A stretch of DNA of 63,551 nt, the filler included, from Dimorphilus gyrociliatus (taxonomy: Eukaryota; Animalia; Annelida): the NCBI GenBank assembly GCA_904063045.1. It is 3 parts of 3 records of this genome, joined end to end, with 100 filler letters (N's around TTAATTAATTAA, not from the genome) between each part and the next. Parts side by side here need not be neighbours in the genome. Positions count along the whole stretch, not along the records: positions 23,469 to 53,864 come from CAJFCJ010000136.1; 2 more parts are not named here. One strand, given 5' to 3'. The notes beneath the pieces were generated by a model, which was given only the letters and a program-made list of their open reading frames with translations, searched no databases and was not told the DNA's origin. How positions within the stretch are numbered: the stretch's first letter is position 1; each line of letters opens with the position of its first letter. The position numbers were made by a program, and so were the translations under genes. Positions 1 through 63,551 of this stretch are shown piece after piece.

Positions 1-3000
1 TCTCTGTCTAGAAATTGAATAAATAAATAAATAATTTCATTAATTAATTAAAAAATGTATTATTTATACTCTATTTTATAAAAGACACAAACATTAGGAT
101 ATTCAACAAAAATGAAAAATTGTACTTTATTAGTATTTGTTTACTTTTTAATATAAGCCTCTAATTATGTCTAATTAATATTTGTTTTTTTTTATTAAAG
201 AAAGGAGTCTTTGACAAATCTGCATAAAAGTCTGTACAAAGTTTTATGGTAAAGTAGAGTAAAATTTCGCTCTAATTTGTATATTTTCATTGTACAGTGT
301 TTCAGACTAGGGAATTAATAATTATATATTTGCGGAATGTATAGATGATCATTTTTTCTGTTTACAAATATACCACTAAGTATACAAAGTCAAACCAGGT
401 ATCTTATTAATACTGCTTATTGAATTTTTTTTTAGATTATTTCAGTGCACGTAGTGCATCTTTTTTGACATATTCAATGTAGTCATATATGATGTTTAAT
501 AGATTAATAGACATATTGTAATATCTTCTATATATACATTCATATTCAGTTAAAATATATAGATATACAGTATATATATAGATGTATGTATGTATGTATG
601 TATATATCATCTAGACAAGTTTCAACATCAAACGTCTCTCTCAAAGCCTGTTAGAAAATTATTTTCTGATTTAATTTCTCTGTCCCCTAACAACTTACAC
701 CACGTTTCATACATCATTTAATATTTTAGATTAACAAGATGGTAATGTAAATACATACCTGACCAATTAATATATCTATTTTTTTAAGAGGAATATGTTA
801 ATCAAGAGCAAATTTCAATAACTTATCATGACTTTGAAAATATGTTATACCATTCTACATAATAATTAAATGCTTGGTTTATTTTTAACATTGTTGCACT
901 AGTCTTCATGTTATGCGCTTTCCGAGTGCTAAATGAAATATATCCTATTTTATGACAAGGATATATCTATATACAAACTGTGTATACGCATTTGCTACTT
1001 ACTGATAAGCTGTTTATAACCGTACGTATGATGTGCAGATGAATTTCCTTTTTTTTCATATAAAATACGAGATTTCTATAATACACTCCATATATTATTA
1101 GGATAAAAACTGCAGTACTACGTTAAAAATCTGCGCATCATAACTACAAATGTAAAGAATGAAAAGGAAAGATACCTTGAAGAATACTTAATTTTCAGGT
1201 TTTTCATGATCTACATTACCCTTATGTAGGAAATGACTAATCTAAATATTCCTTAAAGATTATAACTTGCATCAATTTTCTCCATCTTCCTTTGTAAACT
1301 GTGTCAGGTTCTGATTAACTTATTATTAGGTTAATAATAAATCTTCAGTATTCTTTCTTGGTGATATTTTTGCTCTTATAACCCTTGATCAGATGCTATT
1401 TTTTATCTTTCTCTTCTTGCTATTTGCTTCGAGAGGGTATAAAATAAAACTAATATTGTCAAATATAGATTTCTTTTAGGATAATGAATGAGTTATCCAT
1501 GAATTCGTCATGAATTGTTTTTTATACTGCAAGTGTATTTTTAATTGATCAATCAACGTATAAAGCTAATTGAAAAAAAGGGAAAAAGACTTTTTATAAG
1601 TTTTATTCAAATTAGTTTCTAATTTTTATTCATTTTAGTCTTTATTTTGATTTAAATATGGTACAACTGTTACTTTTATGCTTTTCGGTCAAGATACTAT
1701 TACGTTGTCTAAGACGTTGACTAGTAATATCCTGCAACCTTATTAAGTAATTGCTCTTTTCATATTTGAGCATTCGGAGAAGTAATAGTAAATAAGAGAG
1801 GATTTAGTAGTATGAATATGAAAGTGAAGGGTTAGCGGGCTTAATTAGCGATGTTATTTTCTAATGAAAATAATATACACAAAAAAAAGAATGCGAGAAC
1901 CGAAAAGAAAGAAGAATCAAGTATTTAGTAGTTCCAGCATTTAGAAGACTACGGGGAAACTATTTTTTTGTAATATCATTTAACGTGCTTAAGATTTTTT
2001 ATAATGATTTAAATGATCACGAATTCAGTAGGCCTAAAGTTAAAATGTAAGCTCTTTTTTCCACGGAATTGAATACTGAACAACTTAATTCTTTTCTCTT
2101 TCTGTTTCTTTCTCTCTCTGTCTCTGTCTCCCGCCCCCTTTCCCTTCTCTCTCAGTCTCTATACCTTTCTGTCTTACTCATTTTTTTTCTTTTATTCTGC
2201 TTATTCACCGTCTTTTCTTTCTCTTCGTTCATTTCAACTGTCTTTTTTACTTTCTTTCACCTCCTTCATTTCTTTATTATAGGGATATATTTTTCTAATA
2301 AAAATTCTTATTCATTAAGAGTGAATGGTAAATATTGTATAGCGAACGTATAATGCTTTCGATCTTGAAAGTGATTATAAATTAGAATTTAGTATACTGT
2401 GGTTGGTATATAAATCATAACGTTCTCTGCTAGAACATGTCGATATCCTGCTGTGCCAGTTTAATGTTATATATTATATTTATCGAAATATTTAAAATGA
2501 TATAATTATCACTATTCCATTGTCAAAATAAAAAGATTTATCAAAGTTAACGATTAGTATATTTGAGGAAAATTGACGGTCAAATTATCCACTTTATCAA
2601 ATATTTAAAGTAATCTTAATCGATTCTATTATTACTTCAAATGATAGTTGCATTCGCCTGAAATGTACAATAAACAAGGGATGGGTGACTATCTTTTCTG
2701 TTTACTCTGTTCTACAACCTAATTTTTGGAGCTACAAATAATAGAAAACCCAATAGATTATTATATCTCCCCCTATGTTGATGAAATGTCACGTGATTCT
2801 GACTGCTTGATTCTCAGTCTTGTTTTCACCTTGGAAGCTGACGGTTTATTTTACAAGTTTTTACTTCTATAGCTGAGTGCATAAGAGAAGCATTTTTTGT
2901 TTAGATATTCTTTAATTAATGTAGAGGAAATATTTATGTGAGAATTTACAATGCAATATAAACTAGGAAGTTGTGGACTTTTAACTCAACCAAATGGTTC

Positions 3001-3165
3001 AGAAGGTAATGATCGATTTTATTTTATGGAACGATATATTGATTGTCAAATAAACAGTAGAAAAATAAAATTTATATAAAAGCATGTTAGCGTCTTTTCA
3101 TGTAAAAAAAAGAAAAAATCTTTTATGAAGTGGAATTAATCAGCTAGAAATTGCTCTAATTACAG

Positions 3166-3920
3166 CCTTTCAGAACAACTTTTGCAATAGAAGTTACGAC
3201 GGAGTGTCCTGTTGGCCCCCGACTGCTGTTGGTGAATTAGCAATTATTAGTTGCCCAAAGACGGGTAGCATAAAATTTATAGGTTTGTAATAGGATTATA
3301 AACCCTTTAAACAAATCTTTCTTTTTTCATGTAATAAGGAATTATTTTATAACATTACTCTTAAGAAACCGATTGTGATTTGTCGTGATCTAAAATATAT
3401 ACATTTATTTTTCTCGTTCAATAGCTGTCAGTTAGCTATTCCTTAGAAAGGATAAGGTGGAATTATATAAAATTTATGTATTCAAACTTATCAATCCATA
3501 TCAAAATACTGGGCAAATATTTATCGTCCAAAATTATACAGTCTTTTTTATATACCCAGTTATAAATGCATAGGTTTTACGAGCATAAACTAGAAAAGTA
3601 TAAATATATCACATTTTCGATATGGAATAAATAATACACGATTTTTAAAATGCATATGGTCGTTATATCTTATAATAAAGGAGAGTAGAAAGGCACAACT
3701 ACGCATAGTTGGTATTCACCAGCGTTAACTTGTGTTTTCTATTTTTTAAATTTGATAATTCATCCATCTTATTTAGTTTCTAGGTCTACTTTATCTTCTT
3801 TGTTCCTTTCATATTCCTTATTCTCTCATTTATTCATATTTATCTTCAATTTGTCCTATTTCTCTCATTCATTTAATAATTTATCTGTCAGATCGGCTCA
3901 AGTAATAAAAATTCTTTTTT

Positions 3921-3963
<43 letters not shown>

Positions 3964-4876
3964 AAAAGATATAAAGAGGGAGAAAATGACTAGAAAGAGA
4001 GGTGGAGGGAAGGAGAGAACGACAGAAAAAAAATAAAGTATAATTGATAGAGAAAAGAAAAGTCAAGAACTTGCTTAAAAGTGGTATTTTGATATTTCAC
4101 TTTTTTCAAATTAGTGCTAAAATTACAATTTAAATCTAAAAATAGAATATAAATAATAGGAAAAGAAAAAAATGAAATTCCTTATATACATATTTATTTT
4201 CTTTATATGAGAATATTTTATCACTTTGGATTCAACAACAAGTATGATTAGTCCATGTGTGTTTTATTTTTTTATTACTTGTTTTCTTTTTAGTCCCATT
4301 AAATACTAAACTGGAATTATTACCTGACAGAGAGTACTTAGGGATTAGATCAATTGCAAATGTGCTTAATGTACAATCAATAAAACATTGAGAGAATCTT
4401 AGATTAATTACTTTTCTTGTGTTAAATACTTATCTCGTCAACTTGACAATATTTTAGATATTTTATTTTTTGTTACCTGTTTAAATGTAATCAAATAACT
4501 AAAGGTCAAATTTATAGCCTTATAAATAACTAAAAAACTTACCGTTGTATATTTATAAAGGTTCTCAACTATCATATGAAACTAAATACTCTTAAATAAG
4601 TTGAAGAGAAAATTTTTTTGTTATTTAGTTTAGTAACAAATATGTTTTATACAGGATTAAATGGAAACTTTCTTTAAAGTTAATCTGAGAGATGAAAAAT
4701 TTAATAATACATTTTTTTCGAAAATAATATCAAAGATTCTTTTCTAAAGAAACAAAAACATTACTTTACTAAATTAGTATAAATGTTTCTTTTTTTTTGT
4801 TTTTTTACTTTATAATATGAGAGATTTAGACTGGAAAAGAGAAACAGAGAGAACGGAAAGAGAAAAAAAGGCTGTG

Positions 4877-4947
<71 letters not shown>

Positions 4948-7900
4948 GAGAGAGACGGAGGGGGGGAGGAATTAAGGGAGAATGAGAGAGATAGAGAGAG
5001 AAATTGTTTAGTATTTAATTATATGGATAAAAACCTACGTTTATTTTTAGCGAAAGAGTTGAGAGCAGAGAAAATAGCTCTTATTAAACAACTGCAAAGT
5101 TTTCCTCATATCCCCAATTATAGATACTTTCTCCGATTCTTTTTTATTTTCCCTTTTGAAGAGGTATATTATGTTATTATCTTTCTTATTCAAACGCTAA
5201 AATATATAAATAAGCTAAATTAGTTAATTTAATGAAATTATTACAATATATGCTGTAAAATGTTTTAACTAAATGTGAAACCTAAAGTAAACTTTTGTTA
5301 AAAGAAAATTAAACTATCAATCATTTAAAATAGAATAATTAAATAAAAGAAGTCCTTTATAAATTTAAAGAAAGAAAAACAGCTGCTTTATGTATGTTAA
5401 CTAAGATGTATTTAATGATATCTTGATTTTTTTTAATTAATCCGTCTGTAATATAAGTTTCTTAATTTTGAGGTATGAAAAGGAGAACGAGGGATAAAAT
5501 TGTTTTATAATGTTATATACTCCAAGCTACTAGGTAATAATAGTAACAATGAATAGATATAGAAAATTACATTTATTCTGGACATTGTTCCATCTCCTAA
5601 GTGGTATACAGATGAAAACAATAGGTAATACGCTAACATTCGTTAGGGAGTGTTTTTACAATATATCTACATATATACAGGTACTGTGTTTAAATATATT
5701 TAGCATTAGTAGGAAGAATACAATATCTAAATGAGGCGTGGAGACAAGTTTATATCATGTAGATATATCTATATTATATTTAAATTAACCATAACACTAT
5801 ATAGATGATATATACAGAGTATATTTAAGATAAGAGAATATGGGAAAAATTTAACTAGTTGCCTCCACTATCGCGCCAAAAAAACATTCCAAAATATGAT
5901 ATTAAAATGATAAAAGCGACTCACATTGGCAATTACCTCTTCTCAAGGCACTTCTCCTTTGCCAAAAGTACCAGAACAAACACAAACAAACGTGACAGAA
6001 AGCAGTATGATGGAGGTAATTTTTGCAGTTTTTAGTTATATGGAGCGAAATTAGACTAATTATCTTTAATAAAGCGCGAAGTTGTTACATAGTTTTGAAT
6101 TATTTTCGTGAAGTTGTTATTTGGTTTCGAATATATCTTTGCCGAGACGAACTCGATAAGAAAATAGATTATATAATTAATTAATGTTACTGTGAGGGGA
6201 AAATCATGCTTCATATGTTTGAATACAAAGAAACTTGTTTTTACAGTATACCTGAGGCATCAATTTACAAATAATTAGGCGATACCAAGGACTAACAAAG
6301 ATAGAACAAAATATATAGAATATATATCTATATCCATGTATCTGTTTTAGAAAAATATTCGCCATTCATATTAAATTGAAAGTAGGGCAGGTGAGCTTAA
6401 TATAGCGCAAGTTCTCATCTATTTTTATCATCTATTTTCCGTTTTAGTACTTCATCTTGATGTATTGGTATTATAAATCAATTTTTGGCTTGAATGCAAA
6501 TTTCTTTAGAGGGCAAGATCTATTAGATAATTTTTGTTCATCGATATATTTCACCTATTTCATTATCATTGTATTTTTAGTTCTATTAACTTTTTCTCAT
6601 ATTACGACGAATTATCTTGGTGGGAAAAATTTTCTGTCTTAGTTTGCTCGCTTTCGTAAGAATTTATCAATATTCTGATTGTCTACGAAGATTGAGGTTT
6701 CAATATATACAGTACTCATCAAAGAACAACGCTTTTTTATATCTTCAATACAGGAAATTCTACCAGCGGCAATTTAGAAAGAGTACTGGTATAATCAGAA
6801 TCGAACACTTTCTTTTTAATACATGATAAGATGTATATAAAGTGCGAAAATGTTTTTGCACTGCAATTATACCTGTAAACTTGAGTACATGTTTATTTTC
6901 GTAATAATTCCACTTTATGTCTAATAAATGTAGTCGTATGGTGATAAGACGTTAGCAAAGGACCTTTATATAATTTAGATAGGTTTCAGGTTGAACAAGA
7001 TTATTTCGATAGTAGAAACAAGCAAAGATATAGAGCTTTTTTTTATAATAGAGATGCTCAAAGAAGCAACTTTAAGCGTTATATATAATTTCCTCCCTCA
7101 AATAGTAAAGATAAGTAGGAAGGAGGGTGGTGGGATGAATGTAACTTTGATTTTTAAAGAATCTGAATAAGCCTACAAGCTTAACCAAGGATTACTTATG
7201 ATATCCGTAGGTAATCCTTTTCAATCTCATAAACCTTTTAATGTCAAATTACAATCTAATTTGTAAAAGAAATTATTTGCTTTTTTGTAATTTATTAGAA
7301 AAGAAAATATAAATAATTTATTCAGTACCGATTTGAATTAACATTGACTATTTTTTTAGGTAATGCAAGCAGATTTTGCCTCGAAAATGCTACCTGGGAA
7401 TTGAAATCAAATTATAGCTCCTGTGTTGCTATTCTTCCAGATGATTCTGTGAGTAAATTGTTTATCAATCACTCAATAATCAATTTTAATCCAATGAATA
7501 TTTAATATAAACAATTGGATTTACTATTTTTTATTATTCCATGTTGAAAGATGAATTTGCATTTTAATCTGTCTTTTTTAACTCGTATATAAATTTGATT
7601 CTTACTTTAAATATTAAAATTCGTTTGCAAAGCATGCAAAATACTAAAATAGCATGCAATTAAATTTTCAATATACTGATAAAGACCTATGCCTAGTTTA
7701 TTTGTTTGTTAAAAATCTCTCAAACATTGTTACATATAGTCAGCCATAGTTAGGTGAAAGATATAAGATATAATGCGTATTTATGCTTTTTATCATTCTG
7801 TAGGAGTAGAATAAATTCAATAGGAACAAAAGATATCTTTTTCATTATATTTCTTTTCTTGCAGGAAGTTTCAACGCACACAAAAATCGTTCATATTATC

Positions 7901-9917
7901 TATTACATTGGATTCATCGTTTCATCTGTGGCTCTAATAATGTCCTTATTCATATTTAGATACTTTCAAAGTTTACATTGTTTAAGGAACAGTGTTCACT
8001 GTCACCTAATGGCTACATTTCTTCTACGAAATCTACTGTGGCTAATATTGAAACATTCAATACCATTTTTACTTGAAGATGAAGTTAAATTGGGGTTTTG
8101 TAAACTGCTAGTTAGTCTCTCTAATTATACGCAGGTACATAATTATTAAATCATTTATTATCTAAAAATAGTATGAGAAATTATCTAGAAAAAAATTAGA
8201 TTGAGTTAATTGTCCCAATAGTAGTTATAATCGTTCTATAATGAAAAATAATTATAAAATATAATATCGCATCTAAAATCGAAGCTCATAATTCATAATT
8301 TTTTTCTATTATAAGTATTGTCCTTGTTTCTTTTTGATATATATAAAGTAAACTTCATAAAAATTGGAACACCTCGAATTTTGAATAGGCCAACGTATTA
8401 AAAATGTTTTTCACTAAGAAAAAAGATATTTTTTAAATTTTTTCTGCATAAAATGTTAGATGAAGCTTAAATTTATATATAATTTTCTTTCAAATACGAT
8501 TTGGGTAAGATTTTATATCATTTTTTTTTGTTTATATTATGTACTGTTTTGTTGATTTTTTTTTCTTATTTCGCTGCACTTCATAATAATTGGAACACCA
8601 ACAAAAATGTTCCTATTATTCCTACTTTTGTATCTGACTACCCTCTTTTTCGATGCATTGCCTGATTCTATGCCCCATTCCATCATATAGACGTGGTAAC
8701 AACCCTGGCTGCTCTTTTATAAGCTCATAAGAGCATTTTTTGATTTTTTTCCACAATTCGTCCTCTGATTCGAATTGTGGACCATCGTATACCAGCTTTT
8801 TGGTAAGGTGCCACATGTTCTCGATTGGGCTGGAAGATGTATTTCCTCCCCATTTTTGCCTCAATCTCTTCGATAACAGGGAGGACATCTTCTACAATAA
8901 AACAGCTGTAATTTTCAGCTTTAAGCCTTTTCCTTATCCACCAAATTTCAAATATTCCGTCATAGGTTATTAGTCCCCAGACCATTACTCCACCTCTGCC
9001 CAGGTTTTTGTCACCCTGAAATCTTTTTCACCATCTTTGGTCCAGGTACGAAAATCATCTGGCCCACTCAGTGAGAATCTAGCCGCATCAGTGAAAATTA
9101 CTTTAGACCAGTCTAGATTATCACTGATCATCTGGAGGCAGAAACTTTTTCTCCTTTTACAATTATTTGTTGTAAGATCAAGTGTTTGCCTAACTCGTTT
9201 ATACCTAAATTTTTGTTTTTTTAGCTCTCTCTGTATGGTAAATAGGCTAACATCTACATCTAACTCTTTCAAAATTTTTCTTGCTGTCACCCTCTCCTTA
9301 TTTATTTTCATTTTTTATATAGCCCTCTTCATCCTGCCTGTATCTCTCTCTGTAAGTTTCTTTGGACGACCTCTATTCTCCTCTTCTGGTGGTTGATACC
9401 TTAAAATATTGCTAACAGAAGAGGGTGCCATTCCTAAAGCTCTTGCTGTGGCTTGTAGTTTTTGTAATTCATTGTATTTCTTGAATACAAGCTCCCTTAT
9501 GTCTTTACTCCACGTCATATTTAAATTAGTACAAGAAAAATAAAGTAATATAAATGAAATTAACAAATATTTAATAAAGATAACTTAGAAAATCAAAGAT
9601 GTTGAAAAAAATGTTTTTTGCGACGTCTATTTGAGTGCCAAACCGGATGTCAAGTGACTGTTCCAATAATTATGAAGTGTGGCCAAATAAAGAAAAAATT
9701 GATGAAAACGACCAAAAATATTTTGCTTATAATATTCATAAATATTATCATTTTGTCAATTTTTTTTCAATATTACGTAAATATAGCCCTTTTTTTATAG
9801 AAATTTAGACCAAAAAAAATAATTTACAGGGAAAAAACAATTTTAACCGTTAATTAAAAGTTGGCCTATCAAAATTTACGGTGTCCATTTTTTTATGAAG
9901 TCCACTTTATATAATTC

Positions 9918-9979
<62 letters not shown>

Positions 9980-11405
9980 TATATACAGTATCTATATACA
10001 TGTTTATGAATATGTATAAGCAAATATTTTCTTACTTTATTATTACTAGGAAATGGGGTAGCTTATAATTTAATAATAGCATTTACGTATATTATAAAAG
10101 TGCATATGGTAAAGAATCCTTAGTTTCGTGATCAATACATATATATATATCAGCAATATACAGTATATGTATATATCTAGGGATTATAGTTTATTTATCA
10201 CCTCATTCCTCTTTTGAAGGTGACGAATTTTTTTTGGATGTTAGTGGAAGGGATTAATCTATACATGATGCTTATGTACGCCTTAACAACAAGTACTTTA
10301 CAACTCTGGCATTACTGCTTAATAGGATGGGGTATATGGCTCTTTATATTAAAATATCTTAAAAAGCTTAGTAAATGATGACGCTTATTTAATCTCTTTT
10401 CAGGTATGCCGCTAGTTTTTTCCGTTAGTTGGATAGGTGTAATGATGAAATTCTCCACTTCAACGTAATAATATAGTTTTTTTCACCTGACCTATTAAAT
10501 TATCGAACTGTTCTTACTCTGTTATTCATAAAAATATTATTTCTTTGTTTAAAGGTGTTGGTTACCTTCAAAGAAAGAATACTTTAGTTATATTCTTAAT
10601 GTACCGATATTTATAGTACTTTTAGTAAGTGTTTCTAAAATTTTCTTTCTCTTTCGTTTCTTATCCTATTTGAATCAAATTAAGAATCATTTTTCATATA
10701 TTTATTTAATGTTTAAGGATGATTAACTCTTGGATATTGTACAATTTCCAGATAAATATAATTATACTATTAAAAGTCGTTTGGATTCTCATAACTAAAC
10801 TCAAAGCCTCGAATACAATAGAAATCAATCAGATCAGGTGAGATATAGATTGAAAATTGGCATATATTATAATTAGCTATTCTCTGTTAATTATAAACCG
10901 ATAATTTGCTTAGAAAAGCAGCAAAGGCAACTGTAATTCTCTTTCCATTATTGGGAATAACTTATATTCTCTTTCTATCGCATCCTCCTGGCCAAAAAGT
11001 TTCTCTAAATATATTTAAATATGTCAATGCAATACTTTCAAGCACACAGGTATGGGAAAGGTGTCTTACATATATATCATTAATTGTTAATTAGTTCTCC
11101 TTCTTCATCACGAAGGGTCTTGCCGTTAGTCTTTTCTATTGCTTTTTCAATGGAGAGGTTAGTTTCAATTACGCTGTATATATTTAATAAGAATATTAAG
11201 GGTAGATTGAGAAGCATGTTTTGTTTATATTTTACCTATCAATTGTATTTTAAAGGTCAAAACCACAATCGGACAAAAGCTATCCAGATGGAAAGATGAG
11301 AACTCCTTCCTAAAAATGAAGAAGAATTCAGCTGGTAATTTTCAAACTTGCTCTGAAACTATAAATTTAAAAAATACTGAACGTCAAGGAGGAGCTGAAA
11401 GTTGA
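3166..11405 (+). CDS. Class B1 (secretin-family) GPCR, CRF/DH44/ELH-receptor-like, multi-exon
   Basis: GT-AG exons assembled in frame: 3166-3282 (FCNRSYDGVSCWPPTAVGELAIISCP, hormone-receptor domain), 7360-7448 (GNASRFCLENATW..SNYSSC), 7865-8134 (TM1-2, LHCLRNSVHCHL), 10220-10331 (VTNFFWMLVEG), 10404-10464, 10555-10624 (CW), 10752-10837, 10914-11049 (RKAAKATVILFPLLGITY), 11116-11157 (GLAVSLFYCFFNGE), 11256-11405 (stop TGA). A possible further 5' exon at ~2951-3005 is in phase but weakly supported. Confidence 0.92.
3925..3960. repeat. (TA)n microsatellite
   Basis: Direct sequence; intronic. Confidence 0.95.
4885..4952. repeat. (TG)n followed by short (AG)n microsatellite
   Basis: Direct sequence; gives rise to the spurious CVCVCV ORF at 4888. 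Confidence 0.95.
8346..9907 (-). mobile_element. Tc1-family DNA transposon with IR/DR-type ends, in an intron of the class B GPCR
   Basis: Flanked by TA on both sides (8344-8345, 9908-9909). Imperfect terminal inverted repeats AAGT(AA/GG)ACTTCATAAAAA..GGA(A)CACC..TTTTGA.TAGGCCAAC. An inner copy of the CTTCATAA..ATTGGAACA motif occurs at ~8580-8600 and, inverted, at ~9659-9677. Confidence 0.9.
8622..9518 (-). pseudogene. Tc1 (DD34E-type) transposase, frameshifted
   Basis: Four consecutive ORF pieces: MTWSKDIR..GRPKKLTERD (paired-like HTH plus GRPR-like motif), WSKVIFTD(A)ARF (first catalytic D), MVWG, SPIENMW (catalytic E). At least 3 frameshifts. Confidence 0.9.
9920..9977. repeat. (AT)n microsatellite adjoining the Tc1 end
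   Basis: Direct sequence. Confidence 0.95.
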
Positions 11406-14400
11406 ATAGAAAACCTTTTAAAGAGAGGAAAAGAAAGAGACATAGTTTTATTTTTCATGTATTTTTTTTATTCTTAGAAAATTCTGTACATATTATATGA
11501 ATTTCTCTTTATTTCTTCTAAATTATCAATTTAAATGAAACTTATAATCTTAGTAAACGATACAGAAAAAATAGAAACTATTATTAAAATCCTTATATTT
11601 TATTTATCTTGAATTATTAGTGAAAAGGAAACTGGTTTTTCAGTCATTAGAGATCTAGATGAAGAGAGAAGTCAGAGTGAGAGTTAAATATATGCCTTTG
11701 TAGAAAAGGAAAAATAGTGACATGAGTACGGAAACGCTAGATACGGATTCTCCTAACTCATTTAATTACAACTAGATGAAGATTACCTCAAGAGGTCAGA
11801 AGTTATTAGTGAGTTCACTCATTTTAGTTAAGTATGCAGTGAGGAGCATTATTATTTATCGAAGCATAAGATTTTTTCGAAAGAATTGTATACTTTCTCT
11901 TTAAAAAGAAAAAAAGTGATAAAAATGTGTATATAGGATAAAAAAATTGTTTAATAGGAAAATTAATTTCCTTTTCAATTTATAAATAAAATAAAGAGCT
12001 TGGAAAAATTATGAGTATTTACTATTAAGAAGAATTTTATTCATAAATACAAGAGGGATCTGATTAATTTATTGATCTTATATAATGATATTAATTAATT
12101 TTCACCTTCATCAACTTCAAATTTTATGGGAAGCAGCTTGCACAATTGTATGTCTTTTTTTAAATATTTTCTTATTAGATTAATACGACCTATATGCGAA
12201 TCATTTCCATTGCTAATTGACCACTGAAACGTCAAAAGATGATTAAAACTATTCCAGCTGTTATATTCGTGTACTCCTCTGCCTTTCTTTACCTTTTCTG
12301 ATGTGTACAACGGAAGAAAATGTAATGTTACATTTCTTAATTAGCTTTAATGAACAATTTTATGAAAACATTTTCATATTATCTATATATAAACTATATA
12401 CTGTATATATATATGTATATATACATTCTAAAGATACGTATATACAGCAAACGCTAGATATATACTTAAGCCTTTATCTCTCGATGAATATTTCACATTC
12501 GGTAAATTCTATGTGACACTTGAACAAACTGACAAAATTTATCCTTCCTTTATTAGAACCACGTTGTAAACGCGATATAAGGAAGAATTTTCTGTTAGCG
12601 AGAGTTGATTGTTTTTCTTTTTTCCTCTCTCCTTTTTGTTCATTAATGAAAACTGATAATAATAAGATTCTATTGAAGATGAAAAAAATCTCTCTTGCAC
12701 TTAAAAATAAAGTATTTTTTGTATATTTCTCTTTTTTAAATTTATAAATATATATATATATACTGTATATATATATATATATAAATGGAAGCATAATTAA
12801 AGCTGTTTAAAAGTGGTATTGAAAATATTTCGTATTTATAAAGAAACCTTCTTCTCTCTTTTTTCTTGTCAATTCATAAATCAATATTTCTCTTTGCGAA
12901 AAAAAAATAAGTCTGTAAATCCCTTTAAGAAATTTCATTCTCAGGGTTTTGACATATCATTTTTGTTAAAATGGGATATACAATGAAAAACTATATAAAC
13001 TGGAATGAGGATGGAATAATGTATTATTTAGGTTATTAGATACCATTAACGGAAATATGCAAAACCGAAAGAGATTTTAGGTTAAAGAAGGCCATTAAAA
13101 TTCGGTGTGAGCTTACAAATAATCCACTTGAGAATACATTTGTAATATTTAACATTGATATATTATTTTTTTTTTTGCAGATAAACTTAAACATTTCTTT
13201 AGATAAAAAGTTTATCCTTCTGTACTGGATGTACTAACATTTTATATCAATAGACTAGTCTATAACTCTCTTAAGTTGCCTGTATATCTTCATATTTAGG
13301 TCATTAAAATGTAAAATTTAAAGGGCAAGTTTATTAAGTAAGATTAACAATATCATTGTTGACAATTCCATCCGTCTTACGTCAACAAAAAAGGCTCGCT
13401 TTGTAGTTTGTAACTATACATTACGTCTCTCCAACTGGTCTTTAAATGTATTTTTACACGAATATCCTCTTTTTGAAACTTAGTTTTTCCGTTCTATAAT
13501 CATATTTTTACGTCATCTTTTGAATAAAATTATGGAAAGACGGAGAAAAGCATAATAAGCCGGAGGGAAGGAAGGTTAGAGTAGGGTGAAAGATGTTGTA
13601 GACGATAAAATGCAATTATGACATTAGTTATTTTACACTAAGAAGAGTAAGAGAAAGAAAATGGATGATATTTAGCTGAGCGTAACAATTTAAATCCTTT
13701 AATACGTTTTTTTTATCTCTTTTATTCTAAGAAAAACAAAAGAATATCTTTTCCGTTACATTAGTAAGATAAAAAAAAATAAAAATTTTGCCAATTAATT
13801 TACATGAATTGCCCCACACGCGAAGTCATCGAGATGGCTTGGGCTTCATCTCGGTTAATTGATATGTGACAATATTTGTTTGTTTGTCAACAGAGAGAGA
13901 CATTTCTAAATTGTAAACCGACAGATGGTGCCACTTTCCATCCAACTCCATCCTACAACAACAGTAAATAATTTTCATTACTTTATCATCTAAAATTACC
14001 TTTCCCGCTCATTCTCAACTGCACTCTTTTAAATAACTGTACGAATTTTAATTTCAATACAGAAATATTAATTATACTTGTATACTACACTATATATATA
14101 CTGTTTTTATCTATTAATATATATATATATATATATAGTTTTAGATTTATTGTATAAGCAAAGGCATAAAAAGCCAAGTTTGTAAAAATTTATCTTTGTG
14201 TTGTTTTCTGTATAAAAATTACTGATTATCTCTAATTCAAAGGCTTCCTTCTACACTTTCCATCAAATATATAAATATTTCATAAAAGTATAACTATGCG
14301 CTATCTACAAAGGTCAATGAACCTTGTACTTGCACTATGAAGAAATGCATTCTAATTGAAGTATGGGGGAGGGGATGGGGGAATTTAGTGCAATAGTTTT

Positions 14401-17252
14401 TCTATTTAATATATATATAGTTCGTGTCATTCGCTTTACATAAATCTATCGTTTATATATTTTTACAGGTGGAAAAATTCACGACTCTTGCTATTTTTAG
14501 AAATAATAACTATTTTTAAATTGTCTTCTTTTTTCATTTATCGTCAAGACACTTTCAACTGATAAATTTTACAATTTTTCAATGAATAATAAAGCTATTT
14601 AATGCATATGTAATATGTATTTCACTATCAGAAGTGTACACCAAGTATATAGTGTATAAGGTAAATAATACATTTTATATACTATTCATATAATTGCATT
14701 CATATAGTAAATATTTTTATGAATAATTAAGCAGACTCATCAATCTTTTCATTAATTTTCCGAAGATAAATACAAGGAAAGTAAATAAGAAAAAGAAAAA
14801 GAAGCAGAAGAAATAGAAAAAAAGGATGGAAAAATATCAACATTATCTTATTATAAACGAATAATAAAATAATAATGCCCATGTCTAAAAATTTGATAGA
14901 TTATAAACTTAAATTGTAGAAAACTCTGTGAATAGGGAGACCTTATTATATTATCTTTGCAAAGATATTTATACCTTATTATATTAGTTTATTATTGTAA
15001 GAAAAACAGAGAATATATTTTGATGAGAAATGATATAATGAATATTTAAATAGAGGAAGTGAATATTCTTAAAAATAACATAATAAATTTACATATATAT
15101 ATATGTATCTATACAATTAAGTTATTAAATTAAAAGAAAATTCATTAACTAAGGAGAATTTCATATGTTAAATTAAGTTATAATAAACAATGAAATACTT
15201 TTATAGTTTCTCCTTTTAGACAAGAAGTAGTACATTTGATAATATACTGTTTAGCAGTCATTTATTAAAATTAATAGTATTACATGTATAGTAAGAGATT
15301 GTACATATCATATGCAGAAGAGTAAATTACATTATATTAATGATATGTACATATTCTGAGTTTAGTATAAATGAGTTTTACATTCGATCATGATTAGAAG
15401 ATTGTTAATAAGTAGAAGAACTTAGAGGAAAGAGATTAATGAATACGTGTTAAGTTTACTTCACAAGATAATCGATAATAGAACCATTAATTTCAATGCA
15501 ATTGAAGTATATATAATTTTTCTTGGCTACTTATAATTTAAGATATTTTTTTGTAACCCAATATTGCCTAGTGTTGATGTATATTTATTAAAAATGTTCC
15601 AAAAATGGGACAATATAAATATTTTCTTCGAAAAAGATAAGCTATTGTTTTCCATTAGATGATTAACTACAAATACTATTCGTTTCCCCAGTTTATCAAC
15701 ACAATATCTATTTATGGAAAGAAATCTCAAGAAATTGTATATTGTCCATTTGACTAAGTTTTGTATAGAGATAAGAATGGTTGTAAATTAACCAATATGA
15801 CTTTTGTGTCGGTCAGAAAACAGCTAAAGTTGTAATTAAAGGTAAATTTGATGTAAGCCATAAAAGTGGAGTGTGAAATCTTATACATGTGTAACGTAAA
15901 ATGAGGCTATAGTGCTTTAAACAAAACTTTAAATCCACTCTTCCGGTTCATCATTTCATAAATATAAGAATGAATATTATTACAAATACGTAATAAATCC
16001 AATAAACAACATTTTTCATATGATGTTAATACATATTTATAAATCTTGTTAATTTGGTAAACTTACACGTAAGAAACTAATTAACTTATATAATACATTA
16101 ATTATCAATTTATAAATGTATATATGAAATAAACAAATTGATTTTTTCCTGGGGCCAACAGAATGGTTTAAAATAGAACCAGTTTTAGAAACTGTATAGT
16201 GTACTCTCTTCAACATTTTAGCCCATTATTTAAAAGAGTGATATAGTGTTGTTATTTTTTATTCACTTCTATAGGATTTTTAAGTAAACTTTATTTAATA
16301 TTCCTTATTATATTTCATAAAATGTAACAAAAGAAACTAATTTTTTTTAGATAGATTTCCCGCTCATGCTTCTTGTTTCTTTATTTTATATATGGGACTC
16401 TCTCCTATTTAGAATACAAGTACACATACACACATACATACATATATGTATTTATAGAAAGTTGTTTTTAATGTCCAAAGAAGGTATTGTAAATAACTAG
16501 GGTCATTCAATAATAAAAATTGATTCACAATAGTAGTTCATTTCTGATCGACACATTTCTACTCAATCTACATCTTTCAACTAAAGATAAACCAATAATA
16601 TCCAAAAGAGGAAGTAGAAAAAGCTCAAGGAAATAAACTAATGATTAAATTGTTGATATTAGACTAAATTTATGAATGAATATTCCCTAATCTATAAAAA
16701 GAAGCTCTGATTACATCACCTAGAATAATAAGATATTGAATTTCAGATGAAATTTACATGTCCTACTGATATTTTTAATTAATACGACTTTCAGATTATC
16801 ATTTGTAAATAATACAATTATTAGATTATTTTTTTCCCACGATAAACGAAAAGACATGGTGCGTCTGTAAGGGATAACACTGGACTGAATAACACCTCAT
16901 TTGTTTATATTTGTAATTCCTAATTAAAGAATATTAAGAGTAGTAGGAAAAATATTAGGTAAACAAATTTTCATGGTTTGTTTTACTAGAAACTGAACAA
17001 GCTGAAACAGATTTAAACTGATTTACTGGAAATAAAAATATTTGATTTATTCGGAAAGCGGCTAAAGTGAATGAGCTAAAACCTAATTTTATTGGGTCTT
17101 CGTCGCTAAAAAAGGGTACTTCTCCTTTGACGGTAAAAAGCTAATCAACTATAAAACTTAGGCGGACCTACGTATCTAAGGAATATATTTACGGTGCTGC
17201 CACCCATACGTTATGTTAGATATATTTGCAGTTTTGCAGCTCCGGAGGAAAA

Positions 17253-20200
17253 ATGCTTATCGCTTTTCTCTTCCCTCTTCTACTGCAAACCATAGCCGAC
17301 GATCACTATGCGGATATAAAAGATATAAATATTGCTGCTATTCTATCAGTTCATGCATACGATAAGCACCAGTTTTGCGGTAAAGAATTAAGAGAAATTG
17401 GCGCTTTGCAGTATGTTGAAGCAGTAGTATGGGCTGTTAAGCAGATAAATTCAAATAAAACATATCTAAAAAATTTGGATATGGGCTATGTAATCTTAGA
17501 TGACTGCAATAAGGATACGTCGGCGCTGAAACAAACTCTTCATGTCATGCCGAAGCACATGAGAAAAGGAGTAAATGGTTCTTTGACCTTTTATGACGTC
17601 ATTGGAGTGCTTGGGGCAGAAAGTTCACCTTCGAGTATTATGGTTGCAAATCTCTTATCATTATTCGAAATTGCCCAGATCTCACCGTTAGCCAGCTCAG
17701 ACGCTTTGTCGGATAGGGATCGTTATCCATATTTTTTGAGGATGGTACCGGCCGACAAACATCAGGTTAGTCGCTAAAATAACCTTAACAAACTAATATT
17801 TCTAATAGTTTGCATTGTTTTCCCTCTCTCTCTAACTAATTGTAAAAAGGAATAGAAATTAATTTATAAATTGAAAAGTAAGAAAAGAGAAAATAGTTGA
17901 TAATTTTTGATGATTGAAAAGAAACCCCGTTGTCAATTGATGCGAAACCCTTGATAAAGTTTAGAAAATCCTAGTCAGCAAAAAGCACTTGAAATTTACT
18001 AATTTCTTTAACTCGACTTTTCTCTTTGCATTTCCAAACCCATATGTTAACAGTCATATTTCTATTCTACTGTGAATGAAGGTTATCAGTAATTGCTTAT
18101 TTGGCGCGAGATTGTTTTAGATTTAAAAAAGTCGGATATTAACAATGACAAGCTTCATCCGATTATTTACAGAATTGAAACGAAATAGCCGGAAGTTCAT
18201 TAATAAGTCACTATTAAAACTGTTTAAAATCAAATTTTATATTATTAAATGTTTTGGTATTCCAATTATTTTCTGTATATATGTCTAATGAAAATAATTC
18301 AGCTAAAAATAGATATTACTCTATCAGAATAAGATTTAGAACATTGACCCTTTTTTTACCAATTCGTTAATATCTATATAAGTTTCCCAATTATTGGTCC
18401 AATTTTCGAGTTAATGAATAATTTAATCTTAAAATATAGGATACAGCTGAATAATAATTGCATTTAAGAGATAGAGTTAGAGAGAAAACGCAAAATCTAG
18501 CGAACTCCTCTAAACAATTAATATTTTATTCATAATCCTTTCTCTTTCCTCTTTTAAATCCTTTTTCGTTATTTTATATTATTTTATGATAATCTCTTAT
18601 TAAAAGGTGCTTGGTATAATCAATTTGCTTCTACATTTCAATTGGACGTTTATTAATGTCGTCTACTCGAAGGGTAGCTATGGTTCAAAGGCGGCCGAGA
18701 GTCTCAAGGGTGAAGCCAAACGTCATTCCATTTGTCTAGACATGGTTAAAATTATACGGCAACAGGATCCAGTCAGTGCCTATGATAAAATTGTTGCTGA
18801 TTTTAAAAAAAGTGAAGCCAGAGTCATCGTCGTTTATTTGGATCAGGAAGAGTTGCATATGCTTTTTTCAGCAGTAATCCGAGCAGACTTAGTGGATAAT
18901 TTCACTTGGGTTGGCAGCGACGGTCTAGGTTTAAATACTGACGATATGCAAGGAGTTGAAAGCGTTGCTCGGCGGGCACTGGCCTTGAGAACGCAAACTT
19001 CTATTGTAGATGAATTTCAAGACTATTTTAAACAGTTAAATCCAGACAAGGCACCTGGAAACCCCTGGATTAAAGAAATGTGGGAAAAAATGTTTGATTG
19101 TAGCTGGAATATAGACTGTGATAAATCCAAAGTAGTGGGTGACTCAAAGCTTTATGATCCAGAGGGTTCAGTCGGAAAGATCATTGACATTGTGTATGCC
19201 TTTGCTGAAGCAGTTTCGATTATTATCCATCAAGACTGTCCAGATGTTGTTGGTGATCAATTAGATCATTGTCTCCGAGGTAAAAAGATTTATTCTCGTC
19301 TTCGCGAATTGTCCTTCAAAGGTTAACAATCAATAATGAAATTAAGCTACCTGTAAAATAGTAGATACCAAAACCCATAAAAAAACAACCAGAAAAGATA
19401 AAAATCGTTTATAATTTTCCAATGGCCTAACGTCTCATTTATTTCAATTTTTTTATCTTTCCTAAAAAATTTGCCCATCTCTCTTAAGGTTGAAGATAAA
19501 AGTAAAATCTTCAACAAGGATACGGTAAAAGTGTTGCATAGTGGAAAAAATTGATATTTTTTCTTTATAGTATAGATATCATAGTCCAGAAATTATTAAT
19601 CTACATCTTTATGAAAGTAAACGTTAAGAGTTTATCAAAATTAAGTATATGAAGGAAACTGAATACATGGGAAAACAAACAATATTGATGGTTTAACAGC
19701 TGAAAGGTTAACTTTTAAAAGTAAAAGTAATCAGATAAAATCATTCTAGACCAAATTGGTCACATGACTTATGCAAAAATCTGTTTTACTATTCTCCAGC
19801 ATGTTTCCCACTTGGAATACAAACGATATATTCTAAAATACAAAAGCTCCAGTTAATTATGGAATGCGATTATGCTATATCTAGACATAACTGAACTGTA
19901 GTGTGTATCTGTTGTAATATATTGAAAACATAAGGGTAAAACCCATATTAGATCCAGATCAACGATACCAAACAGTCACGTGCGTGAACTTACAAATCAA
20001 TCAACCAAAAGTAGAGGTAGTTTGTCACTTTAACTAAATTATCTTACTATAGTTTTATACGGATCTCTCAACAGCTAAGACCCCCCCGCCTTAGCTTCTC
20101 CACCCCCTCTTTTTATTCTCTTCATCTGTTACCTTGCCAAAGAAATGTTCTTTTTTTTTATCTGTATATAATAAAACGGAGAAAAGAAAATAATTAATCG

Positions 20201-20635
20201 GGAAATTTTCTCCATCTATACTAAAGAAGACTACGTAAAACTAGCTCTTTCTTATTGATTTTTTCCCAAAATTTCTTGGAAAAAGTCCAATGTTATTTAA
20301 ATCATCTTTAACAAAACTAGACTGCAATATTTAAAAAAATTCACATGCAGATATTAGTCTCAATATATTTATTATAAGGAAGAAGTCTTTGTCTCTTTTG
20401 CCAACAGAAATGAAATATAATGACACCGGAATAACGTGAAAACTATCCTTTAACTTGTAACAAAGTGATGACACCCATTAACTCTTCAATTATCTAGTTA
20501 GCGATAGTTTATAAACTTCGTTTTTGAAATAATATAAAGGATTATTTCCAGGGAGGTTTCCTGGCAACGCATTACTCACGGGAATTGATTGTTATTTTAA
20601 CAATATAATCATATTATTTGTAAATTTTATATATA

Positions 20636-20670
<35 letters not shown>

Positions 20671-22095
20671 CATTACATATATATATATATATATATATAT
20701 GTTAAGAAATGTTCAAAAATAACAATAAAAAACACAAACTAAGCAAATTTTATATACAATATAATAATTTTATTGATTGCTAACCTTTTAAATCAAAGGA
20801 AAATCTGGTCATGTTGAGTTTACAGAGGATGGAGATATTCAAGATGGCTACGAAATTGTTGTATTAGAAGAAAAGGGTCACAATGTGTATAAATCTTCTA
20901 AAGTAGCTGAATTTAATATTGGAAATTCTAATTTAACATTCTATCGACCTGTTAATTGGCCAAATGGCAATCCACCAGTTTCTTCTTGTGGGCCAACTTG
21001 TAGACCCGGCTACGTATATTCCTACGGGAAGAATACCTGTTGCTGGCGGTGTCTACAATGTTCACTAAATGAGATAACTATAAACGACACCCATTGCGCC
21101 CCTTGTCCGGAATCGGAATGGCCAGATATCACCTTTTCTCGTTGTGATCCAATAGCGGCTGAAATTATTCCATGGAATGATCCCCTAGCTATAGTTATGA
21201 GAGTATTGGGGATATTAGGAACGTTCGTTTGCTTCATCGTTTTCTTTTTTTACGTTAAAGTGAGACTTCTTTTAAAGAATCTTCAACCACAGAGAAACCA
21301 TGAAAATCTTAAATTATATATTTACAAACATAATCAATTTTCTAATGTACTAGTATTTAAATGACGAGGGTAGAGGCAAATTCTAAATATCTTAAATTTG
21401 TATAATTTATTTATTCCTGATGATACAAGGCGATTGATCAATGCGACACCTGATCAACTTCGAAGTAGAGCACGATTTTTTTTTTATCTTTTTGAGAATA
21501 TTACTTTAACACTTGTTTACTATTTGGTTTTAAAAAGTAGAGTTAAGGGATTGGAAGCTCTCGAAAACTAAATATTCTTAAGTCTACTTAAGAGAGCGTA
21601 AAAACCTCTTTCTAAGATCTTTTTGTTTCCATAATCACTTGTAATTATAAGTACAATATAACATGATAAACAAAAAAGGGAGGGAAATTCAAATATGGTT
21701 TTAGCCTAGGGGAGTTTGGAAAAAGGGTTTCTCCAGTTTTACCATTAAAGTTCTATTGGTTATCTTGTCAGATATTTTATTAGAAGTGTCACTTTAAGCA
21801 CTCTGAAGCAAAAATTATTAAGGCTACCAGCAGAGAGTTATCTTTTATAATGTTAGGAGGAAGTAGTATACATTATGTATTGGTTTTAACTATCGTTTGT
21901 CAACCACAGACTTTTATTTGTTATTTAAACTATATTGGCTGCAACGTTTGTTTTACGGTCGTCTATTCCGCTCTACTGATTCGAACTAACCGAATTTACC
22001 GGATTTTTAAGCATGGTAGACGAACAAAAGCACCGCCAAATTTAACATCGCCTCTCTCCCAGGTTCTACTCTCCTTCAGTCTTGTTTCTATACAG
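17253..22095 (+). CDS. Class C GPCR, metabotropic-glutamate-receptor-like (Venus flytrap + cysteine-rich domain + TM1-3); 3' part not found before the gap
   Basis: Exons 17253-17765 (signal peptide MLIAFLFPLLLQTIA; YFLRMVPAD), 18607-19321 (GSYG, WVGSDG, NPWIKEMWEKMFDC), 20799-21259 (CGPTC..CCWRC..C..C cysteine-rich domain; TM1), 21799-22095 (IKATSRELS, TM2-3, RTNRIYRIF). Splice phases are consistent. The TM4-7 exons were not seen before 23368. Confidence 0.92.
20638..20700. repeat. Interrupted (AT)n microsatellite
   Basis: Direct sequence; intronic. Confidence 0.9.
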
Positions 22096-23368
22096 GTAAG
22101 AAGTTTTATTTGCTAGATTTTTCTTTCCTTCTTTACATTAACGCATTTTGCTTATCTACATAAAAACTACGGTTGTCTATTTCTTGTATTTATATGTACA
22201 GTTTACACACAAATCGATAAAAAAGAACAAATAATTTCTTTATTTTTCTTCATTGACCCTCCTAGAATAAAGTGTGAAAACTGCGTAGTTTTGATTTTCA
22301 TCATGGAAAAATTACCTTTATATTGACTAAACATTCACGTTTCTTACGAAATTAGCTCTTCCCTATCAATCATTTGTTTAGTATTTATCTTCAGTTCATA
22401 TACAATTTAAAATATAATTCAATAGAAATTAACTTGTTAATTATCATTATTTTATTATGAGATATCTTTCATTTAAGAAAATATATATTGAACGTTTATT
22501 GCCTATATCATTAATTCCTTTGCACGGTTCAAATTTGCCTTATTGATCCTATTTAATGCCAAATCAATTGTCGCATAACTAAGCAGAAAAGATTCGTGAT
22601 TTACTTTTTCAATTCTACTGCTGTAATATTTGTAAAAAATGAGAGTAAAGGAGAAACGAATAGTTTCTCCTCTACCCTACTATGTGAAAGAAAGTAAAAC
22701 TGTCAAAAATATAAAAACAGTTACTTTGGTATGCAATAAACTTGATCTTAAGTGTAAGAATCTATTATATCTAAAGGATGTACTTTTTATAAACCTCTTA
22801 GTACAGTTATAAGAGATTTAAAATGGGGATGAATACTTCGAAAAACAGAAAAGACAAATACAAAATGGGTTTTCGTAAAGTAGCATTGTCACCACGTTTT
22901 TTTTCTTACTATCTAATGCATTGTAGTAGTTTTATATCACAAGCTTGACTTTGATGTCCAAAGTAGGTAAAGACATGCGATTCTAATTATATTTGCTATT
23001 AAATACTATATTTTCTCTTTTATTTCAAAATATAGTATTATTTTATCTGGACTTTGTGATCAAATCATTTATGTTGTAAATAACAGCTATCTTAATGCGT
23101 ATTTAACTTTTATTATTATATATAAGCTTATCTACAGTATATACACTATAATAAATTTAGTGTACACATTATTTGTAATACAGTGCTTATCTTGATAAAT
23201 AAGGGTGTTATACAGCTAAGAGTGCATTGAAAGACAAATACTAGAAATTGAGATGAGTGCGTATTGTTTTAAATTATTAGGAAACATTGGTAAAACTATA
23301 TAGTGATAGTAATACGCCCTTAGTTTTGATATAAAATTATAAAATTTTATTGTTAATACGAATTAAAG

Positions 23369-23468
23369 NNNNNNNNNNNNNNNNNNNNNNNNNNNNNNNN
23401 NNNNNNNNNNNNTTAATTAATTAANNNNNNNNNNNNNNNNNNNNNNNNNNNNNNNNNNNNNNNNNNNN
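23369..23468. other. Artificial contig linker / gap
   Basis: 44 N + TTAATTAATTAA (stops in all six frames) + 44 N. Confidence 0.97.
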
Positions 23469-26400
23469 CAACAAATGTCTCTTGTATAGCTGAATTTGAG
23501 AATATTTCCAAAGACCTATCGTTTAATGATAAGGATGTTACCTTTATCAATTTACTCAGTGGTTTTCGTATTAATCATCATTATCCAGCCATATTCAACT
23601 CAAGACGCCTAAGGAACGTTTCTATTAAAGCGTACTGTTATAATAAAGTATCCAATAGATCATTTCTAGAGAAACTTATCCTTGAAGAAGAGATTTTGGG
23701 CCTAAATGTTCAAATCAGTAAGAATATTTTATCAGTAGCTGATAGGCTGCAAGTGAATATATCAACTCTAACTGGAAGCAATATGAATGTATCAATTGAT
23801 TTTGGAGATGGAAACCAGTCTAATCTGATAATTGATAGTCTGGCAATTATCTATCAATTAAATTATACCTACAAGACTATTGGAATATTTCAATTGAGAA
23901 CTAAAATATTTAATTCTGTGAATTCCGTTACAAGTAAACACGAAATTACTGTTCAAAATAGGATTGCTAATGCAACTTTCTCTTTGAATTATCAAGAACC
24001 TAGTACTCTATTTATAAATATTAAACAGTATATTCCGTTAATTTTGCCCACAAACGTTACCTGTTTAATTGATATTGGAAGAGAAAATAGAACAATTCTC
24101 CAAAATCTGAATCTATTAACCGGAAGTTCAATAAATTTCACTTTGGACAGAATATACAACAAAAAAGAATTTAAACATGTCAGCGTTACGAGTAAATGTT
24201 ATAATTTGGTTTCTACCGTTGTTTACCGTAGAAATGTAACGCTTAGAGAAGAGATTAGCGGATTGAATGTTCAAGTTAACAAAAGTTTATTAAAAGTAAA
24301 TGAAACTTTAAATTACACAATTCAAACAAAGAGTGGTGATAATATTTCACTCGAATTGAATTTTGGAGATGGAAATTCAATACGAAAATTGTTTCCAACG
24401 ATAAACGATGGTGAAATGTTATTGTACGAATATTATCGACCAGGCAACTATAGTACAACCGTTACGATAAGAAATAGCGTTAATCAGTTATCTATTACTG
24501 TTCAAGTAATTGTTCAAATGCCAATTTTGGATCTTCAAATTAAAGGCAACTCTACAGGAAGTTTAGATCAACAGCCTGTAAATTTTTCAATTAATGTTAA
24601 CAAAAAAGGCAAACAATATCCTCCTACAAACGTTTTTTGTCAATTTCAACCGAAATACGACAATTTATTAAATTTTACGTTTTTATACTGGCCTAAATTG
24701 AGTTCAGATTTCAAATCAATAACGTTAAGTCATCAATACGTTAAAGAAGACGTTGGTAAAAATATCACTGTTCGAATCAACTGTAAAAATCTTGTTAGCA
24801 AATTCGAAAAAATTCATAATATTAATATTTTTGAAAAAGTTCGAGGTTTGTCATTAAAAGTTGACAAACTCGCTTTTAGAGTAATGGAGAATATTCTTCT
24901 AGAGTATAAACTTGAAACTGGGTCATCGGTTCACTATACAATTCATTATTTATCAACAATTTTTAGGAGGGAGCAACCCAGTTTATTCGCCAATAACAAA
25001 TCGTTAATAACCAGTCTAAAATTTTCAAAAACTGGAAACTATTCCGTAAAAGTAATTGGAGAAAATGAACTAAGTAAAATTGAACAATCCATTGAAATTA
25101 TTATACAAAATACAATTGAAAATATTGGTGTGAAAGCAAATAAATCTATACTATGGCCACCTGGTGTTATTTTTTTTGAACTCTACTCGGAGTCTACTCA
25201 AAATATCCTTACTGATATCTATTGTATATTTAATTTTAGTAATGGCATATTTAGAGATAAATTTCTATCGTCATGGCAACCGTCTACTTCATTTTTCTTT
25301 TCTTTTTACTTTCCAAGAAATGCAGCTGGTAATCTAACAACAAATCTAATTTGTAATAATTTACTATCTGATAAGAAATTGGAGACTGTAACAGAAATTG
25401 TACTAGACGCCGTCGTAATAGAAGAAATAAGGGATAACGGAACAGTCTATTTAACAAATCAAACAACAATTATAACGGAAGTAAGAAGAATGGGGACAAA
25501 CTCTTGCCTTATCTTTGATCTTGGAGATGGAGAATCAACGGAATTAGCCTTCGGAGTTAACGACATCTGTAAGGATTACGCAGATGGAAGATCAATGGAA
25601 TTTACGCAAATACCTTACGAACAACGGACAATTGTAATTGGACACGTTTACAACGAAATAGGTTATTACAATGTCAAAGTTCGTGCTTTTAATCATGTAA
25701 CGGAAGATGAAAAAATGACACGGACAAGAGTTGCTGATTGGTACTGTTTTAGTCCTAATGCAACTGTACCAATTCAATATACTCTACCGCAAAAACCATT
25801 TGAAATAATGAAGAGTTTACCGTTTCAAATTCACGTGAATATTAGTCAGGATTGTATGAAAACTAGTGAAGTTGTATATGAATGGAAAATTATTGAATCG
25901 AGTACCAAATCATTAATTTTTAAAACAACTACAAAAAATTTGAATATTCATGAGAAACGTCTTAATTATGGTAATTATCTTATTGAATATTCAATACATA
26001 TGTTGAACAATTTATACGCTAAGAATACTTATAACTATTTTATTAAAATTATACCGACACCTTTATACGCTGAAATTCAAAATGGTAATTGGACAAGTGC
26101 CAACTACGATACTAATATAACAATCAACGGTGAAATATTAAGCTACGATCCAGATCAAAATTTTCAAGAGAGGACTAAAGGCCTAATTTTTCAATGGCAC
26201 TGTAGGAGAGAAGATGAAAAGCTGAATTTAAAATTAAATAACAAATATACAGGACCAAAATTACGTAATGTCCTTACTATAGAACAATTTCAAGAAAACG
26301 GGGGATGTTTTGGAAATGGTCCTGGATATATTGATAACGATTCTGATGGAATATTGACATTGAATACTTATTTTATGCTACCAAATTCAACTTATATCAT

Positions 26401-29400
26401 CACATTGAAAATTATATCAAACAATGAAAATAGAGAAGCCACCTATGAACAGACTTTGTACTTAAAACCTTCTACAAAACCAATACTCAAATTAAGGTCT
26501 TCTATTTTAATTAATTAATCTTTTTCTAATTTTTTTATTTCTAGGTGCAGAAAGAATTGTTTAGAGAAAACGTCACTCTCGTCTAACACTATTTATCAAG
26601 TGAGTTGTTTGTCGAACTGTTCCAGTCTATTCTGGAAAATAAACTATTTTTGGAAAATTATGGAAAATGTAAATGGAACTTGGAATGCTATTAAAGATAT
26701 TTCACATAAAATTTCTACAAATTTTTCATCAACTGACGTCTTAGAAATCAAGGAAAATGTCCTCACTCCAGGGGTCTATCATATGATCATTGTTGAAGGA
26801 AAATTGGAAGAAATCGGCCATACTGGGTTTATAAATGACACTTTTCTCGTAAATAAACCTCCATTCGGTGGTAAATGTAATTGTCAACCTAGGTTTGGTT
26901 TTGCTTCAATTACAAATTTTCAGATAAGTTGCCTAGGTTGGCAAGAATTTAAAAAGCCAGAGAATGCTACTGGCTTAAAATTTGAATATAGAGCAAGAGC
27001 AAAGGGAAGTAGGATGAGTTTTCTACTATATTTCTCATTTAAAGACGAAGTCGTCTATTTAATGCTGCCAGTTGGCGATCCAAGAAATGAAGTAACGGAA
27101 ACGATAGTCAATGTCATCGATTCGGTTGGAGATTCGTATGAATTTATCTTTGATGTTCACGTTCAACCGCCACCAAAAGCTGAAAATTTACTATTAGATT
27201 TAACTCTTTCTGTTGTTTCCGACGGTATTTTACAACAACAATTGCAAACCGGAAATTATAGTCAAGTGTCTTCAACAATTTATTCCGTAACGTCGATTCT
27301 CAACGCCAATCTTAATAAATCTTTAGAAAATACAAAAAATATGACGGAGAATGATAAAGTTAAAGATTCCTGCGAAAAGAGATTAAAGAGGATTAAGGTA
27401 AATCCATTTAGACTAATCTCAGGTGTTTTCAGACTAAAAGAATTATCATTTACCTAGGCCAGAAAACAAATGATTGATTTTGCAGTAAAACTTCCATCCA
27501 ATTCGGTGGATGAACTGGAACAAAATAACGGGCTTGTTAGTACTTTAGTATACAAACCAAAGGAAGTAGATATTGGGTCACAGGTAAAAAAAAACAAAAG
27601 ATAAATACCAATATTCATATCAATAAATGAAGGCGTAACCCTGTCAATTCTATAGATGACTGTAGCAAATCAAATAGAAAAGTTAAATGGCGTTTTAAAC
27701 AAGCAAAAACTCACAACAAAACTTAAAAAAGATTTATCAATAAGTTACTATCTTTAAAAACATCTATTCAATATTTACAAATAGCTTTCCCTCTTTAACA
27801 TAGGCCTGTTAGAAACTTCTATACTAACAACAACCGCTGCCGATACGTATAAAACGGATGTTATTAGGAAAGAGGAGTTTACAGCGGTTAATGGAACAAA
27901 TAATATAACAACGTTCTTTTGTGACGTTACGTCATTACCTGAAAATATTACGAATAGTCCTAATACGACTAGTGGAAAATTGAAAAATGTTATGACAAAC
28001 GTTCTTCGGGTTATTAACAACGTTACTGATGAATTGTTACTTGAACAAACTGAGGATAGTCCGCCCTTAAATGTTGAGTTTGAACAAATGATTATTAATA
28101 TTGAAAAAGCTTCTATTAATAGAATTCAAAATAGTAGCTATTCATCGAATTTTGGATTAGTAAAATTGAATTCAATTCAAATCCACTCTTCTTGCGCAAC
28201 GAGAAAGTTAATCATGTCCAACATTAATCCTTATATGTGGGATAATTCCTCTTTGAAAGTGACTTCTACTATAATGGATTTTTTAATTCAGCCTTGTAGT
28301 TATCTACTGCCAAAACAACCAAACAGAAAGAGAAGGAGCGTTCAAAACAAACAAGCTTCTACTAATTTCTCATTGACCTTGAACTTGAAAAATAATGATG
28401 AAGGTATTCAATACGTAAATACAACTAAACAATCAGCTATTCACATTCTCAATGCCACAAAGAATATCTTAATACTGACATTTGACCTTAACAAGGGAGA
28501 TGTTTTCTCCGTGCTGATTGGTTATAATTCAAGACCAGTGAATGATAAAAATAACGGATCTTATACCATACCTGATAAGAATAAGACCTGCTCCTCAAAC
28601 CTTGACCAAGAACATTGCGCAGAATATAAAAATACTATAATGCTTAGGCCAATTCAAGATTACGCAATATTTGCGATAGTCAGCTGTTCAAACTGTTCAA
28701 ATCATATTCTGAACTATAGTATTAAAATAGGTTACCCATCGTGTAAACTATGGAAAGGTGAACATTGGGAAGAGGATGATGATTCGTGCACAATTGAAAA
28801 AGAGACAACTGTAACGAAAGCAATGTTTAAAAGTAATCTATTCGGAAGTTTAGGAGCTGGATTAGAGATTGCTCCAAATCTTATCAATTTTCACACAGTG
28901 TTCAATGACTTTTCGAGTAAATTGACTGATAATGCAGCCGTCTTTGGAACAATTTGCTCATTGTTCCTTCTCTTTATCCCTTTGGCTTTGTTAGTGAAGA
29001 GGTTAGATAATAGAGATAGATTATTGTGGACACCCTTACCATTGATAGACAACTTTACTGAGGATAAATACGAATACGAAGTACACGTCTATACAGGAAG
29101 TAGAAAGGATGGTGGTACTAAATCTACAGTAAATTTAAGTTGTTACGGAACAAAATCCAAAACTGAGAATCGAATTTTAAAATCTGAAGAAATAGTTTCC
29201 TTCGAAAAGGGATCAACTAGATCATTCCTGATGACAACACGTGACAGTATAGGATCACTTGTATGTATAAAAGTATCACTTGACAAAATGGATTCATGGT
29301 TTCTGTCAAGAATAATCATCATCGATAAAATATCAAATTCCGTCTATGCTTTCAAATGCGAAAAATGGTTGTCCCTTATTCATGGAGATTGTCAAACCGA

Positions 29401-31933
29401 AAGAATTCTGGTTGCTTCTAAACTACAGACAGATATACTATTATTGAGAGATATTAGAAGGAAATTACTTGATGATCACCTCTGGGTATCGGTAGGCACT
29501 AGACGAACAAAATCAAATTTTACAAGACTTCAACGATTATCAGTTTGTTTCGTTGCTCTATTTCTATCAATGATCGCTAGTTGTATGTTCTATAGAAATT
29601 CTGAAGAATCTAACCTTAAAACTGTATTAAGATTTGGAACTGTGACATTTACAGTATACGAATTATACGTTGGTTTCGCTAGTAGTGTTGTTGTATTTCC
29701 TGGCTTGATTCTAGTAACATTGCTATTTACATCAAAAAGATGGAGGAAGTATACAATTCCATTGGGATGGAGTATAGCAGCTACTACTGCAGCTGTTGCT
29801 GCTTTCTTTACAATTCTATACTCAATTCAATGGGGAAGGGAGAAATCATTAAAATGGCTTTTATCATTTTTTCTCTCATTTTTACAAAGTATTATTCTGG
29901 TCCAACCAACAAAAGTGATATTAGTTGCATTCATACTGACATATCTCTTTAAAAAAGACTTTGATCCAATGAAATACGAAGAGAACATCAGCGATATGAA
30001 AAAATTGGAAAAGGAAGATCTATCTCACATTCCAGAAGGTAAGGGGAAAAAATTCAATTTTTAATTTAAAAAATAAATTACAAATCAACATACAGATATA
30101 AATATTTATGAGAGATTAAAACATGCTTTAAATCAAACTGCTTTATTGAAAAGTGAAAAGTGTCTTGAAGATAAAATGAACAATATGATTAAGAGAATTC
30201 TCTTCCATACAATCTATTTACTATTTGTTATCTTCATATGTTATAGCAATCAGAATCCTATGCTCTATTATCAAAATAGGTCAATTTGTAATACAATACC
30301 AAATGTTACTAAGGTAACTAATTATAAAACATTTTGGAAATGGATTGAACATTACGCAATACCGGAACTTTATCCAAAATTACACTACCATAACAAGACT
30401 TTATCAGAATATAATCAAAAACATACAAGCGAGTTGAATCATATGAGATTTTCAGCTGTTAGATTATTTCAAATGAGAGTTAAACGAGATGATTGTCAAC
30501 TTGTTGGCAATTTAAAAAGATACTTTTCGAAACGTCATTGTTTCGGTTATTATTCAGAGAATAATCGACTTGAACAGAATTTTTCGATATACTGGGGTGA
30601 ATTTAATATAAATAGAACTAATCAAGCTTTTATCTATTCGACAGAAGGTAGAGGTTTCTCAGTATCATTAGGACAACAGGCCGATGAAGCCTTGGCAAGG
30701 GTATTTGAATTGAAAAAATATAGATGGATAGACCGTCAAAGCCGTTACGTTAAATTAGAATTAACAATACTAAATCAGGAAATTGTTTCTCAAGCTGCAT
30801 GGACATTTGAATTTAAGCCTATAGGTGGGATAATTGTTAAATTTCGAAGTGATTCCCTACAACTTTACAGATATACTGGAGCTGGTGGCTTAGTTTCTCT
30901 CATATTCGAAATTCTATCTATACTAATATGGCTTATTTTAATTGCTCAATGCGTATACCGTTACGTTAAATACTTAGAAACTCCTCCTCTATTATTACTA
31001 ATCTCGTTGGTATGCTTCCTTTGCGCCATTTTATTATACATTTCGAGGACGATAATTGGTGTGAAAACCATTGAGAATGTAATGAATTCAAGAAGTGAAT
31101 ATGTAGATTTGTCGATATTCTTTCAATCTCACGATTATTTTATGATATTTATTGCTTTTTGCGGATTCTTTGGTCAACTTCACGTATTAAATTTATTGAA
31201 AATATCAAGAACAATTTCTGTTCTTGTTGGTACACTGAAAAAATCTAGAACAGATTTAATAGGCCTAGGATTTTGCAGTTGCATTGTATTTATCGCTTAC
31301 GCTTCTTGCGGCTATATTATTTTTGGTAGAAATATGATTAATTATAAAAGTTTTAAATATTCATGTTACTCTTTAATACTAACCATTTTTGGACATTTGA
31401 ATTTTGAAAAATTATCAGTTTTTAATGGAATTGTGGGTAAAGTTTACATTACGTCATTTGCATCAGTAATGACGTATCTAATTTTAAATATATTTATTAC
31501 AACTTTGAATGGATTTTTAACTGCGGTCAAACGTGATCCAACGGTTTTACCAGAAGATCATCAAGTATTTCAATACATTACTAAGAGTATTAAGAAAATT
31601 TTTTCAAAAATTGACGACACGATAAAAAAGCCGATACTTGAAAATGATAATGATAAGGATAATAATAAATGCAAAGGTTAATTTAAATGTTTAAAAATTT
31701 GAATACATTCGAAATTAAATTAGAATTTTCTCTTTCTCTCTTTAGAATTATGTAATAGGATTGAACATTTGGAAAAAATTGCTAACTCTTGGAATTCTTA
31801 TCTTGATAGAGAATTATTTGATGTCATATTAAAAGCAAGTAAATCAAAATGTAGAAATTCAAAATGCTTTGCAAAAGAATTAATAGAAATTTGTGAAAAT
31901 TCAAAAAAGAAATCAGTAGATCATTTGTTGTAA
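23469..31933 (+). CDS. Polycystin-1-like protein (PKD repeats, REJ, degenerate GPS, PLAT, 11-TM with channel-like domain); 5' truncated by the gap
   Basis: Exons 23469-26496, 26545-27397, 27458-27583, 27656-27743, 27804-30038, 30096-31676, 31746-31933. PKD motifs IDFGDG/LNFGDG/FDLGDG. REJ motif (LSYDPD..FQWHCR). PLAT motif (YEVHVYTG..GGTKSTV..FEKGS..WFL..KCEKWLS). DDHLWVSV..FTRLQRLSVC follows, then five TMs and a six-TM channel-like domain. Confidence 0.93.
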
Positions 31934-32797
31934 TTTTTTAAATAATATAAAATACTTTATTGTTGTTGTAATGTATTGAAATAAATGAATTTAGAATAGC
32001 TATTGTGTAATGTCTCCTGATGATAAACTTTCCATCAAGGTTGAAGGCATTTTTAGGCTTAGCAAAGTAGAAATTAACTACTAACTACAAGATCTAACTG
32101 ACATACAACTAAAAATCCTGATTGGATTTGTCTAAATGGGTTGAAAGAGTAAAAAACTATTCAAGTTGTTAAATACAAAATAGATCAACAAAATATTTTC
32201 CTCTCTCTTAACAATAAGTATTTCTCTTGAGAGCCAATCATTGTTGTTGATATATTAATTTCTCTGCAATTATAGATCAGGTGTACAAGGTATTAATTAT
32301 GTTTATAAGAATTTGTAATTTTTGGCCAAGTGCCAAAAAAATTTTTTCCTGTATTTATAACAAAACTTTTAATAGGGTGAAAATGTGAACTAATAAAAAT
32401 TTCAAATAGATATTTATAAATGGAATTAAAAATTTAGAAACATAACAATAAAGTAATATTTATTGAATCTGCTTTACTATTTAAAACTATTCAAGTGATG
32501 ATATTAAGTATTTAGAGTAATATTTTGAGTAATTTATAACTCTATTCAAAGACTTCCATAAATTTAAAGTTTATTAGTAAGTCTAAAAACAACTTTCAAA
32601 AGAATTAAGGGAAAAGCAGAAGCAGAGAGAAAGAATGACAATGGTAGCTCACATTCTCTCCTATATCATTTTATTATTTACATCTGGAATATTATACATT
32701 GAGTCTCGTCGTAACAGTTTGTATTCTGTCGACCACGTTTTCTTTCATTCATCTAAATTACAATAGTAATTTCTTTTCCTTTTATCCCATAATATAG

Positions 32798-34188
32798 TGT
32801 GTTTTACGGAAGAGGTCAAAAATCGTCTAATACAAAGTAACAATATTAATAGTACGCTAAATGTTACCCTGGAAACGTGTAAACATATGTGCCTGCTAGA
32901 TTCGAATTGCATGTAACTAATTCAAATTTTTGCTGCTATTTTCCAATATTTCTAGATTGATATCAATTAATTTTAGGTCAATTGAATATTTTAAATCAAC
33001 ATTGAACTGCCATACAAACAGCGCGGATAGATATTCAAATCCAAACTCTTTTCGATCGCATATTGGTGCCACGTATTATGGCCGACTAAACGGAGTATGT
33101 GGTAAGGATTTCAATTACAGACACAAATATTTCCATCTTTAGCATATTTTATTGAAACAGATCAAGTTATCAATCCTGGACAGTGTGAAAATATAACAAA
33201 CACAAGATGCGGTTCCAGTGAGACTGTACAAGGTTATTGCGAAGCCTATGGATGCTGTTCTGTTGGAGGCAAATGTTATTATGACAATACTTTTGTACCT
33301 GGATTTATTAAAGTCACGAGAACGACGCAATTTACTTCAAAATTAAGAGTGTTTAGCGCAATTACTTTTAAAGAATGCACTAGAAAATGCTTACAACTCT
33401 CCGCTTGTAGTTGTTGTGAGTATGATTACGTAACAACTGTATGCATCCTGTCATCTGATTTTTGCAAAGAAACTGGTAACACGAATTTTGCTGACAAAGT
33501 TACTTATCATAGACTTGCGCAAAAGTCTCTAACTTGCTTTACAGCTAAATGTGGGGTAGAAGGACAGCATCCTGTAGAAAGTACAAAAGAATGCAAAGAC
33601 ATATGCGATAATCAAATTGGCTGTGATATGATTGTTTACATTCCTGATCGAAGACTGAGTCAGTGTTCTGCAGTAAATTTGGCGGCAGATGTCTGCGACT
33701 ACAATTTGGCAGCCTCAAGAAAGTACGTTATAATTCAATCCTGCACTAATGGACCAATTTTTGATGACATAAAATCTACAAGTAGCCTAAAACTAAAGAA
33801 TATGATTGACGACAATGAAGAAACCTGCGTTGGAATAGAAACTGCTAAAACGTTCAATTTAAGAATTCCTTGGCCTTCTGTTAATTCCAATTTGAAAAAT
33901 TTCAAAATAGAAATTAAGGGTAAAAATCTGCAAAATTGTATTGACATTGTACAAAAATTGTCAAATTCTGGAATAATCGCATACATTCCGATGGAAATAC
34001 AAATAGAACCAAGTTTTATTGGTGACTTTTATAGTTGCACATTGATTAGTGGAGATGATAGGACGACTTGTACATATTCTTGTAATTGTGGAGAAGATTA
34101 TTGTCAAGCTGTCTATATTAAAGGTTTTGGAGAAACAGAAGCAAATATGGAAATTTGTTCTTATAATATAATAAATATAGAATATTGA
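32798..34188 (+). CDS. Cys-rich extracellular protein: PAN/apple + trefoil(P-type)-like + PAN/apple repeats + C-terminal beta-sandwich-like domain; first exon unresolved
   Basis: Exons 32798-32912, 32977-33101, 33161-34188 join in phase. PAN-like patterns TLETCKHMCLLDSNC, TFKECTRKCLQLSAC and STKECKDICDNQIGC. Trefoil-like QCENITNTRCG...CEAYGCCSVGGKCYY. Confidence 0.7.
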
Positions 34189-34797
34189 AATGATTAGAAT
34201 ATTCAATAAAACTGTCATTGAAGACAACATATGCATGATTCCAAGAGCCTCCATCTTTGTTAGATTTTTGGGATCAAAAAGAATTTGCAAAATCCTTTGA
34301 TTTAATTTGAGTCCACCATAGATTTATTGTTGAAAATAGACGAGTTCCACACACATACCTCATTTGCATATTAAGTTCAGATAAGTACCTTAAAGAAAGA
34401 TATAGTTAAATTGACGATTTTGGTCTCAATATTGAATAGGTGTGAAATCTTCCCGATCAGTTTGGATCAAATAATCCTGACAAATCAAAGATAAACCTTC
34501 TACTGGAATTTTCCACTTCCAGGTATTTTTTTCAAGGACAAATCTTTTGTCTATACCGTATATTATAAAACATAGATTTAGGTAAATGTAATTTACAATA
34601 AGAAGGCTATTTTGTCATTAGGCAATTACCTGAAATAGTACTCAATATTAATCGTGTCATCAATTATTGAGTTATAAAGGATGTGAGTTCAACAGGGATC
34701 GTTTTAGACTAACCCTTCATTTTTTATGTTTTGAAAAATGATAGTATAATGAAAATATATTCGTTTTGTTCCTGATTGAATGCTGATTTATTTAATG

Positions 34798-35732
34798 TTA
34801 ATCTTTCAAAAAAGAAAAATAGTCATAACTGGCAACTCGTCTCTTGACATTGCTCACTATGAAGCATTTTTTTGGAAGCTTATACGAAAAACCCTTACAT
34901 GTCGAGTCGGCCTTGCACTTTTCAGCACATTCTGAGATAGTATACTTTGTAAATTCTTCTTTGGTGCCCCTCAGAAATGTGTAGGGATACCTGGTATATC
35001 CTTCAGCTTCCATTTTATCTGTTTGAAAACGTTGGAATTATTGTGTTAGTTTGGTTTTTTTAATAAAGAAAAAAACACTCACATTTTCTGTCCTTGACAT
35101 AAATAATATTGTTTTCGTCTGGACCCGGGGAAGAAAGCTTAAAAATCTTCAAAGTCTGACATTTCCTATATCTTGTATGATATTGGACAGCAAAGCACGA
35201 TTTATCATTTTGGCATTTTTTGACACAGTCGACATGAGACATGACTATATAGGTTCGTCTTATTTGGTTTTGTTTTTCACTTACTCTCACTCCATCCAAA
35301 ATTTTAAAACCTTCAATGTTATCTATTTATAGAAAAAAAATTATGAAATATAAATTTTTGTTCATTTTCTGTTCAATTTAATACTTACAGGATTGATCTT
35401 TAACGTAGAGATCAACAATTGTCCTTTTGGCAGACTTTCCCGACTGGTAATATGTGTAGCATGTATTCATATAGAATCGGAATGATGCGCAGTGCGGCAC
35501 AAAGGAACAACTGTTAGAGCAGTCCTGAAGGGACTTGTGCTTTTTATCAGAAATTTTAAATCCAGCCGGTTCTTTTGGCCCTCTAACTCTTTCATAAGTT
35601 ACAAACGCCTTGCCTTTAGAAAAATATTAGGGGTATTGGTCTACTTCGTCAATAAAGAATAAGCTGAAACATCTACTTACAATTTTCATAAGTGCATAGT
35701 AGCAAGCAGACAAAGGTAGCTGAAAATTTCAT
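34798..35732 (-). CDS. Secreted protein with three PAN/apple-like domains
   Basis: Exons 35732-35681 (signal peptide MKFSATFVCLLLCTYENCKA), 35613-35389, 35322-35083, 35018-34798, all phase-1 introns with GT-AG ends. One C-x3-C-x5-C module per exon (DCSNSCSFVPHC, DCVKKCQNDKSC, ECAEKCKADSTC). Confidence 0.85.
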
Positions 35733-36564
35733 ACTTTTAAGTAGAATTTAAGGAATTGAGAAAATTTGGCAAATGTTCAAATGCTCTTCAAATATATACT
35801 TTTGTTGGTAATAAAATATTTTTAATTATTCTACAAGCTGTTGGAACTGTTTTCGAAATCATTTATACTTGTCAAATATAATAAATGGATTTGTCATTTG
35901 AAATTTCTCTAATATATTGTTTATATATGTGTTGTTAACATATTTCAATAGTAAAATTAAGCAGTTGGTGTTGTTTGTTCAATAACTGTAAGAAAATATG
36001 TTGAATATCCAAATTTTAGGTCAGATTTGTCATGATAAAGATAAAGTCACTGTGAACACTACTTTTTATATTTATATGAGAATTATTAAATGGCTATTTT
36101 GGTAAGGAGCAGAGTCTGATTGATTGATTTTTTAGTAACTATCTCTATGATTGAAGGTAACTTATCATTATCTTGCAGATAAGTAAAGAAATGATTAGCG
36201 CTACTGCTTTGAAAATCATCTTCAACCTATAAATAGGCAATAAATTTTGTTCTGTATATGAAGTAGGCCTATTCTACACTTGATATATATTGGGTGTTGC
36301 TATTAGACATTCCATTTTGTAATAAAATGGTATATTGCATTTTTTTGCAGTTTTTACACCTTTCAAACTACTCCATTTTGAATCCAATTCAAAATTCACA
36401 TCAATCATAATAAAAGAAATATTAATTTCACCTAAAATATGAATAACTATGATAAATAATTCGTAGAATTTGTTGTGAATACTTAATTCTCTTTTATTCA
36501 TTTTCATTCTTTGTTGTCTTTCCAACCAGATATTTCTAACTTGTTTTTTAAATCCTTTTTGAAA

Positions 36565-37911
36565 ATGTTTTTGGGTTTTTTTGAAAAACTTACTTGGAGT
36601 TTACAGATTCTATCTCTAATTCTAATAAATACTGGTATGGTTATTCACTTTCTCTCTCATCTCTCTAGCTTCTATTAACTAGTTATTAAGAGTACTGTAT
36701 ACTTTTATAGGCTTAGGAGAAGAGGAACCATGCTTAAATGATATTACAGTTGGTCCAGACTTGAACAAGAAGCCCGTGTCAAATGACATCCAGAATGCTG
36801 TCAATCTCGTTGTAGGATTTACATTTCCCTGCGATGGATTTATAAAAAGAGTAATTTTTGATAGTATGGGCAAAGATTATCCCCTCCATATTGGAATTTG
36901 GCAGAAACTATCTTCTAATCCGTTATCATTCGCCTGTAAGCATAAAATTACGATTCCCAACACAACAGTTGTGGGAATTTTAACATTCAACCTAACGGAA
37001 CCAATCCTTGTCAAGAAAAACGACACAATCAGCTTCGATATTATCGAAAACCATCGCCATAATATCAGAACGTCCTTTAACGGAAACGATCCCCAGACAA
37101 CAATCCTTTATCAGGTCTATACTACTCAGCATTCATCAATTGTTTTCATCTTTTTAACTCTAATCCCTTTTTCTTATAGACATATAGTGAAAACAATTTT
37201 GAAAAAAATATTGCAGTTAACAGAGTTTTCCAATTAACCTCTTTTACAGCTCCCATGTACTATGCTGTTAATTTTGATGTGATTTCAATGCAGAATTACA
37301 GTAAGTCAAATTCCTTATGATTTGTGTTTTATTAATATACCTTATTGTCTAGAACCACCTGATAAGTGTCTCGAAGACACAACTATTTTTGGTCCATCAC
37401 CGATAAATAGGAGAGAAAGTGGTGGAAATTTTTTAAATATAATAGTACATCCAAGTTTTCCTTGCAACGGTTATATCATGAGTTTTCAATTTTATAGAAA
37501 AAAAGTTGGTGAAGGTTTTGTTGGAATATGGAGACCACTTCAAAACCAAATATCAACTTTAAAATACAAACTAATACATAAAATCCCAATAGCTAATAGT
37601 GCTGCACTTCAAATTCAAACAGTAAATTTGGTAGAGCCGATTGCAATTGAGACTGGCGACGTCTATAGTGTATTACATAAGAGTAGTATACATCATATAA
37701 TAGCTAATGATATTGGCAAAGCAGAATATCCTTCAGTGATTCTTATTTAAATAGATATTTAAACAAGAAATATCTCATATTTTAATTTCCTTTCTACAGG
37801 TTTGTACCAATTCATTAACATATGGACAGTTACCAATCGGTCACATATTTGATTGCGCAACTTCGGGTAACAACTTCAGAATATATTCAATTCAATTTAC
37901 AATTAGAAACA
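36565..37911 (+). CDS. Putative secreted protein with two tandem ~150-aa beta-rich domains (DUF4082-like pattern); 3' end unresolved
   Basis: Exons 36565-36634 (hydrophobic leader), 36711-37114, 37180-37300, 37353-37735, 37800-37911, in phase. Internal duplication FPCDGFIKRVIF..IGIWQ..HKITIP..NLTEPILVKKND versus FPCNGYIMSFQF..VGIWR..HKIPIA..NLVEPIAIETGD. Confidence 0.75.
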
Positions 37912-37984
37912 GTAAGATATTCTTTTTCTTAATCCCGACTAAATCATCATCATCATACATTTTTCTTTTACATATAATGTAAAC

Positions 37985-38190
37985 TACAGAAATATTGGAA
38001 CACCCCAAATTATGATAGGCCAAATTTTGCCAGTCCATGTCATAAAGTGATCAAGTCCACATAGTGAGAATCTAGCCTCATCTGTAAAAAAAAAAACTCT
38101 AAATCAGTCTAGATTTTCATTAATCATTTAGAGACAATATCCTTTCTCCATTTTCAATCTGTAGAGGTGAAATCTGTTCTTTGCTGATAT
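37985..38190 (-). mobile_element. Internally deleted relic of the same Tc1 family
   Basis: TIR motif ATTGGAACACC..AATT..ATAGGCCAA joined to sequence matching 9061-9150 (GTGAGAATCTAGCC..CAGTCTAGATT). Confidence 0.75.
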
Positions 38191-38434
38191 ACTTTAATTA
38201 ACTTAGAAAAGCAAATAAGTTGTGTGAGGTGGTCTACTTGAACACCAAAACAGATGTAAACATAATAGTAAAATATTCATTTTGTATGGCCAAATAAAGA
38301 ATAAATTTATGAAAATTTCTGTATGTAAAGAGTTTTTAGAATTTTCTAATAAAAGAAGATAAATCAAATCAGGAAGAGTTCGGTTGCCTATGAAAGGTAT
38401 GTAAAAAAAACCTAAGAAACAATTCTTTATCCTT

Positions 38435-38845
38435 TCATTTTTCTGTATTATCATTGTGATTTAAGCGCAAATTCAAATTTTCCAGATCTGTTCGGACTCT
38501 AACGTATCCGTGAATAAAACCTCTACAAGATGGACATCGTGATTTTTGCAGATTTGGCATACAATCTTGACAAATTAATAAATGACTGCATGGTAAAAGC
38601 AAACAATTTGCCACATTGCAATAACAAATTTTACACTGAAGCAGGTCTATTATCTCGTAAAAAGTTTGACATTCTTCTTCGTTTTCTGAACTGTGCAGAA
38701 TACTTGAATCTCTGATAAAAAAATATAAATAATACTCAAATATTAATATTAATCTAGATATTATAATTTCAATCTTACTCTGATGACATTTGTTAGCATG
38801 AATACTTTTGAGATGAGCTGAAAATTTCGTATTTTCTTCCTTCAT
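38435..38845 (-). CDS. Small RING-finger protein (C3HC4, IAP/MDM-type RING)
   Basis: CKICYCNVANCLLLPCSHLLICQDC..CPSCRGFI matches the IAP-type RING. The 5' exon structure is uncertain. Confidence 0.75.
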   Translation of the reverse strand: MKEENTKFSAHLKSIHANKCHQSKIEIIISRLILIFEYYLYFFIRDSSILHSSENEEECQTFYEIIDLLQCKICYCNVANCLLLPCSHLLICQDCMPNLQKSRCPSCRGFIHGYVRVRTDLENLNLRLNHNDNTEK

Positions 38846-40695
38846 TTAATGATTTTCATTTTGTGAATTATTTAAATTTCTGAAATAGAAAGAAGGGTTC
38901 ATTACAAATTAAATCATGATTCCAAAATAATTACCTCTGTGTCAGTTGTCAAGAAAGGCCTGGCATAGATATATATTAGACGTTTTGTTTGTTTGTTGTT
39001 TTTTCGTAGTCATGATAAGAAAGGTTAAGAAAATTTTGTATGTTATGTGTGAATAATAATGAATGTATATCAGTATTTTAACGTCACTATATACAGAGTT
39101 ATATACAGAGAAGGCCTGTAGTTTTTAATTACAATGTAGCGATCGAATCTAATAAATATAGTTGAAATAGTGAATAGGCTTTTCTTTTTCTTTCCTAGAA
39201 GGCTAAGAATACAAAATGAGAACAGTAGGTCATTCCCCAGCCTTATAGACTATGAATAATATTCTTTAAATAAGGTTCAATAAAATTTTATTGATAATTT
39301 GGATTAACTGACGCAAAGTCTAAGGGAAAACATGAAAAACCAACATGAACTTTTCTTTATAGAAATAGTATTCATTTTGAGTATAAATTTCCTCTTTGAG
39401 TATGACAAAAGACTGCTAAAAGCTAAAGGTTTATGACCAAAAATCTTTGAATGAACCATATGTAAAGCAACTGGTAAAATACGAAATAGATTCTCCTTGT
39501 CAACGTGTCTTGATTTGTACTTTGCATAGAAATTTTTTATAAATATTTGGTGTTTTTACAACAAAATATTCATCTTTGTCTTTAAAAACTAGATTATAAG
39601 TAAACATTTGATTATCCATTGCAATAAAAACTGGTAGAAAGTTGTTTTTTAGTAGATTATACTCTTTTTTTTGAATTTACGCGATGAATTTCTATGGAAA
39701 CATTCAATAACTAATTGAAATTTTGTTAAGTAAACATCATTTCTACTGCAAAAGATCCCATCAGCCAAAAGCTGACTTTTAGAATGTTACCCGAGAGACT
39801 CAAACAATTACAATCCACACTGGAAGAGCCACTGAAAGGCAACAGAGATTAATTGATGATCCAAGGGAGTATCAAGAGAAACATTATAACTTGAAAACAA
39901 ATCAGAGGAGAAAGAGTAGTTCAGTTTGTTAACACAGCAAACAGATTAATAACATATTTCTTTCCACCTAGGTCAATCAACCCACAGTTGCTTATAACTA
40001 TGAAAGAAATGAACCTGATGGAAGTTCTATATAGAGGATTACAAGAGGATATTTTACATTTGGAAAACATCTTGCATCCTAGATGACAGACATTGGCAGA
40101 ACTACATGAAGCTACTAGGAATACAGAAATCACATTAAAGTTAAATCAGAGAAAACCTATCACAATGGGGTCAAAATTGGAAAGTCAGAAAATGAAAGGA
40201 CCCAAAAAGACCAAAGTGATTAGCAAAGATGCTTCTACAGAAACTCCAAATTACTGGAAAGAGGAACCTAAGCTGCCAAAAAGTAGAAATATTGGACAAT
40301 GATAGCCTGTCAGAAAATGATGAGATTCAAGATATTTCTGCTGTCCAGAATCTGAACTAAAGGCCACCAAAATTCTAGAAAAATTCAAAGAAACTACTGC
40401 AGAATACAGATTTGATATTAGCAATACAGATGCTCCACCCTTGGAAATTACTTTGAAACCAGGTTTGAATAAATCAATGGATTAAGTAGAGCATTTATTT
40501 TGCAAAAATATTGCAACAATTAGTGAATAGATGTTGCTATTGATGTAGATTTAAAAAAAACTGATAAAAGTGAAATAGGAAACCAACATATCAAATTTGT
40601 TGTTATTATCAAAAGCACACAGTCTTCATCACCTTATTCAAGTTAACCTTGTCCCATTTACTCTTTTTCAACTTTTCAAAAGACTTTTTAACAGT

Positions 40696-41053
40696 TTACA
40701 CCATCATCATATAAAGAATACTAATTGTGATGCTTAATACAAACAGCAGAACACCAAACACAAAAAATGAATATAACCAACCTTCACTTTTCTCATTTGT
40801 TATATGCAAGTTAAAGCAAATTGGAGATTTTCCATAAAAATCTTTAAGTGTTTGCTGATTGTTGAAATCCTTCACAGATATTAAAAAATTCATTTTCCAT
40901 CCCTTTACTATATGATAAAGAACAGCTTTTAAGCAAATTTCCCAATTGCTTACATTGTTCTGCATTCAAATCACCCACGCAAAATTCAAGACTTTTTAGA
41001 GTGGTTGATGATTGTTGAAGTCCTTCATAAATATTAAAGAATCCCTTTCCCAT
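40696..41053 (-). pseudogene. RNI-like LRR gene fragment (3' part), frameshifted
   Basis: MGKGFFNIYEGLQQSSTTLKSL..LNAEQCKQLGNLLKSC is the same repeat type as the intact genes at 60145-62810. Confidence 0.75.
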
Positions 41054-41529
41054 ATTTTTTTCGCAATAGTTGAATATTCATGGTTATGAAATGGTTATAA
41101 TTTATAGGTTTATGATTATAACAGTGGCTGTCCATTTTTTATAAAAAAAAAAAGTCAAGCTTGTTTCCAGATGTTCTAAAATTAAAGAAATAGATTTACT
41201 AGGATAATTTTTACATGGAAAATGGATTTTTTGAAAACCCTTCAAGCATCAAACACAAAAAAAAGTTTCACCCACAATGTGTACAATTTCATTAGAAATA
41301 ATAGCATTTTGTAAAACAGTACTACATAACCAAAAATACATATAAGCAGATAAAAAGATATTATTACTATTAATAGAAAGTGGAATCTTGTTTTAAAACA
41401 ATTTCATATCTGTTCCTCCATTCTCAAGAATAGGATTGTTACAATCCCTTTGCCTTCTTTAAATGCCATCATTCCGTCTGAAAGTTAGTCTTGATTGACT
41501 GTTCACTCCAATCACCTGCTGTAGGGTAC

Positions 41530-41745
41530 TTTAAATCCTCAAGTCGGACAACATGACGATCAAGAACAAGTATCCATTGTCAAATAAATCCAAGACAGAC
41601 AAACTATTCCAACTAATGCCCTCAGGTTTTGCAAAAGCTTTTTGTAGCTATTACAGAGAGTTTATACAAGATTTTGCAAGAGTAGCTAAACTTCTGTATA
41701 CCTTAATGAAACTACATGGGAAAAAGGATAAAGCTTCAAAGCTTT
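41530..41745 (+). mobile_element. Ty3/Gypsy reverse transcriptase relic, internally deleted
   Basis: MTIKNKYPL, FQLMPSG (cf. MPFGL) and YYREFIQDFARVAKLLYTL (cf. YYRRFIxxFAxIAxPL) motifs in a single short frame. Confidence 0.7.
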
Positions 41746-41756
41746 TGAAGATTGAT

Positions 41757-42560
41757 TAAGTCCATTGCAAATTTAAAAAAATCCATTTCCCATATTGTTA
41801 TTACTTTTTAAATTGATTTGTTCAATTTTAGAACATTTCCCAAGTAAATTTCCAATCATTATACATCTTTCTTCATTTAAATCGCATTGTCCAAAATTGA
41901 TATTTTTTAATGTTTTTGATGATTTTGTAAGCAAATGTCATCTAATGCAATTCCAATATTATTATTACCATATAAACTAACTTTTTCAAGATTTTTGCAA
42001 TTTATGAATAATTTTGCTATCAGTCTACTATCTTCTTCTTTTAAACTGCAATGTCGAAAAGACACACATTTCAAGGTTTTTGATGATTTTAAAAGTTTAT
42101 TGCAATGCTTTAATAAATCTCCTAATACTTTGCATAGACCTTCAAATGAACAGATTGGAAATGAAATAAATTTCAATGATTTACATGACGGTAAAAGTCC
42201 ATTACAAATATCTTGAACACCTTTTACTGAACACTTTTTTAAACCAGCTTTAATTATTTCTATATTTGAAAAGTTCTTTTCGAGTATATATCCAAAATTT
42301 TTCACATTGCTTATCAGTCAAGTTACAGAGTTTAATATCAATCATTTTCAAAGTTGACCTTGAAAGAATAAGTCCTCTACATATTTGTAAGACTCCTTGC
42401 CCTATGTTTTTTTTCTCCCTTATTTTGATTGTTTCTATTGAATCACAAAGTCCTAATAATTTCTTAATAGATTCACAATTTTCATTTTTCAAGTTGCAAG
42501 AAATAAATTCAATATTTTTTAAAGTATTTTTTGACTTAGCAATAATTCTATACATGCTAA
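41757..42560 (-). pseudogene. RNI-like LRR gene, frameshifted and interrupted
   Basis: Overlapping ORF pieces 42250-42555, 41907-42305 and below, with repeats CNLTDKQCEK / GQGVLQICRGLILSRSTLK. Frameshifts lie between the pieces. Confidence 0.8.
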
Positions 42561-42568
42561 TTGACTAT

Positions 42569-42957
42569 ATGGCAAAAAATCAGCAATTATAGCATTTTTA
42601 GTCCATGAGAAGGACTCTTCAAAGAATATTTACACAAGGCTAAAAAGCTATTTCAGGGATGAAACTTTGAGTGAAGGTTCAGTAAGGTGGCTTATTAAAA
42701 TAGAAAAGGAAGAAAAAATCTTGAAGACTTACTGAGATCTGGTCATCCAAAGACAGCTATAACAGATCAAAATAAAGAAGCAGTTGATAGGCTTATCAGG
42801 AAAGATCAAATCACTTTCAGAGAGCAATTGCCAAAAAATTAGATGTTGGTCAAGAGGCTGTTGGGAAGATTATTAAGGAGCTGGGGTACAGAAAAATTTG
42901 AGCTAAATGGCTCTCCTATGATCTTAATCAGGATCAAACAGAGGTAAGGGTGTGTAC
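42569..42957 (+). mobile_element. Mariner transposase N-terminal (HTH) relic
   Basis: Translation across frameshifts: AIIAFL..NIYTRLKSYFRDETLSEGSVRW..LEDLLRSGHPKTA..AKKLDVGQEAVGKIIKELGYRKI*AKW, matching the mariner DxxRSGRP and LGxRKxxARW motifs. Confidence 0.8.
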
Positions 42958-43047
42958 TTTGTTGTATTGTAATTGTAGGAATTTCTGCTTCTTCAGAACA
43001 GTATTCGTCCTCACCAATCATTTACCAATAAACCAAAGTACTGGTCC

Positions 43048-43931
43048 AAATAGAACCTTTCAAGTTCATCTCACAGGTAGTCTCAACGAATGCAATTCCG
43101 GCAAAAATTAATCAATGAACCGCCAGTATTTCGTGCAAAGAGTATGTATTGAGTATAATGAGTTTTAGTTCTAAACAAGCAAGTTTAAAAAACTAGCTAA
43201 CAGTTAAAACTGAACTGACGAACTGAGGAAATGCATTTCCTTTTATACATTTACCAAAGCTTGGGTTCAATTGTTCAAAGGAACACAAAGTTGAAATGTA
43301 ACAATCTTACAATGAATGTACAACAAAGACATGAAAAACTATTGCATCACTTCTGGCTAAGATGTGTCACTGCAAAAACAAGCCTGCCTCTTTGGCATCT
43401 GTTTTTGAATAAGATGTAACAAGTTTTGACATGCATTTTTTCTATATTGTTTGTTCCATTGTTAATTCTATAATGCAACATCTGTTTTGGTCAAAGAATA
43501 TGTTTCCTACGAAATAAAAGCCTTTTTAAAGTTCTAGGCTCTATTTCTACTAAATAAATGTCTTTCTAAACTTCCACCATTATAATTTCTATGAAATAAC
43601 ACTTTTTCTAAACTTCCACCATTATAATTGCTACGAAATAAAAGCCTTTCTAAAGTTCTATAATATCTAAGTCTAAATATTTTTATGTTGATGTTTCTAA
43701 GTGCACATTTGTCAACATTCAAATTTGTGAACTATCAACCTTATGAAATTAACAGTTGATAGTTCAGTTCTCTAACAGTCAGCTGGTTGTTTAAGCTAGC
43801 TTGTTCAGAACTAGAAGCTCATTTTACTCAATACATATTCTTTGGACGAAATACTCGTGTTTTATTGCTTAATTTTTACCAAAATTACATTTGTTAGACT
43901 ATTTGTGGACGAACTTTAAAGGTTCTATTTG
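43048..43931. mobile_element. Non-autonomous element with ~180-bp imperfect terminal inverted repeats (MITE/foldback-like)
   Basis: 43048-43230 is the reverse complement of ~43760-43931 (e.g. CAAATAGAACCTTT..; GTATTTCGT(G/C)CAAAGA(G/A)TATGTATTGAGTA). No TSD recognised. Confidence 0.75.
43503..43660. repeat. 42-bp minisatellite (~3.5 units) inside the inverted-repeat element
   Basis: TTCTAAACTTCCACCATTATAATT recurs at 43564 and 43606 (42-bp period). A related unit lies at ~57611-57661. Confidence 0.85.
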
Positions 43932-44769
43932 TGTTTTTTATGACATGGTACACATAAAAAACAAACGCATTGGACAAGAAATGAACAATAAATGGGGTGG
44001 ATCTTACATTAAAACTTAGTCTATACCAAGTCATACATCATATTTGAAAGCTAAGGATCTCCTTATAACAATAACATTGAAAAAAAACTTCATTACCAAA
44101 GAAAATTGCTAAATTTATGTTAGATTGATTATTAATAAAATAATCAATAAGTTTTTAATCACAAAGATTTATAAGAACAAAAAAAACCTCTAAAAATTAG
44201 AAATTTTCTTTCATGGATGTTTTCTGTCCCATCCTAGTAAAATGGGGTTATGTGTGAGCATATCCATTAGCAAATATTTTCAACCTTGAAAACATTTTAG
44301 GAAAGGGTTAATTTGAAAATTTGGTTTGATCTATTCTTAGAGGGATTACAATTTAGGGTTAGGGAATACAAATAACACAGGGATTACATTCAACTTTAGA
44401 TATATTAAGGTAGGCTTCAACCCTCCAAGGGTATGTTCACACCCTCACCCACCCTTGTAAAACACCTGTATGGACACCAGGATATTTTTTGATTTATTTA
44501 TACCTGGACATAGCTCATCAGTAGAATCGAGGCAGTTTTTTTCCTTGTCGCATACCAAATGTGACTTTATACATTATCCATAAAAGCATTGAAAGCTGCT
44601 GAGTGTATAATTAAATTAACATTAGATTCATTGAAAAATTAATGATGTTGGCTAAAAAGAAACCTATATGTCTCATTGCATGGCTCACACACTTGAAACA
44701 AATATTTGAGATAATCAATCTAATATCTAAATTAGCAAGTAAAATTATTATTCACCACATTATTGTTCC

Positions 44770-44990
44770 TCTGAACCATCATTGCAATCATTTTTAAAAT
44801 CACACAAAGTAAAGAATAATTTCTTGTTTCAATTAATAAAAGACACTCAAATGTTATTTTTTCCTCTAAGCAATTATCTTCATCTTCTCTGGATGGACAG
44901 TCTTCATAGTCATTACACAAATGTACACAAATTTCTACACATTTCATCAATCTTGCATTAAAATAACAATTGTCCTTTATATGATACATT
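44770..44990 (-). pseudogene. LDL-receptor class A repeat fragment
   Basis: CVEICVHLCNDYEDCPSREDEDNC fits the LDLa consensus. The following repeat is frameshifted and the fragment is isolated. Confidence 0.65.
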
Positions 44991-45446
44991 TTGTGTCATT
45001 TCTGTGGTATCAAATTTTTCTACAAATTTGAAACAGATCAAAGAAAAAAATGACAAAAGAGGGATTGTTTTTGTTTTTGTTTCATTTTTACCATAGAGTG
45101 AATGACAAAGAATAAAACTATTATGGCTTTTTGACTTGTTCATTTTCTATTGAAGTTAGATAAGGAATATAAATTGAGGGTCTAAAATACCAGGACACCA
45201 TAAATTTTGATAGGCTGAAGATTAAAAATCTTTTTCTTGATCAAAAAAGATTTTATTTTCTATTTTTTAGCAATGAAATATTAAGCAAAACTGGGATCTA
45301 CATAGAAATTTCTATCAAATAATATTTAGATAAGTTTTTACATATTTTTTTTCATTTTTATATAGTGTATATTTTCATAAATTTTTTTCTTATTTGGCTG
45401 TGAGTCACATTATTTGGGACAATGGTTTGGGGACTAATATTTTTGA

Positions 45447-45612
45447 TACTTTTGTATTTGATGACCTTCTTTCTCAATGCATGTACTGATCCTACCCCCC
45501 ATTCCAGCATACAGATTTAGTAGCAAGTCAGGATTTTTGTTTATAAGTTTGTAGGAGCATTCTTTAATTTTCTCCCATAGTTCATCTTCTGATGTGAACT
45601 GTGCCTGTACAC
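45447..45612 (-). mobile_element. Tc1 transposase C-terminal relic (third piece of the family)
   Basis: QFTSEDELWEKIKECSYKLINKNPDLLLNLYAGMG..CIEKEGHQIQK is homologous to the C-terminus encoded at 8622-8800. Confidence 0.85.
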
Positions 45613-46983
45613 TTATGAACTATAGTTTATAGATATTTTATAAATGATACTTACTATATGGTAGAAGTGTTGAAGTAGATGTTGCCTCTAGGGTAGATGG
45701 TACCCAACTGCCGAAATCAACCCCTTTTATAGGCAAAGGATAAGATGTTACATAACAAACATGTTGACAACAACAACAAGTGTTTATTTACATAAATGAT
45801 GTAAGAATTGACCCTTGACGGGTAACCTACACAAAGTTGTTGTTGTTTACATCACTATTGCATAAAAAGATTACCTATGTTATAGGGATGGGGGTGCGAA
45901 TGTACCCATGGTGGGTTGAAGCCTACCTTAATATATCTGAAATTGAGTGTAATATCTGTGTTTTTTATATTCCCTAACCCTAAATTGGAGCCCCTCTAAC
46001 AATAAATTCATCCAAATATTAAAACTAACCCTTTCCTAAAATGTTTTCATGGTTGGAAATATTTGCTAACAGGTACGTTCGCACCCAACCCCATGTTATA
46101 GGCATTCTACCATTTGTCACCATAGAGGAAGGATTGTCTCTTGACAACACTCCGATGCATGTATCAATTTTTTTCAAGGATTTTCTACTTGATTTATTGT
46201 CTATGTTTCCATTTAAACAAAATTCTTTTTAAACTTACCATTTTTTCAGCCCATTTTCATCAAAAGTGCATTTGAAGAATCAATCTACTTAAAAGAAAGG
46301 TAAATAGAATATTAGTAAAAAAGATAATTTTTTTTGTAAAAAACTCAATATTAAAAAATCTAAATAGGATCTCATCAGAAGTAGTGTATTTGCTGCTCAA
46401 ATAATTCTACCATCAACTATACATCTAAAAGAATATTCCAGAAGTATTCTAAGTACTTTATATCTTGTTTAGAAGAGTTTTCCATTTCTAGATAAAATTG
46501 ACAGCCATCAGGCTTGGAATTTTATCAGTTTCAATTGATTCTTTGTAATAAATGCAATAAGATATTTTCTGGAGCCCTTTTCAGGCATTCTATATTAATG
46601 TAAAATACAAATATTTTTCTTTTTTTATTTCAACTGTTAGATTGTAAGGAAAAAAGTTCACCATTAAGGTTATCAATTTCCCTACAGTTAATCTTTTGAA
46701 GGAGTGCCTTTTAATAAATGACCAGTGTGTTTTTAATTAGAACGTCACTCTGTTTATAAATAGTAGGATAATCAGAAATATATTTATTCAGAAAAGTATC
46801 TCAAATGGATGTGTCACACTTGTAACAGGCTAATTAAATAAAAGTTTACGTTAGTTTCTTTTTTGTTATTTATTTAAGAAAGAATAACAAGTTGTGATGG
46901 AAAAAAAGAAATCTCTATCCATGGTTTTAGCCAGACATCTTTGAGGAAAAGGAATGTTTCAAACTCAATTTAAATACAGCAAA

Positions 46984-47209
46984 ATATTGTACTGTTCTTG
47001 CTGGCAAAATTTATGTGTTTCCAAGTTATAACAATACTGTTTCTACTCGAACCTTTAAACAAATGTTTAAATTAAAATGGTTTATTCGCAATAATAATAC
47101 TTAAGCAAGTAACAATATGAGAGTTCGATAGCAGAGTAGATAGTTCGTAAAAGCAGGTTGTCATATTACCAAACTGTCTTCTAATGTTGAGGAGTAGATG
47201 GATGGTTCC
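46984..47209 (+). repeat. 226-bp direct repeat, copy 1
   Basis: Collinear with 50089-50314, with scattered substitutions. Confidence 0.9.
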
Positions 47210-47460
47210 CATATATTTTAACTTGGACTCGAATATCTTAATTGGAGCATTGGTATTTTGAGTGGCCTAACCCAACCTTAACCTAACCCTAAAACAGTCA
47301 AATACTGTTTTGAAGAAGTAGAAATTGTAATGCTTACAATACAACAAAGTACAATATTGTTAGTAATACAATTTTTTTGAACCATTCCAAAAGAATCTAG
47401 ACTGTATTGTGTTGAATATTTTCAATATAAAAAACTGGGTTTGCGAGCATTTGAGCAGAA

Positions 47461-48669
47461 ATGGCAGAAGGTTGCAAGAAAAAAATTGCCCTGTGGACAG
47501 CTCCCAGATCATGTTCAACAGCATTTTCAAGAGCAATGGCTCAATGACCAGATACAAAGGTTAGTATAATTATATTAATAGATTTTAACATTCATTAAAT
47601 TTTCAATTTCTCCATACAACAGGTTTTACTTGAGCCATACATGCCCTGCTTCTACTATTCTTCTGAGAAAAAACATGACAGGTATCTTTATATTCTTTTA
47701 AATTATCATGTAACAAAAAATTCAAAAATAAATGACAAATAAATGAGTTGTTCAGGTTTAATCATTCAAATTATACAACAAATATTTTTGCAGACATGAA
47801 GTACATGAAGTAAATTCAGACATAGGTTACTCTTTCCAAAAGTGCAAAGAAATGTGTGAAAAGGAACCATCTGGTAAACTATCTCTTACAACAACTTCAT
47901 ATAATGATGCTTAAATATTTCAGAGAAATACGTTTTCATCAAAGAATTGGCTTATCAGCTAGGAGGAAGATTTGATGCACTTCCAGACAAATTTCAACAC
48001 ACATTTCTTATTAGGAATCCAAATAAAACTGTCAGATCACTGTATTCTGTAATAAGGAAAGGAGAGGTTATTTTTTTTTTCAATATTTCATACACGAAAT
48101 TAGTCCTAGTGTGAATAACTCATTTAGGACCCAACTTATACTAGTTTTGACAAGACTGAAGCTGGATTAAGCAACTGATGGAACTTTTTGAACATGTTAC
48201 TAAAGTTCTTGGGCAAGAGCCAATAGTAATTGAAGCTGATGATTTAGTGAATAATTCTGGTGAGTAGACAGGATCTTAAAGTTATAAATAAAAACTTTTT
48301 TTTGTTTACTAATTTAATAATTCTAGTTGGTATAGTAAAAAAATACTGTCAGATGGTTGGAATGGACTTTAAACATTGTATGGTGGAATGGGACAGTTCA
48401 ACAACAAATTTTAAAAAGCTTCAACAGAAATATAATTTTTTTAAAAATAATTTGACCACAAATCTGAAAAAAATTGTTTTTTTTTAAGTCATTGGAGTCC
48501 ATGGAATCCATATCATAAATGTCTGTTGTCAACAAACAAATTTGAGAATACTCAAGAAGGAAAAGAGCAGGAATGGGATATTCCAGCAGAGTGCCAGGAA
48601 GCTATTGATGAAAGTATGGATATCTATCAGGAATTGTGCAAGTACAAACTAAAGACGACTGAACAGTAA
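47461..48669 (+). pseudogene. P-loop sulfotransferase-like gene (family of the N-terminal domain of BCAT-like proteins), disrupted
   Basis: Exons 47461-47559 (IALWTAPRSCSTAFSRAMAQ*PD), 47623-47681 (LEPY), 47794-47873, 47924-48066 (FIKELAY..HTFLIRNP), 48128-48259 (PIVIEADDL), ~48328-48669. In-frame TGA at 47545-47547, a 1-bp deletion near 48165, and no GT donor for the last intron. Confidence 0.8.
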
Positions 48670-50088
48670 TTTAGAAAAAAAAAAAGAAATTATGGCTTAA
48701 AGGCTTAGAATATAACTATTTTCTATTCAAAACAATCTGTATGGGATGTGGTAGAAAACGGCCATAAATCTATGGTTTTACCCTAACCCTAACCCAGCCC
48801 TTGTTTTTGCCTAACCTTTTTGAATACCCCTAACTCTTAGATGGGACCCTCCTGAGAACATATCAACAGTTATCTTATTCCTCCTAACCATTTCCCATGC
48901 TGAAATCTAACTTTCAAATATTTCATTTATGGCTGTTTTCAACCAGTCCCCTTTTATATATATATGCTTTCATAGTTAGAATATTTCAATTGTGAATTGT
49001 TGAACTCAAGACATGAACTAATTCTTTTTCACATACTTTTGTCTAACCTTGTCTGGAAAATGTAGGTCAGAAATTATCAATACAATATTTTGTCAGGTTT
49101 TTTCATTTTGATTATTTAGAAAATGAATAGAAAAAACTGATTTATATCTGACACTTTTGAATTATCAATACTGTGCACTTCTGTTCGATATAGATGCTCT
49201 TTTAGAAAATTGTAGACTTAATTCATTACTATTTAATATGAATACTTCACAATAGCATTGAGCACTAGGAATGCACAATTCTATTATACATAAATAGACT
49301 GTACAAATACAGTTGGGATGAGAATGAAATTCCTAGGATTGCAATACAACAAAGTGCATCTACTTTCAGTTAAATTTAAAGTTTAAAACTTTTAAAAAAT
49401 TTTCATTGTGCATGAAATTCATCTGCCAGAATGATCTCAGAGACAGATGGAGCTACTTAGATAGCTTCTTTTTTCAATAAATAATTCTTTTTTACAAATA
49501 TTAGATATAAAAGAACTATGGAACAAAACCCAACTTGTACAATATTTTCAAAACAGAACAAAAAAATGAGACCAATAGCAATATTCTGTATATAATTTAA
49601 TAGGTTTTATTGCCGCTCAATGTGTATGCACTGCCCTTTGCAAAACTAGGTCATATCTCTATGAGTGCTATTTGTATAATACAATACTGGTTCAAAAATA
49701 CTTCTCATTTTCCACCTTGTTCAGAAAAATTGTTGTAAGTAATTTATTAATTGATAGAATTAAGAAGAAATTCATTTACAACTTTTAATCAACAATATTT
49801 CTGATAGCACATGCAATAATAAACAATGTATATATAAAAGAGATGAATGTGATATTAATATGGACTGCCTTGATGGTAGTGATGAGAAATATTGCCATAA
49901 GATGACAATACATACACATAAGATATAATTATATTTTTTATATTTCCTTTATAATTCTATAGAAATGTTCTTTTATTTAAAACAACTAATGAAAAACTTT
50001 ATTAATTATGCCAACTTACCAATAAAAAGATGTAAGAACAGATTTATTAAAAAAAGTCAAATTTGTGATTTTAAACCTAATTGCATTG

Positions 50089-50314
50089 ATATTGTACTGC
50101 TCTTGCTGGCAAAATCTATGCGTTTGCAAGTTATAACAATACTGGTTCTACTCGAACCTTTAAACAAATGTTTAAATTAAAATGGTTTATTCGCAATAAT
50201 AATACTTAAGCAAGTAACAATATGAGAGTTCAATAGCAGAGTAGATAGTTTGTAATAGCAGGTTGCCAAATTACCAAACTGTCTTCCAATGTTGAGGAGT
50301 AGATGGATGGTTCC
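50089..50314 (+). repeat. 226-bp direct repeat, copy 2
   Basis: Collinear with 46984-47209. Confidence 0.9.
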
Positions 50315-50483
50315 AGTGGAGGTTGTTTCCAGATGATTTTCCCAGGTCCTTGGGTCCAGATGGAAGCTGCATGCCAAATGAGAATAATGAGGATTTATAT
50401 ACTTTGAGGTTTGTCTCTGACATCCAATCATCACTTTACAGTTGCCGAAATGTGTAGTTCATATTTATCTTTAGTAACAGGAT

Positions 50484-50727
50484 GTTACAAGGTTCAACAT
50501 TTAGGAAGGTTAATTGAATTATAACTTGGCCACACCCTAGGCAAGTTAATTAAATTATAACTTGGCCAAACCTTTATTGGTAATTAAAGATGAACCTTCA
50601 AGCTGACTAATCAGACTTATGTTTGGCCAATGTTATAGCATTTTCTTGCGTAGGTTTTAAGATGTACATGTATATGTTGCATAAAATAATAGAGTTCAAG
50701 CATGTAAAATATAACCAAAGTTGTACA
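50484..50727 (-). repeat. Putative 3' LTR (244 bp)
   Basis: Minus strand begins TGTACAAC one base after the PPT and ends CTTGTAACA. It contains AATAAA (plus-strand TTTATT at ~50573) and a duplicated AATTATAACTTGGCCA motif. The second LTR is not available to confirm the boundaries. Confidence 0.7.
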
Positions 50728-50728
50728 A

Positions 50729-50742
50729 CTTCCCCCTTCTTT
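50729..50742 (-). promoter_or_regulatory. Polypurine tract (plus-strand priming site)
   Basis: AAAGAAGGGGGAAG lies between the env stop and the TG start of the LTR. Confidence 0.8.
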
Positions 50743-50758
50743 GTGAAGATGAGTCCCT

Positions 50759-53180
50759 TCATCTTGATTTAATGAGAATTACAGGTGGTTGTTCTTCTTC
50801 ATTAGTTTGATGTTGACTAAAGCTACAACTTTGTTTCATTAGTTTTGGGTTTTCAGGAGAGTTATCTGTGCTCTCACTTGGGGTAGCAATTTCTTCTCTT
50901 TGTTTTCTTCTTCCAATAATATAGTTGAAAATGATGATACATACCATTGACACTACAATACTCAAACAAATATTTCGTATGATAACATAAAGTGTTTTCC
51001 CAGGTTTATAGTACCAACTATGGAAAAACTTTTTAATTCCAGATAAATTGGGTACAATGCCATTTTTCTCTGCAACAGTGACCATGTTATCATACCTTGC
51101 CTGCTTCTGTTCCAGTGAACTGATAACTTGCTTAATTTTTGAGTGCTGGTATGCAATATCCTTCTTTACCCCATGGTGGAGTAGATCAGCTAATCTGGCA
51201 ATTTCAATTTTTGGTTCAGAAAGGTGATTGTGGATATGTAACTGCATGGATTTTGCAGACACAGTGTGAAATCTGCATCCTCTTTCTGAATAATACACAT
51301 ACGTTTTGTCTTTCATTGGTTGGTTTCTTATAGGATTTAATGGGTTGTGAGTTGTTTTGTAGAATAACTTGTTAGACTTACACTCATTATAGGTAATCTC
51401 TTCAGGATTGACTTGCTGTAAAACATGAGTAACTGGTTCTACTTGGAAAAGCAGGTTGTTCATGGTGACAAGTAAAAATTGAGAACATTTGTTATTCTTT
51501 TTTATCATGCTTAAGTCACAAACTACTTCTGTTGAGGCTATTGGTGAACATTGTTTAATTATAGCTAATTCTCCCATCTGACTACTGTGCATTCCCAACT
51601 CATTTGTTAACACTGTGGTCAATTGAGGATCCAAATTTGCTAGTAATGCCATCATTCTGCTTCTTTGAACAAATTGATTGCAGAGAAGACTTGACAGCTG
51701 TTGGGTAAACTTTTTTAAATTCTTAAAATTTGAATCAATACCATGTAGTAAGGTAGATGTTTGGGCAGCTTCTCTCATTTCCAATGGGAATTTGTGGTAT
51801 GGGTTTTTACTTATCTTATGTTTCAGTTTTGCTTCCTTCTTCATCTGCTTTTTAGCCATTCTCATGTGTAGAGTAAAATAAATTCCTTCATAGGTAATCT
51901 TAAATTCTCTGGCTGGTGGTCCTTTATACCATATGCCCAATGTTGGTAATACCTTCTTTTTGATTCTTTTCTCACTGTATACATATTTTGAAATCGTGAC
52001 AGATTGTCTTGTTGCCCTTGTCCAATTGACTGCTTGCAGCATTTCTTGGATATAATAGTTATCCAGCTCCCAGTAAGATGGACTAATGGGTTGTTGTAGA
52101 TGATATATCACAACTTCCTTGAGTGTGCCTTTATTTCTCATTAGTTTATACTTTGTGTTTGTTTCTCTGTACCATTGGTTAAGACTTGGTAAGGGGTTGT
52201 TTCGCTTGTATAGTATAATTTGTTCTTTAACTTTATTGGGATAGTTTAATAGTTGTTTTTCTTCATTTTTGCCAATCTTCTGATATTGTAGCAAATTGTA
52301 TAGGTGTTCCTTGCTTGTTTCCTGTATTAAACTCTGTTCCTCCAGTGGTACTAGTACTTTTGTTCCAGGACCACCAATTCCATCAATAAACTTATCTTGA
52401 TAAGGGATGTCCAGAATAGAATACCCTGGACAAGAATAGTGACCAGCAAATTTGATACAACTAATTCTGTTGCTAATTTTTATCCATGGTGATTGTTGCC
52501 CAAGTGTGTAATTATTCTTGAGGTTCCTAAAGACAATAATTGCCTCTTCTGTCTCACAATAGGACTGCCCTGGTAAACAATCTTCCAGGTAGTCCAGATT
52601 AGTTGTAATTTTCATATTAGGAGGTTGCCAATATGCTTTGCCAAACTGGATAATTGTGGTGTATTCCAGCACCTTGGTTGTTGTTGGCCATGTGTAGGCA
52701 GCAGGAAACTGATCTTGGTGGATCCAAGTGTTTCTTTTCACCATTAAAGGTTTTCCTTGAAAAGATCGTTTGTCTTTTATCATCTGTCTGCATTGATCAT
52801 GAGTTACTTTGATAACTGAGTTAACAATCCTCCTCTTCTTTGCTCCAAAGAAATAGTAAGTGTAAAAATTAGTTCTTAGATACACTTGACATTTTACTGC
52901 TCTTGTTTCAATTTCTTCCAAGTTCAATTCATAGATATCAGCTGTAATTGTCTTGGTTTCTTGTGATTCTATATTACAAGTTGGCTCATCTGGTAGATCA
53001 AATGCCTGGCTTGGTAGTTGGTTAGAACAAAAGTATAACGGTGGTTTAAATGTTAAGGTAATGTTTGCACTTGTAACATGGGCACCTTGGTAGGATGGTT
53101 TTTGGGACTGTTATTGAGTGGATGCAGCCACAGATCACCATTACAGTCATCACTAGTGGAAGCCACAACATCTGTTTCAT
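50759..53180 (-). CDS. env: Class III viral-fusion-type envelope glycoprotein (rhabdovirus G / herpes gB / chuvirus G-like); one frameshift near the 5' end
   Basis: The frame is open 53110-50759. Cys-rich N-domain (YFC..LPDEPTC..AVKC..TYYFFGAK..DQCRQM..YTWP..DCLPGQSYC..IIVF). gB-like trimer-helix motif LCNQ..LANLDP..MGELAIIKQC. C-terminal TM (IIRNICLSIVVSMVCIIIFNYII) and basic tail. Sequons NIT, NYT, NWT, NLS. Signal-peptide-like MKQMLWLPLVMTVMVICGCIHS starts at 53180 in the adjacent frame. Confidence 0.82.
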
Positions 53181-53762
53181 GTTAGCTCTTCCTGTGTTGG
53201 CTATAGTTGAATGGTTGAAAGTTTTGTGTTGTTGTTCCACTCTGATAGTTATTCCATCTTCTAACTCTATATATTGTGGTTCCACTTCTTGTTGGGAATC
53301 TAATTGTTCAGAGATGATTTTAGTCTCATCTAAAAATATGACTGACTCATTGTCTGTGTCACTTGTATTTTCTTTCTCATCTTGGGATGAATCTACCACT
53401 ATGAGGGACTCATTATCCGAATGGGTTATGTCAATAATTTCACCTTCAATAATTATTGACTCATTATCCGAATGGGTTATATCAATAATTTCGCTTTCAA
53501 TAATTATTGACTCATCGTCTGAACTAGATATTTCATCTTCTCTATCAGAGATAATGTTTGCCTCTGAATCTGTATTTTGATCCAGTTCATTATTTGTTTC
53601 TGTGTCATCACTTTCAGATGAGCTTGAAGGTTTATTGAGACTGTAATTACTATCTGTTTTGAAAGTATTGCTTGTGTCATAACCAGTATCAGAATTAGTA
53701 ACTTCCATCTCTGAGTCATCACTATCTGAACTTTCTGATGAAGAGTCATGCTGTCCCATCAT
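53046..53762 (-). CDS. Acidic Ser/Asp/Glu-rich leader ORF of the retroelement, ending in the env signal-like segment
   Basis: 238-aa ORF, low complexity, with an internal 17-aa repeat. The C-terminal hydrophobic stretch overlaps the start of the env frame. Confidence 0.55.
   Translation of the reverse strand: MMGQHDSSSESSDSDDSEMEVTNSDTGYDTSNTFKTDSNYSLNKPSSSSESDDTETNNELDQNTDSEANIISDREDEISSSDDESIIIESEIIDITHSDNESIIIEGEIIDITHSDNESLIVVDSSQDEKENTSDTDNESVIFLDETKIISEQLDSQQEVEPQYIELEDGITIRVEQQHKTFNHSTIANTGRANMKQMLWLPLVMTVMVICGCIHSITVPKTILPRCPCYKCKHYLNI
53407..53515. repeat. 51-bp tandem repeat (~2.1 copies)
   Basis: GACTCAT recurs at 53407, 53458 and 53509; encodes ESIIIE(S/G)EIIDITHSDN. Confidence 0.9.
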
Positions 53763-53864
53763 GGCTATAGTGACTTTGTTTAGTTGGGGTTGCCTTATTC
53801 TTTCAGCCAGGTTCCTTTCCTTCTATCAAATTTGAGAGAACACTGTTTAGCTTCAAAATTGAGG

Positions 53865-53964
53865 NNNNNNNNNNNNNNNNNNNNNNNNNNNNNNNNNNNN
53901 NNNNNNNNTTAATTAATTAANNNNNNNNNNNNNNNNNNNNNNNNNNNNNNNNNNNNNNNNNNNN
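53865..53964. other. Artificial contig linker / gap
   Basis: 44 N + TTAATTAATTAA + 44 N, identical to the linker at 23369. Confidence 0.97.
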
Positions 53965-56900
53965 ATAAATGAGTATGAATTTTTGATATAGAGAGATAAA
54001 ATCCTTGTCCATTCATTGATAATCTTTTAGTATATCTTGTTAATTTCACTTCTAAATCATCATTTTTTATATTTTCAACACCAACAAAATGGCAGATTAA
54101 TTCTACTAATTTAATTCTTTTACAAAGATTATTAGAGTTATTGTCAATATTTTCCCCACAAATCATTTCATCGTTTCCATAGAAACAATTGATTTCGTTA
54201 TTACAAACTTTATCAATTACGATTGCTTTTGATTCATTCCTGCATTGAAAATATCCTCTAGAGTATGCAAATCATTTCATCTTCATTATGAAAACAATGA
54301 TTTATACCGTCGCAAATTTGATCAATTGATATACAAAACTTGTAATAAGAACATAAAAAATGTCCAGGTGGACAAAACTCTTTTGAACAATTTGAAAGTT
54401 AAAAATAAGGTAGAAAATTTCTAGTTAATAAAATTCCCGTTGAATCATATTGCAAATTACATTTGTATAGTTTTCTTGTAAATTTTTTCCTTTCTCGTGC
54501 TGAGTTGCATTGATCTGAATTTTCATCTTCACCATATAGACAATCCTTTTTGAAATTGCATAATTTCTCTTCTCTGACACATGAATTATCGCATTCCCAT
54601 TGTCCATTTTTACAGTCTTTATATGTAAATATATATACATATAAGAGGATGGTAGAATAGAGAGGATGGTAGAATAGAGTAGAATAGTATCTCATTTATT
54701 TATCAAGTTCAAGGTCACTAGTATCTAATTTAATTTTTACCTTCTGTAAAGCTTGTGTGAATTGCTGTAACGTTTGCGCAAATTTCATCGCTGGAATCAA
54801 AGCAGTTTTTCTCATTGTTGCAAACTAATTCGGAATTGACGCATTGTTTGTTGTGACATTGACTAATAGGAAACAAATTGTTTTTGAAAACTAAATGACA
54901 ATCTTTTTATTTTTTTTATCTAGAAAAGTAAGATGGCTAGCAGAAATGCTTTCTGACATAGTTCTCTGTCTAAAATAAATACAAATTATGACTTTTAAAC
55001 AATCTTTGTACAATTTTTTTCATCTTTTGACATTTGATCCTAAATTTGTTACTCTAAAATTTATCTTATAATCTTTAGTTAAGATTATCCTGTCTAGAAA
55101 TTAATTAATCCATTCTCTCTTCCTACACACCAAAGAAATAAATGTAACGTTTTCTGTCCAACTTTACCGCAAAATTTTTCATCCGACTTATCAGGACAAT
55201 CATTGATAAAATTGCATACAAATTTATATGCAATAGTATGGTTCGACGTATGACAATGGAGTAACGTGTCAAAACTATATTGGCAATTTTGTTCATCTTC
55301 CGCCAAAGGACAATCCGAATGCTTATCACAAAGATACAAGATATTAATATAAGATCCACTTTTCTCACATAAATATGTAACAATATTAGTCTGGTATTGT
55401 AAATTATTGTTCAAATTTTCAAGACTGGGTGGAGTGTCATCTAACAATCAATAAAAACAAAAATTATGATAGAAAGAAAGAAAGAAAGAAAGAATGAAAA
55501 ACAAAACTTACATAAAATTTTCTGACAAATATAATAGTCTTTCTGAAAATTTGAACAAGGAAATTTTCTATTTGCAAAACCTAGAATGGAGAGTTTAATG
55601 TGAAAAAATTGAGAAAAGATAAACCATATTTCTATACCTCGAAATGGATATTGTCTTATAATAGATTTTTCCGTTAACTATTTAAAAATAAAGAATTGTT
55701 GATTTATGAAAAATTTAAAAACAAACAAACAAAAGAAACTTGAATACAATCTCCAACAAAACTTTCTAACAATCGTACATTATCATAAAGAGCAGTAATT
55801 TTATCTTCATCAGATTCTAGGAAATATAACTCTAACTTTTAAAAAGAAACAAACATATACGTCAAATTGGTTTGTTTATAGGCCAATAAATTTTTATATT
55901 TACTCACATCGTTTGAAGATAATTGCAGATTTGTGATTAAAGTTATTGGTATATTAGACGGTGTTAATAAAGCATGTTCATTATGGACAAATTTCTCTTC
56001 TAAAGCTTTTAAAAGGAGAAAAAAATTTCTTTCTTTTTCTCAAATTAAAAGGAATTTTTTTACGGTAAAATATTTGGAATGTATCCTGTAGCCTTAGACC
56101 CCCTGAGCGATAATAAAATAGAAATGATTTCATAAACATTAGAACTTCATAATCGTGCCCTGGGAAATCTGCCAAAGTCGCATTATTCTTTTTGCAGTTC
56201 TCCACTTGTTTATAGGCAGATAATTTTTGGCTATTGTTTTGAATGGTATAGCAGACAGAATTGACAATAAAGGCGTATTGTCCTTCGCATTTCGGATCTT
56301 AAAAAAAATAAATATCTAACCCTGAAATATTTCCAGACTGGTTCCCTATTCCTATCTCTATCATATTAATACTTACCAGTTGGAATTGTGTTATAGCAGT
56401 AAGGCGTTACAATTGTTATAAAATAATAATCGTCAATTTGCTGACAGTACTGAAAATGGTTATCATAATTGTCATAATAATTCATCTCAAGTTGTTTGCA
56501 AGCTATGGAGGGTAATCCTTCACCATTCTATTAAATAAATAAAAACTTCTAAATTAACAAAGATTTGACTATAAATGAAATTACATTAATGTCAACTGTG
56601 TCACTACTACAAGAAAGTGGATCAGCAATCAATTTAAAATGCCAACAGATGTCTCTGCAAACCTGTTGAAAATTTTTTAATTGATAAAAATATGGCGGAA
56701 TAGCACCATAAGTTTTTTTTTGACCTACATTCACTTTCCTTTTTGAAACATCTAATACAAAATCCAATATCAGAATTGTATTCAATTTTTGAACTTGAAG
56801 ATAGAAAGATTATTAGAGAAAGAGAGAGAGGAAAATTTAAACTTTTTTACTTACTAATTACAACAAGTTTGATTTATAAAAGTTATTTGTATTGCATAAG

Positions 56901-57195
56901 TTTGTAAACTATTTAATTTACATGGAATGTCTAAAGAATGAATTGAGTCGTATCCCATTTTATTGCATAATATATTATTTTCAAATAACGTAAAATTATC
57001 ATATTTAACAAAATATGAAATGTTATTCTTGTTATTATTAGTATTAATCATTAATTTCAATACTCCTTCAACATTTATTCTCTCATTTTTAAATATGTTT
57101 ATAAACATCTTGAACTCTTGTGAATTGTTGAAAATTTGACAAACTGCTTTATTACAAAATCCGAGTATTATTATGAACAAAATATTGAACATCAT
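53965..57195 (-). CDS. Multi-exon LDLa-repeat protein with a C-type-lectin-like segment (GRL101-like ectodomain); 3' truncated by the gap
   Basis: LDLa repeats: LCDKHSDCPLAEDEQNC, VCNFINDCPDKSDEKFC, QCVNSELVCNNEKNCFDSSDEIC, LCNFKKDCLYGEDE, ICDGINHCFHNEDE, CFYGNDEMIC. CTL-like NSVCYTIQ..ENCKKNNATLA at ~56200-56300. Exon boundaries only partly resolved. Confidence 0.72.
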
Positions 57196-58328
57196 ATCTC
57201 AAATCATCTTTTAAATGCTCTGCGTTAAATATTTTTAATTTTAAATTTTTTATTTCAATTAGCCTTAAACAATGAAATTTGAGACATTTACATTTTAAAT
57301 ATCTTATTAAATAATGTTTTTTATGATAGGTTAAAGTGATAAGGGAGGAATAAGTGGAACTGAATCTATTTAAAATAATCAAATATAATATGAATATAGG
57401 CCTATAGATGTTCTTTATATTAAAAGTTATAAGCATAAGTTTAGCTGTAATATGACAATTTCTTTACCCTTTTTTTAATGGATTGAGATATAAACTTTGA
57501 GTTGAATTTTATAAAAACTTTATGTTAAAATTCTTTGTTCCTTTGCCAATTTCATAGTTGCTCCATCTATTATGGTCAAGGAAGCTATTTCTTACTAAAT
57601 AGGATTCTTCCTAAAGTTTCATTATTATAATTCTATGAAATAAAAGTTTTTCTAAAGTTCTATCATTCTGACATTTAGTTCAAATATAGGTCAAGTACAA
57701 TGAGATGCTGTTGCTCGAATTACATTATCAACCTCTTCAGTTAGTTAAAATTTATCTTTCACAGATTACTAAACTGAATAGACACATATTGCACTTTAGT
57801 GTCTTGTAAAAGTAGGAATTTCTCGGGCTTGTCATAACTCTATTCATCCTTTCCAATCATTTATCGATTTGCAAAGCACTCAGACAAAAAAACCTAAAGT
57901 TCATCCATGAATCGATGTTCATCATTGACCAGACTTTTAGGAATGGTAGCTGCCCCACTCATTAAATAATATTTTAGAAAATTTTTACCATCAAACCTTG
58001 CTCCTCTGCTTGTAATTCTTAACATTAATTCACTATCTCAAGATTAGTCTCCTATATTTCTGTGCATTTCAGTTCCTTCTCAATGCTGTATTGAAAAACT
58101 TAGACTTGGCTCGATACTTTTTTATATGAATACTTTTAATGAATTTAATGTTCATTATAGAACGACATAAGTGTAATTTTGACTTTTTGTGAACATTAAT
58201 TTGAAATTTAAGTTTTAGCTCAATTAATAACATACCAAAATATTGGTTCAAGTAGTAATTTTTCTAATCTTATTCTTCAAAGCAAGCAGTTAGAAACCTA
58301 AGGTAGCCAATATTAACATTTTTGTCAG

Positions 58329-59153
58329 GTGTACACAACACTATTGTTGACATTCATTCAAAATAGTTTCAACTTGATCTACATTTTTTTTGAAGATGCT
58401 CAACTTAATGTTGAGTGGACAATAGGAGGTACTGTTGTAAAGTCTACCACATTTCTACCACAAAAACTATCTTCTACCAATAAAACACATAACCTACAAT
58501 TAAATGAACCAAATATAGCCAATCATCTTAAAAATTTATACCAAGATGTCTATTGTAAAGTTCAACTTTGGTATGATGATAATTCTTACGTTATCGTTTC
58601 ATCAGATGAATTTAAACCATATGTTAAAGTAAGAAAAATTGAAATTTTAATGAAGTCTCTTAGAACATTAGACAGACCAGTTTTTGTGTTCTAGATGATT
58701 AATAATGACCCTATATTGACTAATAAGTTGCAAGAGCCTGTTTTGCTTCAATTGGAAGCCAATTTACCACTCAAATATCTCTGTCTGCAAGTTAACTGCA
58801 GTGTAAGAGTTGAAGTTTTAGAAGTGGAAGTTCAAAATGCAAAATTGATCCTAATTTCTTCCAGCCTCTTATTAGTTGGGGGGATAGGAATTCTAATGTT
58901 GAATTGGCTCATTGTGGTATCATAATTACCGATGATTCATTTTTTAATTTGCCAGCAATTCCTATTAAAGCCAAAAAGAAAGATAACAGGGAAGCTAGTT
59001 AAGATTGAAATCAACAGAAATCCTTGTGTTAGAGACAGAATTATACAGAGAACATTAATAAAAATCATTGAATTGAAAATTCGCAATAAAGATTTATTCA
59101 AAAAAAAGTGTAATGTTTGTGATAGATTTATCAAAACATTTAATGGAAGGTAG
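58329..59153 (+). pseudogene. Unidentified coding-like tract broken by stops
   Basis: Abutting ORFs 58329-58694 and 58695-58925 are in the same frame, separated by a single TAG, with a further piece at 58932-59153 containing CNVCDRF. No family recognised. Confidence 0.35.
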
Positions 59154-59408
59154 CAACAATTTATATTAAAAAAGTGAGTTAGTGCCAGAAGCAATTATCA
59201 CCTTTTTTTTCTTCTTAAATAGGTAGCAAAACATTTCTTATGGTGAAGAATTCATTGTTTATCAACATAAAATTTTTCCTTGTTTAGAAATATCTTTCTT
59301 TATGTAAATAAATATGGTCAAAGAGTTATGAGAATATTTCGTTACAGATCTTTCAGGAAGATTTATGTTGTCTTACTAACTGGAACTGTTATTGAAGTTA
59401 AATATGTT

Positions 59409-59615
59409 GGATGCTAGACAAAACGTCCCCTATTTTGCATTTTTACCCTAACCCTATCCCAACAGTGGCTAAAGTAATTTCTGCTTTTTTGTCCCTAACC
59501 TTTAGTATGGCTTTGACATAGACTGAAATCAATGAAATTAAATTTTTCCTAACCCTAAAAAAGCCCCAAACCTATCCCTAAAATTTACCTTCAGGGGACG
59601 TTTTGTCTCGACCCC
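59409..59615. mobile_element. 207-bp MITE with a 9-bp target-site duplication (Mutator-type)
   Basis: Perfect 16-bp inverted repeat AGACAAAACGTCCCCT (59416-59431) / AGGGGACGTTTTGTCT (59593-59608). Flanking direct repeat AAATATGTT at 59400-59408 and 59616-59624. Confidence 0.8.
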
Positions 59616-60144
59616 AAATATGTTGATACAACATAAATTAATAAAAATTTATCCAACATTTTCTGATGCTGACATTACTGAAGGCTTGTGCGGATCATTA
59701 AATAATAACAGACATGATGATTTTAAAAGCAGAGATAGTAATCTTGTTACAAATAAGAAATATACATTCAATGTAATAGTTTTGTGACAAGCATTAGAAC
59801 TGAATGAATTTGTCTCAATATAGCTCTATATCTATAATCAATTAATAAATACTCTTTCAAATACTCTCTTTGAATTTGAACTACTAGAGCGTTCACCCAC
59901 TGCAAACTGATGATTAGATATCATTTACCTCTATCAATTTAAAATCTTGACTATCAGTTCTACAAACTATATATCCTGTTTTTGAACTTTCCTATATCTC
60001 TCTCTCAGTTAACTATTGTTAATTTTGAATAAATGATTTAAAGTAAAAGATTTTTGTTGAACGGTTGTATTGTTACTATAGCCAAATATTCAATATATTT
60101 AAAAGAATACAGTTAATTTCGTCGAGATTTTTTCTTTTTCGAAT

Positions 60145-61338
60145 TTAAATAATGAGATGATTAGTATAATATTCATATGTACTTTTATTACATATCGATT
60201 CAGCTATTGATATTTGTTCAAGACTTTTTTCCGATGTCTTCAACCCAATCATTATCCTTTCATATCCCTTCCCCAATCTGTGATTTCCTAGAAATTCAAA
60301 AAATTCAAGGCTTTGGCAGTATTCTAAACAATCACCAAGCCATTCTCCTTGATCAGAATCCAGATTGCAATGGTTTAAATTCAAATATTTCAGAGAACGA
60401 AAAGAATATTTTAGGCCATTACAGAAATCTTTGAACGAATTGCCCATTTGATCATTGAAGCTCATATCAAAATTTGATAATGTCAAATTCTTTAGAAGAT
60501 TTCCCAAAATGGTTGTTTGTTTAGTTGAAAAATTACAATTAGAAAAGTAAAGATTATTCAAGAAGTTACGAGAGGAACTTAGACCTTTACAAATACTTTC
60601 AAAACCACTACCCATATTTTTGTTCTTTTCAATGCTAAAGTTTTCAATATTATGACATTTACCCAACAATTCACCCAAATACTCAGCTTGAGGAGACTGC
60701 AAGTTAGAATATCCAACATTAAACTCTCTAAGTGAGCGACTTGAATTGTCCAAGCTTTTACATAACATTTGAAAAGCATAATTTGAAAAACGACAATTTT
60801 CAAGTACAACATCTTTTAGCCTAGTATTTACTTTATAAACATCTGACAATATTTCAGCAGCTATATCATCCAATATGGTGCTTTGTAAGACAATTACCCT
60901 TAAATTATGGTAATTACTTAATTGTTGTAATGTCAAATATAAATTTTCAAAATCTCCCATTGGCTTATAAATATAAATAAGTCTGAGATTTGGATTTACT
61001 TTCAATATTTCTATAATTTTTTCTGTATTTTTTTTACTAAAAACAAAATTCCACAGTTTTAATGCTGTTAAATTTTCCACCCTGAAATCACTAACAATCT
61101 CTTTTACATCCATAAACTGAAGAAAATTTACATCATTTTCACCAAGAGGAATTCTTTTTACATTTTCTGCATTCACAAATGTTGCATAACCAGATAGGTT
61201 ATGGCTTGAAGAGATATTTTGTTTTCTTTGAATATTAACATTTTTGTAATTGAGAAAAATGGATAACATCGGAGATGATGTAAAAGATTTTGTAAAATTT
61301 TGTTGGGTAACAATCCTTTTCTGAAAAATTCTATACAT
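60145..61338 (-). CDS. RNI-like leucine-rich-repeat protein, single coding exon, 397 aa
   Basis: Alternating ~28-aa repeats (LxxxNxMGxGFxxICxGLxxSxxxL / LxLxxCxLxxxQxExLGxxL). Intact ORF. Confidence 0.85.
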   Translation of the reverse strand: MYRIFQKRIVTQQNFTKSFTSSPMLSIFLNYKNVNIQRKQNISSSHNLSGYATFVNAENVKRIPLGENDVNFLQFMDVKEIVSDFRVENLTALKLWNFVFSKKNTEKIIEILKVNPNLRLIYIYKPMGDFENLYLTLQQLSNYHNLRVIVLQSTILDDIAAEILSDVYKVNTRLKDVVLENCRFSNYAFQMLCKSLDNSSRSLREFNVGYSNLQSPQAEYLGELLGKCHNIENFSIEKNKNMGSGFESICKGLSSSRNFLNNLYFSNCNFSTKQTTILGNLLKNLTLSNFDMSFNDQMGNSFKDFCNGLKYSFRSLKYLNLNHCNLDSDQGEWLGDCLEYCQSLEFFEFLGNHRLGKGYERIMIGLKTSEKSLEQISIAESICNKSTYEYYTNHLII

Positions 61339-61541
61339 TATTTCCTTTTCTCGCTGAAATTTACAAGACTAAATTTGATCTCTAAAAAAATTTTTTAACC
61401 ACTACAAACATGAATTGAATATGGTTACAATGATTGAATGAATGGTTTTCATTTCAGAAAGGTATGGTTTTAGTTTCGAATGAATGAATATTGGTGGTTT
61501 TATTTTTTTTTCACTAGTTTCAAGTGCAAACAAAACAGGAA

Positions 61542-62810
61542 ATGTCTCTGAGAATATGTAATATTCTTAAACTAAAACCGAAGAATAACATCACAATGAA
61601 TGTATGGTCCGTCAGTAGAATGATGATATCACCTTTGGCCAATTGTCAATTTTCAACTTCAACTACAAAGCAAAGGACTTATCAACCTACAAATGACATA
61701 AGATATATCAATGAAGAAAATATTGAAAATTTCGATTTTTCAACAAAAACCAAACGTTACTGTTTCTACAAATTTGAAAGTTATAAGAAATTGCAATTAC
61801 CAAATAATGTCGAAAATATGCATTTTGTTAAATGCAATTTTTCAAAAGACAAAGTTAAAGAACTGTGTTATAGTCTGGAAAACATTATAAGCCAATATGG
61901 TTTGGCTATAACTTCTCCAGTAAATAAAGGTGATAATCTAAATTACTTTTGGGAATATCTTTTGGAAAAGCAACCAAATATTTGTGGATTTCATTTTAGA
62001 CATCATAAAATGGATGAATTAGAAATGAAAATATTTTCCAAATTTATTGGAAGCAACTCAAATAAACAGTCAATACATTTGGGGAATATAGATTTTTTTA
62101 AAAATGGCTTTGAAAATTTATTGTTTAATATAGCCAAATCAAGAGAATCTCTAAAAATGCTTGGTTTTCCATTAACTGATTTGAATTGTGAAGAAGGATA
62201 TTTAATTGGTGAATTATTGAAAAAAATGACTAATTTTAATAAATTAGATCTTACTGGAAATGACAAGTTGGGAAAAGGTTTTGAAAATATTTGTCATGGA
62301 TTAAGAACAGTAAAGGATAATATTAATGTTGTAACGTTAGATTTGTGTGATTTAAATGAAGAACAATGTGAAATTTTTGGATATTTACTAAAAGAATGCC
62401 CAAATATTGCAGTGTTGAATTTGGCCTATTGTAAAAATATGGGGAAAGGTTTTAAAGCAATTTGCCAAGGTTTAAAATCTAGTTCTCAACTAGCTGCCTT
62501 GAGAGTTGATTCCTGTGATTTAAATTCTCAACAATGCGAATGGTTAGCTGATATGGTGCATCATCATAAAAGTATTGCATATTTGTTTGTTGACGGAAAT
62601 TTAAATATGGGAAAAGGTTTTTTAAGTGTAATGAAAGGTCAAAAATATTCTCCTTTTTTTAAGGAACAATTGAATAGAGTTCATTTTGAAGATGAAGATC
62701 ATCTACTTGAAAGGAGCATTTACAATGCAAATTTAACTGAATATTTATTAACAACTACAAAAGAATACTCCCATGAATTTGTTAAATATTTGAAACATTT
62801 AGCAAAGTGA
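61542..62810 (+). CDS. RNI-like leucine-rich-repeat protein, single coding exon, head-to-head paralog
   Basis: Same repeat type (NDKLGKGFENICHGL; CDLNEEQCEIFGYLLKEC; MGKGFKAICQGL). First ATG at 61542. A probable 5'UTR intron spans ~61461-61517. Confidence 0.85.
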   Translation: MSLRICNILKLKPKNNITMNVWSVSRMMISPLANCQFSTSTTKQRTYQPTNDIRYINEENIENFDFSTKTKRYCFYKFESYKKLQLPNNVENMHFVKCNFSKDKVKELCYSLENIISQYGLAITSPVNKGDNLNYFWEYLLEKQPNICGFHFRHHKMDELEMKIFSKFIGSNSNKQSIHLGNIDFFKNGFENLLFNIAKSRESLKMLGFPLTDLNCEEGYLIGELLKKMTNFNKLDLTGNDKLGKGFENICHGLRTVKDNINVVTLDLCDLNEEQCEIFGYLLKECPNIAVLNLAYCKNMGKGFKAICQGLKSSSQLAALRVDSCDLNSQQCEWLADMVHHHKSIAYLFVDGNLNMGKGFLSVMKGQKYSPFFKEQLNRVHFEDEDHLLERSIYNANLTEYLLTTTKEYSHEFVKYLKHLAK

Positions 62811-63551
62811 TACCTTCTTCTTATATTTTCCTCAAAGGCAAAAGTCTAACTTGAAATCTTCTGCTTAATTTGCCTCTATTAAAAATTTTAAGTTCGATTC
62901 TTATTGAAGTTTTATTAAGTCACCTATGTGTTGTTTCTATACGTAACACAACCATATACAGTATATCTGAAAGACAAAACTGCTTTTGCTGGTGTTTACA
63001 TAAATTTTCTTCTAAAACAGAAACACTAATAACTTTTTGCAAAGAGCAATAATTGGAATTGTTATCTTCATTAAAAATGTGGGTTTTGAATTGAACTTTT
63101 TAATTAAAAAATCCATCCTTCAAACAACTTTGTAGCCTTTGTTCAGTTTGAGTGATTCAGCAATTTCCTGTGAGTTTTGCAGTATAAAATTTTTAACATT
63201 TTATGATATGATATTATGTTTATTCGGTTTTGACTTGTGCATAGATTAAAAACTAATTGCCAAAAACAAGTTTTAAACAACTTTTCCTGACAATGCCAAC
63301 TTTTTCATTAGGTATTTTTACTTCAATTACATTGTTGCACATAACTTCAATACCAATAACAATATTAAAAAATAACTAAAAAGTTAAAAACTCAACTTTA
63401 ACATTTTCCAACTAAACAACTCTTTAACCTCTCAAAAGCTATTTTTGAAACCACAATTATAGCCATAACAGTTATATTTGTGATCATTTTATAACCACGT
63501 AACCTTTCATGAAAAAAGATAGTAATCAATGGACTTGTTTAGAACAGAAAC

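Follow-up and report, generated by a model that had tools for sequence, protein, structure and literature searches.

Likely copy of the Dingle retroelement family with a predicted class III (gB-type) envelope gene in Dimorphilus gyrociliatus

One locus in the genome of the annelid Dimorphilus gyrociliatus carries an envelope-like gene next to a long terminal repeat (LTR), which raises the question whether it represents a new lineage of enveloped retrovirus-like elements, as put forward in the original prediction, or a family already described. The window analysed here is a stretch of 63,551 nucleotides from assembly GCA_904063045.1, composed of three parts joined by filler. We consider the locus to be the 3' end of an LTR retroelement, comprising env, a polypurine tract (PPT) and a 635-bp LTR, and with good confidence a copy of Dingle (Dgyr_errantivirus_1) with an env predicted to be of the gB-type, class III kind. 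The element is real, but most likely not new.

Organisation of the 3' end

The proposed layout of env, PPT and 3' LTR was recovered in the window. The env stop codon lies 16 nt from the PPT, read at 50742-50729, and 31 nt from the LTR, which starts at 50727. The features of this part are as follows.

46988..47209, minus strand: partial second LTR copy, covering the final 222 bp at 95% identity, with ATAT beside it as well
50089..50092, plus strand: ATAT flank, visible side of a candidate 4-bp target-site duplication
50093..50727, minus strand: 3' LTR, 635 bp, TGTAC...GTACA, its end backed by the partial copy and by contig loose ends
50191, minus strand: AATAAA within the LTR
50401, minus strand: TATA-like box within the LTR
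50502-50572, minus strand: 36-bp tandem duplication within the LTR
50729..50742, minus strand: PPT of 14 nt, a single base ahead of the LTR, read from the sequence
53846..53964, no strand: assembly gap; everything upstream of 53845 is N

A TG...CA repeat was present as predicted, while its length was not 244 bp and its end not near 50484. The shorter LTR was rejected on three grounds. Firstly, 50093 is the sole end with a 5-bp inverted repeat among the 14 candidate ends listed; the candidate at 50483, adjoining the end proposed earlier, has one of 3 bp. Secondly, the partial copy, approximately 3 kb away, terminates at the same final base. Thirdly, contigs from the sequencing runs depart from the window sequence at 50091-50092, i.e., at the LTR end. 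Within the LTR an AATAAA at 50578, inside the 244 bp first proposed, precedes the TATA-like box, and the one at 50191 comes after it. The junction between LTR and host falls within an LDL-receptor-class-A-like (LDLa-like) host repeat.

No second full LTR and no primer-site match were found in the window; gag-pol, the primer site and the 5' LTR are expected inside the gap. Further copies were met in the sequencing runs. Their contigs agree with the window at about 99.5% identity, reach 1.2-3.5 kb past the gap edge and, in pieces that overlap, cover both env and LTR. A loose end beside the LTR end in run X3 contained a 12-nt primer site of tRNA-Ser type, 4 nt from the LTR, and in record 12 of this run the LTR was joined to the primer site, followed by 2.8 kb of different sequence. 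The second LTR copy that had been sought was obtained as a partial copy in the window and as a junction with the primer site in run X3, with pol remaining within the gap. The 3' LTR and the primer-site-linked LTR are known from separate sequences, window and run contig, respectively. Diverged relatives, including env pieces, were recorded in run X4 (records 20 and 22). Run X6, from another study under the same species label, contained almost none of the words sought and speaks neither for nor against.

The env reading frame and its predicted fold

A stop-free frame of 2.35 kb had been noted, and it was found as 783 codons at 50759-53110 on the minus strand. Among 300 shuffled versions of the region, no frame exceeded 177 codons. 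The features of this frame and its neighbour are given below.

50759..53110, minus strand: env frame, 783 codons from stop to stop, predicted class III fusogen
50906..50998, minus strand: predicted transmembrane anchor, residues ~705-735, hydropathy up to 2.69, followed by a tail of ~48 residues
51548..51682, minus strand: putative central helix region C477-C521, resembling gB domain III, with C477-x-Q...G-E...C521
51866..52339, minus strand: insertion of ~160 residues (258-415), modelled at low pLDDT and matching no Pfam family
52337..52963, minus strand: fusion domain and PH-like domain, residues ~50-258, best-modelled part, 10-residue pLDDT means 65-93
52679..52699, minus strand: candidate fusion loop 2, AYTWPTT, residues 138-144, putative role
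52838..52861, minus strand: candidate fusion loop 1, TYYFFGAK, residues 84-91, a strand turn in the model, putative role from the fold
53046..53822, minus strand: upstream frame, 258 codons, acidic and rich in Ser, Asp and Glu, then a signal-like hydrophobic stretch; overlaps env by 65 nt
~53088-53180, minus strand: the signal-like hydrophobic stretch of the upstream frame
53407-53515, minus strand: 51-bp duplication in the upstream frame

The frame encodes 17 cysteines and four N-glycan sequons. As written, it falls short of a full type I glycoprotein gene: its first methionine is residue 110 and no signal peptide is present. The predicted C-terminal anchor is there, the signal-like stretch is in another frame, and the window copy as written cannot yield a secreted Env from one frame. 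The env gene of the window copy is broken in the 65-nt overlap with the upstream frame, where contigs from four of four runs have a length other than that of the window. An intact frame had been taken as a sign of youth or selection. The frame is broken near the signal peptide, while the family does look young, because the run contigs are nearly identical to the window and seven copies at >98% identity are listed in PMC13524379.

The full-length model of Env was weak (mean pLDDT 56.9, pTM 0.33), and single-sequence prediction gave a pLDDT of 33.6. When the model was compared by VIA-align with 48,161 chains, ranks 1-8 were all class III fusogens (Z 8.7-5.9), namely gB of HSV-1, HCMV and MHV68, G of Chandipura and rabies viruses, and Gp of the thogotovirus Bourbon. 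Residues 50-258 aligned with HSV-1 gB (2gum) over 203 residues (Z 8.7, rmsd 6.4) and with Chandipura G over 193 (Z 7.6, rmsd 7.9), identity in the top structural alignments being 4-13%. Helical matches at Z 5.2-5.9 were discounted, being coiled coils of a generic kind. The Foldseek comparison suggested at the outset placed pseudorabies gB first in the PDB (E 2.6e-9; TM 0.16), the best structural match in BFVD had E 3.5e-12, and the best ESM atlas score, 0.95, fell on PF24664 clusters, the neighbours being mostly Negarnaviricota glycoprotein clusters. A profile of the homologues (alignment A1) matched gB or viral "Glycoprotein" chains in 14 of 15 cases against PDB sequences (best E 0.0017), EBV gB among them at E 0.0025, and the homologue P0011 matched PF24664 at 5e-19.

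Among the sequence searches, Pfam gave no class III family for the whole protein and no viral family for three sub-regions, a Phlebo_G2_C match over the anchor (E 0.051) being rejected as below the cut-off; phmmer returned no PDB match. A word-index search yielded none of 4,538 candidates with env and one of 6,030 with A1.

The two loop motifs named in the original prediction, TYYFFGAK and AYTWPTT, and its helix motif, as C-x-Q...G-E...C, are all in the frame. In the model both candidate loops lie between strands; they are conserved in alignment A2, where W141 and P142 are invariant in five of five rows. A helix is predicted at 465-493, at a pLDDT of only ~45-56. The predicted fold is of the class III (gB/G) type, which upholds the class III features claimed for this protein. 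With herpesvirus gB, rhabdovirus G, thogotovirus Gp and the Monjiviricetes family PF24664 it would share the domain I/II fold, the C-terminal anchor and, tentatively, the central helix; it differs in sitting in an LTR element, in the low identity given above, and in that its role in fusion is predicted.

Homologous Env proteins ranged from 62% down to 15% identity. Twelve of 13 were aligned in A1, and only P0003 among these 12 spans the ~160-residue insertion. P0013, a D. gyrociliatus gene model and the only named protein among ten homologues looked up, was left out as chimeric. It shares 28 of 41 residues with the window env directly after a region resembling retroviral protease. Its N-terminus was placed with retroviral protease clusters in the atlas at 0.91-0.94, with low shared-feature counts; it had no PDB relative, and a protein search returned only P0013 itself. 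We treat the leaning towards retroviral protease as a lead only. Residues 160-195 may represent the start of a gypsy-type reverse transcriptase. Pattern searches for related loci with pol context were negative for 173 and 463 matches in metagenome contigs and 549 in viral contigs.

Assignment of the element

PMC7854359 describes Dingle (Dinophilidae Gypsy-like elements), named in 2020, as a Ty3/gypsy family of D. gyrociliatus with a gB-type env, in which the gene after integrase resembles gB of CMV and HSV-1; disrupted env copies were met by its authors too. Dingle shares with the window the species, the env type and such disrupted copies, and the link is one of species and env type. Row 15 of supplementary file 1 of PMC13524379 lists Annelida_Polychaeta_Dgyr_errantivirus_1, a Ty3/gypsy element with a gB-type env, in the seven copies mentioned above. 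Its downstream LTR (10348-10983 = 635) and primer-site spacing (2299/2303, i.e., 4 nt) can be set against 635 bp and 4 nt in the window and runs; the primer site agrees in 12 of 12 letters and env is gB in both, as is the multi-copy state. The window copy differs by its frame break near the signal peptide and by having its 5' part in the gap. A chromodomain after integrase would be expected in a member of Dingle / Dgyr_errantivirus_1; pol lies in the assembly gap, so the identity rests on shared features and not on DNA or protein alignment. In view of these publications, neither a new lineage nor an invertebrate group lacking a described case can be claimed.

The best surviving alternative, which we regard as unlikely, is an uncatalogued family of this kind, Ty3/gypsy with a gB-type env, that is either sister to Dingle or its relative in a related annelid. 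The primer site, of tRNA-Ser type by row 146 of PMC13524379, is common to many errantiviruses and not unique, with 26 occurrences in that table, including a beetle F-type element. The distance from env to LTR also seems unlike the published coordinates, being ~1.76 kb in Dgyr_errantivirus_1, if these include 3,000 nt beyond the stop of ENV, versus 31 nt here. Moreover, the prefilter of PMC13524379 counted 15 POL and 50 ENV regions in the species, with one element annotated, and diverged env pieces occur in run X4. Against this, LTR length, primer site and spacing agree simultaneously, and we retain Dingle as the preferred assignment.

Very improbable is a BEL/Pao element with a recently captured chuvirus-like glycoprotein. 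BEL/Pao elements with gB-like glycoproteins exist (PMC13524379; PMC7642597), and pol lies outside the visible sequence. However, a catalogued Ty3/gypsy entry agrees in primer site and LTR, and by the HMM check of PMC13524379 all its elements were classed as Ty3/gypsy. The evidence leans to Ty3/gypsy and away from the BEL/Pao reading. The mosquito elements of PMC7642597 likewise combine an LTR element with a gB-like fusogen, but belong to another superfamily by the evidence here and are reported as a capture within mosquitoes. A close viral donor was not seen, BFVD structural matches being 6-16% identical, and the 62% to 15% identity among homologous Envs indicates a deep family instead of a fresh capture. 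Nor is the independent, recent capture suggested earlier supported by PMC13524379, where the pairing of gB-type env with Ty3/gypsy elements, from cnidarians to insects, is argued to be ancient. Least credible of all is a chance position beside an LTR, either of a host-domesticated env or of a glycoprotein fragment from a negative-strand RNA virus, be it a contaminant or an endogenous viral element: the atlas neighbours are mostly Negarnaviricota glycoprotein clusters, but the stop codon lies at the short distances from PPT and LTR given above (16 and 31 nt), env and LTR occur together in overlapping run contigs reaching kilobases upstream, the LTR joins a primer site, and a partial LTR lies 3 kb away.

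Life cycle and what the window adds

From what is known of such families, Gag-Pol, hidden in the gap, would package the RNA; tRNA-Ser would prime the minus strand and the PPT the plus strand, and insertion of the DNA by integrase would create a 4-bp duplication. Copies whose frame is complete would presumably encode Env as a type I glycoprotein forming trimers, in which two aromatic loops may enter the target membrane and allow spread from cell to cell, perhaps from soma to germline by analogy with Drosophila gypsy.

The window adds no lineage, because Dingle was published in 2020 and the class it belongs to in 2026. It adds corrected boundaries for one copy, the position of its insertion within an LDLa-like host repeat, and two env details that look unpublished, the tunicate-type loop motifs and the large insertion. 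Approximately 221 elements across many animal phyla are marked gB-type in PMC13524379, whose discussion calls gB-type errantiviruses widespread and their entry mechanism unknown. Dgyr_errantivirus_1 is seemingly the sole gB-type among its 74 annelid entries; the Dgyr env is not one of the 32 gB-type proteins whose cysteine bridges were typed, and supplementary file 2 has no annelid row. In that file, the tunicate HSV/gB errantivirus Envs of C3 type (Amen_1, Atur_1, Clep_1/4/5) show, by eye, YFFG[AS] and Y-x-WP[TS] as in the window env, and similarly placed domain I cysteines. The host phylum differs, and the window protein has the insertion of ~160 residues after domain II.

Taken jointly, these observations allow a tentative and rather doubtful reading, in which an element of another marine invertebrate was the source of the Dingle env. 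A gypsy lineage would have acquired from it a gB-like env of tunicate type (C3) and extended this by the ~160-residue domain, which might serve to bind a receptor; this would explain why Dingle stands apart from other annelid errantiviruses. The family would still be expressed and moving, even into host exons. If this exchange of env were true, the lab-cultured worm would be a workable model for cell entry of a retroelement by gB only, without gH/gL.

Env frame and long terminal repeat

On the minus strand, positions 50759-53110 hold a stop-free frame of 783 codons; the longest frame in 300 shuffles of the region reached 177 codons. The encoded protein contains 17 cysteines and 4 sequons, has a hydrophobic anchor at about residues 705-735, and carries the motifs named in the original prediction. 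The stop is followed by 16 bases, a 14-nt purine tract, one base and TGTAC. An N gap at 53846-53964 bounds the sequence upstream. The first methionine is residue 110, and no signal peptide was found within the 783-codon frame. The type I glycoprotein had been placed in one frame; its C-terminal anchor stands, but the signal-like stretch sits in another frame:

53046-53822 (-), acidic 258-codon frame with a signal-like stretch, in another frame than env and overlapping it by 65 nt

As written in the window, the env gene is broken at this overlap. Since the contigs of all four sequencing runs aligned to the window (X1, X3, X4 and X5) differ from it in length inside the overlap, the break may be a property of the window copy or of the assembly. 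Apart from this difference the run contigs are close to the window, X1 record 8 departing from it, over 2,092 nt, by 9 letters and 2 gaps. A length difference between run contigs and the window is seen near the gap edge too. The signal-like stretch is preceded by approximately 200 acidic, serine-rich codons, which may form the C-terminal end of Gag-Pol or extend Env at its N-terminus.

A long terminal repeat (LTR) of 635 bp, at 50727-50093 (-), replaces the 244-bp repeat first proposed. Among 14 candidate ends listed, 50093 is the sole one giving a 5-bp inverted repeat with the LTR start. A partial copy at 46988-47209, 95% identical, has the same terminal base, and among the loose ends listed X3 contigs depart from the window at 50092 and X5 contigs at 50091. 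A TATA-like box (50401) and AATAAA (50191) follow the order expected for an LTR. Summed contig depth, which according to the tool's own warning is not copy number, was high through bin 50175-50419 (X1, 123 versus 30-48 over env; X3, 98 versus 24-39). X4 showed two short GT..AG skips on the plus strand, antisense to env, at 50406-50473 (LTR) and 51346-51406 (env), with sides of 28-29 letters; these are possibly spliced antisense RNA, or other copies.

Class assignment and relatives of Env

No class III family was returned by Pfam or PDB sequence search with the env protein alone. Scanning all 1.84 billion representatives yielded 13 relatives; the 12 that were aligned (alignment A1) are 62% to 15% identical to env. 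Only 2 of the 13 matched a viral family above cut-off, P0011 to PF24664 Monjiviricetes_fusion (5e-19) and P0004 to Rhabdo_glycop_FD (2e-5). The A1 profile matched 15 PDB sequences (best E 0.0017), and 14 of these are chains of gB or of a viral "Glycoprotein". Atlas neighbours of env were PF24664 clusters at 0.95, sharing 201 of 256 features, at a low recognition value (1524). Residues 258-415 form an insertion without a Pfam family, spanned among the 12 aligned relatives by P0003 only.

The AlphaFold model, built with 13 sequences, was modest overall (pLDDT 56.9, pTM 0.33) and good at residues 51-260. The top Foldseek rank went to herpesvirus gB (E 2.6e-9, with a TM of just 0.16), and its BFVD matches were glycoproteins of rhabdo-, chu- and herpesviruses, at 6-16% identity and with E 3.5e-12 for the best. 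The first eight ranks of VIA-align were all class III chains, led by HSV-1 gB (Z 8.7, rmsd 6.4, 203 aligned, residues 50-256); such Z values are singly near the tool's noise level, and the evidence is that four methods agree on one class. The class III Env originally predicted is thus supported at the level of models and profiles.

Of 10 homologues checked by name, one is a named protein: P0013, a Dimorphilus gyrociliatus gene model, identical to the window env at 28 of 41 residues. As a lead, a protease-like region precedes its env-like segment. The model combines this retroelement region and the 41-residue env fragment with host TSP1 and C1q domains, and is probably a gene prediction running across an internally deleted element copy.

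Element copies and published families

Two X4 records are diverged, record 22 with 18 gaps and 77 differing letters over 52462-53217, and record 20 with 31 differing letters in 302 nt. X3 record 12 (2,967 nt) spans the LTR end and continues into non-window sequence, which carries in its first letters a primer site of 12 nt, separated from the LTR by 4 nt; this is a 5' LTR junction. The expected 5' LTR junction and primer site were recovered, but pol sequence was not, and scans of metagenome and viral contigs gave no related loci with pol context. Other contigs extend 1.2-3.5 kb beyond the gap edge; together with the primer-site junction, therefore, a longer, multi-copy element exists. In X4 and X5, which are not recorded as RNA, GT..AG joints occur at three places in the neighbouring host gene (47557-48126), and contigs cover env (50726-53845). 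The contigs show neither strand nor level, and hint weakly at transcription of the family.

A gB-env gypsy family of D. gyrociliatus was named Dingle, its env modelled on CMV and HSV-1 gB (PMC7854359, Nat Ecol Evol 2020). The catalogue of 1,512 env-bearing Ty3/gypsy elements by Chary and Hayashi (PMC13524379, eLife 2026), as far as available, has 221 occurrences of "ENV_HSV" in its table and names rotifers, tunicates, cnidarians, ctenophores, nematodes, bryozoans, flatworms and insects as hosts of HSV-type env. Row 15, Annelida_Polychaeta_Dgyr_errantivirus_1, is ENV_HSV with 7 copies, LTRs at 1669-2299 and 10348-10983 and a primer site at 2303. It agrees with the window element in downstream LTR length (635), primer-site letters (12/12) and spacing (4 nt); DNA of the Dgyr element was not found in the available supplements. 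The window element very probably belongs to this named family, and the new lineage once proposed gives way to it.

A sister family, likewise Ty3/gypsy with gB-type env, is unlikely against these matches. It would accommodate the primer site, a common tRNA-Ser type with 26 occurrences in the available table, a beetle element included, and the env-to-LTR distance, 31 nt in the window versus about 1.76 kb in the catalogue entry if its listed interval stops 3,000 nt past the ENV stop. Beside the Ty3/gypsy match a BEL/Pao element is highly improbable, and a stray viral gene, beside LTR and primer-site junction, slightly more so. The window feature is real; most probably it is an element that already has a name, of a kind described before.

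Surroundings, proposed cycle and possible env exchange

In the stretch 49764-50092 (+), an LDLa-like repeat at 50064-50090, C-D-F-K-P-N-C-I-D, is interrupted by the LTR end slightly short of the acidic end expected of it. Upstream of it stands a complete LDLa repeat (PF00057, E 9.6e-7), and more lie past the gap on the opposite strand (53966-55447, -, E 1.9e-12 and 0.0018). Insertion of the element into a host exon is possible, and the change of strand at the gap may come from an artefact of scaffolding. Exons at 17220-21364 (+) resemble those of a class C GPCR of metabotropic glutamate receptor type. Other features are:

23417-31681 (+), polycystin-1-like gene with PKD, REJ and PLAT domains and very long exons, beginning at another N gap
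44238-46098, inverted repeat of 213 nt, 83% complementary, arms 1,435 nt apart, flanking further LDLa-like repeats
60145-61368 (-), single-exon frame of leucine-rich-repeat-like look, weak LRR_14 (E 0.0044)
61518-62810 (+), single-exon frame of leucine-rich-repeat-like look, no family, divergent from the 60145-61368 frame

The LTR, polypurine tract, primer-site junction, further copies and class III fold of the model are in evidence. From family knowledge, reverse transcription would be primed by tRNA-Ser, integration would leave a short duplication (ATAT stands on the one side that can be seen), and Env would act as a trimer whose two aromatic loops bring about fusion of the particle membrane with that of the cell. 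The entry mode of gB-type errantiviruses is given as unknown in PMC13524379.

In the available part of that paper, the D. gyrociliatus env is absent from the 32 envs typed for cysteine bridges. This and the two points that follow are slightly new, and figures of PMC13524379 or PMC7854359 may show such env details. With 148 occurrences of "Annelida" in the table, at two to a row in the 15 rows shown, there are about 74 annelid rows, and the ENV_HSV row next after row 15, itself the first, is row 88; the window-type env therefore seems the only annelid gB type there. The motif YFFG occurs in five rows of supplementary file 2, each of them a tunicate C3 entry; the comparison was made by eye, and alignment gaps could hide others. 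Because of these two observations, it is possible, judging by sequence, that env has been exchanged between elements of marine invertebrates.
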